From: Catajapyx aquilonaris
Lineage: Eukaryota
Direction: 5' to 3'
Assembly: GCA_000934665.2 (NCBI GenBank)
Contig: JYFJ02001649.1
Coordinates: 1 to 64,000, forward strand
DNA length: 64,000 nt
The first letter of the stretch is position 1, and each line of letters opens with the position of its first letter. This document shows positions 1 to 64,000 of this stretch, one piece after another. Below the pieces are notes generated by a model that ran no database searches, was not told where the DNA came from, and worked only from the letters and a program-made list of their open reading frames with translations. Made by a program: the position numbers and the translations under genes.

Positions 1-1554
1 AAATAACGGCCGAGGAGGACCTGCCGAGGACAGCGAGAGAGCAGGCGGACGCCCATCGCTGGAGGAGCACGGCAGCACGCCTGTTGGAAGGATAGCGGTC
101 GGGCCTAATCCGCAGAAGCGCCTTGGAAGAGCCGGTAACTATCTTGTGGAAGCCTGACCAAAAAGGTGTGGGGGAAATGCCCAGTTGCTGGGACTGGTTG
201 CAGCACATGAGCACAATGGTGAATGGCGTGCGCGGAGGCGTCACTCTCTTGCCTCAAGAGCAGGCTGGACGTCACTTTTGGTTTAGAGCTGTTGGAAATC
301 ATTTTTGGTACCAGAGGTGGACCAACTGCAGTGCTAAGGTCACAACCACTTGCATTAGTCTCTATAGTATATCCCTGGTTAAGATGGTTTGTCCAACACG
401 AGGTGCAACCGCATGAAATAATAACTTTGTAGCGTCCATGTGTGCAGCCAGTGGTTCAAGGCAGGGTTTGGTATTTTGCCAAGTTGGGTCTCAAATGCAT
501 GAGAAACATCGTTGGCTTCTAATATTCGGTCAGTTACAGTAACATAGACTGCATGTAAAATTTCAAATTGAAAGGTCAACTTTTTTGTGGGAACCAGTTA
601 TTTCTTACTCCGCCTTACTGAAAATTGCCCAAGATGACCTTCCTAGTGCGACCAATGTGGTGCGCAGAATTGGAACCCATATGGAAAGACTTCATTTTTT
701 CAACTGCCATGAGCAAGAGATTCAGATCTCAAATCCTAGTGCATTTGTGTCCAATACAGTGATGGACATAATAGCAGTCCCAAAAAAAAATCTGTCGGGG
801 GCGGCGCCGGTGTTTATGGTGCTGTCATCTGGCAACCACACTGCTGGCGGGAGGAAAGTGGCGAATTCAAACATCAGCCCATGATGGGCGCTAACAGTGT
901 TCTTTCGACTGTTGCATTAGAATTCCTTTTCCTCCCCTCGGTGGCGCTGTTGCCAAGTGACCGCACCGTGAACACTTGTGCCACCCAAAGTGCCACCCAT
1001 GATGGGAAAAAATTAGGGACTGCTATGATGTCCAGCGTTGTACATGACTATAAAAACATTAGAGCAGGTTCTGTTGCTGAGAAATACAAAATTGTACCTG
1101 CCCAATTAGTGTTAATTTTTAAGTGCAAAGGCAAGTTGATGCTTGTGTGATATTTTGTGTTGTATTGCACTGAATGTATTTCATGGCTTTTTAATACTCA
1201 TATTTATTGTTAACTAGCAATTCCTTCATTTTGAACTGACTACACTTTTAGTACCAGGTAATGTCAGGATGATAAATATGCCTGAGGGAATCTAGTGACA
1301 CTGTAAAATGGAGGTAAAGGAGGACACCCATTGTACGCCTTTGAAAACACTGTGCTGACTTGCATATTGCACTTGCTGGAATCATTGATTTTTTGGTATG
1401 ACTTAATACTGTTGACAAGGAGTTGTAGCCATCCACATGTGCTGCAGCATTTCATTTGGAAGAGTTCAGAGCATAGTTCCAGTGCTTACTGTAAAAATAT
1501 TGTGTCTCTTTCAGAGGGCAGCTTTGTGATTTGCTTGAGGACGACTCTGGAATC

Positions 1555-4500
1555 ATGTACAAAAATGCAAGTTTTGGAAGGGGATTTGGAGATGGTGGAA
1601 GTATGCATAGAAGGAATGAATGGTTTCCAACCAAAAAGAGGGAAGGAAAGACTTGGACAGCGGAGAAGGAGGCTGATGAACTTCCTCGGAGGATATTTGT
1701 TTGCAATTTGAGGAAATCGGTAAGTGTAGGAGAAAGCAAGGACAAATATGGACAATAGTCGCTTCTGTTCAATGAATAGAGCATTGAGAATTTTCTTGAG
1801 TTATAGTGTGTGTAATAGTTTGCTAGATACAAATATGAAAAATCTTGCCTTCTAAAAAGAATATTGCAATATATTATATCCTCCTGAGACCCGGCGTCCA
1901 GTATACTGGACATCTGGAAAAGTTTTTTTGGCGCCAACTAGTGATGCCAACATAACTGTAATCTGTTGGTATCCCATGATTACAATCTGGCCTCAATAGC
2001 TGAAGCCACCTAGTGTCGAATATCTGACTTGGGCCGCGAAAATTAAATCGCGGAAAAAATGGCGGATGCCGCTTCTGAAGCAAGGCGCTCATCTGATAAG
2101 TTTTATTTTTTTTCTCATATTTAGAGTGCGATTTTCGTCAATGTAGTGAATGTCCTGGGATTCGCAAGGAATGTGCATTAGGAAATACGAAAAAAATTGT
2201 CTGTGACGATCTTTGTTGCTGTAGAGAATTGGCAATTTTCTTTTCTTCCTGAGACAAAATGTCCATTTGAATGGACATCCTATATTTATTTTTTTTAGCT
2301 GAATGGGTGTGACTTTTCTTTAAGTGCCTGTACCTATACACCCATAAGGAAGTGCGCTTTTCACTATGCAGTTCAGTTTCAAAATCTAGAATAGCAAGGT
2401 ACCACTTTAGCGGGTAAGAAGGGAAGGAGCAAGCCCCATGCCTGGAGTGGTGGCGTTCAAAAATAATTTCATTTATCTTTAATTGTCTTCTGAGAGGAAT
2501 TGCTACCACGAATTCCACAAATGAATTTCAAAAACATTGTTTGGAGCAGTGATAGAGCACTATGTGAGTGATCCATTAAGGGGTATTTCAATTTTCAGCT
2601 TTCATCCGTTCTGCTTCTGTAGCAGCAAATGAATCCCAATGTTCTCATTGGTTGTTTGTCACCATTTTTGTCGATATTTTAAAACTAAATTTTTTTTCTC
2701 GTTTCTTATTGGGAAAATGTTCAGAAAATGCTATAGGAACTGATATTGCGCTACTCAATTCTTCTCGGGTCTCAGGAGGATATGCTTATTTTGTTACACA
2801 GCTGAAAAAGCAAAGCCTGCAAGATTTCTTTGGGAAGTTTGGTGAAGTTGTCAACTGCTACATTCCTTGGAAGTCGTACAATGGTGGATTCAGTGGAACA
2901 GCCTTTATCACCTTTGCTAGTGTGGAACAAGCACAAAAGTTGGTATTCACAATCCTAGTGATTTTAAAAGACCCAGTGTTCATTATGTTTCTGTGCTACC
3001 CTAGTGCCCTCACAGCAAGTGCAGAGGATTTGGTGGTTTCCGGATGCCAGCTGTATGTTCATCCTGCCAGGCCAAAGAAAACTTTCCGTAATCCATTGAA
3101 GCCACAGAATGGGAATGCAGCTGAGAAGGAACTAGAATGTTCCACACCTGCACTTGCAGTTGGAGCTCCTCAGACACCAATTCCAGAACTGAATGAAGAC
3201 TGCTTAGAAGCTATTTTTGTGTACCTGGATTGGAAGCAGCTCATGGTACTTGAGCAAGGTGGGAGCCTTTTTTCTTATTCTTTCCAATATATTGAATGTT
3301 GTGTCATGGAACATATTAATGAAGCATGAGATTGTCAGGCTTATTTTGCATGGACATATGCATTTACTGATCCCAAATTGATATATCTATTCTTCACAGT
3401 GTGTCAAAAGTGGCAGCGGGTAGCTTTGAGGTTGTGGTCACTCAAGAAGGAGCTCCGAGTGAACGAGTATTTCAACTACACCAGCTTCACTCTGGAGCGG
3501 TTCCGCTACCTCGCCAACAAGTTTAACTCACAAGCCGTCACTGCTTTCTATATGGGTCCTGTAGCCAAAGCATTTAATGTAGCCTGTGTCTCAGTGTTGG
3601 GGAATTGCTGCCCAAATATCCAGACCTTCCAACTTGCTAACAATCACTTTCCAAACAAGTGTCTTACAGTTCTAGCTCAGAGGTAATTATTAATGAGTTG
3701 GTGATCTTTTAATCTACCTGAAAATGTGTCACCAATGCCATGTTTCTGAGTCCCTGAGTGCAATGAATTTGAAATTATTTTCTTCTACAGGTGCCCTGAC
3801 CTCAGCTGCGTGTCACTTCGGAACTGCCACCGCCTGACAGAGCAAGGCATCACCAACTTTCTCCGCCACAGCAAGAACATTAGCGAGCTTGAAGTGACAG
3901 ACCTCCGCCTGACTGGAAAGTGCTTCCAGCATGTGACATCATTGCTGACTTGCCTTAGACTCACTGAGTGTAGTGGTCTCAATTCTAAGGGTGCGTCACT
4001 TCTGGCAGAAAACAGCCCCAACCTGAAGCAGATGGAACTTGGAAACATGTCAGAGGTCAACAAGCCCTCCCTATTGAAGCTACTAACTACCATGAAGGAT
4101 TTGGAGGTGCTTGGATTACACTATGTCAATCCCAGAAATATCCGCTGCCTCAAGGAGCTTGAGCACATGGCGCAGCTGACAGAACTGGATCTCAGTTGCA
4201 ACAGAAATCTGGACAATGTGGTGTTAAAAGCAATTGGAACTGGGTGTACCCTCCTTGAGAAACTGAACATCTCGGGTAAGTTATTGAGGGGAATTGCATT
4301 GCTTAAAGTAGTCAGGCAACATTCAACTTTGTTAGAAGTAACTCAGTGGAGAGGTTCAGTGGTGTCTCAGTAGTTATAAATCTGAAAGGCCTATGAGCAT
4401 GAATAGAAGGAATTTTGGGAGTTGCATTCTCAGATCTAAGGTATTAGGTCTGGACTCATGGCCAGATGCCTAACTTGCTGCAAACACTGTGATATGTGGT

Positions 4501-6490
4501 TTGTTTTTAGATGTTTTGGATGCAGCAGAGGCCACATGTCACCTCTGCTATCCTGTATTGAAGATAGCAGAACCCATGTTAATTTTGGCATGAGTGGAAT
4601 GTAGACTGTCATTGTCAGGCACACCCTGGTGTTTTCCTGCACCCTACTCTCGTTCTGCCATGCAGGCAGGATGCTAAATTGCAGCTATGAGATTGCCCTG
4701 GCTGACTTTAGTTTTTGACGTGGATACGTCTTTAAAATCGGATCAGGGGGCGTGCAGGCAAACTCTAGCATTACAGTCTATTATAACCTAGTATTCTATA
4801 ACCGAGTCTATTATAACCGAGTCTGCTATAACAGACACTTTTCTGTAATGCTCGAGTTTGCCTGCATGCCCCCTGATCCGATTTTAAAGACGTATCCACG
4901 CCTGCATGCCCCCGCCATTATAGTCGAGAAAAGTGAAACATAATGTAGGTTGAGCCCGCAAATGCTGCAGCTTGTGTCCCCGAGACAACCTAATGTGATT
5001 TTTTTGTGTAATTTCAGGTCATGTTTTTATAGTCCCTATTTAATTTGTGAAGAGTGTTGCCTGCAAATTCAATCCATATCTGGCAACAATATTGCATTTT
5101 GAAATTTACACCATCCTGGTGTGTGGTACTTGAAATAAGTCACACTGCACACTGCAGTGCAGAAGGGACCACTCAGTGTAACTCAGGATGCATCCACCTT
5201 GGCATGGCTGATCTAGCACAATATCACATCTACATTTTGCATTGTATGTTTGATACCTAATCTCTATAGTCACCGAAAGAATGCCGAGACGTCACTATCA
5301 CTTACAAGAAATTACTTGCCTGCCAACTCATTCCGATGGGAATAATTGTGGGTGGGTGTAAATTATTGTTAGAGAAAGTGACATCAAGGCAATCTTTATC
5401 TGAACAAACTCTTAAGCAATGTAACACTTTTAGCAGCAATTAAAATTTATCACAAAATAACTATGGCTGGGAGGGTAATGCTGTTGTGTTACGTTGAACT
5501 CTTCAAGTCCTCATAATTGAATTAAAACGTGTGTTTGTTTTTTTCTCAGAGTGCGATGGACACAACTGCATAACTGATGAAGGATTATCCCACTTCAAGA
5601 ACCTTGTCCATCTCCGAGAGCTCAAAATGAATTACATAGTGGATTCATTTGGCTCAGGGCTGCTTCCACTTGCTGGGAATGGTCACTTGGTGAAGGTGTT
5701 TGCCAGGGGATGTATCAACATGGAAAGTACTGCCCTAAGTGACCTGCTGAGCCTTAGTCCAGAGATGGAGTTCATGGATCTCAGTGGTTGCTTCTCAATA
5801 GGAGACGAGTTTGTGCAAAAGGCCATCGAGGTGGCCCATTCCAGGGACTGTGATAAGCAACTGCACATAATTCTTGGGGGTGAGGAAGTTTATTCATTTT
5901 TTTCAGGTATCCTCCACCACATTACTCCCATTCTTCCTGCAGCAATCCTGTCAAATTGTGCATATGACAATGAATGACATAATTCAAAATTTTAGAAAAT
6001 CAGTGGGAAAAGTGTAAATAAGTGGAAAATCAGCAACATGGTTGTAATTTCCTGCTTTTTTTGAATGCCACTATATTTTCGTGAGTTGTTTTGGAAGTAT
6101 CCACTTCATTCTTCTTACCATGTTGACCTAAACTGAACTAATTCCATGCATTTAACACCAAATCAGGAACCAAAGTCAGTGAAGATACTGCAGACCTATC
6201 AGATGAACGCATCTTGCTTGAGATGTATAACAACTGCTCATACAACTTTCTCATGGAAGATGTTTTTATGATGTCTCTGGGGCTGCTGGATGATTACTAT
6301 GATGACGATGACGAGTTTGACTTTCATGATTGGGAAGGTAAAGTTTTATGTGGCTTGTAGATCTGTTGAAAACACTCAATGTTGTATTGGCCACATAACT
6401 ACAAGTAACAATTTTCTTTGTGTTTCAGATGATGATTTTGGTGATTTTGATGAAGACTTTGATGAGCTTGATTTCATGGCCTGGTTATGA
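1555..6490 (+). CDS. RRM + F-box + leucine-rich-repeat protein with acidic tail (EEED8.10-like putative RNA-binding F-box/LRR protein), about 628 aa
   Basis: Exons 1555-1719, 2802-2938, 3005-3258, 3400-3682, 3791-4275, 5550-5879, 6167-6337, 6429-6490; all GT-AG, 1887 nt in frame. RRM: RIFVCNL (RNP2) and SGTAFITF (RNP1). F-box: IPELNEDCLEAIFVYLDWKQLMVLEQVCQKWQRVA. FBXL-type LRRs such as LTELDLSCNRNLDN and LEKLNISEC. D/F-rich C-terminus. Start codon tentative because an acceptor lies just upstream at 1514. Confidence 0.85.
1880..2779. mobile_element. Non-autonomous DNA transposon, about 900 bp, TIR CCTCCTGAGACCCG, 4-bp TSD ATAT (piggyBac-like ends)
   Basis: atat|CCTCCTGAGACCCG at 1880 and CGGGTCTCAGGAGG|atat ending 2779. 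Same terminus as the element at 61975-62088. Confidence 0.7.
4719..4900. repeat. Fold-back/MITE-like palindrome, about 58-bp arms, around four 15-bp tandem units
   Basis: CGTGGATACGTCTTTAAAATCGGATCAGGGGGC... is the reverse complement of ...GCCCCCTGATCCGATTTTAAAGACGTATCCACG; the centre holds GTCTATTATAACCGA-like repeats. Confidence 0.75.
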
Positions 6491-8749
6491 GCCATGTTCG
6501 AGCTGGAAGCTGATTAAGAAGTTCACCAACAGGGGAACTCTCTTTCCCCTGTTGGTGAATGAGAACAATTGTTCTCTTTCCCCTGTTGGTGAACTTTTTT
6601 TTTTTTTTGTATTACAATGTACAGTAGTTTGTTATTCACTGATGGGCCATGCAAACCATCTAGTGCCTCTAGTCACAAAGTAGATTTTTGCGTAAATGTG
6701 ACTAATTCTGCAAATCATGGGGAAAATTTTAAAAGAATAATTTAGCCCAATGCTGTTGATGTGTGATTGTTCCATAAATGGGGTTCTGTTGGGAAAGGGG
6801 CACTCGATGGTTTGCAATCTTACCCACTTCATCTTGCGTTTGGAACCTCTGCAGAGTATTATTAACTGGATTTGAAACTGTTGATGAGATAGTCTGAAAA
6901 CAACATGGACTTCAAGATGTGTTGTAACAATATCATTTTCAAGGCACAATATCTGGAAGTATGTGATGGTCTTGTGTATGGCAGGGACCAACTACACTGT
7001 GTTAACATATTTTACTTTAGTGTATGAGTGAGCAGCCTAGAGGTGCATTCTCATCACATGTGATGAGAGAGATGCACATTACTGTGTAGCAGTCGAGTGT
7101 GCGGTACATTGAGCAGTGACCTTGCCAGAACATTGTCGATGCATTTTGCTCAGTTGCCAAGTTCTACATGTGTGTGTAACATTCAAATGTAAGATATGCT
7201 ATGAACGATCTTTCAGTAAGACGAAAATTTTGTTCATTGGTAAGATAAGACACTGAAAGAGAGATTGTAGAACAGAAGAAGAGACATCAGTATGCACTAT
7301 CGCCTCAAGAAGCATCCATCCATCGCTCCTCATTCTATTTATTGTTCTTTCTGGGCTGTATAAAAAGCCAACTTGTTTGATCGTGTACTTATATTGTAGT
7401 GTTGCAACATGTCACGATGAAAATAAGGCTGTGAGGCCATCATTGGCTCAACCGTCATTTAAACAGTAGTAAACGTAGTTCAATCATGAGTTGCTGCAAG
7501 TTATTTCAGGTGGTTAGTATCCTTCATCAAATCTATCTTATGAAATATGGGTATGTGTACCAGCTAAAAGCAGAGGTTAGCTGTGACCTTGGGTGGATTC
7601 AATATTGCAGGTAACTAGTTCTGCCGAGTATTATCCGGAAGACCTCAGCAGTAAATTGGTGAAGATAGGTAGCGGATGGCAGAAGAGAATTTTGGGCAAT
7701 AGGAAATGGGAGGCACAGCATTTCTGAACCTCCTTTGTCATTTTCCGATTTGGGTTTCCCGCGCCAGTTTGCTGCATTTCGATATATTACGTACAGATGT
7801 CGCCCAGTGTCTTTCGATCTGATTGGCTGGATGGCAAGGCGGGTGAGAATCGCACCTCCCCGGAGAGAGGCAAGGCAAGGGAAGGCAAGAGGCGGTTTCG
7901 AAAGGATTCCAGGGGATTTTTCCCTGCTTTTGTCCGGCTTCTGGGCCACATTCCGGGAGGAAGACTACTGCCATCGGATCCCGCACCTTCGCCTAATTCC
8001 ACCCAGCAGAGGAAGGTGATTCACAGCCGTTGGGTTGTCGCACAAAAAGGGGTGGTTGAAGGTCGCAACTGCTCGTGGGCAGACATGTTGGCTGGACATG
8101 ACCATGCCAATATGGGGCAATGCCATGTTATGATGCATGTTGTTGCATGGCTGGGCTCAGGGATGGCAAGCAGCTGGTTGTGGGCAATCGGTGGGGCTGA
8201 TTGTAGAAGGGAAATGTTAGGGTCAGGTACGCCACATCAAGTTTTATGATGGATCAATGTGCATGACATCTGTTCATGTTTACCAAGGAGTAACGTAGGT
8301 TTATGTAACGATGATCCAATAAGAATTGATTGAGCTGATAACCGGTTTTAGAAGACTGGCGCTTACAGCAACAGCAGCTGTACAGACAACGGCCTGTATG
8401 AGCCAGATACCAGCCGAAATCAAATGTGGCCCAACAGCAAAATATTAGGATACGCAATACCACACACTTGACATAAGTCGCATGCACACCCATTGATCCT
8501 GAGATACACTGTTCATCCCTCTCCACTTTTTCCCACCTGATAATTTCAATGCCATCAGAAGTGTGATCAAAACTAACTGAGCCTTCCTTTTCCATGAGCA
8601 GTTTCCTGCACAACTGACCAAGTGGTACTTTTCCAATCCTATTTCGTCCCAGAGATTTAATTCAGGCAGATTATTTTGCTTCACATGCTTACAGGAAAAC
8701 AGAAAAAGTAAATTACGCCATATTCTTACAGAACTAATAGTGAAGCAGT

Positions 8750-11700
8750 ATGAGTGGCCGTGCCAGAAGTCGAGCAGCAGCTAATCCACAGGATACTGTT
8801 ACACAGACAGTGAATGAGAAGATTCTCCATGAGTGCCACTCTCTTTACGTTGATCCTGACAAAGGTAATGTTTGAAAGTCAACTTTGTTGCATGTGTTCA
8901 GTGTCTGTAATCACTGAGGAGCTGAAAGCTTCTGAGTAACTAGTGCATGGTGTCAATAAGTGAGCAGCCTGCAGCCAGGGAGCAACCACCTGTAACCAAA
9001 TACAGGGCGTCCCACTAGCTACTTTACCCAGCATTTCTTTAGTAACTTGAACACGAATGAAGATATCGCAATGAAGTTTGACCCGAACTTACATCATACA
9101 CCGAGAAAAGAAATGGCATCACAGCATGTGCTGGATATGGCCACCATTTGCGTCCAGGCAGTCCTGAACACGACACTACATATTTTGGAAGGCCCTGGAC
9201 AGCATCTCCTGAGGCACTGCCTGAATTTCTTGGATGATGTTTCCTTTCAAGGCGTCAATGGATTGTGGTTTGTTTTGGGACACCTGCCCTTTCAGAAAGC
9301 CCCATAGGAAGAATTAGGCAGTGTAAGTACAGGCCACCACGGCACGGCCAAAGTCCCTTCAAAATGACTCAGTTGCCAAGAAAGGACTGAATTTAGGCCT
9401 TGCTGACATGTGATGTGTGGCATGTGTACCGAAACAAACCACAATCCATCGACACTTTGATAGAAACCATGATCCAAGAAATTCATGCAGTGCTTCAGGC
9501 CATGCTGGCGAGGACCTATTTCAAAATATGGAGCTTCATGTTCAGGCCTGCCTGGACGCAAATGGTGGCCATATCCAGCACATGTGATGCCATTTCCTGT
9601 CTCACAGTATGAGGTAAGTTCAGGTCAAATTTCGTTGAGATATCTTCATTTGCATTCAAGTTATTTAAAAAATGCCAGTCAAGTAGCTAGTGGGACACCC
9701 TGTACAAGTACTCCTCATTTTACACCCCTTAGTTTTACACCTTTTCACTTTGACTCCAGTTTCAAAATTACTTTTGAACAAAAATTTATCTGAGATTTTT
9801 TTTTGTCCTATGTGAAAATAACAAAACAAACTACACATAAACTCATCACTACAGCACTTCTGACTGTGAGTCCAAACACACTACAGCAGTGGTTCCCAAA
9901 CTTTTTGTCCCATGGAGCCCTTTCTTAGAAAAATGTTGACAGCAGAGCCCCTGTTTTTAAATTTTTTAATGCTCAATATTAGTAGGCCTGCTGTCTGTGG
10001 GGAAATTTTGGAACCTCTCTCATTTACTTACATTATAATTTTGCCTCATTTTATGCTTTTCACTTTACACTGGTATGTTGCTGAACAACTCCCCAGTGTA
10101 AAACGAGGAGTACCTGTAGTAACAACCTGCAAACAGATAGTAACTGTCTGTAACCAGTAACCAGACATGGACAAAAAGTGGTAGCCTCTCAGTAACCACG
10201 GATGTGGTCAGTGCTTCTACTCCTGAGCATGGAGAACTTTGAAATCCTATAAAAGAGGTGACATCACTCTCTTTGCGGTATATTGCCATAACTGTTCTTT
10301 CTAGTTTTGTCAAAATTTAGCACTAACTGTAAGCTTAGTACTTGCATTAACTTGTATCATCAGTTGAAAAAGAATTGTCCCAGTCATCCTGATGTGTGTG
10401 CTGCCCGCTCGACACACACCATGTAACTTACATGGTGTGTGTCGAGCGGCCAGCCCACACGTCAGGATGACTGGGACAGTTCTTTTTCAACTGATGATAC
10501 ATCCATACAGCTCTGAGTTTGACAACAAATGTCAGATTTTGTGTGTGTATGCAAATATGACCAACAAATGCACCTCTACTCTTTTGTTACAACACTTACC
10601 TATCTTTTCATGTTGGGGGATCAAAATGTGCACATCTGGTGGGTCGCGAATTTTACGAGACGATTTTTTTGGGTCGCCAATGAAAAAGATTGGGAAGCAC
10701 TAAGAACATAACCAGCCTTACCATATAGTACATAAAGTACCTGTTTTATGTATGTAATTGGTTCCAGCAACACAGTGGCTTAAAGTGAATTGGCATAAAA
10801 TGGGACAAAATTCTAATGTAATGTAAATGAGATATAATAGGTTCCAAAATTTTCCTCCAGACAGTACTAATGTCGCTGTTTTTAATGCTGCATATTTGAA
10901 ACATTAATTTAATACACCTGTTTAATGTGAGGTTCCAGGTTGAGGGTCATTGGGTACTGAGCATTTCTTTCCCTTCTTTGGCAAGAACTGCTGAACACGC
11001 AGTGTATTGTAACAATGGGCACATTACTTTAGGGAGTGCAGAGCATGGTGCAGAGACCAACAGTACAGTACTGTATGTAGCTACAATGCACCACTAAAAG
11101 CCAAAAAAAACAACACCTAGAGTACTATACTGTAGTAGTGTAGTGTGTTTGGACTCAGAAGTGTTGCAGCGATGTGCTTATGTTGATGTTGTTTTCAAAA
11201 ATTTCCAGAATTGTCCTAATGAGCAAATTTTACCGTATTTGACAGCATAATTATAAGACGCACCCCCCCAAATGGCTCAAAAAATCGCCCTGCAGCTTAT
11301 AATATGCAAAAATACACAGAAGCCTTTTCCTCTGAACATGATCTACTGAAATGGGGGGGGGGGTGTCTTATATGCCGTCAAATACGGCAATTTTGAAACC
11401 AGTGTTCAATCGGCAAAATTATATGGCATAAAATAGGTACTTCCTGTATTAGTAATAAGGACTTATTATCATATCAAAGAGTAATGACCATAAGTCATGC
11501 AACTTATTCCTTTGTATACAACCTGGTCAAATACTGTGTGAAAGTAACTAAATTGTTTCTAACACTAGTACTGGAACAAATAAGCAGGCTTATTGTTCAG
11601 TTACCTGTAGAGCAATTCCAGCGTTAGGGACGGGACAATCACATGCGCAAGTGGGGACATATCGCTGGTCCTGCGATGTAATATGCAAGTGATAATGTAT

Positions 11701-14700
11701 TACCTATGGCACAGGGAACAAGAAGGATCTGAACTTTCACCTAGTGTGGTAAATGACCACTTTCAAATGCACACAAGAGGACCAGCAGGGTTATTGTGTG
11801 TGTTAGGGACGGGACATAACTAAAACAGCCTAAAGGCCCATTCACACAGGCTGTCGACGGTTTTGGTTTTGGTTTTAGTTTTGGTTTTGGACCAATCAGA
11901 GCGGGCCCTCACGGTAACCATGACGCGTTGTTTACTACATTATATGAAATTTCTGCGAATAAATTTTTTGTAACCCCTGCCCGGGTGACATTATCGTGGA
12001 ATTGCTCTGTACACTTTGTAGCACAGGAATGTTGCTGGTAGTTGGGGCTGTGCTACAAATATATTTGGGAATGTTACTAGGCTGAGTAGGTAAATAAAAT
12101 GTTACTGGTGTCATGTCATGACCAAGATACTATTGGCACAATGTTATCGCATGCTCTTTCTCAAAGAAATGCTAATGAAAATATTCACGATAACGTCGTG
12201 TATATAATACAGAGAGGCTTCAGTAGAAGTCGATACATGACTTAATCTGTGTCTGGGTCAATATTTGGTGACAGTACAATATGTAGTCCCACCGCGGTAA
12301 ACAGGGTGATCGAAGAAGAATGCACGGATTTAAAAATAACCCTCTCTCGAAAACTTGTAGACATATCGAAATGATTTAAGTTTTGAAATGCTAAGAAATG
12401 TCTAAGGTTTTTGTATTGCCATAGTTTGTTTTGATATGAGCTCCACTTGTCGCTCAGAAAATGTCAATACTGTTATCAGTGTCAGCCTAACCTGCTCAGA
12501 CATGTCTGGCGTTACTGTTGAAATCTGCCCCTTTGAAGGCACAGACAAATTAAAACCGTGCATTGAGACACCCCCCCCCCCCCCNCTGACGACAGCAACC
12601 CCCATACATCACCCGGATAGAAGAAGAAGAAGAAAAAAAACCTTCCCCTGAAACAGAACACGTGAAGGAAGTGGTGCAAAGTGGAGATAGGGAGGCCCCC
12701 AGAAACCGCATCCAAGGCGTAGGCTCTGGCCAGCCTTATCTTAGATGGCCAAAAGGGGCCTTTGGTTTTGTGGTGTGGCAGAGGATGCAGCTGTACGGAG
12801 CATGGGGTTTACTAATCGGCATCGCCGGATGCCGACCGGGAAGTGGTTCCCGACTGGCGCACCCTGATTAGAGCCTGAATCGGTGATAAACAGACCCCGG
12901 CCGGTGCCCAGAGATTTTTGGCCCACCCCCTGATGGCGTGAAACCCGACACTTTCTGGAAGGGTTGTCCCCCCCTCTTTGCAACGGGACATTCCAAAAAA
13001 TTGGTGAGGGGAAAGGCGCTTGACCCTATAGGGAGATTAGATAGAGCCGGGTACAGGTTGAATTTTGTCGGATTTTATGAGATGGCACAGCTGCGGATCA
13101 CCGGTGAGCCAGGTACGGCGTCATAGCATGTCATGGTCGTGATGAGACCCGGGGGCGTCATGTCAATTGCGGGTGGCGCCAGAAAAGGCGACACATTTTT
13201 GTAAACATATCCTTGGAAGGCTTATCTGGAGATGACCGCTGGTGGTGAACCGTTCTTTCGGCGATGGGGAATTATTGCCCCCTATATATATTATCGGGGG
13301 GAGAAACAAGGGGGTTTTCTTCTCAGAGGAGGCCCTTTCCCAGGGTACATGGGTTGCTAGGGGAAGGGGGTGTCACTTGCCACTGAGGATTCGGAAGGGT
13401 AGGAGCGTCTTTGTAAGTAGGGCATCTTTTTGTGTGTGTGTGTTCCAAGGATGTCTGCCACATGTTTTGCTAGTACGCATCGGTTTTTGTGTGTGACGCA
13501 TTGCTGCAACATCGAATTCTCCTTCACTTCCTGTCTCCATATGTATAGGTCTGATCAGCATCGCCAAGTCGTTGGGTCTCCGTTTGTTGCCGCCGAGAAA
13601 AAAGATCATCGTGCTGCTGATCGGCAACCACTCGGCAGGAAAGTCATCCTTCATCAACTGGTGAGTTATCGCATCTGCATGCCGGACTAATTCATGGGGG
13701 GGTAAAAATGGATTGCACAACATGTTGATTACAATACTCTGGCCTTGGTTTGTGTTGGGGGGCTGAACTTGGTTCCTAGGGATGTCTCAAAATGGGTAAT
13801 CCCTTGGGGGATTGGGAAACAGTTGCAACCTGTCTGTTCCGGGAAGGTCGGAAGGGGTTTTATGTATGAGAGACATCTGGTTTGGAAGTGACGGTGGGAA
13901 GCATTACAAGTGTAACATCTGCTTTAGCTTCCTGAGCGCACTAGGGGGGGCTGGAAAAAAAAAAAAAAAGGATAAGTAAAAAATCCGAGAGGGACTTCTC
14001 TGGTGACATGCGTCGGTGTGACAGGACAAATGATATTGTGCAAGCGACGTCTCTTCAAGGATGGAGGTTCGCGTGACCAGCCGGCTTGTGTTGTGGGGGT
14101 TGCGTCCATGGAGAGTCGGTGTTTTGGGCAGTTTGGGGGTGTTACGCAATGCCCTTGGAATAGCGCTTTGTGATATTAGACATCTGGATCTTCCTATGGT
14201 AATTAGTCTGATTTCCGGGGGTGTTCTCGCGGTGACCTTCGTTGCCACAGAGGCTGCTGATGCTGTAAAGCAAGGGGTCGAGTGTCACTTTTTTGCCACC
14301 TGTGGACTGGTCTGTTTGTGTTGGTACCACATAGTTTGGATGTAAAATTGCATGTTGATTTAGAATTTGAAGCTCCAGTTGTACAGCCTGCAAGGACTGT
14401 TCACTTTATGCATAGTGGGGGGTGAGAGATAACATTTGTTGGTGATTCATTTGGCTGAGCAGAGCCACAGGAAACTGCTACTAATGATAAGGATGGAGTA
14501 TCAGTAGTAAGCCAAGTGTCCAATTACTTATGGGGGGGGGGGGGGNGGGAATAATACTGTGTAAATGTTGCGGATGAAATCAAAGTGCAGCATAAATGCA
14601 TTATTTAAGAGGTTTTTGTAAATTTGATTCTATGTGCATAGTGTTTTGTCATTTAATACAGTTGAATCCGGTTATAACAGACTTCAAGGGGCCACGAAAA

Positions 14701-17700
14701 GAGTCTGTTATAACCGAGGACTGTTGTAGCCAAATCGCCACTTTTGCAACGAATACACAAAGTTTTCTGCTTTCCATATGCTTTCCCTCTGCATTTTAAA
14801 ATGAAACCATCCACAAAAATGCAAAATGAGCTCATCCGTAAATAATTACAAAGGTCCAAAAAGAAAACAGTAATTAAGTTCTGCCATCACTTTGTTGCCA
14901 AATGTTCCAGATAAAATATGATTTTGAGTAACTTAGATCAGTGGCATATCGATATGCGACAATCACCCCCTCAAAGTGTACCCTGCCTTCCTGCCTGTGG
15001 GAAAGCGAGTTGAATAATCAAAAAGAGATATTTTCCGGCCTAGGGACCAAAAAATTGTATGTTATAACCGAGGTGAGATGAAAATGAGTCTGTTGTATCA
15101 GGAGTAAAGATACACAGGTCCTTGTGGAAGTATAGCTGGACCGGCCTGTTACAACCGAAAGTCCGTTATAACCTAGGCTGTTATATCGGGAGTCAACTGT
15201 AATAATTTTGAGTTGATTGTTGCAAGCAGTTCTTATCAAGGTAATCCATTAGACAACAATATGCCTTCAGTGGTGCAGGTGGCCTCAATGTGGAAACAAA
15301 ATGGCCAGTTATAAAAATAACGGAATAAGTAAGCTGCTGTATTTTAATTTTATCAGTTTTATAGTTTTATGCAGTTAAATAGTAATATTTTCATGAGGTA
15401 GTACTTTCACCCTTTTGCGGTAAGTTACAGTATATCACATGGAGCTGTGTTACTGTCATATTTACAGGACATTGAAGAAGTAGGGAAGGGGGAATGTTTT
15501 CAAGGATTTCAGACCCTTTCCAAATACCAGACCTTTTTGTCTTGGCCCTGGGTCTAACAACGACTGCCTGGACATGTAGGTAGGAGAGTCGTAGGACAGT
15601 GGAAAAATACTTAACCAAGCGAAGATGACTGGATTATAATCCTGTAGTACCTCCCGCTTGACAGGCCAGTGTAATAGCCACTAGACTGCCACATCATCCT
15701 ACCCCATGAGAATTTTGTCAATACACTGTGTTTTTTAATGGCAATGTCGGAAGTGGTTAGCAATTTTATGCCCTGCTACTTATTTTAGCAGTTACTTATT
15801 TAGCGATTATCAGAAATATTTGCTGCTCATGCGTGCTCATGTTAGGTTGCATGGAGCAAGGTTTTTAAAAATGGCGTTCTAGCCTACAGAAAAGTTCTGA
15901 CATTGATGTTTTATGATGAATGTTCCAATGGGACAGTCCCAATCAGATTGTGATGCAGACCTTGGATGGATGGCTTCATTTGGCCTAATGTTAGTAGCTG
16001 TATTTCTGATAACTACTTCTAAGAGTAGCTGTGCCAAGGTAATGTTAAGAATGAGCAACTTAGAACAAAAATATGCAGTACATACTGTGTATGTAACTAT
16101 TACCGACATTTCATTTGGAACACTGAATTTTTATCCAACATCCAGAATTTTGATAAAGTGGTAACTGTACAGTGCAGTGATGCAAATAGTAAGCCATTTT
16201 CTATTTACCTAAACTACATAAACAGTGTAATTGCCCTCCTGAGTACTCACTCCATGGTCCAAATCTGACTCAAATCTAATGAAATACTTTGAGAAATCTA
16301 GAAGATGGGTGCACTGATTGCTCCTCCCTGCCACTTACCGCTTACTTCCATGATCAATGTCAATTGAATTATCCAAGCAGCATTACTTTTTGCCCTGAAA
16401 ATAATAAGTTGAGTTAGGCTGTACCGTACATGTACTACAACAGTGTCAGGTAATTAAAATGAGTTCTTATTCCAGGTACATTGAAGAACATGTGCAAAAG
16501 ACAGGTGTTGCTATTGAGACCCAGGGATTCACCCTCGTCACAAGTGGGAGGAAGCGGGAGTCACTTACAGTAAGTGGAAGGCATAGAATAAGAAGTTTCA
16601 TCAGCTTATGAATAGTTATGAATTTTTCATGTCTTCTTTCATTTGTAGGGAAATGCTACTCTGCACTTGTACCCATACTTCAATCCACTTCGATCCATTC
16701 CAGGTGGGTCAAGTAGTTGAAAATGTGATTACATAATAGTACTGCAGTTATCATCACATTTACTGCAGAACCCTTTTAAGTGAGTTGTCAGTGCAAAGAA
16801 TTTGATGCCGTGGTTAATTTCGACAAAGAAAGTATTTTTTAAATAGTGACTCATTATTTCTGTTGTTGATGCATGCAGTAATTGGGACTGCATTTGAAAT
16901 ATTTTATTAAGGCTTTTTCCTAGTCTTGTGGTTATTTTTGTGGTTTAAGCATGAACAGAGTTAAACATTTCCTTCCTCATACTCAGTGCTTCCTAGGCAC
17001 TGCCTCCTAGAAAAAAACAATATGCCTCTCCTCCAGAGGAAGCGGATATTGTGGCCTGCAGATAGCCGCCCCACAAGGGACGGGACACCTGCAACTTCCT
17101 CTAGCTGTGGTCTGTTGTTCACCCACACCAGAAGCTCAGCATTTGACTTCTTTTTTTCTCTCTCTCCCTCCCCCATTTTCCTATTCTCCTCCCCAAACCC
17201 AGAGCACCCAATGAGAAGCAGGCAGGAAGATGTGATAAGGCACTGAAAGAATAGGTTTCCCCCTCCAGCCTTTGAGTTTGCTGGTCAGTTAGTGCAGGGT
17301 CTTTCTCAAGAAAGTCAGCTGTGCCTTGAGTGATGGCAGGGTACACGCAGCATATTTTTGACTCAGTTTGGGTTTGATGGGTGTTGCGCCTTTTTCAGTG
17401 CAGCTCCTCTTTGGGCACTTGGCTGATTCGACTTGCGAGCTGCCCATTGAAGGGCTGTATTGCAGAGTGGCCAATTCAGCATATATTTTTCTGTTTGATA
17501 TATGTGGCATACATATGTTCAAACTTCAGGATAGGACTTACAACTTGAGTCAATTTCAGGAGTGGTGGATTACCTGAGCACAGAAGTGTCCACTTCCAAG
17601 CAGAAGAGGTTCAGCCTAGTAATATTTGTGGACACACCAGGACTTGTGGATGGAGATGTGCACTATCCATACGATGTCAACGAGGGCATTGTTTGGTTTG

Positions 17701-20700
17701 GTAAGTATACATCTAACTTGAATAATATGTAAATATTTAACCATTATCTGCATTGAATACTTTGTCCTCTTTTGACTGTTTGTACGGAATAACTTTTAGA
17801 AGGTATTATTGAACCAGTCGAGTAATAGATTACTCTCTTAATGTATACTGCAGTGTGACTCATGCATATGGAAAAGACTGCCACATGCAAATGTAAGACT
17901 TCTTCCACTGATTTTATGCGTTGTTTTCAGGCCAACATGCAGACCTTGTTTTTGTGTTCTTTGACCCAATTGGTCAAGCCCTGTGCAAGCGCACCATGAC
18001 CTTGGTGGAAAAGCTCAACACCACGCACACAGAGAGGATGAAGTTCTACTTGTCCAAAGCAGATGAAGCTGGACTAGAGACAGATAGGCAAAAGTAAAAT
18101 TTCAATTTGCATTTCTGATGGTCAACTACTGTGGGAATAAGCTAATGTATTATGCTTATCATTGCAGGGTGATGATGCAGATTGTTCAAGAATTGTGCAA
18201 GAGAAGGGGGCTGAACCGAGCTGGATTCGACATGCCCACAATCTACATCCCGAACTTGAACAAGGTAATGTGTTGCTGCCATTTGACTAAAATCCACACT
18301 GGGCTGAACTAATTTTAAACATTTTTCTAGTCAAATCGATGTGTGAACCAGATTGAGGACGCCTGCAAGGAGATAGAGCGGACAATCAACCAGGCCATCC
18401 AGAACACCCTGAACAACCTGGAGAAAGATTGCCAGCAGATTGAGAGACTGGTCAGGGAGGAACTTGAGAAGGATTCCTGGGCCAAGACCAAAAACTCCAG
18501 TGCATTCTTGAAAGGTAAGCTATATTTAACACATGTCATCAGTCCCCTTTAGTAGTGGTAGACTACTTAGACAATACCAAAAGGTATTGTCTAGGGTAGA
18601 CTAGTTGCGCAGGTCATTTTGAATTTGTTTAGCCTACCATTTGACAGTTGCATGTATGAATTTGAGTTGATAGCAGAAATAGCAAGGCCTACCCCTCCCA
18701 ACCCTCCCAGGCTGATTGCACCATGCTCTTCGTACCTCAAACTTGAGAGCAGAATTTCCTGGCTAGGGGCATGCTAGTTCAGCTTCATACTGGGCCAGCA
18801 GTAGTTCAAGTTACGAAAATCTGATCTGAAAATTTTATTTTGCTGCTAATTTGATTTTCAAACAGCTACAAGCAGTGGTTGAATTATGCATGATTTTTAA
18901 TATTTGTTTTTATACTCTTGGTAGATGATCATGGACTGTGCAATAAAAATTATGCTTCCTTTATGTCATGATTGTACGTGGTTGTACAGATGTATCACTT
19001 CAAATTGGATATTGCAATTATTGGCAATCATGAGTACACACGTCAGTTTCATTGGAGGCCTGTTTTAAGTGAACAGTATTCAACTCTTAACAATTGGACA
19101 TCAATCTGCCATTGGTATTTAAAATATTGCAATACATAAATCCTGCATGTTACAACCATTGCAAATTCCAATTTTTAAATACAGTAAAACTTCTATAAGT
19201 CGAATCTCCATGGGACCGGAAAAAAACTTCCGAGTTATGGAAGATTCGAGTTAGAGAAGTTTGGATTTTTTAAAGCACAGAACCTACCTTTATATCCAGC
19301 GACGAAAGGTGTTCAAAACTTAAAAATAACTGTCACTATCACACTTACAAGGTTCCTCGTTGTTTTGTTGTAAAAAAAAAAACTCTGTTATGAACATTTG
19401 CCTACTCTTAGATTCAAGGATTCAATTGTCACAATCAAGTCAAACATTTCTTTCGGTACGGCTGGTAGACGGAGATCAAGAAAGAGCCTTTCTTGTACAT
19501 GTCTGTACTCTCGACTCTTTGGCTGGGAAATGAGAAAATTTTCCGTACTTGCCACATGAACTTCGACTTAGGAAGACTGAAAATGCATTGATATCCCATC
19601 GTAAGGCCCTGCCTGCACTTCGAGTTATAGAAATTCGAGTTAGGGAAGTTTATTTCCTATTATTTTACATTGTGACCAACCAAGCTCATCATTTTCTTCG
19701 ACTTATAGAGAACTTCGACTTAGGGAAGTTCGACTTATAGAAGTTTTACTGTGTATCTCTTTTTGCGAGACATTCATTGACATTCTGTAGGACTTTTATT
19801 GCTAACTTTTTTTTTTTGGCAATGCACAGTTAATCTGCAACATGGATAACCAGAAGTATAGTGTACTTGTAGTGTCAGGAATAGTGCAATGAAGTCTGAG
19901 TGTAGTATCATGTGATCATGGTGCAATCCAATGTAAGAAAACCCTACACCAGCCTTGACTGCTTGATGCTGAGCATGCAGCCAGTGATGCACTGGTGTAA
20001 CACCAGGATCTTACACTGGTGATGCACCAAGAGTGCACTGGCTGATAACCAAATTGACCTAATGTGTGCAGGTGTGTGAAAAATAAGGATACCTGCAGGT
20101 TATCTGATGGGAAAGCTTCTTAGTGTAACATAATGTCACGTACACCCACACCCCATTGAAGTAGATGGGTGTGGAGGAAAATACATTAGCCATTGTTTAC
20201 TTTATATTACTTTTAACTATTTGTGTGGGTAGCTGTTCTAAGGATTCTTCCACTGCCACTTGCATCTGACCTGTGCTTTGATAGCTCCTTTTCATTAACA
20301 AGGTTGTGCAATCATGTTTTTGTGGAGAATAACAAGATCTTGCTTTGGTTTGCTCAACATATCCCAAAACTCATCTCAATTCCAATGCTCTATTCAAAAT
20401 CAATATCGAATTCAGTCATGTGTCAGAAACTTGGTCATGTTTGTAGGGGGATAGAGGATAGTTGCTTGGAGGTGCTAATGTTCAAGTAGATTTGACAAAA
20501 CTAAAGAGTGACATTAATTACGCAACCACGATGGAATAATTAATAAAGTGAAACTTTTACTCCTCAGGAACGGTGTTTTACCTGATATCCACGCTGTTCC
20601 CAATGCTTCTTCTCCTGAATGGAATTATTCTCTTTGTGGATGAACCTCTACTGAGCACTGTCTTTGACAAGAAAACATCCAGGACCGTCCTGCATTACTT

Positions 20701-21308
20701 GGTGAGTAGTTACCCAAGGATTGGGCATTTACGTAAGAAGCTCAGAGTTGTTCTTGATCTTGTGCACCACTTAACCACTGACATAATTCTCAGCGCTGTT
20801 TTGAGTAGATCGGCATATGAGCTCGCAATCGGGTGATGCCCCTACTTATCCACTTATGAGTCTGATATTTCCTTACTTATGTTGAAAATAATAAAATGTG
20901 ATCTGCACTCTGTCATAGTAATGCTCAGAGCTTGTTGAATGCCAGGATAGTGCTGTGTGATAGTTTGCCTTGTGTGACTTGTATCTTGTGTTTCCAGAAA
21001 ATGGTCAGCAATGTGTGGAATGTGATTCCTGATGACTACAGCTTACATGCCGGGTTATTTGTTATAATAACCACTGTGTTGATGCTGTACATTGGGCGGT
21101 GGGTCTCAAACCAACTCCCAGTGCTGAGTCGGAAGCGGAAGAACTCGCTTCTTGAGATTCGAGACTACATTGAAAACGTGGTGAAGAAGAGGAAGGTACG
21201 TAACTGCCTGGCATTGGCCATCAACACTGTGGCTAACCTGGTTTCTCTTTGCAGCAAGCACTCTATATGGAATATCTGGAGCAAAGCGTCACCGATCACT
21301 ACCTGTGA
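8750..21308 (+). CDS. Uncharacterised EHD/dynamin-superfamily P-loop NTPase with helical region and two C-terminal hydrophobic segments, about 448 aa
   Basis: Exons 8750-8864, 13549-13660, 16476-16569, 16649-16703, 17560-17700, 17931-18093, 18168-18264, 18331-18514, 20568-20701, 20998-21195, 21255-21308; 1347 nt in frame. G1 VLLIGNHSAGKSS, G3 FVDTPG, G4-like LSKAD. Hydrophobic segments VFYLISTLFPMLLLLNGIILFV and LHAGLFVIITTVLMLYIGRWV. Confidence 0.85.
9003..9702. mobile_element. Tc1/mariner-derived fold-back element made of two inverted transposase 3' ends, TA TSD
   Basis: ta|CAGGGCGTCCCACTAGCTACT ... AGTAGCTAGTGGGACACCCTG|ta. The minus strand of the left arm reads FFLWGFLKGQVSQNKPQSIDALKGNIIQEIQAVPQEMLSRAFQNM*CRVQDCLDANGGHIQHML*, typical of a Tc1/mariner transposase C-terminus. 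The right arm repeats it in the opposite orientation. Confidence 0.8.
9887..10702. mobile_element. Degenerate hAT-like non-autonomous element
   Basis: Left end CAGTGGTTCCCAAACTTTT; imperfect inverted right end AAAAAGATTGGGAAGCACTA. No clear 8-bp TSD. Confidence 0.45.
10353..10501. repeat. Near-perfect 149-bp hairpin (MITE-like)
   Basis: TGTATCATCAGTTGAAAAAGAATTGTCCCAGTCATCCTGA...ACCATGTAA-C-TTACATGGT...TCAGGATGACTGGGACAGTTCTTTTTCAACTGATGATACA. Confidence 0.8.
11233..11387. mobile_element. Small Tc1/pogo-type MITE
   Basis: ta|CCGTATTTGACAGCATA ... TATGCCGTCAAATACGG; internal TAAGACGCACCCCCC/GGGGGGTGTCTTA subterminal repeats. Confidence 0.6.
11610..12007. mobile_element. Sola2-like non-autonomous DNA transposon
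   Basis: tgta|GAGCAATTCCA ... TGGAATTGCTC|tgta. GAG termini with a 4-bp TSD fit Sola2. Confidence 0.6.
14659..15199. mobile_element. Tigger/pogo-like MITE, TA TSD
   Basis: ta|CAGTTGAATCCGGTTATAAC ... GTTATATCGGGAGTCAACTG|ta, with repeated GTTATAACCGA subterminal motifs. Confidence 0.7.
15545..15700 (-). mobile_element. tRNA-derived SINE fragment
   Basis: Minus strand reads TGGCAGTCTAGTGG (A box), CCTGTCAAGCGGGAG and a degenerate B box (GGATTATAATCC), followed by a non-tRNA body. Confidence 0.4.
19182..19751. mobile_element. Tigger/pogo-like MITE, about 570 bp
   Basis: ta|CAGTAAAACTTCTATAAGTCGAA ... TTCGACTTATAGAAGTTTTACTG; two closely related copies at 36440-37555. Confidence 0.85.
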
Positions 21309-21999
21309 ATGTGCTAATTGGTAGTGAAACAGTAAATTTGGCAGCTGGGTTGCATTTTCATTCCTATTGTTTAGAGTTCAATTATGTTAATTTTTCAACT
21401 ACACCTGTTTATTTTATCGCAATTGTTTTTTAAACATTTTATATGCTCGTTTTCACGTTTAAAAATCTGTTCCTCGGCATTTATTTTGTGATATTTGAAG
21501 CATTGCATTGTGAACAATTTGCATTGTGAGATGTATTACATTCCTTGGGCATTCTACTTGGTTTGGGAACTGTGCATGTTGAATGAACGAATAAAATTTT
21601 TGTAGTCACAAGCTTGTAATTATTCTGCGGTACACTTTTTGCACAGGACTTTTGGACTGCGATACAGTATTTGGCATCGTAGATACGGTAAGCGCGGGCA
21701 GCGTGAGGCACTTGTCAGTGGGTCAAAAATGGCCGCCGCCTTGAGTTCCTCCTTCCACCCGAACAAGTAGTTCCTCCAGGCCTAGCCACCACGGACAATG
21801 GACAGCGAAAACCGTTTAATAAAAGGCGTTCTAATAAAATAACCTCCAGCTCCCTGCTCCACAACCGCCTGTGGACCTGGACCCGAAACACCCACATTGT
21901 TTATTGACAACAATGATGACATCACATGGACCGCATCGAGGATTGCTCACGTGGCTCCACACTGAAGCCGCGTGCACGGGGAGCACAGGACGCCGCCAT

Positions 22000-22913
22000 A
22001 TGCAAGCTCCTTCTGCCTAACAAGCCCGGTGTCCGGCACATCATTTAGTACATGGCATCGGGGTAGTAGCATAATCCTGGTGTGTACTGCAACCGGATGA
22101 TCCGCATACACACTGTTGGTGCCTGTTGTGGAGCACATGACCTGCCCGCCATGTTGGTGCTCCTCTGCAGAAAAGCGCATTGCACCCCCTCGTGTATGTC
22201 CGCAACCACCCCCACCCCCTCGTCCCTCTTCCTCCCCTCCTGAAAGTACAAGGAGTGCAAGGAGGGAGGCCGTACATATATAAATATCCATCCGCCGTTG
22301 GCTGGCTGGCTGGCTGGCTGCTTCATCCCGACACCCGACCGCCCTGCCCGCCTCTCCTCCCGTGCGTGCGTGCGTGCGTGTGTTGTAAANATGCAAGCTC
22401 CTTCTGCCTAACAAGCCCGGTGTCCGGCCCATCATTTAGGTATATAGTCTGGTGACCCGGGGTAGCTTGCCCCCCTGGGGTAACTGGTTGTTTACTGCTA
22501 TCCTTTTACATATGCTGCCATGGTGATTGCCCCCGGGATAGCTTACCCGGGGTCATCAGACTAGGGGCCTTAGTACATGGCATCGGGGTAGTAGCATAAT
22601 CCTGGTGTGTACTGCAACCGGATGATCCGCATACACACTGTTGGTGCCTGTTGTGGAGCACATGACCTGCCCGCCATGTTGGTGCTCCTCTGCAGAAAAG
22701 CGCATTGCACCCCCTCGTGTATGTCCGCAACCACCCCCACCCCCTCGTCCCTCTTCCTCCCCTCCTGAAAGTACAAGGAGTGCAAGGAGGGAGGCCGTAC
22801 ATATATAAATATCCATCCGCCGTTGGCTGGCTGGCTGGCTGGCTGCTTCATCCCGACACCCGACCGCCCTGCCCGCCTCTCCTCCCGTGCGTGCGTGCGT
22901 GCGTGTGTTGTAA
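22000..22913. repeat. Tandem duplication of a roughly 390-bp segment joined at an N; probably two haplotypes assembled side by side
   Basis: 22000-22389 recurs at 22391-22913 almost identically, with N at 22390. The second copy carries an extra 131-bp insertion. Confidence 0.85.
22439..22569. mobile_element. PIF/Harbinger (Tourist-like) MITE, TTA TSD
   Basis: tta|GGtataTAGTCTGGTGACCCGGGGTAGCT ... AGCTTACCCGGGGTCATCAGACTAggggCC|tta. The empty site with a single TTA is at 22045-22047. Confidence 0.8.
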
Positions 22914-23421
22914 ACCCCCCTGCTGGCTGCATGGTCCTGACTGACTGACTCAACCGGGCCGACCATACCAGAGGTGACTCCAGGCTGCCTACTTGCATCC
23001 GTCGGCCACCATTCCTCCCTGGAGAGTTTTTGGGTTTGTTTCCCCCCTTCCCTTCCTCTCTCCCGCCTTCCTTCCTTCCTTCCGATCTTCTCTCCCTTCC
23101 CTCGCCCGACCCGTGGTCCTGCGGGAGAGGAGGAGGAGAATCCCATTCCCCCTCGGAACAGGCCCAGGTTGTGAGTACCTCCCCTTCCCCTCCGTGTGTT
23201 GAGAGGAGTGTGAGCCTGTACCGGCCAAAGAGTGGTCCAAGATTCCGGTCCCAAGTGCACCAGGCAGCTCCCAGGGCGCCTCCTCCTCCTCCTTTCCTTC
23301 CCCTCGCCCTGCCCTGTCCGCTGCCCAGGGGCCTGCCCCTGCCCCGACCCTTCCTCCCAACCCCCTCCAGCCCCGCGCCCAGACCCACGCTGCACTTCCT
23401 CCAGGGCAGGAGGACGGGAGG

Positions 23422-26400
23422 ATGAACACGGGCAAGAGGAAAGCCAGGGTCAACCCTACCAGGTACACATACACACGCTTACATCTTCAGTGCCAGATAC
23501 ATTCACAAAGCAAGGCCTATGAAGGGCTGCACTGGGTGGGGGGCGAAGCAGCTCACTGCCCATGCCCTGTGTATTCCGGGGTTAAAGGGAAAGTTGGGAT
23601 CTGCCCAGGGGTTGCTCGCTAGGGTAGTCCGGGTTGTCCGTGTATCGTACACGAAGAATGTAAACCCCTTGGATCTGCCACACTGTCCACTTCACTGCAG
23701 TCTTTATTGATGGGTGGTTGAAGCCTCAGGGTTGCCGTGGTGATGCTCAAACGGTAATTTCACATCAGGATAGGGCTCCATTGCAGGAAGAGGTTCTTTT
23801 TGTTGTGCACGGGATTGTTGCATCAGCTGTTCAATTCAGGAAGTGCACAAGGTAGGGTGGTCAGGATAGTGCATTGCCAGCATTTGGGTGTTGCCATGCA
23901 GTGATTTTTATTTACTCGTACAGGTGTATCAGTTGCGCAAAGACCTTCGGGAGTTGTACCACACTTATTTGACACGGCACCACTTTATTTATCTCGAGTG
24001 ATACAGGAAAAGCAAGTTTCTCGTTTTTTCCACACATGTTCAAGGTTTACTTTTATCTGATCTGTATGGGGGATAAATTGTTACGTTGAAGTGATCAGAG
24101 GAACATTTGGCATTGCTCTTGGAAGCATTCACACTGCATGTTTCATAATTTAGCTCATATCCATGTGTTGGTTGAAATGTTACTCCCACTCCTGCATCAA
24201 GTCGCAAAATGGAACATGTACCCTTCAGGAGCAAATCCCTCCAGGGCACCAGCAGGACTTGCAGGTGTACATGACATATCTGCCAATGCGGATGCAATTT
24301 AAATCATGAAACACGGAACGGACCTATTCTGGGACAGAAATTAAAAAGAAATGCTACTGTTCTAAATAGGAATCATGTTTGTGAAAGTAACTATTGAAGG
24401 AGCAGTTAAATTAGCATTCAGTTTGCCTTTGAATAGAGTAGATTCTTTGTTATAGAATTTTGTAAGGGGCCCGTACGTAGGCCTTCACCTTCAAGTATTT
24501 TGGAATTATTGATTCTATCAATGCACAATTGATGAAACCTGGCGGAAAAGTCTAAAGAATTTTACCCATAACAGATGTTGAAAATGGCATGAGGCTGCAT
24601 GTTACTCATGAATTTCAATTACGGAGCCAATCACATAATCACAATTTAGTTGAGTTGTAAATTTTGTCTGAATTTTGCAGGATGTATGGCAGAATTTTAG
24701 TAGTCGAAAGGTTAAATATCTGGATATACGTATATATCTTAATACCCTATATTCCAGGGTCTTTGTTTCTTATGATTTTTTGTGTGCAAATAGGTGTGCA
24801 GAATCGACTAACAGATGTGTTGAGTATACGGCTGTCCCAAGGGGGAAAAAAGCTCTGCCTGCAAATCCAGTACGGAAGAAAGTTAGGTGCAGACCCTGTA
24901 CACGACCTTCAACTTTACTGTTTAGCGAATAGGCCTTTTTTTTCTTGGGACAGCAGTATATTTCAGGATGTCCTGCTTGATGAACTTGAACAGTTGGTGT
25001 CTGTGTCGCATATATGCTTTATGTGCTCCTGGTTCGCTCCCAACATGACATCTCTTGCTCTCTGATGACTTCAACCCTGCAGCCCCCTATAGCCAGGCAG
25101 TGAGACTAAATGGGGCGCCACACACTGTTCAGCATGTGGTTGGCTAGGAATTAAATGCATGCAATTTGTCCCATTGTCTTGAGTGCAAGGCCTCAGCTGT
25201 AAAAGCACAGGATGGCCAGTATCTGAAGGTGTGGCCTGTTGTGATAGCAAATTATTACACAAGCAAAAGTAACTGTTTATTCCACAATTTATTGCAATGC
25301 AACAGCATCAATAGGAGATTCAGGAGCAGGCAGACCAACAACCACAGTTTTGTAGACACACAAAGATTTTTGGTGTATGCCGTTGGTGGCGGCCAAGAAG
25401 TCGTCATTTCCCCCCAAAATGTGCTCATAACAACCACATTCTGCCCAAAGGGGTAGTCACGCCTAAAAAAAATGTGAACCTGAATTGTGGCTCTCCTTGG
25501 CTCACCAGTGAGTTGCTCTTAATGGAGCCAAGGGGGGCCAAGGAGAGCCACAGAGGACTTGAGGAGAGCTCAGCTGTGAGCAGGGATTCCCTCTGCAAAA
25601 TGCGCCTTTGTTCCTCATCATATGACATAGTTTGCTCACCTAGGCTCTCCTGGCCCTCCCAGCTCACCAGTAAGGGTGTATACACCAGCCTGGTTAACAT
25701 TCTGTAACTCAAATGCATTGAGGAGCATTTAAGTGTTAAACACAATCTTTGAATTAGAGTGGGATTTAATTTTCTGGTAGGCACCATCAGCAGCTTTTAA
25801 AGTGAAACAACAACTTTGAATTCTGTGTTAGTCTTCTGGAATTGATGATCTTTTGACAAATTTGTGTATGATGTGTGGAGTTGAAGCATTTTGCATGACA
25901 CTCACTCCTATTACCTTGAAAATATGTAATTCTGCAGGTTTGAGAAGGCCTTGTCTGACAGTTGTTACATCAGAAATGAAGCAGCTGGTATATGTATTAG
26001 TTACAGACTCCTTTTAAACTGGAGTTTTCATTCTCACACTTTGCATTATGTATACATGGTGATTCAGGAGGCTATGCACAAACTTGAAACAGAAGGGTCA
26101 GAATAGAGCAACATGGAAATAGGACCCCATGTTCTCTGAAGGAACCCTGAGTCAGTACAAGCCTGTGAATGTAAGGATACATTGTGGACATAATAATTGT
26201 ACTATTCAAAGAGGTTTTGGGTTGGTAACAGGATAAATTATTGGAAGTATGCGGGTTCCTATTCCAAAGCTACTGTATATTCTGACCCCTCTGTACTATC
26301 AGTCCAACAAGAATTGTCGCAGCGGCAGCGCACGAACTACAATCTACGTGCACAGGGACACAAGAGACTGAAGTTTGTGCGCTGCCGCTGCGACAATTCT

Positions 26401-29400
26401 TGTTGGACACCAGGCACAATTAGGTTTGTGCGCAACCTTCAAACGTATATATCTATCGACATAAATACAGATCTTATTGTGTTTCATTTTTAGCTCATAA
26501 TTGTGACTGGCCCTCATAGGGAAATGTCACGATATATGTATGTCGATGTGCACACTTATTGTAGATTGATCACGCACTGAACAGCAGCTTCTGTACATAT
26601 GCAAATGTAAAAGCCAACGCATTCTTTTCATACATCATGTACAATGGGCAATCATCTTGTGTTCCATCTGCCTTGAGGCCAAACACACTCATCCTTTTGT
26701 TGAAGATAAACCTATGACACATTCAAGGTGAACTCAAAAACTAGAATAGGTGAATCAGACCTAGTTGCATCACTGAAAGTAGTTTTTTGATTGAGAAGTT
26801 TGCTGTGCTATTGTTGGAAGCAATGTATCGGAATGCATAACAATGATACTAATTACATGCATTGCAGCTTTGCAATGTAATTTTGTTCTTTCGGTGACTG
26901 AAAATTAATACTATCGTACCACTTTAATAGACATTGTGCACTGAATTTTGATATTTCTGCAAGCAGGCTTTCAACAGAGGAAGCTAATATATGTCCTACT
27001 AAATATTGCAAAATTCTCACCCCTTTGGAATTGAATAATGGTGGCCATTTAAATTTTAAAAATCCCTTGAAACATTGTCATGAGAAGTATTAAGTGCTGG
27101 TGAAGGCATTGGAGATAGTTTGTGAGAACTGAGGTTTACATGTCTCCTCACAGGGTGCCTAGAGGCAAAGGATCAGACCGCACCGTTGCTGTAGAGGGTG
27201 TTTACTGCAACAGTCGCTACATGCATGCAGTCACATTGCTCATTGGGCACACCGTCCAGGTCAGTGCATCAAATTATGTTAGTGTTCATATTCAAATGAG
27301 ACCAGAAACTAATAGCACGCCCTGACCAAATCCAGGTGGAGACCCACAACGGGAATGTGTATGAGGGCATATTCCGAACATTCTCACAGCAGTTCGAGGT
27401 GGTGATTGAGATGGCCCACAAGGTGGATCCAAAGGAGCCAGCAAAGCTAAACGTGGAGAGCGTGGTGGAGAAGCTTATAATCAAGGCACATGATATCATC
27501 AACATTCATGCAGCCAATGTGGACCTGGAGTACGCTACCAAGGACGCCTTTCAGACTGATACTGCCATCAGCAAGTTCAACGGGCAGCTGAGCGGGGAAA
27601 AGGAGCTGGAACCATGGGAGGGGCCTTCAGGGGATACAGATGAGCTTGATTTGGACTCGGACAATGCGGTGAGGTTTAGCTTGGAGATATTATGCAGGAA
27701 TTGGGGGGGTACTAGGACTCAGCATATCGACTTGAGTGTGGTTATGAGTCATTCAGGCTGATGGTGAGTAAGTGTGCACGGGTCCAATCTTATCAATCGG
27801 GAAGTCTTTGTTTCATTAGTAATGCTTTAACGCACTTGCTCTTTCTATGTGGTTTCATGGGAAATTTGTCTCCCAGCTTGCATGTTCATGTAGCACATTA
27901 ATTTCCATATGAAAGTGGCAACAAATGGGTTACTAGCTGTCCAAGTTTGATTTATCACATACAAAGTGTAGCCTATTTCACTGACAAGGTTATTTACACT
28001 GGCAGGAAAAGTAGGTCACTGAGGCAGTGCAGTGTTGCCTTGTCTTGTACTCACAATCAGTGTTATAGGTTATGCCTCCCACTTGTTGAGTAGAAAAGGA
28101 CTTGGGCTGAATACAACTTCAAGACCATATGAGAGGTGGATATCTTGAAGAGTTTATCTTGATCAAGCATGCTAATCTAAAATGAGGTGGGTTCTTTACA
28201 GAATGGCTGGGATGTTCACGAGATGTTCCGCAAGAATGAGCAGGTTTATGGTGTGACCTCCACCTTTGAGCCAAGCTTGACAGGGTACACTGTCCCCCTG
28301 CAGAAGAAGGAGACACGGGCCTACAAGTGAGTTCATTGTCGCTACGTTGTGAAACAGCAAATCATATTATGTTGTTTGCTCGTGTTGCAGATGAAGCTAG
28401 GGTAGGCTCTCAATTGTTTAAAACTGCAATGAAGTTGAGTTTGTAAACTGTAGAGTACAGGTATATATTAGAAGAATTTAATATATGCAGATTTTGAACA
28501 CACACATTTGGCATTTATGACAAATTTATGGTTCAATTTTAATGACTCATGTGGCATGGTATGTTTGCAGGGAAGCAGAGGCTATGGCTACTCGCATAGC
28601 CAGTGAGATTGAGAGCAGCCCGGTGTACCGGGCCCGCATTGAAGTGGAGAATGGAGATGAGGAGGAACGCTTCTCTGCTGTCGCTCGCCCAGATGGCAGC
28701 AGTGGAGGTGGCCCTGGGTCAGGTGGTGGTGGTGCCAAGTATGTCCCGCCTAACAAGCGGAACAAGGTGCCTGTAGGAGGGAAGATGGTTCGTCCAACTC
28801 CTCCCCCACCACAGCAGCACATGGCTGCCAAGCCATCACCTCCAACCACGACAGCAGCAAACACTGCTCCATCTCTCCCCCTGCCTCTTCCCACTCCACC
28901 TCACCTGCAGCAGCAACCCACCTCCCGCACCACTCCTCCCCTGCCGCAGCAGCAGAGGACGATGGTGCCTCCAGGGAGCTTAACTGCTGGCCCACCTCCA
29001 GTGCAGCACCACCCTCCATCACACCCACCCCCACACCATCCACCTCCCCAACAACATCCACATCATCCTCCACCACCACAGCACCAGCAGCACCAGCAGC
29101 ACCAGCAGCATCAACAGCACCAGCAGCATCAACAGCACCAGCAGCATCAACAGCACCAGCAGCATCAGCAGCATCAACAGCATCAACAGCATCAGCAACA
29201 TCAGCAGCATCAGCAACATCAACAGCATCCTATGCAACACCACCCACCGCCTACTGGACATGTGTATGTGGGGCATCCTCCTGCCCAAGGAGTCAGCTTG
29301 GGTCCACCCAGGGTCAATGGCGCTGCTCATCATGAGGCCAAAGGTAATCTCTATGCTGTACAGTTATGGCATTATTGGAATATGCGTTGTATCCTGTGGT

Positions 29401-32059
29401 AACCGTTGTTAATATTCTTACTGCCAAAATTATTTGAAAGCTGCTGCTACACATTTTGTAATTGGATTTTGCTAGTGTGGCCAAATATTAATAAGACATG
29501 TTCTTCACATGAGTGGGAAAGTCAAACAAGAACGTGGTCAGTAATAATCAGCTTAGTTTCAAAATATTGCTAACTTCTGTGGGCAGTTGACTTGGATTTC
29601 ATTTTATATTCTAAGCATCCTCCTGCAAGACGCTCTTCTTTGCAACCACATTCTTTTCTGTGACTCCTCCATCCACATCTGTCTTCAGCCCCTGCTTATT
29701 CTCCTCTCGCTTTCATCCAGCCCATTGGTAACTTTTCTCACTTGTCATGTAACTGAATAGCTGTGCCTTATCCCTCTTAATAAGCCCCAACTAAACTCCA
29801 TTAGTTATTGATGTGTGTTGAAAAATGTAGCTTGCTGTGTTTTGTTCAAGCTCTGAGCCATTCGTGTTTGTGTTTCTGCAGAACCGTTGCCCCAGCGTGA
29901 ACCAAGGCATCCAGAGCGCCGAATGCCCCCGCCGTCTTCAGCCCCTCCCCAACAACCTGCCCCACCCCTGCAGGTTGAAAAGGACAAGCCTGTTCCTGTG
30001 TCGGCCCCCACATCTGTACCACCCCCAAGCTCAGCCCCTACCCAATCACTCCCGCCAAAGCGCAACCCAAAGACCCGCGAGGAAAAAATATCGAACCTTA
30101 AGGAGTTTGGCCAGGAATTTAACCTTACAGATGGCCTCGAAGATAAAAAGAGGGCACCTTCGCAACATCCTCCTCCTCCACAGCATCCACCGCCTCCCCA
30201 ACACCCACCACCACCACAGCACCCACCGCCACAGCATCCTCCTCAGCACATGATGCCCCACCTGCAGATGCATCACCCTCCACCACCGGTCCCACCTCCT
30301 GCGCCTGTGGAAGACACTGAGATGGACAAGGTGGCAAATACCTTGAAGAAATCCAACTTGAACCCCAATGCGAAGGAGTTTGTGCTCAATCCAAATGCAA
30401 AGACTTTCACCCCTCGCTCCCCCTCCACTCCAACTCCCCCGCGTCCTCACACTCCACAGACCCCACAGTTGATGCCGCCACCTGCTCCCCCAACTGGCAT
30501 GCAGGTGATGTCTTCAGTGATCCCAACCTATGTGGTGACCACAGCGCAGCCTCCGTTCACCAATAACCAGGGTGGGAGGTACCGGAAGATGGGTGCAATG
30601 CCTCTCCCATTGCCCCACAGGCCAGATCTTGCCTCATCAATGCAGGTTGCTGCTGCCACGGGCCAGCCTTTGCTGACACAGCCCACCATGCCGCAGTTCC
30701 CTGTGCCCTATGCACCGCAGGGGACCATCATTCACCATGGGGCACCCCAGCACTACCACCCCATGATGAGGATGGTCACCCCGCAGGGAAACCTCGTACC
30801 TGTTGTGCCCGGCTCTATGCAGTATCACGAAGCTGTTGCTGCTCAGCAACACTTGACGCAGGTAGGGCTATTATGGTATCCCTCCAGCCAGCCAGTTTGT
30901 GAATATTGATTTTGGCATCTACCTACCTGCTGACAGCGATATTGCATGGAAGTTGATTCTACCTATGAACTCCTCCTGCCTGTGAACCGCATGTTTTGAG
31001 ATGCCTCTATTTTGCTGTGAATAAAGGTGCTAATTGTTGCTGATTTTTGGTTCTAGGTGTACATGAGCAATCCCCAGGTTCCCCAGCACCCACCTCCCCA
31101 GAATGCTCCCTCACCAGCCCAGAGCCACCCCTCCCAACCACCTACTCCGGTGAGCGGAGGGGGCTCGTCAGGTCCTCCACCACCTCCCCCACAGATCCAG
31201 CACCATCCCCACCACCCCCACGCCCACCACCCACACCACCAGCCCCCTCCTACTCCACCCCACCTCCACCACCACCAACCGCCCCCTCCCCAACAACAAA
31301 ACCAGCAGTCGCAGCACTCCCAGTCCCAGTACCCACCTCCTCCCCAACCTCCCAGCAGCCAAGGCAGCACACACAATGCGGCAGCCGCGGTGGCTGCAGC
31401 AGCCGCTGCAGCTGCGTATCCTCCCATGGTGTTCATGCCCCCGCAGCAGCTGCCACCTGGCTCGCAAATTCTTCAGCACTCCCTGCCCATGTCCCTGTCC
31501 ACCTCTGGAGGGATTACTTCCATGACCATGACTGTGCCGCATCTGCAGTACATGCACCACACACAAGGTGAGGATTAATAATAATCAGTGTCACTTGATA
31601 TTCCACAGCAGGCTGACTGGAAATGCACAGCCGTGTTTGACACAGTCAAACCTGTTAATAATGGAATTTTACGAGACCGTGAAATTGTCATGTTGTGGAC
31701 AAGTTCCCACTATATTTGATACGGTAATTTCACGAATTCATATCATGTGCGTTTGCCCGTTCCCAGAAAAAATTACACTATGGACAGGTTTCGCTGTATG
31801 TGTTGGTACAGTGTTGTTAATCGCGCCGTACTGCTAGCGACATTTTCCGAAGGGGCATAAGAACGAATCTTGCTCACACGGCTTGCACTATTCGTTGCTT
31901 CAATTCGTTCTTCTGCCGCTTCGGAAAATGTCGCTAGCAATACGACGGGATCAATGTCCAATGCTGTACTTTGTGGTACCATGTATTCTAAACATGTTCC
32001 TCATTTCAGCAGCGCAGCATCCACACTTAGCAACGGCAGTGATGCCACATAGTCAATGA
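23422..32059 (+). CDS. ATXN2: Ataxin-2 homolog (LSm, LSmAD, PAM2, P/Q/H-rich disordered regions), about 972 aa
   Basis: Exons 23422-23462, 27154-27259, 27336-27668, 28202-28326, 28571-29343, 29882-30861, 31057-31567, 32010-32059; 2919 nt in frame. LSm [12 protein letters not shown] and FQTDTAIS; LSm[24 protein letters not shown] and [22 protein letters not shown]2 [10 protein letters not shown]. The last exon is less certain; read-through gives GED* at 31578. Confidence 0.93.
24880..25200 (-). mobile_element. Highly degenerate non-LTR retrotransposon fragment (CRE-like zinc-knuckle/RLE region)
   Basis: Stop-interrupted minus-strand translations [12 protein letters not shown]...HVGSEP and [25 protein letters not shown] resemble CRE-clade C-terminal motifs. 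Recognised from memory only. Confidence 0.3.
26296..26409. mobile_element. Hairpin MITE, same family as 40405-40546
   Basis: CTATCAGTCCAACAAGAATTGTCGCAGCGGCAGCGCACGAACT ... AGTTTGTGCGCTGCCGCTGCGACAATTCTTGTTGGAC. Confidence 0.7.
29082..29228 (+). repeat. Coding (His-Gln-Gln)16 repeat in Ataxin-2
   Basis: 9-bp units CACCAGCAG, CATCAACAG and CATCAGCAG/CATCAGCAA. Confidence 0.9.
31832..31940. repeat. Inverted repeat in the last Ataxin-2 intron
   Basis: TGCTAGCGACATTTTCCGAAG ... CTTCGGAAAATGTCGCTAGCA. Confidence 0.65.
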
Positions 32060-33137
32060 AATGGGAGCTAGTTAACAATAAAGGAGAACTTGGGAGGAGG
32101 TCTCTTCGCCAAATCTTTGCAGCAGGGAAGTGGTCTGGGTCGGGCAAGTGGGCAGCAGAGGGTAGGTGCAATTTACTAGGGTGGGCAGTCCCTTTCCTCC
32201 CCATCAATCTCATGCGAAAAGCAACTAACTTTAAAACCAAAATGTGTGTAGGTGGGCGTGTTTCTTTTCGTACTCTTTTTTAAATGTGTGAGTCAAGCTG
32301 TTTGCAGACAAAACTCAGGATGAAATACATACACCACACATGCCTTGTTTGGGAGAGATTCGCAAGTGATCGAGGCGATGCTCAACATAATAAGGGGTTT
32401 AGGCTCATTGTTTCCTCCTCGTTAGCCACTTCAGTTTTTTTCCAGGTGGCAGCCAATAACAAGGCGAGAGCCACACAATTCACTTGGATGCAAAATGACT
32501 TCTTGTTGTCGTTAGGCTAAGAAAGAAAAGAAGAAGAAGAAAAAAAAAACGAATTGCAACTGATAGCAATAGTTGATCTTCTCTCGTACACTTTGCTGTT
32601 AGGCCCCCCCCCCCTCCTTCCTTGATGAGTCCTCCAGTTAGGCTTTTAAAAATCCTTGTGGCCTTAAATGAAGTGTAGCATTTTTTTAAATGGTGTGTTT
32701 TGGGAGAGGGGGAGGCTAAAAAAAAGTGGGAGAGAAATGGCCAGGCAATAATATTACAGGGAGGGACTGCCCTGGGGTTGTGATGCAAATTTCCTCCTTT
32801 GGTGGAAAACCGAAACCCCCCTACCCCCCACCCCACCCTTCCACTTTTCCTACTCCCCACAGCTCTCCATCCCACACTCCACTGCCCTCCTGTGAACGAT
32901 AATGGCGAATTGGGTTTCCTGTTGTGAAAGAAAGGAAAACTCTAGACTTGTTGTAGAGTAACCTTTTTTATATGAAAATTGAAAAAAATACATAAAGAAT
33001 GAAAAATCTAAAAAAAAAGTAAAAAAGAATAAAAACCTTAAAAACATTGAATTCTGCAGCCATTTTATTGCTCCCATTCAAGCAATACACTTATATTTCA
33101 GGGGTTTGTATGGCATTGTTATGTATAAAGTTCAATG

Positions 33138-36100
33138 CTACATATGTAGAGAAGTATCAGGTTTGTGATGGTCATCCTGGGACTCTTGTTCTACAGATTT
33201 CTCGACTACGGGTTCCGAGATGTGCGATAAGCCTATAGCCCTCAAGTTCTCTACTGCATTCTCAACATGCGGCTGTAATAGAAAGAGAAATATCAGTAAT
33301 ATAGAGTAGTAGGCCTATCTAAACCAAAGATCATTATCATAATAGGCAGGTCCTATCTACAAATAATTTACACACTTTATATTAGAATTTGTGAATAATG
33401 AGATATTGAAATTATGAAAGGACGTATGTCATGTGAAAAGAACCAAATACGAGCCTGTGGATAATTGTGTAGTTTTGCTGTCACAAATGTAATTATTGAC
33501 CGTTATGTCAAGGTACCTACCCCAAGTTTGTCTTCTTGAACATGTAGAGATTTGTGCTTGCGGTAGAATGCGCTGTTGCTCATCATGTTTAGGACAATTA
33601 GGTCGCACAAAAAGGGAGTCTGAATGGAGAAAGGAGATCTAGTTAGGTAAGTAAACTAATGATGTACCCGTTCTGCTTTTGTGTTGATTAGTTTCAAGTT
33701 AATTGCATCATATTTGCCTAGCTTTGCAACGGGGAATGTGGAGCAGGGTTTACAACAGACGGGCAAGGACAATGGCTAATCACAGGTGGAGGGTAATACT
33801 GTAACTATTCTGTGGGGTCTCAGCTAGTGTGATTCTTGGCAGATGTCATGAGAATCCAACCAAAGTATGCAACCCAGAGAGTACAGTACTTACGAGCCCA
33901 AGAAGTGCAATACCAGGTCCAAGGTTGAACAGGAGTGACGCCATGTTGAACTTGCCTGCACGTCCCTGGACAGTGATTGTAATCCGGATTCCAAACACTT
34001 TGTGTAGCGTACGCCGACTTAGCTCATGATAATCTGCATACCTGAAGTTGAAGCCTGGTGATGTAGTGGTTAGCGTGTCCAAACGGTTGAAAGTATACTT
34101 GGGCAGGCAGTACTGAATGTCGAAGTCCAAGTTACATTCCCAGTTGATTGTCATTGATATCAATGCACCCTGAAAATTATTGGATTGCATTGGTATGCTA
34201 TGTATGTTGTGGTTGACACATGCTTTTTTTTGAGGTTAGAAACACCGCTGTTTGATTCAGTCCCACCACCACCACCACCACCGCTCTTGCCACCACCTAT
34301 TGCAATGCGGAGAAACACGTAATGAAACATACGCGCAGAGAAATATTGGAGAAGTCCTCGCCTGCTCCAGATATCATGTCACCTAGTTTGAATATGGGGC
34401 AGTAAGGGTGATTCTCCGGGTGATACGTGCACTTTTTGAGGTCTTTGTCATGGCTGTACAGTACATTGTGGTGCTTGTAGGAAGGACCAAATTTAGGGAA
34501 GGAAATGCTGTTCTTGACCATGATTGTGTAATGCTTAGCACCTTCCATTATGGGATGACTACCAAACACTGGTATATCATTCTCCACTGGACACCATGCA
34601 TGGACCTCGCACACATGAATGGAGTCATTCTTCTCACTGGAACTGGGGATGCACCTTCCAGTGGCAGCTCCATTTCCATATGCAAATGTGGCATCCTTCA
34701 CGCAAGTGTTGTTCTCTGGGTTACATCTTGCTTCCTTGACATCCAAAGCCTTACAGCGAGACCAAAAGAGGGATTATGAAACTCGGTACATGGTTAATTC
34801 AAAATTCACTTACTTCAGGACATGTTCCTTGTGTCTGGTTTGGTGTAAGGATCATATTTGTCATGATAAACAATGCTCCATTTTCTGTGGGAGGGATGAC
34901 AAAATCTGCAACATCCCAAACACGATGATAAAGGTGTTGGTACTTCTTGTGAGCCTCGTTGCAAGTGAAATTTGGGCTGTTGTATGTTACTCCCTTCACT
35001 TTTGTTACTACCACACTATCAATGTTTCCATATGACTGGTAACCTTTCTGCCAAATCAGCACATATCTGGAAATAATAACAATAATTCCTTAAAGTGAAA
35101 TTAAACTTTCCCAAGTCAGGAACATTGCCACACAGTTAGGAAATGTGGTCTTGGCCAATAACGTTCCGCAATTAAATGTTACACTTTACTGTTACATTTT
35201 TTCCCCCCTGCAACTAATTCTAATTTGTCTGGGAATTAGAAAAACAAACTAATTTGAGGACGTTGTTAAACTCAGCTGTCAGTATTACACTTTGCAGGTG
35301 AAATGAAGGATGTGAAATTTTCCATGGTAATAACTAATAAGCAAGTGTTGACAGTAATTTCCTGTGAAGGTCAAAATCTAAACCACATTTTGGTTGTTCA
35401 AAATGGTACACCACAGTAGGGAATGATTGATTAAGGTCAACACGAGCTCTTTGACCATCTTGGCTTTGCTTGCAATATGCGATGACCGCTGCTGTTATTC
35501 CTAGTTATTAATAATTTATTAATAATTCTGTTATCATATTAGGCCAGTTATGTATAAATTCGTAGAACGATTGCGTAAATTTATGATTAACCGTTTTATG
35601 GGTAGTGGCAGGGGTGTGAGAGGGTATTGTTCAAGAGAGAAATCATCTTTAATTTGGTTGTACCTTTACAACATGTATGAATTTGATCTTGCCACGCTTT
35701 GTCTATCTTTTTCAATGGAAGCATCCCTTATTTTATTAATTAATGCCGGGTTGCACCGGCTCCCGGAAAATTTATCCGGCCGCTGGATAGTTTGTTATTC
35801 ATTGTTGTCAACAGTTCTGTCAACAATGAATAACAAACTATTCTGGCTCTTCTGCGGCCAGATATATTTTCCGGGAGCCGGTGCAACCCGGCCTAAGTCT
35901 TTTATAAAACCGTTAGTTGTCTATGTTTCCTTCTACCTGTTGCCAATTTTCCCAAGAAATTCCAGCCAGAGAGAGGAAATTTTCGCAGTTCCTTCTCCAG
36001 GGTATATGTGGATTTTATTTTAAGAAGTTGTGAGTAACAGCAAGTATGTTCTCTTCATTTTCTATCGATTATTTTAGAAGAAATGTGATCATATTTAAAT

Positions 36101-38191
36101 ACATTAACATAAAGATGTTGTCTTCCAGTTTCTAATCTGAGAAAGTATCCTGCAGTTCTAATAGGCAGACCCAAAAACTTATTAAGAAAAAAAGGTCTGC
36201 ACCTTTTCTAGCTCGTCCAAGTGTGTAAGACCCCATATGGGAGAGAGGTATAAACATACCGGTAAGACCTGCGCATTAAATAGCTGCAAAGCTGTAGATA
36301 AGTATTTAACTTTTAATTTAACCATCGCATCGTTGGCAAAATAGCATTGGTAGAAACCATTCCTCTTGAAATGAAGTATTTTACAGTATTAGTAAATTTA
36401 GCGGAATTATAGAAGGGTACATAGAGATACTTGTAATTACAGTAAAACTTCTATAAGTCGAATCTCCATGGGACCGGGGGAAAACTTCGAGTTATAGAAG
36501 TTTGGATTTTTAAAAGCACATAACTCTATAAGGAAGACTACCTTTATATCCAGCGACGAAAGGTGTTCAAAACTTAAAAATTACTGTCACCATAACACTT
36601 ACAATGTTCCTGGTTGTTTTGTTGTGAAAGAAAACTCAGTTATGGACATTTGCCTACTCTTAGATTCAAGGATTCAATTGTCACAATCGAGTCAAACACT
36701 TCTTTCTGTACGTCTGGTAGACGGAGATCAGAAAATTGAGCCTTTCTGTACATGTGGCCTACTCTCGACCCTTAGGCTGGGAAATGAGAAAATTTTCCGT
36801 CCTGGGCAACATGATCTTCGACTTAGGGAGACTGAAAATGCATTGATATCCCATCGTAAGGCCCTGCCTGCACTTCGAGTTATGGAGAACTTCGAGTTAT
36901 AGAAATTCAAGTTAGGGAAGATTATTTCCTATTCTTTTACATTGTGACCAACCAAGCTCATCATTTTCTTCGACTTATAGAGAACTTCGACTTAGGGAAG
37001 TTCGACTTATAGAAGGAAAACTTCTATAAGTCGAAGTTCTCTATAAGTCGAAGAAAATGATGAGTTTGGTTGGTCACAATGTACCAAACTTCCCTAACTC
37101 GAAGTTCTCCATAACTCGAAGTGCAGGCAGGGCCTTACGATGGGATGTCAATGGATTTTCAGTCTCCCTAAGTCGGAGTTCATGTTGGCGAGTACGGAAA
37201 ATTTTCTCATTTCCCAGCCGAAGGGTCGACAGTAGGCCACATGTACAGAAAGACTCGATTTCCTGATCTCCGTCTACCAGACGTACAGAAAGAAGTGTTT
37301 GACTCGATTGTGACAATTGAAGCCTTGAATCTAAGAGTAGGCAAATGTCCATAACAGATTTTTTTTTACAACAAAACAACGAGGAACATTGTAAGTGTGA
37401 TAGTGATAGTTATTTTTAAGTTATGAACACCTTTCGCCGCTGGATATGAAGGTAGTTATGTGCTTTAAAAAATCCAAACTTCTCTAACTCGAATCTTCTA
37501 TAACTCGAAGTTTTTTCCCGATCCCATGGAGATTCGCTTTATAGAAGTTTTACTGTAATATATTTCAGGTCTGCCACGAAAAGATTGAAAAGAACTGGAC
37601 TTAGGGCCGGTTTCACCGAGCTCAGTATATGATAAAACCAGGGTATTTCTCAAAATCCCTATCTATTTGTATGGATTTTCCTAAAGAAACCTGGTTTTAT
37701 CATATACCAAGCTCGGTGAAACCGGCCCTTAGAGATTCTCCTTGTAGTACGCCAGTTTTTATAGGAATTGACTCGTCGTAGTTTTCCACAGAAATAGCCG
37801 CTTGTCCATATAGTGATTTGATTTGATTTATTTTTAATTATTATTTCCAATCCCAAGAATATTAAATTTTTTAAATAGTAAGGGGTGGTTCACCGAATCC
37901 AAAGCTTTTGAGAGATCTAACAATAAGGTATATAGTTTTCCAGATTTTTTTGATGTGTACTTTTGAGCAAGAATTGTTAGAGTGAAGGTCATGTCACTGC
38001 AGCTTTTCCCAAATCTAACTGTTATTCCTAGTTGAATTTATGACTCACCCGATAGTGTATGCCACGATGGTAAACTGCACGGCCATTTTTATGACGCCAA
38101 TCTTGGTGCTCTTGATGTGCATGACCCTCGGTGTCACATAGTCAAAAAAGCCCAAGCCTGACATGACCACACTGGCTATGCGGCCCTTCAT
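33138..38191 (-). CDS. P2X purinoceptor (ATP-gated ion channel), copy A, about 440 aa
   Basis: Exons 38191-38049, 35066-34814, 34749-34333, 34169-33894, 33619-33521, 33272-33138; 1323 nt in frame. Motifs DYVTPR, VVTKVKG, RVWDVADFVIPP, QTQGTCPE, CEVHAWCPVE, YCPIFKLG, GFNFRYA, RTLHKVFGIR, LCD, FYRKHK. The start could instead be the Met at 38164. Confidence 0.93.
35744..35893. mobile_element. PIF/Harbinger MITE, TAA TSD
   Basis: taa|tGCCGGGTTGCACCGGCTCCCGGAAAAT ... ATTTTCCGGGAGCCGGTGCAACCCGGCc|taa. Confidence 0.8.
36440..37555. mobile_element. Inverted (tail-to-tail) dimer of the 570-bp pogo-like MITE, forming a 1.1-kb palindrome
   Basis: Copy 1 at about 36440-37014 in the same orientation as 19182-19751; copy 2 at about 37016-37555 reversed. 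Outer ends ta|CAGTAAAAC and GTTTTACTG|ta. Confidence 0.85.
37604..37728. mobile_element. PIF/Harbinger MITE, TTA TSD
   Basis: tta|GGGCCGGTTTCACCGAGCT ... AGCTCGGTGAAACCGGCCC|tta. Confidence 0.85.
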
Positions 38192-38570
38192 ACTTACACG
38201 CTTGCAGGTAACCTCCGCTGTTATGAAGCTAGTGGTTGGCGTGCACACCCATACAACCAGACCTCCGGTTTTTAACTACTTATTGTTCTACTCCATAAAA
38301 AAATACATGTATCCACACGTCGTCACGCACACGTCCGTTTGAAATTGCGCGATCGGGATAGTATCGATCAGTTCATGATTACAACTGGTGCTAGCTGCTA
38401 CTGGTGGTGGTAAGCAGCTACTTCAGCTACAATAGTGGCTACTTCCTTTGGCTACTTCAGCTACAATACTCCTTAATAGTGAGTCGATACTGACCTACTT
38501 GCCATTTTCGCTCCCTTTTCGCTCGTGGTCTGTGTTGCTGCTCTAGTGTGGTCAAATACTAGGAGAGGCC

Positions 38571-39011
38571 ATGGCGCAGGGGAAGCTGAAGGTGAAGGGG
38601 AAGGTCCCGGCCAGCCAGAAGGGCAAGAAGAAGGCGGGAAGAGGGGGCAGCGGGAAGAAGGGAGGGGGAGGAAGGGTGCAGAAGAAGAGACCCAGTGAGT
38701 ACCCCATTTGGTGTGGGTGCACCCAGCAGGGTTGAGCCAGCCCTGTCATTACCATTGCTTGTTCCTCCCGTTCAGATGCCCCGGTGGCTCCCAAGAAGTC
38801 CAAGATGGCAGAGAGGAGCAAGCTGAAGATGGCCGTCACAAAGGAGATCAACGTCAACATCGAGCAGACCCTCAGGGCCAGGGCAACGGGCAGCGGGAAG
38901 CCCCTGGCCATACTCAAGGACTCTGACGCCGCAGCCGCAGCCTCCACGTCCTCCTTTGCCACTGCAGCGCCAAGCAAGAAGAGGGGCAGGAAGGGAGGGA
39001 AGAAAAAGTGA
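38571..39011 (+). CDS. C19orf53: UPF0390 / Leydig cell tumor 10 kDa protein homolog (C19orf53-like), copy 1, 119 aa
   Basis: Exons 38571-38694 and 38776-39011. MAQGKLKVK...VAPKKSKMAERSKLKMAVTKEINVNIEQTLRARA...KPLAILK matches the family pattern. Confidence 0.82.
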
Positions 39012-40304
39012 TCTGAACAAGCCATCGTTTGCCACAACTTGTTTTATATCGTGTCTCAATGTAAGTTAATACTCTGTATCTGATCACTGTTACCACCAAC
39101 AGAGCCAGTGGATGTTGCCTCCACACAAATGTTAATCCACCTGACGATGGATGAATAGTTACACAGCTTTTCAAAGCCAACAGGGATGGACAGATCATCA
39201 CCAAAAAATCAAAATGTTAAACTATTTTTATCAATAATTGTGAACAAAGTTGTAGTTTTGTTTTTTAAATGTGCAATGCCCAAAACTACTGCAACTGCTC
39301 TACCACAGGGTTACAAGATGCACATTATTATTGTGCACTTCAATACTTTTTTAATAATGCTGCTTTTAAAGCCATATTGCGTTAATGCCCTTGTCGCCGC
39401 CGCCGCCTTCTGCTACAAATATTTGCCAATTCTTTGTGAAACCACTTTGATAGTTGGATTATATTAAGAACAAATACAAGTCCATGCTCAGCTGACGCAG
39501 CGATTCATATAATTATAGGTATAATTTTTTTGCAATCAACAGAGCAAGAAATATCTCATATTACCAGGCCATTTTAATGTACTTGTTACATGCCCATGGC
39601 ATTAATCCAGTACCAGTTTCAAGTAAACCGTAGGTAATTGGGGCATTACGTCACCAACTTCACTGATACATTAAAATAAGTAACAGCAAATTTGTTCTGT
39701 TTCTCATTGAAATTCTGCTTCTCATTTGTGCATCACTGGAGGCTATTGAAGCTGACATGATGTTGTAAAGCAAAGTTAAATTTGAGGATGCATATGAGAT
39801 CTAATTATGCATCATGAAGATTGGCAACTCCATTGTGGTCGCAAGTTTAAAATGTTGCCTAAAACATTAAAATGAAAAAAATGCAATAATGCCCTGTGAC
39901 AATCAAACGAGCTTAATGTGAAGTGGTAACGTAAGAAATACTTGTGTTCCAGTGAGAAGAGGTAACTACAATTATCATAAAGAGCAACATCAGGAGTCAG
40001 TAAATAAAGACACCAGTTTGCAAACATAAACATTTGTTACTGATTAAGCCTGTTACAATTGACATCTTATGAATAATAATATGATGTTGGGACTAGCCTG
40101 TGACAATAAATATTATGATACTTACAAGACAGATCTTAACCTGAGGCCAATCCTTCTGTCAGATCATGAAATGGCGACATTTACATAGGATCGTAGCTGC
40201 CATGTTATTGAGCTAGGCAGAACAAGGTCTTGACCAGAGTTGTTCCCTCATTCTAGCGTTCATTCTAACGCATTTGATTCCCAGTAATTCATGCCAGCCT
40301 CAGT

Positions 40305-43125
40305 TCAAGGTGTTGAGTTCTGAGAGTTCACATGGGCTCTCTCGTTTCCAGTTTCAATCTCTGTCGAGGTCTGCAAGAAAGATTGTAAAGGTCAGTTCCT
40401 GGTACTATCAGTCCACCAAGAATTGTCGTAGCGGCAGCGCACGAACTACACTCTACGAGCACTTCTCCATTGACTTCTCCCCCCCGGACGTGCTCGTAAC
40501 TGTAGTTCGTGCGCTGCCGCTACGACAATTCTTGGTGGACTGATAGGACATGGAATATGCAGAGGCATTTTCTTATAATTATGTCGCTGGAATCCACATT
40601 TGACTCAGAGAGACAGAGTTGGCCAGAAAAAGTTACCGACACCTACATCTCCTTGAAACACTGTATGCCTTGCTACTCTGTGTGCTATGTGGAATTGATT
40701 ATTTTGTGCCATCCTGACGACCACGCTGTCAACATTTAAGCAACTGCGTAGACATGATGCAGAGCACACCAAAATCTACTTCAGAATTTGCTTCTCAAGA
40801 GTTCCACGTATGAATGACACTACTGCTCCAAGGCGACGTAATCTTCTAGTCACCTTGCGGATGCATTACCTGATCTAACGTATCACTGTTTTGAAGCATG
40901 AGGTATTTGTGCTTGCGGTAGTATGGGCTGTCCTTCAGCAGGTGCAGGATGACCATATCACACAAAACACTTGTCTGGAAAAGAAAGAAGCCACAGATAT
41001 GTACAGTACAGTACAACAGCTTGATGCATCCTCATGCAGTGCATCACCCTGTGTAGGCTTTGCACTTACCAGTCCTAATAGTGCAATGCTGGATCCAATG
41101 TTGAGCAGCATAGTTGCGATACAGAACTTGCCTCCAGTTCCTTGAACATTGATTGCCAGCTTGATTCCAATCACTTTGTGCAGTGTTCGACGATGTACCT
41201 CATGATAATCAGCATACCTAAAATTGAAACCTGGAGATGGGGTCGAGGCTGGTTTATCCAGGCGGCTGAAAGTGTACTTTGGCAGGCAGTACTTCTGCAT
41301 GTCCCAGTCCAAGTTACAGTCCCATGTGATTGTCAGCGAAATCAGTGCACCCTGAAATAGTCATGCGGAATAGTCATTATTATCAATCGTTAGTTGGTCC
41401 AGCACCCTGTGCATGCGAGCCAAACAGTAGAAAATTGTTTTACAACATGAACCAGTCACAAGACGGAATTGGTCTTGCAACTGTCTCGTGCTCTTTGAGA
41501 AGAAAGCATGTCATGACAACGTACATGTAAGGCAATTTCTGAGTAATCCTCTTCTGCAGCAGATATAATGTCACCTAGTTTGAACACTGGGCAGTATGGG
41601 TGATCTTGTGGGTGGTACCTGCACGTTTGAAGGTATCTTTTGTCATTGCTATTTAAAGTGTTTTGATGCTTATAGGATGGGCCAAATACGGGGAAGAAAA
41701 TATTGTTTTTGATCATAAGGGTGAATTCCGTAGTTTCTTCTAGTATGGCGTAATTACTGATTGTTGGAAAGGGACTCTCCACAGGACACCATGCATGGAT
41801 CTCACATACATGAACCGAGGTGTTATGTGAACTGAGAATGCAGCGTCCAGTTGCCACCCCATTGCCAACCATGAATGGAGTGCCCTTCACACAGGTGTTA
41901 TTCTTAGGATCACATATTGCGCCAGGGGTATCTACAGCCTGAGTTTGACCAGAAAGTAAAACAAAGAAACTGTTGTCATTACTATGAAAGATCATAAACG
42001 AATACATCAAACTCTGGCTCACTTCATCACAAGTGCCTTGCGTCTGATTGGGTGTTATCATCTGGCTGGTCATGATGAAGACGGCTCCATGTTCTGCAGG
42101 TGGGATGACATAGTCTGCAACATCCCAAATACGATGATAGAGATGGTCAGATTTCCTGTGTTCATGTTTGTGAGTTCTTGCAAAAGGCTTGCTGTAGCTC
42201 ACGCCTTTCACTTTGGTCACCACCACACTTTCCACGCCTCCAAACTTCTGGTAGCCTTTCTGCCAAATCATCACATACCTGAGAAGAAAGATTGCTTCAT
42301 TACAACTGAATGAACTCGTGTGTTCCAAGAAGTTGTTTGTCATTGAATGTCTTTAAGAAATGCTATATTTGGAAGCTTTATCTTGCAGCACCCACACCTT
42401 GGCATTGAAAAATATGGCTAGTCGGCCTGATAGCAAATTGAGCAATGAAACGACATAACTGACAGGTATGCATGGGAAATGAAAATTCACTACATAAGTT
42501 GGTATGTTGGCAATGTTACGCAACAAAGCCATAAATATTTCACTAAACCGCTTGCTTATATTACGGGAGGCATCTCGTCAGGCCCTCCCAGCTGAGAGCA
42601 AATCTGAAACATTTGTTTTTCCTCACCCGCGGACATGTTATATGCTTACTCCTACACCTGCCAGTTTTTTGAGCCCACTTTGTAAACCATTTCAAGTTTC
42701 TTGCTACATCCACAGCATTGGCCAAAAAAACCACAAATGTTTACAATACAAACTGGGGGAAATATACAGCTCCAGAAATAACCAGCCCGGCACAGCAGAA
42801 GCAGCGGTACAGAGGTGAAGAATTAATTCTGCACTAATTATAATAAGTGACCATGAAGGAGCAAATCACATTTAATTTTAATTGGAGACACCACAGCTGA
42901 CCAGTGCATATGCTCCTCATCATTGAGTGGATATGAAGCCGTGCCGGATACTCACACAATAATGTAGGTGATAATGGAGAGCTGCACCAGCCGACCCAGT
43001 ACTCCTACTTTGGTGCTCTGGATGTGCATCTCCCGCGGTGTCTCATACTGGCAGAACTGCGCATAAAAGAATTCAGCCACACTCTTCTTGATGGCCGACA
43101 GACGGTCACCAGAGGAGCTCCTCAT
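40305..43125 (-). CDS. P2X purinoceptor, copy B, about 430 aa
   Basis: Exons 43125-42956, 42278-42023, 41938-41525, 41351-41070, 40974-40870, 40370-40305; 1293 nt in frame, same intron positions as copy A. Motifs QYETPR, VVTKVKG, RIWDVADYVIPP, CEIHAWCPVE, GFNFRYA, RTLHKVIGIK, LCD, YYRKHKY. Confidence 0.93.
40405..40546. mobile_element. Hairpin MITE, about 46-bp perfect TIRs
   Basis: CTATCAGTCCACCAAGAATTGTCGTAGCGGCAGCGCACGAACTACA ... TGTAGTTCGTGCGCTGCCGCTACGACAATTCTTGGTGGACTGATAG. Confidence 0.8.
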
Positions 43126-43332
43126 CCTTGACAACCAAGGTATAATGGCACGGTCCACGTCACCGGATGACACGCAGGCAGCCTAACCCAGACAGAGCGC
43201 AGCAGGATGCTGTTTGAATGAAGCTGGGCTTATACCATCGGGATGGAAGCTACTGCCATCATTAACTAATGTAGATAGCCGCTATCCTGCTTTCGATGGA
43301 ATTGCTGCGCTGTTTTCGACTCCATGGCGCTC

Positions 43333-43340
43333 TATCGATA
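43333..43340. promoter_or_regulatory. DRE motif (TATCGATA) in the short divergent promoter between P2X-B and C19orf53 copy 2
   Basis: Exact palindromic DRE within the roughly 340 bp between the two ATGs. A near-match TATCGATC lies at about 38363 in the copy-1 promoter. Confidence 0.45.
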
Positions 43341-43461
43341 CTGACCCTTCGTTTTCCTGTGATACTTTTGAGGGAAGCTTCGTTTGTGGCGCGCCCCGAA
43401 CCCACAGGTACAGCCAAGGTACAGCGATCGACGTTGGTTTGCAGGCCGATTTGGTGGAAGG

Positions 43462-43896
43462 ATGGCGCAGGGGAAGCTGAAGGTGAAGGGGAAGGTCCCG
43501 GCTAGCCAGAAGGGCAAGAAGAAGGCGGGAAGAGGGGGCAGCGGGAAGAAGGGAGGGGGAGGAAGGGTGCAGAAGAAGAGACCCAGTGAGTACCCCATTT
43601 GGTGCACCCAGCAGGGTTGAGCCAGCCCTGTCATTACCATTGCTTGTTCCTCCCGTTCAGATGCCCCGGTGGCTCCCAAGAAGTCCAAGATGGCAGAGAG
43701 GAGCAAGCTGAAGATGGCCGTCACAAAGGAGATCAACGTCAACATCGAGCAGACCCTCAGGGCCAGGGCAGCGGGCAGCGGGAAGCCCCTGGCCATACTC
43801 AAGGACTCTGACGCCGCAGCCGCAGCCTCCACGTCCTCCTTTGCCACTGCAGCGCCAAGCAAGAAGAGGGGCAGGAAGGGAGGGAAGAAAAAGTGA
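43462..43896 (+). CDS. C19orf53: UPF0390 / C19orf53-like, copy 2, 119 aa
   Basis: Exons 43462-43585 and 43661-43896; nearly identical to copy 1. Confidence 0.82.
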
Positions 43897-44462
43897 TCTG
43901 AACAAGCGCTGTTTTCTGATAAGTGTAGGTGGTTACAGGCTTGTAAAATAGTTACAACCAATTAATTGTTTTATGTAATTTTTCACTTAACCCATGGGGC
44001 CAGGAGTATTTTGGATTGTCACTTTTTAATAGGGGAAAGCACTAGGCTTCACGTAACAGCTAGCGAATTGCACACTATTGACCATGAAAGAGCCATTTTC
44101 ATCTTTCTTGGAGAACTACACAAACGTTCAAAGTCATGTTTTTGACAATGTGTACCTATGGTACAGGTTAAATCAATTGGTGAAGATCTTACATGGGCCT
44201 GCCTTGTTTCAGTACTTTTATTCCACCACGGAGGTCTTACTTCCCTTTTTTTACTGAAGGGAATGTTTTTGGTCTTATTGATTGTAGATGGACAAGAATT
44301 GGCACAAAAAAAATGTATATAAAAAGTATAACCTGAGCTTGCGTGACCGGATCTTGTGGTACCGGTACTCATTTATGTATACCATATCGTATTTTAGGGC
44401 CTGTAAATAATACTGAACACCTGCTCCAAAAGCATTTTCAAACAGACTAAGCAAGCAAAGGT

Positions 44463-44775
44463 CCTATTGGCGGCCCACCCTTACTTCGCCCTTGCGTCAT
44501 CCTTTTGTTTACCGACTCCTAGTGAACAGAAATATGCCAAACGCACCCCTGGAACCTCCCACTTTTCAAGTTTCCCTGGAAATGCCCTCACACAGTAATA
44601 GGAGTAAACATGGATCTATTGTTGTCGATGTTTACTCCTGTTGTTGTGTGAGGGCACTTCCATGGAAACAGGAAGAGTGGGAGGTTCCAGGGGTGCGTTT
44701 GGCAGATTTCTGTTGACTAAGAGTTTGTAAACAAAAGGATGACATCAGGTCAAAGTAAGGGTGGCCGCCAATAGG
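44463..44775. mobile_element. MITE with long (about 100-bp) imperfect TIRs
   Basis: CCTATTGGCGGCCCACCCTTACTT...AAACGCACCCCTGGAACCTCCCACT mirrored by AGTGGGAGGTTCCAGGGGTGCGTTT...AAGTAAGGGTGGCCGCCAATAGG. Confidence 0.75.
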
Positions 44776-45331
44776 TTACCTGCCAGCACCATTTGCTCAG
44801 ATTGATGTCCCTGGAGAACACTGGGAATGAGCCATGCACCTCGTTTTCTTTCCTACTTCATCCTGGATCATTCAGTATGAAGAAATGCAATCAAAAACAC
44901 TTAATTTTTTTAAAAAGTAAAATGCTCAAAATGTCCACAGCACATCAGTACAGGATGAAAGCTGTTGGGGGTGGGAAGCAGACGGTTGCTCTCAATGCTA
45001 GTGGTTGCCCATTGTTGCATTGCTCAGGTTTGGTATAGTTTTGTGTACCACATTGATGGAGCCAAACGAGACTGCATTATGACTACTCTGTCCCAAATGA
45101 GAAGGTGCCTGCCAACATGTTTGAGGGGTTATACTTTGCTCTCTCTTCCCCTACTTTGTCTCACATGATCAGAAGTTATTGTGACAAGAGCAGTGTATGC
45201 TTGTAATTGTCATTGTTGGAATGTGCAAGGTCATTTTATGAACCACTGCTCAATGTATGAATTTTAAAAATATACACTGTTGTGCACTGGCACCTGGCGA
45301 TTTGGTGCAAGTTTCTCTTCACCCTGTATAC

Positions 45332-45505
45332 GGGGGCGACATGGTGGTGTAGTGGTTAACAGCACAGCCTTCCACCTCTAAGGTCCTGAGTTCGATCCCT
45401 GGGTCGGACAGAGGACACTTACGTGGAAGAGTTTGATGGGTTCTCGCTGTGTTTGCGTGGATTTTCTCGGGGTTCTCCCATTTCCTCCAACTACCAAAAA
45501 CCCCT
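45332..45505 (+). mobile_element. tRNA-derived SINE with V-domain-like core
   Basis: A box TGGTGTAGTGG and B box GAGTTCGATCCC, then GTGGAAGAGTTTGATGGGTTCTCGCTGTGTTTGCGTGGATTTTCTCGGGGTTCTCCCATTTCCTCC, which resembles the V-SINE core. Confidence 0.7.
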
Positions 45506-45563
45506 CACATGAATGCCAGATAGCCTTAGTTGCTTTGGCACAACCAACAAACCAACCTGATCA

Positions 45564-45649
45564 CATATCGTCGGTGATCATGCAAAATCTCGTATCTTCC
45601 ATTGGTTTTTGCAGGAGATACGAGGTTTTGCATGATCACCGACGATATG
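45564..45649. repeat. Short hairpin (MITE-like)
   Basis: CATATCGTCGGTGATCATGCAAAATCTCGTATCT ... AGATACGAGGTTTTGCATGATCACCGACGATATG. Confidence 0.7.
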
Positions 45650-45925
45650 CAATGTGCCACAATCTGGCTGCAACAAGGCACATCTATGGAATAACTTGAT
45701 TGAATGCATAGGCCATTTGGAAATTCATCCTCATTCTATTACGTTAGAACAGTTAATAAAATCTATTGGGGATTGCTGCCGTACCTGATGAGTTTCTGCT
45801 TCTTCTTGATGTTTACAGGCACAACTTTTTTTTAAATTCAACAGTTGTTTTAGTAACCCTACCTATGTACGAATAACTGACCCAACATTGATTCCCTTTG
45901 GACTTGACATAATGTACCATTTATA

Positions 45926-46486
45926 CAGGGTGTTCCCTGTAATTTGGGACAGACTTCTAGGGGTAATAGAGGGGACCAAGACAAGTATTTTTGACATAGG
46001 AGCCCGTGTCCGGAAATGCCATCTAGAGGGGGTTGATAGCCAAGGAACGGGTGCGCTCAGTCGTGTCTCGCGGGGGGTCCTAGGCGAGCAGACGGTTTTG
46101 TTGATAGGTGGCGCGCAGTTTTTGCCAGGTATGGTGTATTGCGTTGTTGTTTACTTAGAACGGCGCAATACGCCATAACCTGGCAATAACAGAACTGATG
46201 TTTACTATCCACGTGTCTCCTAGGTGGCGGACTTTAGTTGCTAGATGGCTCTGTTGTTGCCAGGTTATGGCATATCGCATCGGTGTTAACTATCCGAGCA
46301 CCATCTATCAACAAAACAGTCCGCTCGCCTAGCGCCTCCTGCGTGACGCGTCTGTGTGCACCTGTTCCTTGTCTATGAACCCCCTCTGGATGGCATTTCC
46401 GGACATAGGTTCCTACATCAAAAATTCTTGTCTTGGTCCCCTCTATTACCCCTAGAAGTCTGTCCCAAATTACAGGGAACATCCTG
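45926..46486. mobile_element. Mariner-type MITE with long inverted arms, TA TSD
   Basis: ta|CAGGGTGTTCCCTGTAATTTGGGACAGACTTCTAGGGGTAATAGAGGGGACCAAGACAAG ... mirrored, ending CAGGGAACATCCTG|ta. Confidence 0.85.
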
Positions 46487-46832
46487 TATAGAAATATTAA
46501 TGAACACTCTAATGCAGGAAAATTTGATGATTCAGGTGCCTGTATGACAAAACAACCTCATCTCCCATTTTGCAATAACACGGCAATTTCAGAAAATTCA
46601 TTTGCGTAGAAATGTGTCGTACATGAGAGTAAATTTTAGACTGTGGTATGGTAAATGTACTGCCTGTATGCCTAGAATTTTGGTTGGGATTAGATTGCCT
46701 AACAAACAAGTGTTCATACTCGAGGGAACTTGTTCTCCTGCCTCTTATCATCTGTAAATAGTGCGTATAGTGTGCAATTAAAAAAGTTACATTGACGTGT
46801 AAAAAAGCAACTTTATTCTCACAGGAGTAAAC

Positions 46833-48578
46833 TCATTTCTTCTTTTTCCCTTTCCCCCCCTTCCCTTTCCCCCCCTTGCCTTTCTTTCCTTTCTTCTTGC
46901 GGAACCGTCCAATCAGGTAGTACCATCGCCTCCAGAAGGCCTGGATCAAGAGCACTGCCCTAAGGCGCTTCTTCATCCACTGTTCCTCCAATATCCTCAT
47001 TTCCTCCCTCACTCGACGCTCTTCAATGATAGATTCATACTTCCCTTCCAGGTCTGAGCAGTGTATCTGCAGCTCCATGCACTCCTCCGTCTCCGTGTCC
47101 AGAAGGAACTGCAGTTTCTCAGCCTCCTCCTTCTTCTCAAACATGTCCTTGTCGTACTTGCGCACCCAGTTGCTGATCTCCGTCTCCAGACGAAGCTTTC
47201 GTCGGTACAGGCCCTCCAGGTAGTTCTCGTTGTTTTCCACCGTGCTTTCAAACCGCTGATGAGTGTTTCGTACTTCCTCCTGCAGCATCTTCTGGGTCTC
47301 GGCACTCTCGTTGGTGATCTCAAGCCGCGCTGTCTCCGCATCTTCGCAGAGCCGCTTCACCGATTCTCTGGAAACACGCTTGGCCATGTATATCTGGTGT
47401 TGCAACGTCCCCATGGTCTCATTCTGCATTCGGCGGGCCTTGGTCAGTGCTTCGTTCGCCTCTTCAATGTCCACCCTCAGCCTCTCAGAGGTCTCCACAT
47501 GTGACTTCTCCTGGATCCAGGCCTCGTACAACGTCTTCTGTCTGCGCTCTTTCTCCTCAGCCAGCTCCTGAAGACGCTGCCGACCGCACCGTCGCAGGTG
47601 ACGAAGAGCTTCTGCCAGATAGAGAAGAACCACTGACTCTTTCTTGGTCAGTTCCCTCTGGATGTTCTTCAGGACACGAGGGTTGTCGCGAAGGCCTCGC
47701 TGGACATCCCGGATGGCGTCGCGCATCTTCTGCCGGATGTCGATCTGCTCTTGCAACATGGACTCCTGATTCTGCCTCCATAACTCCGCCTCATGGATGT
47801 CCTCACTGCTCATGTCGTAGTCTAAGTCCTCATCGTCGTCAGGATCGTCATCCATCATATCGTCGTCTGAGTCTTCGTCAGTCAGATCGTCGCTGCCGTC
47901 TCGTTTCTTCCGCCTCCTCCTACGACGCTTCAGGCGCTTGGGTTGCGAGTCCAGCATGGCCTGCTTCTTCTTTAGGTTGATGTCGTCCCTCAGGCCGTAG
48001 TGGAGGCGAATTAAGGCACGCTCTATTTGTGTCCCAACCAGGTCCACCCATGGTTCCTCTCCTGGGGTGAACCGTCCCTCAAACACTTCTGGAAGGAGCG
48101 CCGGCATTGTCGCCAGCATCTCCAGCTTGTGGGCAGCTTCCTCCATCACCCTCAGGATCTTCTGTGCCTCTGGAGCCAACTGCTTCTCCCTCCGGTAGTC
48201 CGGAATCATGCGTCCTTCCATGGTCAGCTTGGCCTTGACTTTAGACTTGGTCGCCTTGTCCTTAGTTGGTGCCCTACTGGCCTTTCGAATTTCTACCAGA
48301 TCGGCACCTTCCTCCTCCTCCTCTTCTTCCCCCACTGACCCTACCCTCTCCCGTTCTTCCTTCTCCTTCTCCACAGCCGACTTCTTCCGCTCCTTCTCAC
48401 CACTGGCTTCCTCTCCCTCTACCTCTTCGTCGCTCTCATCTTCGTCGCTGGTTGGTGTGACCAGTGATGTCCTGCTGGTGGACGAACAGACGTCATCCGG
48501 CTCATCTTGATCATGGTCGTCCTGCCCATCGTCTGGACCAAACACCTTGACCTTTGTACCTTTATCGCCATCCGCCAT
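46833..48578 (-). CDS. DRC10: Dynein regulatory complex subunit 10 (IQCD-like), single coding exon, about 581 aa
   Basis: Long coiled-coil ORF with RRKLRLETEISNWVRKYDKDMFEK, an IQ motif (AVLLIQAFWR) and a KKKGKKGKGGKGK tail, typical of IQCD/DRC10. First ATG at 48578. Confidence 0.82.
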   Translation of the reverse strand: MADGDKGTKVKVFGPDDGQDDHDQDEPDDVCSSTSRTSLVTPTSDEDESDEEVEGEEASGEKERKKSAVEKEKEERERVGSVGEEEEEEEGADLVEIRKASRAPTKDKATKSKVKAKLTMEGRMIPDYRREKQLAPEAQKILRVMEEAAHKLEMLATMPALLPEVFEGRFTPGEEPWVDLVGTQIERALIRLHYGLRDDINLKKKQAMLDSQPKRLKRRRRRRKKRDGSDDLTDEDSDDDMMDDDPDDDEDLDYDMSSEDIHEAELWRQNQESMLQEQIDIRQKMRDAIRDVQRGLRDNPRVLKNIQRELTKKESVVLLYLAEALRHLRRCGRQRLQELAEEKERRQKTLYEAWIQEKSHVETSERLRVDIEEANEALTKARRMQNETMGTLQHQIYMAKRVSRESVKRLCEDAETARLEITNESAETQKMLQEEVRNTHQRFESTVENNENYLEGLYRRKLRLETEISNWVRKYDKDMFEKKEEAEKLQFLLDTETEECMELQIHCSDLEGKYESIIEERRVREEMRILEEQWMKKRLRAVLLIQAFWRRWYYLIGRFRKKKGKKGKGGKGKGGKGKKKK

Positions 48579-48864
48579 GATGGTGCCCAACTGCGATCCT
48601 CCTGTTCACTGCAGGATGGATACACTCCTGTTACGGACAATCATTCGAACCAAATGGTAAAACCTACACTCACCTAGTTGCAACAGATACGACGATTTAT
48701 CGACAGCCGAATGCGGGGGAATGCAGGTCACCGACGTCGTCCGTCATCGATTGACCTACTCCGGAACATCCCTACCACAACTCTGAGGAGGAAGGTAGGG
48801 GGTGCACCTCTTTTCGTGCGATGTTATTTTTCAGGACAGCCAATCGGCGCATTGTGTTGGCCAC

Positions 48865-48878
48865 GTCTCCCTGGCAAC
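48865..48878. promoter_or_regulatory. RFX X-box-like motif upstream of DRC10
   Basis: GTCTCCCTGGCAAC is close to the X-box consensus GTNRCC-N(0-3)-RGYAAC and lies about 290 bp upstream of the ATG of a ciliary gene. Confidence 0.55.
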
Positions 48879-49587
48879 CACTGGTACCTTGGACGGTACC
48901 TGCCGTGCGAGACACATCCGAAGGAATTTTCGACTCAAATTGAAGCACCTTTTGAGTGTTAAATTTCTGAGAATATTATTTCATTTCATCAGGGTCCAGG
49001 ATCGTGCCGGATGACTAATTCATGATGAGCTTCAAGTTGCAGGATGACGAATGTGAGTGAGTTGCCATCCGAGGGTCAGAAAAACGGCGGTGGCCTCCAC
49101 TCCCAGTAGCAGCAGATTTCAAGGCGCCTATGGTCTGCAAAACCCATCAGGGTACACATCAGTACAAAAATGGCACCAACGATATCACAAACAAATTCAT
49201 GGAAATACCCACATTTGGCACTACGTTGTGTGGGAACATCTATGGTCATCGGGTCTAATAAATGGCAACCACCAGTGCATTAGCTTGTGGCAGATTCTGT
49301 ACTGAATAGAGCGAATCAAATTCAAGGGCTGCTCAGACTGGCAACAAAAACATACCATGCATCTGTCGACACCGGACGATGACTTCGCAGCAAGAGAAAA
49401 ACACGACGGAAAAAATAGCCAGAAAAGTAACTGACCTCGTCGGAACAGAGGATCTCTGGCGTAGGAGGCAGAACTGGTGGTGGTGGTGAGGGGTGAAAGT
49501 GACACTACAAGAAGCCAGCTTTCCAAGGAACTGTCGTCATTCGTACTTCCACAAGTGTTGCTGAACAGTGTGGTTGCTGTTTGAATC

Positions 49588-50038
49588 ATGTGGGGAATTA
49601 AACTGGTGGTGCTGCTGGTTGCAGTCATGCTGGTAGGTAGGTTTTGTTCTGTGCTTAACAGTTTAACAGTGGTGTTGCCTGCAGGTGACTGAGATGGCTG
49701 CTGGTGCCAAGAAAGAGCGACGGCGACGACTCCGACTTGGTAACCGTCCTCTTCAGCACCAGCTGCAGAAGCAGGTTCCGACTACAACCGAGCCAGTGAC
49801 TACCACCAGCACGACCACCACAGTTCCTCCCGGATTCGAAGATCTATCGGACACCCTGGACGTGCACCAGTCGGACGCATCGGGAGAGCCCAACGCCCAG
49901 AACCCTGTCCTGGAGGATGAGCTGCGTTCCAGTTGTCAGGGAGAACCAGGATGCACCTGGGAATGCACCAGTGCAAAGCAGCCCACAGGGGCACACCATC
50001 GCCGCCAGCAGCAACTATGCACATGTCACTGCAAGTGA
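49588..50038 (+). CDS. Orphan secreted protein A (signal peptide, basic patch, Thr-rich linker, C-terminal 6-Cys module), about 132 aa
   Basis: Exons 49588-49632 (MWGIKLVVLLVAVML) and 49685-50038, phase-0 GT-AG. Ends CQGEPGCTWECT...CTCHCK*. AATAAA at about 50191. Confidence 0.72.
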
Positions 50039-50529
50039 GAAAACTGTATCTAAAGTGTTGGGCTTCTGAATACGTGGCACTATGAACTATATAGTGTCAG
50101 AGTCTATTTCTATTAATAACTACCTGACTTGTGATTTTTTTTTTCACTCCACGAACAAGTGTCGATTCTGTAACAGAGGAAATGAGTAACAAATAAACAA
50201 CAATTAGACTGAACACTATAATAGAGGACACCGTTCATACGATCGTATAATAGTGCTCGAATATAGATGGACGAGCCCGTTATGTATTTTTATTTACTAT
50301 TGGCATTCTGCAGTTTTAACTCCTAGAAATTGAGAAGTTTTGAGCATCAATGTGTCTCAAGAACTGCCGGCACCAGCAGGTGAGTGATACTGTACCTATT
50401 GTAGGCGAATGGTTAGCGTCACCTCTTGGCTCTTGCTAATTGTATAGAATCCGACAGGGGGTATCATTAAAAAAAATTGAATTGGTAAATAGGCTAGACC
50501 TTCTGATTGCCACATGAAAGCAAGTGCAA

Positions 50530-50605
50530 GCTGGCCATGCTAGTAGCGCTCTCGACTCTCAATCTAGGGTTCCGGGTTCAAATCCCGGGTGAGAGCGAGT
50601 AAAAA
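50530..50605 (+). mobile_element. tRNA-derived SINE head
   Basis: ...TAGCGCTCTCGACTCTCAATCTAGGGTTCCGGGTTCAAATCCCG (B box). A related reversed copy lies at about 51555-51630. Confidence 0.45.
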
Positions 50606-51769
50606 TATTTGTTGCCATCAGTGCCATCAGGCGGAGCATCCTCTTCATCTTCCGGGTCAAGAAGGGCAAAGAAGATGAGAGGGGCACTGGAGGGAGGGGT
50701 GGGGAAGAAGAAATAAAAATATTTTTATTTCTGACATGAAAATAGACTATCTTAAACCGCGTCGACGATCTGCGCATCCCCACCCACAGCGGGTGGGGAT
50801 TTATTATTTTATTAATCCATATAGAGCCATGCGTCCATGCCACGAAACAGTGATGCCGAATGACAGTTCTGATGATCCCGAGGAGGTCACGATGACCACT
50901 CGCCTACGTCACATTCATACTGATACTTGCCAACTATGTTTGGCTAGCCCACTGCTTCACATCGAGAGATATACTGTATATCTATGTACTGTGCTATGTA
51001 CAGTCTCATTACGAAAGATCCGACAGATGGAGAACGAGGTAGGCCCTGGCCCCTGACCAAAAACCTAATATTAGGGCCTTTTAGGTCAAAGGTCAGCCTG
51101 CAACAAACCATTGAAAATGCCCTAAAAATTGTGCCGAATCATTTGCATGTGCTGGTGATTTTATTGGACCTATAGTTAAATTTCTGGGAGTAAGTTTTTG
51201 GAGGGGTGATAGGTTTGAGAATGGACCTCCCAGGTATAAGGTAAATGCACCCACTTGGGCAGTGGTAGGGTGGGGGCTGGGGATGGCCCACACAAACCGG
51301 AATTCTTCAATTTTTGAATGATTAAATTTAAGACTTTTTTCTTCGAAAAAAGTGACCGCCCCCTCCCATTAAGCAGGTCTCTTAAAAATTTCCAAAAAAA
51401 TTTTCTCCCCTCCCACCCTTTCCTCCCCCTCTCCACACCTCCCCCCCCCTCCTCGCTGCTCCTCCGACACCTACCACTGAAGAAGTGTTGGGGAAACTGC
51501 GAAGAAACAGTCGCCATCTTGGCCAGAGATGTCGGCTGCAAATTTTTTTTTTTCTGACTCTCAACCGTGGAGATTCGGGATTTGAACCCGCATCTCCCGA
51601 TTGAGAGTCTCATACGCTACCACAGACCCACGCTCTGAGGCAACGAAGTTGTGAGTGTTGGAAGGGTCTAGCCTATTTACCAGATGCACTTCAAAGAGAA
51701 ATAAATATGCAATGAGAGATGAAGTAACACCGAGAAAGGTCTATAGCGATAAAAAGAAACGACGTCCTT

Positions 51770-51840
51770 TTTTGCAGGATTCGATCCTTCAACCTTCAGG
51801 TTACGTAGCCGACGGCTTAGCCACTGGACCAATACGCTAC
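51770..51840 (-). mobile_element. tRNA-derived SINE head or tRNA pseudogene
   Basis: Minus strand TGGTCCAGTGGCTAAG (A box) and GGATCGAATCC (B box); no intact acceptor stem seen. Confidence 0.45.
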
Positions 51841-52607
51841 TACGACACTCACACTCTCTCGTGCATGTACTTATTGTAAAGAAAGGACGCAATTACTCCA
51901 AGTTGAGCTAATGAGTAATGACTCATGACTGGCAAGAAAATTTTAATTACCTCATATAGGAGAGTGGTTATTACCTTCAGGGTTAGATACCTGCTATGGC
52001 ATTTATTTTTCTATACTTCAGTGAAATATTAGTGGGACACCACTTCTCTCTTCCATTTATTTTGGGGCGCAACTGCGTATGTGGTGAATGCCAAGCACAT
52101 TAGGTCGGCTACAACAAACCTGCTAAGCATAAAAACATATCCAAAGCACTCGTTACAAACGAATATGCTACATATGGTGAAAAGATCCCCCATATTACAT
52201 AAGCCGACTCGAATGTTTACAACCATTCCGTTGACAACAAGGCGTGGGAAATACATATCAATACACCAGCTAGTTCCAGCACACAACTGATAGTAAACTC
52301 ACGCAAGGACTCCCCTATTGATCAGTTTATTCATAAACATGCATAGAGTACCACGAGCTGCAATGTCATCGTCCAGTCATCGAAATGATCCATCCAAAGC
52401 CACTCACTTGTTGCCGGAAATCTCATTAGAGACGAACCTTCCTTCCTATACCAGGGCGATGACAGATCAGTGACGCCATGCAGGTCACTCTCTTGACCTT
52501 TAATCTCTTCAGTGCCACCCCGGTGATTAACACCCGATGATGTGCTTATTTATTTCCCACGGGTTTCGAACTCATCGGTGGTTTGTGAGTAAATATGGAG
52601 GGATTGG

Positions 52608-52615
52608 TATATAAA
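52608..52615 (+). promoter_or_regulatory. TATA box of orphan secreted gene B
   Basis: TATATAAA about 30 bp upstream of an initiator-like TCAGT (52638) and 45 bp upstream of ATG 52653. Confidence 0.6.
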
Positions 52616-52652
52616 GGAGGGCAGCTAAGAATACAGATCAGTTATCCTCAGC

Positions 52653-53532
52653 ATGCGTAAGGGGGCAGAAAGAAGCGGACAAAAGCATCAGTTTTTAGTG
52701 GGTGTGCTCTTCATCATGGTCATGGTAAGTATATCCACGGCATAACCATTATTGGATAAATGCAAATTGTTAATACGTCGCAGGCTATTAACTTCCACGA
52801 AGACGAATCGTTCATGCTGCCACGGTTCTCCGGGTTGAAAAAGATCTTTCGAGGTCCATCATCTTTGCTACCTAGCAACATCAACGTGGCCAAAGGCAGC
52901 AAGGTGAAACAGTCCAGCTTCCTACCGGACATGTCTTTATTTAGCCGAAGACGTGACCCAGGTGCCACCGCGGACACTACCTCGCTGATTCGTCGTGGAA
53001 GCAACCCAGCTGACACCAAGAGATTTGGTCTCTTCGGAAGATGGCTACCAAATGGTTTTAGGAAGAAGCAGTTATCATCCCCAGTGGCTGCAGCATCGAC
53101 CGACAAAAACAGGTAGGATAATCATGTGGCAGTAGTGACCAGTCCTCATGATCTCTCTCCAACAGCAAGGCCCTCGATGGTGCGGAGGACCAAGTGAAGA
53201 AGAAGAGTAAGCTGCGCTTCCTGACCCCGTTCAAGTACGGATTCCATGCCCTTCGCCTGGCTCCATTTGCGTCATCTCTCCTGCTGGCTCGCAGCCACGC
53301 CAACTCGTCGGAGAGCCTACTTGACGGTGACACCACGTCGACTCCGGATGACCAGACAGACGTCACGGACCTTGTTGAGGAAGAAGGGGCTTACGAAGCG
53401 GAAGTGCGGCAGGAGAAGGACAAGTGCCTGAGGAAAACGGAGTCGTCAGCGAAGAAGGCCGATTGTCGTTGGGTGTGCACCGGCAACGAGACCATTGAAC
53501 TCCGACGGTGCTGCCTTTGTCCACTTTCGTAA
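52653..53532 (+). CDS. Orphan, probably secreted protein B (basic/Phe-rich segments, acidic spacer, C-terminal 6-Cys module), about 255 aa
   Basis: Exons 52653-52724, 52784-53112, 53166-53532 in frame; hydrophobic N-terminus FLVGVLFIMVMA. Ends CLRKTESSAKKADCRWVCTGNETIELRRCCLCPLS*. Confidence 0.7.
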
Positions 53533-54504
53533 CAACCTCCTGGGAATCGGCGCATTGCGAATGTGATAATTTGTCAGCCACAGTATTATTTATAAATATT
53601 TCAGTTCTCCAGGACTGCATTTGACGAGGTCCATTCTGCAAAGAAATGTTGGGCCATATTGTGTTTATATGTACTGAATCATGTGAAATATGAATCAAAT
53701 TAAATACAATTTTATTATTTCATCACCCTTGCTTCTGGATCATTCACATGTGAGAGCAATAAGTGTCTCATTTGCATGTCCAACAGTCACATCCGCAAGA
53801 GTCATATGAACTACTGGTACCTGAAAGAGCATCTGTAATAATTATTCCATTAAATAATTCTACATGTGAATGACTTGATTAGTCCAGTAGTTGCTTCAAT
53901 GGTGCACAAGCTGAAGGTAAGAGTGTAATTTTGATTATACATGTGATCTACTCCATGTTTATAGTTTTCAAGGGCACCAAAGGACATTGAGAGCAGAGCA
54001 AGAGCGGAAGAAGTCCATTGGCTGACTGATTCGATTCAATCAATCCATCAATCCTTCCCTCCCCTTCTTCCCTCCCCTACCATCATCCATTTATCTGTAA
54101 CAACCCACCCTGGCCGCCACAACCTTCCAAATCCAACTGCTGCTGCTGGACTTCAATTGCAGCACAGCCGGTCAGTGATTGCGCTGCTGTATGTGCTGTA
54201 TGTGTGTCGACCACTACCATCTCTGGCGCCGGCGTTGATTACTGTCCATCATCCTTAAACACGTTCACCTCCTCGAGTTACACCCTTGTTGCCAGTGGTG
54301 TCTCATCCTGTGGCGTGAGACTACGTCAGTCAAGTGTCGCTGGTGTCAGCAGGTACAACTTGTGACTGGATATCTGAAATTGCGGAAAAGTGAGTGTGTA
54401 AGTGGCCAAAAAATTTCACTACGTCTGATGGTAAGATTCATCTGCACGTCGTAATATCTACAATACTTGTATGACGTCAAGCCTGAACTGTATGGTAAGT
54501 CAGT

Positions 54505-54700
54505 GTCGTATACGACAGTATGTGACGTATACGACGTATACGACGCCGTATACGGTTGTATACGTATACGTATACGACGATTTATACGGTTGTATACGTA
54601 TACGGCATAATTATGACGTATGCGACGTATGACGTATACGACAGTATACGACATATGACGTATCCGACAGTATACGACATATGACGTATCCGACAGTATA
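54505..54700. repeat. Low-complexity minisatellite of GTATACGAC/ATGACGTA-type units
   Basis: Reiterated TATACGAC, GACGTATAC and GACAGTATACGACATATGACGTATCC. Confidence 0.75.
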
Positions 54701-54932
54701 TGATTTATTCTGGCTTGAACCCTTCCCAATCAGCTAACATGCAGGTTAGAGACCTTAGCTTAACACTATAAGCATTACATAAGTGGTGTTCAAATGCACA
54801 TGACAAAAAGGTCATTGCTTGGCCCTCACTTGTCAATGTACGCATACTCAACAGTCTCGGGTTTAAGAGTTTAATAATTCGTATCATATATTAGACAAAT
54901 GCAAATTTTTAAGGGCAGTTTCCGGTGCAGCC

Positions 54933-56141
54933 ATGAGATCGTCTGTTGCAACGGTACTGCTGCTGGCAACTCTATTGGCACTGCTGAGAGGACCTGGCGT
55001 GCACGCGAGAGATGGCGAAGAGGACACACTCCAGGAGAACTTACTGGACACCATCATGATATCTCCCTGGAAGTTTATCCAGCCTCCTCACCATCTGCCT
55101 GCACCTCTTGCATACCAAGACGAAGATTCCAGCATGGATGAAGGAATGGGCAGAATCGGGAGAGTCCACACCCCTGGTCCTCTTCATAAGAAGGAGTCGT
55201 TGCGGAACACCCTGTGGCTGCCACGTCCACTCACCCACGTAGACTACGCTTACCGACATCACAACCAGGAGCATGAACAAGGCTACGGAAATCTTCACAG
55301 GACCAGATATTCAAGTATAGCAAGGAGGGTGATTTCATATAGGAATGTTCCCTACTAATGTGCGCTTTGATTTGCAGCCGAAGATGACACTCCTCTGGAG
55401 GAAGGTGCCGAAGAAGAGCAGAAGCCAGCTGAGGACTTGTGGGATGAGTCACTGGTTCCAACCGCCAGCAGTGACATAAGCTCGTGGGAATCATCAGAAG
55501 AGGATGGGGCTGACGACAATGGTGAAGACGGAGAGGAGGACGAAGAAGAGGACGAGGACGCAAGAGAAGAAGACAAGCTGGAGTCATCCTCATCGTCATC
55601 TTCGTCATCTTCGGCACCGTCATCATCAGAGGAAGAGTCGACAACTACCAGTGCACGTATCCGCAACAGTCGCGCAAGAGCTAACCGTCGACGACTATCC
55701 GAGTGGTTCGACTGGCACATGAGTAACTGCCATTCCTCAGAAGCCAGCAACCGAAGCTGTCGATGGGTCTGCACAGACAGAAAGAGGAATCCTTGGGGCT
55801 TCGGTTGCTGCAGATGCAAACCAATCACCACCACCTCCGCCCCTACCACCACCATTAGCTCTCCTGTATCACAACGTTCATCCATGCTTCTTCTGCAGCC
55901 ATTCCTCATCCCTCTCCTGCATCCCTCCTCACCCATGGGCCAAAACAAGGGACCAATCATGACGACAACTCCATCCGCTTCTGCCCAAAAAGTTCCACCT
56001 AGAGCAGCTCAGGATGAACTCAGCTTTTTGCTATTGCGTCCCAACAAAGTAAGCCATTCCGCTGAAGAAGATGACGGTGATATGAATCAGAATATGATGC
56101 AACACAACAATTTGCTTCTTGAGAGAAAGCGACGACGCTAA
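54933..56141 (+). CDS. Orphan secreted protein C (signal peptide, His-rich, acidic and poly-Ser tracts, 6-Cys module), about 381 aa
   Basis: Exons 54933-55314 and 55378-56141 (phase 1). Signal MRSSVATVLLLATLLALLRGPGVHA; module CHSSEASNRSCRWVCTDRKRNPWGFGCCRCKP. AATAAA at 56285. Confidence 0.72.
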
Positions 56142-56597
56142 CACTTCATACACACCACTATATCCTAATACCCCCAATTAATATTTTCCGTACCACACAG
56201 GATACCGAATCGAGGCATTGTGTAAAAATATGCAGTATATTGCCGGCATTATTATTTACAATTATCCGCAATGTATTTTAAAGTAATAAAACATGTTCAC
56301 TTGCTATCGTGTTTCTTTAGTTTGGTTGAAAAGCTTTACATTTGAATGTTGTCGACTAGAACTGAAGTTGAACAGCCGCCCTACACATAACAGCAACGGA
56401 AGCACCGATCTAGCCAGGTTAAATACATAAACCAAGGCAACAGCTGTAAGATGAGGGGGTGGATGGTACAGACAACGAGCCTTGGCCAATTTGAAATTGA
56501 GCCAACAGAGTCGCAGAGTTGCAGAAGAGCCTCTTTTCCTTCAGTTGTGTGAAAGTGATCAGTGATTCTGGGACGTCTTTAGCCTGAAGGATCAAAT

Positions 56598-57618
56598 ATG
56601 CAAGCCTGGATACTGAATCTACTGTTGGCAAGCACACTACTGATAGTGACCAGTGGTTTTCCCACAAAAATTCATGAGCTTCAAACAAAACTGGTAAGTG
56701 TTACTCTATGTAGCATGTGGACCATATCACATTGTTTCATGTTCTTATCAGGAAGGTGGGTCAGAAATTGTCGTACCTTCACCATCGACAATCCCAGATG
56801 AAGAAGTGACAGACCTCTTTCGACTGACAAAGTCGGAGAAGAAGGCATGGCGAAGGGAGAGGAGGAAGGAAAGGAGGCGAGAGAGAAGGAGGAAGAGAAA
56901 GATGCGTCGTATGATGAAGATGACCAAGAGGAACAGAGTAGGCAGAGGAATATTCACTCCGGATCCACCCAAGATCAACGTGAGCCTCAACGAACTCTTC
57001 GGGACTACAACACCTCCCCCTGCCTTCTCAGCATACTTCCAGCCGAAGAAGCACGTGCAGACAGCAGTGTTCCTGTGGCCGGTAGTGTCCTTCTCGCATG
57101 CAACAGCCCAGGCCATCGCAATCACCGGGAACATCCCCACCGGCACAGCACGGGCCGAAAGAGCCAGGTTGAAGTTGGCCCAAAGTGGCCAGAAAGTGGC
57201 GGACAAGATCAACAGAAACAAAGAGAAGCCTCAGCAGCCGACCCAGAAGCCTCATCCACGTCTTCCTCAACCACCACCACCACCGCCGCCTCCTCCTCCT
57301 CCTCCCCCTCCACCACCGCCTCCACCTCCGCCTCCTTACCCTCCTCCCCAGCCCCATCAGCCCCCTCGATGGAACAATCAGTACGACAAGTACGGCCGTG
57401 GTAAGCCCACACCAGGAGGTCCTCAGCAACCATGGAACAGGGGGAACACCCAGCAGCAACACCAGTACGGGAGGAACAGGCAACCACAGAGATACCCTAC
57501 CAACCAATACGACGGACAGTACATCAAACAGCATCGGTACAACCAACACAACAAGAATTACCAACATGGCGGGCGCTCACCAGAACCACATTATTATAAC
57601 TCTGACGAACCGCGATAA
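56598..57618 (+). CDS. Orphan secreted protein D (Arg/Lys tract, 22-residue polyproline, Q/N/Y/G-rich tail), about 320 aa
   Basis: Exons 56598-56693 (MQAWILNLLLASTLLIVTSG...) and 56752-57618, phase 0. Mixed-codon polyproline at 57271-57336. Confidence 0.72.
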
Positions 57619-58384
57619 ATATAGAATTTGGAGAATCAAGTTGTTGCCATGCATTGTTCAAATTATGCATTTAAGTTGTTGTTTTTTCGGGAAAAAATGC
57701 ATATGTTCCCTACATTCTTAAGTACATAACATGTAATAAATTATAGCTAATAATAATCTCAATAACTTTCTTATTCCATTCTGCAAGTTCAACCATATGC
57801 AAATGGGGCAATTCGGAGAGAAGTGAGCGCAAAAAATTAAGATGATGGAAAAGCAGGATTGCGAATCCATTCATTTCTTGGCTTGCTTCTGAACGTGAAT
57901 ACACGGAGGAAAATATTTTTAGAGCAGCCCTTGGGGTAAGTGCCAATTACGCGAACCCAAACCGCCTCGCCGCAATTCACAAGAGCCGCTCTAAAATTTC
58001 GCAACCTCTTTGTTTGTACCCGCTGTGTAATCAACAAGGAGGTGCATTACTGAATATATTTTTAAAATACGTTGCTCTTCCACGGAATTATGAACATAGT
58101 GCTTAATGGAAAGAATGATTACGAAATATCATGTAAGGGACACGATGCCACAGGAAACTCTTAACAAGCAGGAAGGAGAGGGGGGGTAGAAGAGGTGGGG
58201 GGTGTTTACATTCATATCAGCTCATTAAAGAGTTAGGCCCTATACCCAGATTAAGTCCTTTATCATTCTGGACATTCACTATGCAACTGCTTTACTTGCG
58301 CAGTGTCCTATACACATAGCTTGATTGTAAAATGCGGGTGTGAATCTCTCTCCCCAGCTCATTGTTGCCCGTGGCCAAGAAGAT

Positions 58385-60637
58385 ATGGCAAGCTGCTTGT
58401 TAAGAATGGTCAAGTCTCCTCTGGTGATGGTAGCAGTGATGCTCGTCATGGTTAGTCATTAGCTTATAAGCTTCATAGCAATGTTGGCTGTGGGAGCTTA
58501 GGCAACAGTGCAACAAGGTGTTCCAGAGTCGAATATGCAATTTTTAAGCTCCTTTACTAACCAGACACACAGGTGGAACAACAATCAAAATGCACCGGAC
58601 TATTATTAGGGCAAAGGTGTTTCTTTTGTAAATTGATTCTATTGATCCCGGCATCTGAGCAATGATGTAATGAAATATTAATATTGAGAATTACGTTTCA
58701 AATTTTGTCGCTATAATTTCAACCAAGTTGCTAAACTATAGTGACGTGATTGTTTTCAGGCGAGTGTGATGGTTGACGACTGTGAAGGTGGCAGAGTAGG
58801 CGGAAGAGGAGGAGGCGGAAGAGGCGGCGGGGGAGGTGGTGGAAGAAGGGGCGGAGGCGGGTCAACGGGAGGTCACGGCACCGGAGGGTCGTCGGGAGGA
58901 ACCATCAGCCACGGAGGGTCAGCTTCAGCAGGAGGAGGGGCTGGCTGGAACACGGGTGGAGGAGGGTCGTCGTCTGGAGGATCAAGTGGTGGTGGACATC
59001 AGGTGCCTTCAGGGGGGTCAGGAGGTCAAGCGGCAGGCGGAGGAGCTGTTGCTGGTGGTGCGGCTGGAGCAGGTGGTAATTATGGCTGGAGAGACTCAGG
59101 AGGTCAAGGGGCCGGAGGAACGTCGGGTCAAGGGTCTGGAGGGGTACCTGGACAAGGGGGAGCTGGTGGACCAGGCAGATGGAGAGATCCAAGTCAAGGA
59201 GGAGCAGGAGGTCAAGGGGCAGTAGCACCACCAGGTCAAGGGTCTGGAGGGGTACCTGGACACGGGGGAGCTGGTGGACCAGGCGGATGGAGAGATCCAA
59301 GTCAAGGAGGAGCAGGAGGTCAAGGGGCAGTAGCATCACCAGGTCAAGGGCCAGGAGGAAACTATGGGTGGAGAGATCAAGGAGGTCAAGGGGCACTACC
59401 TGGTCAAGGGCCTGGAGGAGCTGGTGGACCAGGCGGATGGAGAGATCCAAGTCAAGGAGCAGGAGGTCAAGGAGGAGTGGCACCACCACCAGGTCAAGGG
59501 CCTGGAGGAAACTATGGGTGGAGAGATCAAGGAGGTCAAGGGGCACTACCTGGTCAATGGCCTGGAGGAGCTGGTGGACCAGGCGGATGGAGAGATCCAA
59601 GTCAAGGAGGAGCAGTAGGACCACCACCAGGTCAAGGACCTGGAGGCAACTATGGGTGGAGAGATCAAGGTCAAGGGGCAGTACCACCACCAGGTCAAGG
59701 GCCTGGAGGAAACTATGGATGGAGAGATCAAGGAGGTCAAGGGGCAGTACCGGCACCAGGTCAAGGGCCAGGTGGAAACTATGGGTGGAGGGATCCAGGA
59801 GGTCACGGCGCAGGTCACCGTCCAAACCAGCCCCAATGGCACGACAGAGATTCAATAAACAGGCAGGGGAGCAGTAGCAACAACAGAGGTCAATGGCAGC
59901 ACGGTGGAGGAGGCTGGTCAGGAGCTGGTGGCTATGGGCACAAACCAAAAAGTAGCCTCACCAAAAAATTAGCGGAGAAGGTCAAGGACACTTTTGCATT
60001 TCCAGGGAAGCACACCAGGGGCACTGTGTGGGGCGGAGGTTATGGCTATCACAACAAGCAGTACCGCCCGTCGTACCACTCTGGATGGAACACAGGTGGC
60101 AGTGCACTAGGAGGACTCATGCATGGTGGGCATCATCCTTGGGGTGCTTATGCGGGCACAATTGGAGGAGCCTACGTCGGATACCAGCTGGGTTCCAAAG
60201 TGTCCAAGAACATCCATCGCTTCATGTATGCAAGACCCAGCGTGTGGATCATTGCCAGCAGCAGCAGCCACGGCTGGCAGTGGAGGAGACGACACCGCGA
60301 CAATCGACATGACCCACTCAGATTTCACGGACACCGATTCTACATGCGACATTGGTATGGAAGTCACGTGCTGGAAGATAAATATGATTGGAACCTGGTT
60401 GGCATGGACATCAGCAATAGCACCAATGCGACACTTACTGACGACACAGAATTGTCAACCACTACTCTTCGACCAGGAATGCCTGTATGTGATTGGAGGA
60501 AGCAGCCACTATACTGCGCTGGTCTCGACTGCGCACAAGTGACAGAATATGACAAGCTACACTTTTTGCCATTCCATTGTTGCCATAAGCTCAGTCTTTC
60601 CATGCGGAACTGCCTCGATTTGGGAAATGACATTTGA
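58385..60637 (+). CDS. Orphan secreted Gly-rich repeat protein E with PrP/Shadoo-like layout and C-terminal 6-Cys domain, about 647 aa
   Basis: Exons 58385-58450 (MASCLLRMVKSPLVMVAVMLVM) and 58760-60637, phase 0. RGG N-terminus, ten WRD repeats, KPKSSLTKK, AGTIGGAYVGYQLGSKVSK, sequons NST and NAT, six Cys. AATAAA at about 60698. Confidence 0.8.
59073..59805 (+). repeat. Coding tandem repeats GQGPGGNYGWRDQGGQGA and GGAGGPGGWRDPSQG
   Basis: Ten WRD-centred units of two types, with TGGAGAGAT-type cores. Confidence 0.9.
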
Positions 60638-61974
60638 TATGTCTATTTACTCAGGTTGGACTTGAACACCAGTTAGTGTTATAAAAAATAATAGATAAAT
60701 AAATAAGAACAGCCAAACTCAGGATATTTCATCATTTTCAACCTTCAACATTGGACTTTGAAACATGTGTGGTGATTAGACCAGTAATGCCTCATTAATA
60801 AAACCTATATTAGTTTACTCGAGCTATATCTAACACTGTGAAGATATCAACACCAATTGCAAAGTTTCCTTTTGCGGAAATTCGTTTGTAACTTGCATGA
60901 CCTTGATTGCCCCGCATATACGCTATGAATATCGCTGTCAAAACACATGAATTAAATCCCTTACATTTCATGCTAACTTCATTACAGGCAGCGCAGGTGA
61001 CGGTCAATAGACATCAAATTCAACAATAAGCATTGTGTTTTAAATACAACATTCTACAGAATTGACGAATCTTCCAATGAGTTGTACCCTATCAGAAATA
61101 TCGGCTGATCGACCCCATTGTGTACACTTTTTATTACAACAGGTGAAGTAATAATTCGTCCCATTTTCACATCGTAAATAGTGTATATGACAGGTTTACG
61201 TCAGACTAAATGCGTTTTGATAGTTCATATCAAACTCGCCCATTTCCTTCCTCCCCTCCCCCCCTTACTTTGTCACAAACAATAACACGCAGATGACACT
61301 GGACGCTCTATAATGTCACAGTGAGTGTAAGTCAAGGACATCCAATTGCAATGCCAGGAGGGAATCTAGTTCCTCGTTAGCGCAAATTATGTAAATCCAC
61401 CGACTTTCCTCATTTCGACAGACAGTTCTCATCTGTTCTTCAGAAAAACTGTCGAACCCTGCGACCTTGAAAATCTTCCTGCAGATGTCTGTATGGCCAT
61501 ATTCACAGCAGAAGCAACACGTCAATGAAACATCTGCCATGTATGTGAGCCAGGTATGCATATGGTGCTGCATGATTAATAACACTTATAAGTCTACAAT
61601 GGCCAAGTTTTTCTGTGGCACACTTCACGATGTTGATGACACCTAATCATAGACAGTCATTTCCACAAGGCATTGTTCAAATTATCCTGCGTAAAATTCG
61701 CAATAGCCCTATTGTAACGAGACCCTGACTGTTGCTAATTTTCGACTCTATAACCTTTCTATAGTCTGTGGAAATAAATATAATCACCTGGTGCACATTC
61801 CATGCGAAATCCACCAATGACATTCCTCCACGAGTCACCATCAACATCTACAACTGGGCGTGCCTCACACTGTGTACAGTACGAAGCCCCAGATAAGATA
61901 TTGTCAAAATAACAACCACCACTGCAAATACCGCCGAAATTCATATACATCATATCCGACATAAATATAATTAT

Positions 61975-62088
61975 CCTCCTGAGACCTGGAGTACAGTATA
62001 CTGTACCTTTGTTTTTTTTACGCGTTTGAGTTAGTCAGGTGCTGGAAAAAACAAAGGTACAGTATACTGTACCAGGGGTCTCAGGAGG
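61975..62088. mobile_element. Short MITE, TIR CCTCCTGAGACC, 4-bp TSD TTAT
   Basis: ttat|CCTCCTGAGACCTGGAGTACAGTATACTGTACCTTTG ... CAAAGGTACAGTATACTGTACCAGGGGTCTCAGGAGG|ttat. Confidence 0.8.
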
Positions 62089-63389
62089 TTATTACAGAAA
62101 TTTTGTCCTCCCCAACCCTTTGTTAGTGTAACAATCGGATGGATTGTAGTTCGCAGCAGTTCGCAGTCATTTTGAAAATCCGCCACGTCACGAATTCCGT
62201 CCACGAGCCATGCGCGGATTGGCTACCCTCGACCAATGACGAGACAAACAGGGTTGGAAGAGCAGTATTGTATGTGGCAGGTTCAGCAGCAGACGAGCGA
62301 AACACTGGATCCATCATCAGGTACGGGCGGTACCTGCGACGGTCTGGGGATCAGCACGTCCAGGGAAAGGTCAGTGGTGACCCCCAGCAGGTCGCTTAGG
62401 AGTTATGTCGAGTTGGTGACACAAGGTTACGGGATACGGTACGGGTGTTGTAGGAAGCTGGTGACCTCGTTACATGTACCCATCTTCTGAGAGATTTTTT
62501 TTTTTTGAGAGGTTAGGATATGCTCAGGACATCCCCCAGGACCTTCGTTTAGCATGGGAAGTAAGCTGACTTTCACCCTGCCACACCCACTACACCTGCG
62601 GAGTACATTTTTTAAAAAACCATTGTTGCAGTCAGCTGTGACCTTTTTGCAGGTTGCCCATTTCGCAAATATTAAGTCCGTGCCACAAAAAGTACTATTG
62701 CACGTAAGCAATTTACCAACAGTAATACCGTTACAACCTCTATTGTTATTCCAACACCTGTGACCTACAACTTGATAAGGGTATAAAAATTGGTCTGAAT
62801 TTTTCAATTGGCAATGCTGTGTAAACAAGCACTCCTGCAAATTGTGGCTGGCAAGGACATTCCGGCCAAAGATTCCGGCAGCAATCTGGCTGCGCACACA
62901 CACATCCTGGGCGTCATGTTAGTACCCTTTTGCCTGCCTCACATATATATTTTTTTATCTTTCCTTTGCATACCCCCCCCACACCTCCCCTGCATGCATC
63001 CCTATGATGTAAGCATTCATATACACCCATAAAAAGGAGGAAGGGAGCTTCGTGACTTATTCAACTAAAACTGACATGCGGCTTTTTCTTTCAAAAGTTT
63101 CCTTTGTTGATGTTGGGTCACGTGATTATTTTCCTAAATGTCTTGTGCCTGCCTGGGTGTTTGCCAGTGGTTGAGACAGACCATGGGAAGGGGCTTTCCC
63201 AATGACAACCTGGGGGAGGAGGGATGAGGGGGGGGGGGGGTTGCCTGGCACCTGTCCATGGATACCAGCATCATGCAGGGTTTGTTGTACCCTTTTTTAG
63301 GTGACAAAAAAGAGCAGGAGCATTGCCACTGACAAGAAGCAAGTCATCTAGTCCAGAGGAACAGCGGTAGAGGTACAGAGACAGTCGAG

Positions 63390-63479
63390 ATGGCAGAAGG
63401 CGGCGGCGGCGGAGGAGGGTATGACCCGTGCGAATGCATCTGGGACCACGAGTATGCCATGAGGAGACTCATTTCCATT
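63390..63479 (+). CDS. SMIM14: Small integral membrane protein 14, first coding exon (gene continues beyond the window)
   Basis: MAEGGGGGGGYDPCECIWDHEYAMRRLISI|gtaagt matches the SMIM14 N-terminus (MAEGGFDPCEC...HEHAMRRLI). Acceptor at 63300; a probable non-coding exon ends at donor 62321. Confidence 0.88.
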
Positions 63480-64000
63480 GTAAGTGCTAATCTGTTTATA
63501 GATCTGTGGATGTAACGAGTTTCATTGAAGCCTAGTCTCATTGACTTGATTGAAATTATTAATCAGGAGCATTATTTTGAGATGGCAGTGGCCACTTACA
63601 CATCAATGTGACGTACCAATACTGTTCCATTTCCTGAACACAACTATGACTTTTTCCCATGATTCCATGGAGATGTAAAAGTAAAGAGTGTCAACAATAG
63701 GACACTCCCACTTCTGAAATTGTTCTATTGTTGACACTGTTTATTCTTTTTGTTGACTGTAACAGAAGGAAGCCATTTCAGAAAAAAGCCATAGTAGCGT
63801 TCAGGAAACGTTCAAAAAGGACCTAATTACCTTAGGCCCGGCATGCAGAATTGCGTAACTGCTGTTTTGCAGTGTGGGGGGAAAAAATTGACTGAATTGA
63901 AAGACTATAAATTCTGCCTAATCGAGAAGCACTGGGAAAATGTGCAAATAAAACTTATCATGTCAACCAGCTGGCAAGCAACAGTTCTTGATAAAAGTAA

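Follow-up and report, generated by a model that had tools for sequence, protein, structure and literature searches.

The locus analyzed here raises the question of whether three adjacent genes (A, B and C) that differ over most of their length share a cysteine-rich module of common origin, and what such a module might do. The window comprises the whole 64-kb stretch of DNA, within which the locus extends from 49588 (the ATG of gene A) to 56141 (the stop of gene C). GT-AG gene models resolve it into three separate plus-strand genes, adjacent as an earlier note on this DNA had proposed, that encode proteins of 132 aa (A), 255 aa (B) and 381 aa (C). Every one of them has an ATG, a stop and a poly(A) signal to itself, along with a signal-type N-terminus. 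In gene A, exon 1 (49588..49632, plus strand) contributes 15 codons, comprising the ATG and a hydrophobic signal-type segment, and Kyte-Doolittle hydropathy (11-residue window) peaks at 3.63 within the first 30 residues. A 52-nt phase-0 intron (CTG/GTAGGT ... CTGCAG/GTG), across which the spliced model stays open, precedes exon 2 (49685..50038 to the stop, plus strand), which encodes a polybasic site (KKERRRRLRL, 49709-49738), a Thr-rich run and an acidic stretch and closes the protein with the module; an AATAAA lies 154 nt 3' of the stop. Exon 1 of gene B (52653..52724, plus strand, 24 codons) is predicted on the basis of its ORF, splice-site letters and hydropathy, and consists of the ATG, a charged n-region and a hydrophobic segment. 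It is followed by a 59-nt phase-0 intron (ATG/GTAAGT ... TCGCAG/GCT), by a basic, Ser/Leu-rich exon 2 (52784..53112, plus strand) where di- and tribasic sites occur several times (RRR at 52946-52954), by a second intron of 53 nt in phase 2, and by exon 3 (53166..53532 to the stop, plus strand), in which an acidic stretch leads into the C-terminal module; an ATTAAA lies 167 nt 3' of the stop. Gene C encodes a putative signal peptide and N-terminal region in exon 1 (54933..55314, plus strand) and has its sole intron (63 nt, phase 1; CAA/GTATAG ... TTGCAG/CC) after residue 127, with none in the signal segment. Its exon 2 (55378..56141 to the stop, plus strand) runs through an Asp/Glu- and poly-Ser-rich half, a basic site (RANRRR, 55677-55694), the module, a Thr-rich run and a Pro/Leu-rich tail to an RKRRR C-terminus, and an AATAAA follows 144 nt 3' of the stop. 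By hydropathy, all three proteins begin with a hydrophobic, signal-like N-terminus, and none showed a TM-like window further on.

The spliced proteins contain six cysteines apiece, all of them in the module, where they span 30-33 residues. Read on the plus strand, the patterns are C-x5-CTWECT-x16-CTCHC in A (six cysteines at 49934-50032), C-x12-CRWVCT-x9-CCLC in B (53425-53520) and C-x9-CRWVCT-x10-CCRC in C (55728-55817), matching in position and letters what had been reported, and the polybasic sites ascribed to the genes are likewise there, A having KKERRRRLRL, B having SRRR and KR, and C having RANRRR. In six-frame translation, the 64-kb window holds C.W.CT three times, each time within a full six-cysteine pattern (3/3) and never outside modules A, B and C. 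When the window was shuffled within 200-bp blocks, the mean was 0.12 occurrences, and 0/300 shuffles reached the three observed. The full six-cysteine pattern also appeared in 0/300 shuffles, a figure that is illustrative only, because the pattern was drawn up after viewing the data. The C.W.CT pattern is non-random.

The remainder of the three proteins had been described as unrelated, and the flanks of A, B and C are indeed devoid of detectable similarity. DNA similarity among the three loci is not detectable either, and CRWVCT itself is spelled in B and C with three synonymous codon differences (CGT/CGA, GTG/GTC and ACC/ACA). Pairwise BLASTP aligned B with C at E=0.004, and phmmer with C as query found B at E=0.044. 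The best BLASTP match between A and C consisted of the 10-residue core alone (E=0.29), phmmer with A had neither B nor C among its best five matches, and leave-one-out profiles run against the 1637 ORFs of the window recovered B at just E=0.18, with A and C absent among the best five matches listed. At this level of sequence comparison, alignment statistics alone prove no homology among the three modules. The putative homology of A is argued from motif, position and context and is not statistically proven, because the leave-one-out profiles miss the omitted paralog. The local duplication proposed earlier is likely, but it would be an old one, since nucleotide similarity is no longer present. 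A, B and C are a lineage-specific family of an invertebrate-type animal genome, fairly ordinary but genuine, with one copy each of a small six-cysteine domain not described before.

The protein sets searched supplied an ortholog of C, the 423-aa protein P0001 from an assembled read contig, which is collinear with C from Met to stop. P0001 reads RTRYS-T-EDD uninterrupted through the predicted junction, which confirms the splice of gene C and shows that a C ortholog is spliced and expressed. It has exactly six cysteines, all in the module, and the Cys/Trp pattern is fully conserved in this sole ortholog found. Over module C and the conserved N-terminal helix segment (55695..55829, plus strand), 43/44 residues are identical to P0001 with 0 gaps (98%), whereas the flanks have diverged with indels, only 62/138, 69/123 and 49/131 aligned columns being identical (37-56%). 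At the level of aligned residues, this difference demonstrates strong constraint on the module. The fast evolution proposed for the family shows only as this contrast in one species pair, for which other genes give no baseline. The basic site before the module reads RANRRR in C and RAQRLR in P0001.

For A and C, AF2 predicts, with modest confidence, a common fold consisting of a short helix and a two-stranded hairpin. On the C module, a run with a 3-sequence alignment yielded a helix (2-10) and strands (21-30 and 36-42) at a mean pLDDT of 63. The run on the A exon-2 protein as a single sequence placed a helix at 74-85 and strands at 90-97 and 109-116 (mean pLDDT 62.5), with values of 86, 75, 57 and 88 in the module block versus 48-70 elsewhere, and predicted disorder with no secondary structure outside the module. 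The two separate runs thus agree on the helix-strand-strand order, which in module A (49904..50035, plus strand) corresponds to the predicted helix, the strand CTWECTSA and a strand ending in CTCHC. The number of cysteines, six and therefore even, with none elsewhere in the proteins, fits three intramolecular disulfides.

The description of the module as unrecognised was borne out, with 0 Pfam families even at E<=10, no defensin, knottin, WAP, ShK or conotoxin model matching, and with no match in PDB sequence or fold searches. The PDB sequence profile search returned one chance match (E=3.8), and Foldseek against the PDB gave best values of E=8.1 and 2.6, none of its matches reaching E<=0.001. 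In Pfam, PDB sequences, PDB folds, the ESM Atlas and sets of 5.8 billion and 1.84 billion proteins, no relative other than P0001 was found, and A, B and C are, that ortholog of C apart, orphans in the protein sets searched, where no transcript or ortholog turned up for either A or B.

From these features we tentatively infer that A-C are an old tandem family of secreted, largely disordered proteins in which a new disulfide-locked domain is the sole folded handle of matrix- or glue-like proteins, a reading that we favor while holding it to be somewhat less than an even prospect. The proteins would be rich in Thr, Ser, acidic or basic residues and probably glycosylated or phosphorylated. Their one folded element would be a domain of ~40-45 residues, in which a short helix runs to Cys1 and a two-stranded hairpin comes next. 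One strand would carry C-x-W-x-C-T, the other would end in C-x-C, and three intramolecular disulfides would lock the hairpin. Such a domain may serve the three proteins in common as a handle for binding or assembly (possibly cross-linking) in an extracellular material, for instance a matrix, glue, cement or mucus, to which the variable disordered parts would give charge and bulk. In C, the furin-type site at the exact start of the conserved block probably splits the acidic N-terminal half from the module half.

The same layout could be that of prepropeptides, in line with the small three-disulfide peptide that the earlier note had suggested. Such precursors would lose the signal and an anionic pro-region to yield a small, cationic peptide with three disulfides, serving as an antimicrobial, toxin, pheromone or hormone. 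This reading is unlikely, although several features fit it. A signal-type N-terminus is followed by an acidic stretch and a mildly basic module, placed at the extreme C-terminus in A and B, and the charge switch between acidic stretch (net -8 in A, -11 in B) and module (+1 and +3) fits this reading equally well. B has many di- and tribasic sites, the furin-type RANRRR of C (RAQRLR in P0001) stops right where the conserved block begins, 11 residues before Cys1, and the predicted hairpin with paired cysteines may resemble disulfide-laddered hairpin peptides. Against it, no di- or polybasic site adjoins the module in A or B, which leaves the release of a small peptide unsupported for both. The polybasic site nearest to the module of A (RRRR) lies just past the signal segment, ~70 residues upstream, and near the B module there are single Lys/Arg residues only, with no Gly-basic amidation signals in B. 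The module of C is internal, and in the ~107 residues behind it the first basic site comes in the C-terminal tail, so the product would have ~148 residues and not be a small peptide. The precursor features do not coincide in any gene, the adjoining site being confined to C and P0001 and the C-terminal module to A and B, and the 0 Pfam matches, the toxin and defensin models included, also argue against this reading.

Two further plus-strand genes place the matrix- or glue-like reading of A-C in a wider setting. Gene D (320 aa; exons 56598-56693 and 56752-57618, plus strand) has no cysteine, no Pfam family and no module, and encodes a putative signal peptide, a Lys/Arg block, a long Pro run and a Gln/Asn/Tyr/Arg-rich tail. 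Gene E (647 aa; exons 58385-58450 and 58760-60637, plus strand) encodes a putative signal peptide and Gly-rich Trp/Tyr repeats, and its C-terminus reads C-x8-C-x4-C-x15-CC-x9-C, the cysteine framework that B and C also have. E was absent among the listed matches of the module-profile search, and no Pfam family, PDB sequence relative or homolog was found for it. All five genes lie on the plus strand within 11 kb, A, B, D and E have in common a phase-0 intron just past the signal-peptide core, and the array as a whole combines Thr runs, poly-Ser/acid, poly-Pro, Gly repeats and polybasic patches. D is thereby a further member of this array of low-complexity genes for putatively secreted proteins. 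A-C are putatively linked to D and E by adjacency and gene structure only, the similarities between their signal peptides being not significant (E 0.23-2.9). In an extracellular material, D (basic, Pro/Gln/Tyr-rich) and E (Gly/Trp/Tyr repeats) would join the same secretory toolkit. A bolder version, which we consider improbable, would make A-E an undescribed invertebrate secretory material locus, the CxWxCT helix-hairpin a new fold family serving as common docking or cross-linking unit, and the cysteine cluster of E a far-diverged module; the strongly acidic, poly-Ser-rich C could then assemble by charge with the basic D and the repeat protein E in a coacervate-like manner. Elsewhere, the window also encodes two P2X receptor genes; flies are not known to have any, which makes a fly an unlikely source of this DNA.

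A case can also be made for A-C being fast-evolving reproductive (seminal, egg-coat or gamete) or recognition proteins, with the module as a receptor-binding knob on a glycosylated stalk. Their restriction to one lineage in the sets searched, the strong divergence with indels around a near-invariant module and the mucin-like Thr runs adjoining the module in A and C all suit this quite improbable reading, but the sequences hold nothing that points specifically to reproduction, and faster-than-average flanks cannot be claimed from a species pair lacking a baseline. Very doubtful is the proposal that the likeness is partly convergent or due to chance, with B and C as true paralogs and A unrelated, or with A and B not being real genes. 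Speaking for it are the leave-one-out profiles, which do not recover A, the phmmer search from A, with neither B nor C among its best five matches, the 10-residue BLASTP match of A to C at E=0.29, and the protein sets searched, which gave no transcript or ortholog for either A or B. On the other side, a motif expected 0.12 times per window stands in three consecutive same-strand genes, in each of them in the coding frame, with Cys1 upstream, C-x-C downstream and all six cysteines included; splice sites in A and B are canonical GT-AG, both genes have a poly(A) signal and encode a signal-type N-terminus, and the topology predicted by AF2 for A matches that for C. Binding of a metal (Zn or Cu, metallothionein-like) in place of disulfides is highly improbable. 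The spacings CC and C-x-C, and in A C-x-C-H-C with three His, may resemble those of metal-binding sites, but proteins with signal-type N-termini should fold in an oxidising compartment, and His is not conserved (three in A, none in B, one in C).

Should the module truly fold on its own, it would represent a new small disulfide-rich domain family with no relative in Pfam, the PDB or 1.84 billion representative proteins. Its profile would provide a handle for otherwise unalignable, rapidly diverging secreted proteins of the lineage, comparable to the ends of fly glue proteins, and if the array encodes an adhesive, a matrix or host-defence peptides it would be relevant to research on biomaterials or immunity. 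Invertebrate genomes commonly hold lineage-restricted families of Cys-rich secreted proteins, and the finding of A-C alone therefore answers no long-standing question.

Among known systems, CS-alpha-beta defensins and scorpion-type toxins come close, since the modules and P0001 have C-x3-C ... C-x-C, six cysteines and one cysteine upstream, and the modules would be small, cationic and secreted, with a predicted combination of helix and strands. In the CS-alpha-beta fold, the alpha-helix bears C-x3-C and is pinned to the C-x-C strand, and a hairpin turn of several residues separates Cys4 from Cys5. In the modules, by contrast, Cys5 follows Cys4 directly in B and C (spacing 0) and after one residue in A (spacing 1), both AF2 runs put C-x3-C on a strand, with modest confidence, and the modules are embedded in proteins of 132-381 aa. 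With no Pfam match at E<=10 and no Foldseek match, this assignment was rejected. So was that of a knottin, the inhibitor cystine knot framework being C-C-CC-C-C with the adjacent pair at 3-4, whereas that pair is at 4-5 in B and C and missing from A, and no Pfam toxin or knottin model matched. The WAP four-disulfide core, with eight cysteines and four disulfides, was set aside on the six cysteines per protein and the absence of a Pfam match. B and C share the C-C-C-CC-C order of conotoxin framework XXIII, and the predicted two-stranded hairpin with cysteines on both strands resembles tachyplesin-, gomesin- and hepcidin-type peptides. Disulfide-laddered hairpin peptides and conotoxins are 17-45-residue products released from short precursors; the modules differ from both in having no sequence or profile similarity to them and, in A and B, no support for processing.

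By sequence, membership in the Sgs glue family was rejected, since Pfam New_glue scores P0001 alone, at 12.5 bits and below its cutoff of 31, and gives nothing for A, B and C. In architecture, A-C run parallel to Drosophila Sgs3/7/8, which favors the matrix- or glue-like reading. PMC6352337 and PMC8643421 describe Sgs3/7/8 as a 4.5-kb tandem cluster with conserved Cys-bearing termini and variable Thr-rich middles, the proteins being traced across species mainly via the conserved C-terminal part. PMC6352337 adds a short phase-1 intron interrupting the signal peptide, and its authors suggest that the glue cysteines make inter- and intramolecular disulfides. Set against that account, the intron of A and B is in phase 0 and not phase 1, and is absent from the signal segment of C. 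The likenesses to Sgs3/7/8 (with Sgs1) are a tight tandem cluster (4.5 kb in the fly versus ~6.5 kb here from A to C and 11 kb from A to E), a short intron within the signal segment, here of A and B, and putatively secreted proteins in which short conserved Cys-bearing parts surround variable Thr/Ser/Pro-rich middles.

The six-cysteine pattern is carried once by each of three adjacent plus-strand genes, designated A, B and C (49588..56141), and reads C-x5-CTWECT-x16-CTCHC in A, C-x12-CRWVCT-x9-CCLC in B and C-x9-CRWVCT-x10-CCRC in C. These patterns had been described in an earlier, sequence-only note, and they were found to be exact, with all spacings correct, in stop-to-stop ORFs and in the raw sequence. 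In a six-frame scan of the 64 kb, the core C.W.CT occurs at three sites (49952, 53464 and 55758), all of them inside the full six-Cys pattern, with no other C.W.CT site in the window. When the sequence was shuffled within 200-bp blocks, the mean number of C.W.CT sites was 0.12 and three or more were reached in 0 of 300 shuffles; the full pattern, which was defined post hoc, was present in 0 of 300. The A, B and C proteins contain exactly six Cys each, all within 30-33 residues, and a module-profile search of the window's 1637 ORFs (25 aa or longer) identified no fourth copy, the best match beyond A, B and C having E=0.82. The pattern is real and non-random.

Gene models were derived by reading splice sites by eye, followed by a script check, and are open and GT-AG-bounded. 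Gene A comprises exons 49588-49632 and 49685-50038 (+, 132 aa), gene B exons 52653-52724, 52784-53112 and 53166-53532 (+, 255 aa), and gene C exons 54933-55314 and 55378-56141 (+, 381 aa), with intron lengths of 52, 59, 53 and 63 nt. Each predicted protein begins with a strongly hydrophobic, signal-type segment and shows no later TM-like window, and each gene has its own stop, with AATAAA or ATTAAA 144-167 nt downstream. Since each has a signal-type start, a stop and a poly(A) signal of its own, A, B and C are, in agreement with the earlier note, three transcription units rather than one gene. A 14-mer, GAYAAATGCAAATT, the pattern of which was defined post hoc, occurs twice, at 52755-52768 in the first intron of gene B and at 54894-54907 (+), 39 nt before the ATG of gene C. 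The octamer ATGCAAAT within it is found 14 times in the window versus 5.2 expected, a count reached in 0 of 100 shuffles, and the repeats may represent a shared regulatory element or chance. The interval between B and C also contains a compound microsatellite (54503-54700), which is built of GTATACGAC-like units with periods of 10-42 nt.

A word-indexed search with the C module region as query yielded a single candidate, which was also the only sequence scored: P0001, a 423-aa protein from an assembled-read source (2563-nt contig). P0001 is collinear with the C model from the Met through the basic C-terminal tail and reads through the predicted phase-1 junction of C uninterrupted, which confirms the weak-looking CAA|GTATAG donor and indicates that the contig is mRNA-derived. 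The module block is identical at 43 of 44 positions with 0 gaps; the corresponding figures over aligned columns are 62/138 for the N-terminal flank, 69/123 for the acidic/Ser flank and 49/131 for the tail. The module keeps all of its six Cys as well as its Trp and Thr, and the conservation of the Cys/Trp pattern in orthologs, on which the earlier note had made its reading depend, is hence intact for gene C, where it was checked. No orthologs of A or B were identified, either by word-indexed search with the module alignment or by profile search against 1.84 billion representatives. An ortholog that is expressed and spliced, and in which the module is almost invariant, thus exists for at least one of the three genes.

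The module had also been presented as unrecognised, and comparison with known families returned no Pfam, PDB sequence or fold match. Neither the exons of A, B and C, N-terminal exons included, nor the neighbouring genes gave a significant Pfam match, and the three modules together with the C-terminus of gene E, the second gene downstream, matched 0 families at E<=10. For P0001 and the products of genes D and E, the two next plus-strand neighbours, only sub-threshold compositional matches were obtained (BSP_II, 18.1 bits with a cutoff of 25.1; New_glue, 12.5 with a cutoff of 31). A 4-row module alignment run in the 'longer' mode of the word-indexed search scored P0001 alone among 138 candidates, and the profile search against 1.84 billion representatives produced two matches at E<=0.001, P0001 and P0002 (E=3.6e-4). 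The latter carries a repeated GTWVCGGAY unit, does not have the six-Cys pattern and was judged to be spurious. The ESM Atlas gave no usable match and a PDB sequence search with the module profile one chance match (E=3.8). The motif strings CRWVCT, CXWXC, CXWXCT, CRWVC and CTWECT had no literature match, a text-string search being the sole basis for considering them not in print. The module is therefore undescribed within Pfam, PDB, the ESM Atlas, the 1.84-billion set and the literature strings searched.

The three genes are consecutive on the same strand, and the motif is equally placed in them relative to the other Cys. The CRWVCT of B and C is encoded with three synonymous codon differences, and blastn among the five loci detected no DNA-level paralogy, the best result being a 24-nt match (E=0.002). 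The retention of CRWVCT despite synonymous changes, with no DNA similarity left, suggests that the duplication is old and that the peptide has been under selection. The local duplication proposed in the earlier note is likely, but the loss of DNA similarity places it as an old event. Leave-one-out profiles recovered only B, at E=0.18, with A and C not among the best five matches; phmmer linked C to B at E=0.044 and, with A as query, placed neither B nor C among the best five matches. Pairwise BLASTP aligned B and C over 27 residues (E=0.004), and A and C over a 10-residue core only (E=0.29). On these sequence comparisons B and C are treated as paralogs, whereas A, for which weak alignment statistics must be read together with motif and position, is a probable but unproven third member of the family.

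Structure prediction was applied to module C with a three-sequence alignment (AF2, mean pLDDT 63), yielding a helix at residues 2-10 and strands at CRWVCTDRKR and FGCCRCK, and to the whole exon-2 protein of A with no alignment. The second run gave the same order of elements, with the helix ending at Cys1 and strands at CTWECTSA and ...CTCHC; the module block had pLDDT values of 86, 75, 57 and 88, and the preceding 73 residues were without secondary structure (pLDDT 48-70). Both runs agree on a predicted helix followed by a putatively disulfide-bearing hairpin, borne on a disordered chain. Two Foldseek runs against the PDB returned 2 and 115 matches at E<=10, none of which reached E<=0.001.

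Downstream of C, gene D (56598-57618, +) encodes a Cys-free protein of 320 aa, in which the signal peptide is followed by a Lys/Arg block, some 26 Pro in a run and a Gln/Asn/Tyr/Arg-rich tail. Gene E (58385-60637, +) encodes 647 aa, with Gly-rich Trp/Tyr repeats behind the signal peptide and the cluster C-x8-C-x4-C-x15-CC-x9-C at the C-terminus. The N-terminus of E is RGG/Gly-rich and is accompanied by about ten Gly-rich repeats with GGNYGWRD (at 59097-59813 the tandem-repeat periods are 66, 108 and 150 nt), a Gly/Ala-rich hydrophobic stretch and NST/NAT sites, a layout loosely reminiscent of prion-protein architecture. A PDB sequence search with E returned one chance match (E=0.5) and no prion protein, and a word-indexed search with its C-terminal domain scored 0 of 1195 candidates. 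In A (49633-49684), B (52725-52783), D (56694-56751) and E (58451-58759), but not in C, a phase-0 intron immediately follows the hydrophobic signal-peptide core, and there is a resemblance between the signal segments in A, B and E that is not significant (BLASTP E 0.23-2.9). Given the signal peptides, low complexity and lack of Pfam families of D and E, and the common intron, the locus resembles an array encoding secreted, low-complexity proteins that are lineage-specific and fall into opposite charge classes.

The window is animal nuclear DNA. Pfam places an SM-ATX domain (27300-27761) and a PAM2 motif (within 29857-30909) in an ataxin-2 gene at 27300-31600 (+), whose exons are large and include a long Gln/His run, (CAG/CAC)n, at ~29080-29230. 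It also identifies an RRM exon and, on the minus strand, a tandem pair of P2X receptor genes (34297-34773 and 40935-42352). The top score of the P2X exon was to the tick structure 5f1c (171.5 bits; best vertebrate-type P2X4 entry, 145.7), which is compatible with an invertebrate and supports no finer assignment. The near-identical ORFs at 38552-39043 and 43332-43961 (-), near the P2X genes, point to a duplicated block, and similar ORFs form an inverted pair at 36498-36902 (+) and 37074-37409 (-). Directly upstream of A on the opposite strand, a single-exon ORF (46836-48578, -) encodes an acidic, coiled-coil-like product of 581 aa that carries an IQ-type motif, has a Gly/Lys tail and matches no Pfam family at E<=1. 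A Cys-rich ORF of 163 aa at 62427-62918 (-), also without a Pfam family, is possibly another small secreted gene. In the GC-rich island at 21947-23486 (GC 0.575 in 22001-24000), long ORFs overlap on both strands. This island apparently contains the N bases of the window (3 N counted; X in two ORFs there) and is probably a repeat or CpG-island-like segment. Rfam gave 0 matches over the whole window, and no tRNAs were found in it.

A to C, with A as a probable member, represent a lineage-specific Cys-rich secreted family of a familiar type. The leading, though tentative, reading is that the module is a new small disulfide-locked helix-hairpin domain, the folded handle by which secreted, disordered proteins of a matrix or glue type would bind or assemble. 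A role as a prepropeptide is a less likely reading, considered mainly for C. In its favour, the mildly basic module (+1 in A, +3 in B) comes after an acidic stretch (net -8 and -11, respectively), as in many prepropeptides. The upstream polybasic sites reported in the earlier note are all there. The released small peptide that it had proposed fits poorly, since no basic site adjoins the module in A, where the RRRR block directly follows the signal segment ~70 residues before it, or in B, where basic sites are many and all upstream. In C, the conserved block begins immediately behind the basic site RANRRR (RAQRLR in P0001), which makes furin-type cleavage plausible, but the module is internal. 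The ~107 residues that follow it consist of a Thr run and a Pro/Leu-rich tail, end in RKRRR and offer no second cleavage site.

In its invariant C-x3-C and C-x-C elements the module resembles defensins and scorpion toxins with their cysteine-stabilised helix motif, but a Cys4-Cys5 spacing close to zero and a strand predicted at C-x3-C speak against membership. For the handle-like domain on secreted, disordered chains, the Drosophila Sgs3/7/8 glue genes offer a different comparison. These form a 4.5-kb tandem cluster with common N- and C-terminal parts and variable Thr-rich repeats, an intron interrupts the signal peptide, and the Cys are proposed to form disulfide bridges (PMC6352337, PMC8643421). 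Neither sequence nor intron phase places A to C within that family, and the Sgs3/7/8 cluster is, as an analogue only, the closest counterpart by design.

Follow-up and report, generated by a model that had tools for sequence, protein, structure and literature searches.

Does the genome of Catajapyx aquilonaris encode an invertebrate counterpart of the prion protein (PrP)? An initial annotation of contig JYFJ02001649.1 described the product of one of its genes as either a distant relative of PrP and Shadoo or a convergent PrP-like design. We analyzed this gene in its window, i.e., the whole stretch of 64,000 nucleotides under study. The reading that we favor, and that on balance we consider the probable one, is a real, lineage-restricted two-exon gene, lineage-restricted meaning that it has no relatives in the collections searched. 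It would encode an orphan secreted, largely disordered glycine-rich protein that contributes to a matrix, cuticle, adhesive, cement, or similar extracellular material.

The gene lies on the forward strand at positions 58385-58450 and 58760-60637, and its product comprises 647 amino acids. Exon 1 (58385..58450; 22 codons, with the ATG at 58385) encodes most of a signal-peptide-like hydrophobic N terminus, and this part has the highest hydropathy of the entire protein. The donor GTTAGT follows directly at 58451 (ATG/GTTAGT), and the phase 0 GT...AG intron of 309 nt (58451..58759), the splicing of which was deduced from the sequence, ends at 58759 with the acceptor ttgttttcag/GCG. Exon 2 (58760..60637) is an open frame in phase 0 of 625 codons plus a TGA stop codon (60635-60637); the frame is open over 630 codons, about 260 of which are nonrepetitive. 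Exon 2 hence accounts for 625 of the 647 residues, in agreement with the initial annotation, which had nearly the whole protein in one exon. An AATAAA hexamer is found at 60698..60703, 61 nt past the stop codon. Coverage by run X5 (type unspecified) is confined to positions 59430-60714, leaving exon 1, the intron, and 670 nt at the start of exon 2 uncovered. A 1,026-nt contig of this run (59689-60714) ends 11 nt past the AATAAA hexamer, a position beyond which the DNA run continues; this is at most a weak hint. One contig passes unspliced through the stop codon; no read or contig joining across the 309-nt intron was seen, and X5, having no cover there, is neutral on expression. In the 64-kb window, Rfam gave no matches at gathering thresholds, and tblastn of the protein detected no second gene copy.

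At the N terminus, the best 15-residue Kyte-Doolittle window (2.88) is located at residue 20, and cleavage of the predicted signal peptide is most likely to occur after residue 23. The hydrophobic run of about 15 to 17 residues could also be an uncleaved signal anchor, which would leave the protein tethered to the membrane instead of secreted. It is followed by an Arg-Gly, Gly/Ser/Ala-rich region (residues 24-118; 58763..59047) that contains 51% Gly, a Cys at residue 30, and 5 Arg, all of which lie in the poly-Gly stretch of residues 33-52. RGG runs are common, and this one corresponds in form only to the Arg-Gly tetrarepeats that follow the signal peptide of Shadoo. According to PMC4324250, Shadoo (SPRN) shares with our protein the Arg-Gly repeats directly after the signal peptide and, further on, a PrP-like Gly/Ala zipper segment with an N-glycosylation sequon; the same source describes Shadoo as differing in its length of about 150 amino acids, its GPI anchor, and the lack of Trp repeats and of a Cys-rich domain.

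The central part of the protein consists of ten Gly/Pro/Gln/Ala repeats of 21 to 36 amino acids, each closed by WRD (residues 105-367; 59006..59794), followed by a degenerate eleventh unit that ends in WHDRD and extends to about 59851. The sequence GGNYGWRD closes six of the ten repeats and GGPG(G/R)WRD the other four, and the spacing of Trp is regular, at 21 to 36 residues, over the whole array. Tandem Repeats Finder reported periods of 66, 108, and 150 nt, with 74 to 92% matches between copies. An identical 13-residue peptide is present in five of the copies, and 6 of its 13 codons differ, all of them silently, which fits with selection on this reading frame. A full-text literature search with three repeat peptides, which cannot show that a protein is unpublished, returned no match. 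The repeat region, 267 residues long, has only 4 His, and within the ten WRD repeats it is Trp, Arg, and Asp that recur regularly, not His. They are therefore not His-bearing copper-binding repeats of the PrP kind, and PrP-style copper binding by this array appears unlikely.

The silent differences between repeat copies also bear on whether the locus is functional at all. GC-rich repeats might simply have prevented stop codons from arising in the frame, or we might be dealing with a pseudogene or an erroneously joined gene model; the repeats are indeed open in other frames as well (265 and 350 amino acids), no RNA run is on record, and no relative was detected in the collections searched. We nevertheless judge this explanation to be very unlikely, given that the approximately 260 nonrepetitive downstream codons are open in the same frame in which the repeat copies differ silently, that canonical splice sites provide an in-phase join to the signal-peptide exon, and that the AATAAA hexamer and, as a weak hint, the end of the contig of the second run lie shortly after the stop codon.

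The array is followed by a basic linker rich in His, Tyr, Lys, and Trp (residues 386-482; 59849..60139; 12 Lys plus Arg, 8 His, pI 10.2), which contains GGGGW at residues 404-408, noted initially as GGGW, and HKPKSSLTKK at residues 416-425 (59939-59968). Next is a (GxxxG)4 glycine zipper (60143..60208), with Gly at residues 484, 488, 492, 496, and 500, which overlaps the PrP-like core at residues 487-505. The zipper segment has a GRAVY of 0.06; it does not resemble a membrane span and is rich in Tyr and Gly, not in Ala and Val. A second basic segment, rich in Arg, His, and Trp (residues 506-560; 60209..60373; pI 11.8, 8 His), contains the cluster RRRHR at residues 531-535. Two overlapping predicted N-glycosylation sites, N575-S-T and N578-A-T, are located in an acidic Ser/Thr-rich stretch (60416..60433), and the protein ends with a six-Cys segment (residues 599-647; 60488..60634; C-x8-C-x4-C-x15-CC-x9-C) that lacks a hydrophobic tail. 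These Cys occupy positions 599, 608, 613, 629, 630, and 640; with C4 and C30 as the further Cys of the protein, the predicted mature chain has an odd number of seven, namely, the six late ones and Cys30. A hydropathy scan of the 647-residue protein revealed no GPI-type hydrophobic C-terminal tail, the best 15-residue window near the C terminus reaching 0.61 at residue 629. Gly makes up 29% of the protein and 30% of the mature chain, and the overall pI is 9.6. All the features listed in the initial annotation were thus found where it had placed them: the signal peptide (with regard to a signal-peptide-like start, cleavage being predicted), the RGG-rich start, the ten G/P/Q/W repeats, the Gly-Trp and Lys-Pro-Lys motifs, the core, the two sequons, and the Cys-containing C-terminal domain with six Cys and no evident GPI signal.

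Compared with PrP, represented solely by the 19-residue core quoted in the initial annotation, residues 487-505 have an ungapped BLOSUM62 score of 45, with 9 of 19 identities. This score was reached by 6 of 20,000 composition-preserving shuffles of the whole protein and by 1 of 20,000 shuffles each of residues 386-647 and 386-520. The match is thus far above what composition predicts, the core outscoring 19,994 to 19,999 of 20,000 shuffles. A bare five-Gly zipper is present in 62% of the whole-protein shuffles, and is hence unsurprising in a protein so rich in Gly, and in 3.5% of those of residues 386-520. A chance of about 1 in 3,000 to 1 in 20,000 per protein is not remarkable, because the resemblance had been chosen from a very large scan. 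The glycine-zipper models PF05433 and PF13488, which represent bacterial outer-membrane lipoprotein domains, align to the core over about 30 to 40 positions and miss their gathering cutoffs (20.1 bits versus 24.2 and 16.6 versus 25, respectively); this likeness is one of motif type and not of membership. The best PDB match of a 50-residue core piece is an unrelated carboxypeptidase, which indicates that matches of this strength occur in unrelated proteins.

Database searches returned no homolog. (i) In Pfam, no family reached its cutoff for the exon 2 product or for its five to six subpieces, and the matches listed up to an E value of ≤10 were two glycine-zipper models and one bacteriocin model, all below the cutoff. 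The Prion, Shadoo, and CX families, suggested initially as targets, were listed neither at an E value of ≤1 nor at ≤10. Named cuticle, silk, cement, matrix, CX, and WAP or antimicrobial-peptide families likewise gave no Pfam match at an E value of ≤10, so that the assignment to a known cuticle, cement, or silk family that would have displaced the original proposal was not found. (ii) A phmmer search with the last 265 residues (383-647) retrieved no relative among 1.84 billion representatives at an E value of ≤0.001, and four PDB phmmer searches listed no PrP chain at an E value of ≤10, under HMMER filters that conceal very weak matches. (iii) A word-indexed search with residues 375-625 and 90-375 of the exon 2 product identified no relative among proteins of 343 to 1094 amino acids, and none of 28 pattern matches in JGI metagenome contigs was confirmed. 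The animal's own proteome seems to be absent from the collections searched, as there was no self-hit and the neighboring P2X receptor had at most 44% identity to any listed protein; the term orphan consequently applies to these collections only.

In a language-model-based feature search of the ESM Atlas with residues 383-647, two PrP clusters ranked first and second, with scores of 0.83 and 0.80 and 152 and 142 of 256 shared features, respectively; scores below 0.9 are leads only. When the query was restricted to the C-terminal 147 residues, no usable Atlas match was returned, and since the kinship searches were also empty, the likeness resides in the low-complexity half. Single-sequence AlphaFold2 predictions had mean pLDDT values of 33.3 (265 residues) and 39.8 (110 residues), with no confident fold, and the models were unusable for a comparison with the PrP/Doppel fold of three helices and two short strands. 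A purely structural role as a material leaves both the core match and the Atlas ranking of PrP unexplained.

With these data, the two halves of the original proposal can be separated. The resemblance to the layout of PrP is partly supported, by the core shuffles and the Atlas leads; kinship with PrP is not supported by the sequence comparisons. As described in PMC4324250, PrP shares with our protein the order of signal peptide, basic N terminus, Gly/Pro/Trp repeats, Lys-Pro-Lys cluster, GxxxG zipper ending in G-Y-x-L-G-S, two N-glycosylation sequons, and then Cys. The coding sequence is moreover nearly all in one exon, as in the prion genes described in PMC3203146. Real but very remote membership in the PrP/Shadoo family or its ZIP-ectodomain ancestry, which would make this the first invertebrate PrP-like gene, would accord with this order, the core motif, the exon structure, and the Atlas lead, yet we consider it extremely unlikely. 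Prion never appeared in the Pfam listing, PrP was missing from the PDB searches, phmmer found no match, and a sequence match to a globular Prion/Doppel domain was thus not obtained. The sequons at residues 575 and 578 precede all six Cys (599-640), in contrast to N181 and N197 of PrP, which are located in the helix 2 to helix 3 region bridged by a single disulfide (PMC4324250), so that glycan sites and Cys are arranged differently from those of PrP. A cluster of six Cys within 42 residues is at odds with a three-helix, one-disulfide domain, and the C-terminal GPI-anchor signal of PrP, Doppel, and Shadoo is missing. According to the abstract of PMC3203146, no prion genes are known outside the vertebrates, and neither this distribution nor the conserved gene neighborhood of the family applies here.

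That the host is an invertebrate, as initially stated, is supported by the P2X receptor open reading frame encoded in the window: among the matches listed for it, spiders, a horseshoe crab, and an ostracod provide the best-scoring named ones (40 to 43% identity), and the vertebrates listed do not exceed 39%. The other neighbors identified by Pfam are ataxin-2 and P2X genes, and neither ataxin-2 nor P2X receptors are known to lie beside PRNP or SPRN, which also speaks against membership in the PrP family.

A convergent functional analogue of PrP/Shadoo is a separate matter. Such a protein would be a glycosylated cell-surface protein, perhaps held by the uncleaved N-terminal signal anchor, in which the basic, repeat-bearing flexible tail and the zipper mediate ligand or metal binding and regulated oligomerization. 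The PrP-like module order, a core score reached by so few shuffles, and the first two Atlas ranks (again as leads only) are consistent with it, as are the His-rich stretches that flank the zipper (8 His each in residues 386-482 and 506-560) and the four consecutive GxxxG motifs, compared with three in PrP, for which PMC10885112 reports a role in helix and fiber packing. The analogy is weakened by the lack of a GPI-type tail, the near absence of His from the repeats, the C-terminal 147 residues that find no Atlas match on their own, the carboxypeptidase that took the place of PrP as the best PDB match of the core, and the large scan from which the resemblance was picked. The zipper, too, is Tyr/Gly-rich and not hydrophobic, whereas PrP and Shadoo have an Ala/Val-rich hydrophobic domain. 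PrP furthermore has 253 amino acids and a vertebrate host, compared with 647 and an invertebrate host here (PMC4324250), and it has a GPI signal and a single Cys pair, compared with no GPI signal and six clustered Cys. We regard such an analogue as improbable. Quite unlikely, in turn, is a genuine invertebrate PrP/Shadoo-like protein that, whether inherited from a very early ancestor or evolved independently, has the same working design throughout (RGG start, Trp repeats, Lys-Pro-Lys, zipper, glycosylated disulfide-bonded end, N-terminal anchor, and zipper oligomerization). It is kept alive by the core match above composition, the Atlas ranking of PrP, and a C-terminal fold that is not predictable.

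The six-Cys end offers another way of reading the protein. EGF-like, cystine-knot, defensin, WAP, and chitin-binding assignments were dropped, as Pfam listed none of them, and we know of no spacing of these types that would accommodate a CC doublet as Cys 4 and 5; the segment matched no Pfam family and no PDB sequence beyond chance. The succession of Gly-rich, Arg/His-rich, and six-Cys parts and the basic pI of 9.6 would suit an arthropod-type multidomain precursor with an immune or antimicrobial role, from which a cut at RRRHR may release a Cys-rich peptide, processing at this cluster being a conjecture. In PMC2866484, hyastatin is described as a glycine-rich peptide that also has a short region of Pro and Arg and a C-terminal domain with six Cys, and hyastatin, penaeidin, and type II crustin resemble our protein in this Gly-rich, basic, six-Cys layout. 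With its 647 residues, however, the protein is several times the size of hyastatin (11.7 kDa in the same source), and all three peptides are several times smaller and without the long homogenized repeats seen here. Such an array is more typical of material proteins, no antimicrobial-peptide family was matched in Pfam, and we consider a precursor of this kind unlikely.

The composition and the repeats are best accommodated by a secreted glycine-rich material protein. GPGGX and GPGQQ are repeat motifs of elastomeric silk and seed-storage proteins, and the repeat core PGQGPGGNYG resembles these turn-forming units of spidroins; in contrast to spidroins, the repeats here are broken by the charged WRD, and no Pfam match was obtained, including to the conserved spidroin terminal domains that are modeled in this database. 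With 29% Gly, Gly-based repeats, and a hydrophobic, signal-peptide-like N terminus, the protein falls in the class of secreted glycine-rich proteins, defined by at least 20% Gly in the review PMC11772090, which is a compositional class and not a homologous family and predicts little. For a glycine-rich protein of ticks, the same review describes how Gly-rich regions set aromatic residues at regular distances and how this arrangement leads, through cation-pi interactions and coacervation, to a viscoelastic solid. Arthropod secreted glycine-rich proteins such as those of tick cement resemble ours in the signal-peptide-like start, Gly content, and aromatic spacing and differ in being of the GYG/GGX types given there, compared with the Trp/Arg/Asp sticker (GWRD) here. 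The glycine zipper and the six-Cys end are additional features of our protein, and no sequence relationship was found.

By analogy with these other secreted glycine-rich proteins, we propose a sticker-and-spacer arrangement in which Trp, often within Tyr-Gly-Trp, placed beside Arg-Asp every 21 to 36 residues and separated by flexible Gly/Pro/Gln/Ala spacers, would support cation-pi self-association and coacervation to a gel or solid. Self-assembly is thus plausible. The (GxxxG)4 zipper may act as a tight-packing or oligomerization element, the basic His/Arg-rich segments may bind polyanions or metals, and the six-Cys end together with Cys30 may cross-link or anchor the protein. The likeness to the tail of PrP and Shadoo would then be convergent. 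Two same-strand genes directly upstream also have signal-peptide-like starts and encode products of extreme low complexity, with pI values of 4.6 (acidic) and 10.6 (basic). Like the gene studied here, one of the two is composed of a signal exon followed, after a short intron, by a single large exon. The glycine-rich protein would probably act jointly with these two predicted secreted proteins.

If the likeness to PrP were due to shared function or descent, for which there is a small chance on present evidence, the gene would bear on what PrP uses its flexible tail and glycine zipper for and on where the PrP family originated, a long-open question. If the favored reading as a secreted material protein is true, the gene adds one more orphan, fast-evolving secreted repeat protein, of interest for the study of invertebrate extracellular materials and for the use of sticker-and-spacer sequences as design templates. 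Both the Trp/Arg/Asp sticker, with its regular recurrence, and the set of three neighboring genes for acidic, basic, and Gly-rich products would be worth attention in that field.

On its sequence, the two-exon gene at 58385-60637 on the plus strand encodes a predicted member of the broad class of secreted glycine-rich repeat proteins, with no relative found in the collections searched. Exon 1 starts at the ATG at 58385 and comprises 22 codons, nearly all for hydrophobic residues, with GTTAGT directly following at 58451. The intron ends in a pyrimidine-rich acceptor (last base, 58759), and exon 2 is one continuous open frame from 58760 to the TGA at 60635-60637; an AATAAA is found at 60698-60703 (+). 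Joined in phase 0, the exons encode 647 residues, 625 of which come from exon 2, so that nearly the whole protein lies in one exon. Alternative frames also lack stops, for 265 and 350 aa, but over the repeats only. Since the frame spans not only the GC-rich repeats but also ~260 nonrepetitive codons behind them, and since five copies of a 13-residue repeat core have identical peptides although 6 of 13 codons differ, all silently, we take the gene to be real; that the locus is nonfunctional appears highly improbable. A 1,026-nt contig (59689-60714) of X5, a sequencing run of unspecified kind, ends 11 nt past the AATAAA, whereas the DNA run extends further. X5 lacks cover across the intron and the 5' part of the gene, and this contig end is at most a weak hint of expression.

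All items that the initial annotation had listed for the protein are present. A signal-peptide-like start is followed by the RGG-rich segment (5 Arg set within poly-Gly, residues 33 to 52) and by 10 repeats of 21 to 36 residues, each with a WRD end (GGNYGWRD in 6 and GGPG(G/R)WRD in 4 of them), behind which lies a degenerate eleventh unit. Tandem Repeats Finder detected periods of 66, 108, and 150 nt (74 to 92% matches) in the repeat DNA. Then come GGGGW (404 to 408), HKPKSSLTKK (416 to 425), the core motif (487 to 505) with a GxxxG zipper of Gly in register at 484, 488, 492, 496, and 500, two overlapping predicted N-glycosylation sequons (N575 and N578), and 6 Cys within residues 599 to 640. 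The spacing of the latter, C-x8-C-x4-C-x15-CC-x9-C in 42 residues, suggests a small knotted module. Gly accounts for 29%, His for 4%, and Trp for 3.7% of the protein, and the mature chain has a pI of 9.6.

In the repeats, Trp, often as Tyr-Gly-Trp, adjoins Arg-Asp once per 21 to 36 residues, separated by a Gly/Pro/Gln/Ala spacer. This regular aromatic spacing resembles that of a tick glycine-rich protein, for which the review PMC11772090 describes cation-pi coacervation followed by hardening. By this analogy, we consider it somewhat probable that the secreted protein self-associates via the Trp, Tyr, and Arg residues of its repeats, that the zipper would supply tight packing, and that the mature chain may be cross-linked or anchored by its seven Cys. 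GxxxG motifs act in helix and fiber packing, according to PMC10885112.

Searches of Pfam, word-indexed collections, and metagenomes, as well as phmmer, returned no relatives. The only Pfam models listed were two for glycine zippers and one for a bacteriocin, all on the core and below their cutoffs; neither the repeats nor the Arg/His-rich part nor the six-Cys end drew any family at E values of ≤1 or ≤10. An arthropod-style multidomain immune precursor resembling hyastatin, as described in PMC2866484, is an unlikely identity for this chain. Word-indexed searches with both halves found no match among proteins of 343 to 1,094 aa, and phmmer with the last 265 residues gave 0 matches at an E value of ≤0.001 among 1.84 billion representatives of all lengths. 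No relative was confirmed in the metagenome scan, and no second copy was found in the window. Because not even a self-match was returned, the proteins of this animal are evidently absent from the searched collections, and the status of orphan therefore holds only relative to them. AlphaFold2, run without relatives, gave mean pLDDT values of 33.3 and 39.8 for pieces of the protein.

Directly 5' of the gene are two same-strand genes with signal-peptide-like starts and extremely low-complexity products, neither of which matches a Pfam family. In the first (54933-56141, AATAAA at 56285), the ORF from 54933 stops at 55356-55358 and is followed by a same-frame ORF (55371-56141) for an acidic product (poly-Ser/Glu/Asp; pI 4.6). 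The second (56598-57618, AATAAA at 57735) has a signal-like exon 1 of 32 codons (56598-56693), a 58-nt GT-AG intron, and a large exon (56752-57618), a layout common to it and the glycine-rich gene; its 320-aa product is basic (pI 10.6) and combines an Arg/Lys block and 24 consecutive Pro with a tail rich in Gln, Asn, and Tyr. With predicted secreted products that are acidic, basic, and Gly-rich aromatic, respectively, the three tandem genes look like a tissue-specific secretory set.

Elsewhere in the window, Pfam matches identified ataxin-2 homologue exons at 27300-31600 (+; SM-ATX, LsmAD, and PAM2), encoding a long His/Gln repeat of QQH units and Pro/His-rich stretches, an RRM/LRR protein gene, and two tandem P2X receptor genes at 34297-34773 (-) (E value, 6.6e-36) and 41456-42352 (-) (5.1e-57). 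The larger P2X ORF covers ~250 residues of the domain in a single open stretch and is at most 44% identical to any protein listed from a 5.8-billion-sequence collection; the named matches that score best (40 to 43%) belong to spiders, a horseshoe crab, and an ostracod, with listed vertebrate matches at ≤39%. These identities indicate that the host is an invertebrate animal of a lineage poorly covered in that collection. Flanking the larger P2X gene, one per side and ~4.8 kb apart, ORFs 38552-39043 (-) and 43332-43961 (-) share long near-identical translated stretches, which suggests either a dispersed repeat or segmental duplication along with that of P2X. A 590-codon frame without a Pfam family (46833-48605, -) encodes a charged Glu/Lys/Arg-rich product ending in a Lys/Gly-rich tail. 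The GC-rich block at 21947-23486 (57% GC across 22001-24000), in which several frames are open, looks like repeat or low-complexity DNA; the translation of ORF 21947-22435 includes an unknown residue, which places at least one of the 3 N bases of the window there.

The initial annotation had proposed a distant relative of PrP or a convergent PrP-like design. The module order is indeed that of PrP or Shadoo, as given in PMC4324250, and the core scores 45 (BLOSUM62, ungapped; 9/19 identical) against the 19-residue PrP core quoted in the initial annotation. Among 20,000 shuffles each, this score was reached by 6 of the whole protein, 1 of residues 386 to 647, and 1 of residues 386 to 520; the resulting per-protein chance of 1 in 3,000 to 1 in 20,000 is not decisive, because the case was picked out of a very large scan. 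A five-Gly zipper in register occurred in 62% of whole-protein shuffles. An ESM Atlas feature search with residues 383 to 647 ranked a Prion/Doppel cluster first (0.83; 152/256 features), ahead of a major-prion cluster (0.80) and, in third place, a nematode CX cluster (0.78). By the tool's own guidance, scores below 0.9 are leads only, and one third of shuffled proteins have a first match of ≥0.8. With the C-terminal 147 residues by themselves, this search yielded no usable match; the language-model likeness therefore originates in the zipper-bearing stretch rich in Gly, Trp, and His rather than in a globular domain of the PrP type. The Prion family was never among the Pfam listings, and phmmer at an E value of ≤10 listed no PrP among PDB chain sequences for the 265-residue piece, its two halves, or a 50-residue core piece, whose top match was a carboxypeptidase segment; PrP structures exist from several species (PMC4324250). 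In PrP, as described there, both glycans are carried by the helix 2-helix 3 unit, which a single disulfide bridges, whereas here both sequons precede all six Cys. The C-terminal tail has no hydrophobic stretch, so that the absence of an evident GPI signal, already conceded by the initial annotation together with the six Cys and the longer gap between KPK cluster and core (~60 residues), holds. The zipper segment (GRAVY, 0.06) is unlike an Ala/Val-rich span, and with only 4 His in 267 repeat residues, PrP-style copper sites are absent from the repeats. Membership in the PrP family fails on each testable feature, the core motif being counted neither way. What stands of the proposal is a likeness by convergence, limited to the low-complexity half; true kinship with PrP is extremely unlikely, and a PrP-like cell-surface protein arisen by convergence is improbable. 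A real PrP-like function, if true, is the small remaining chance that would make this gene interesting.
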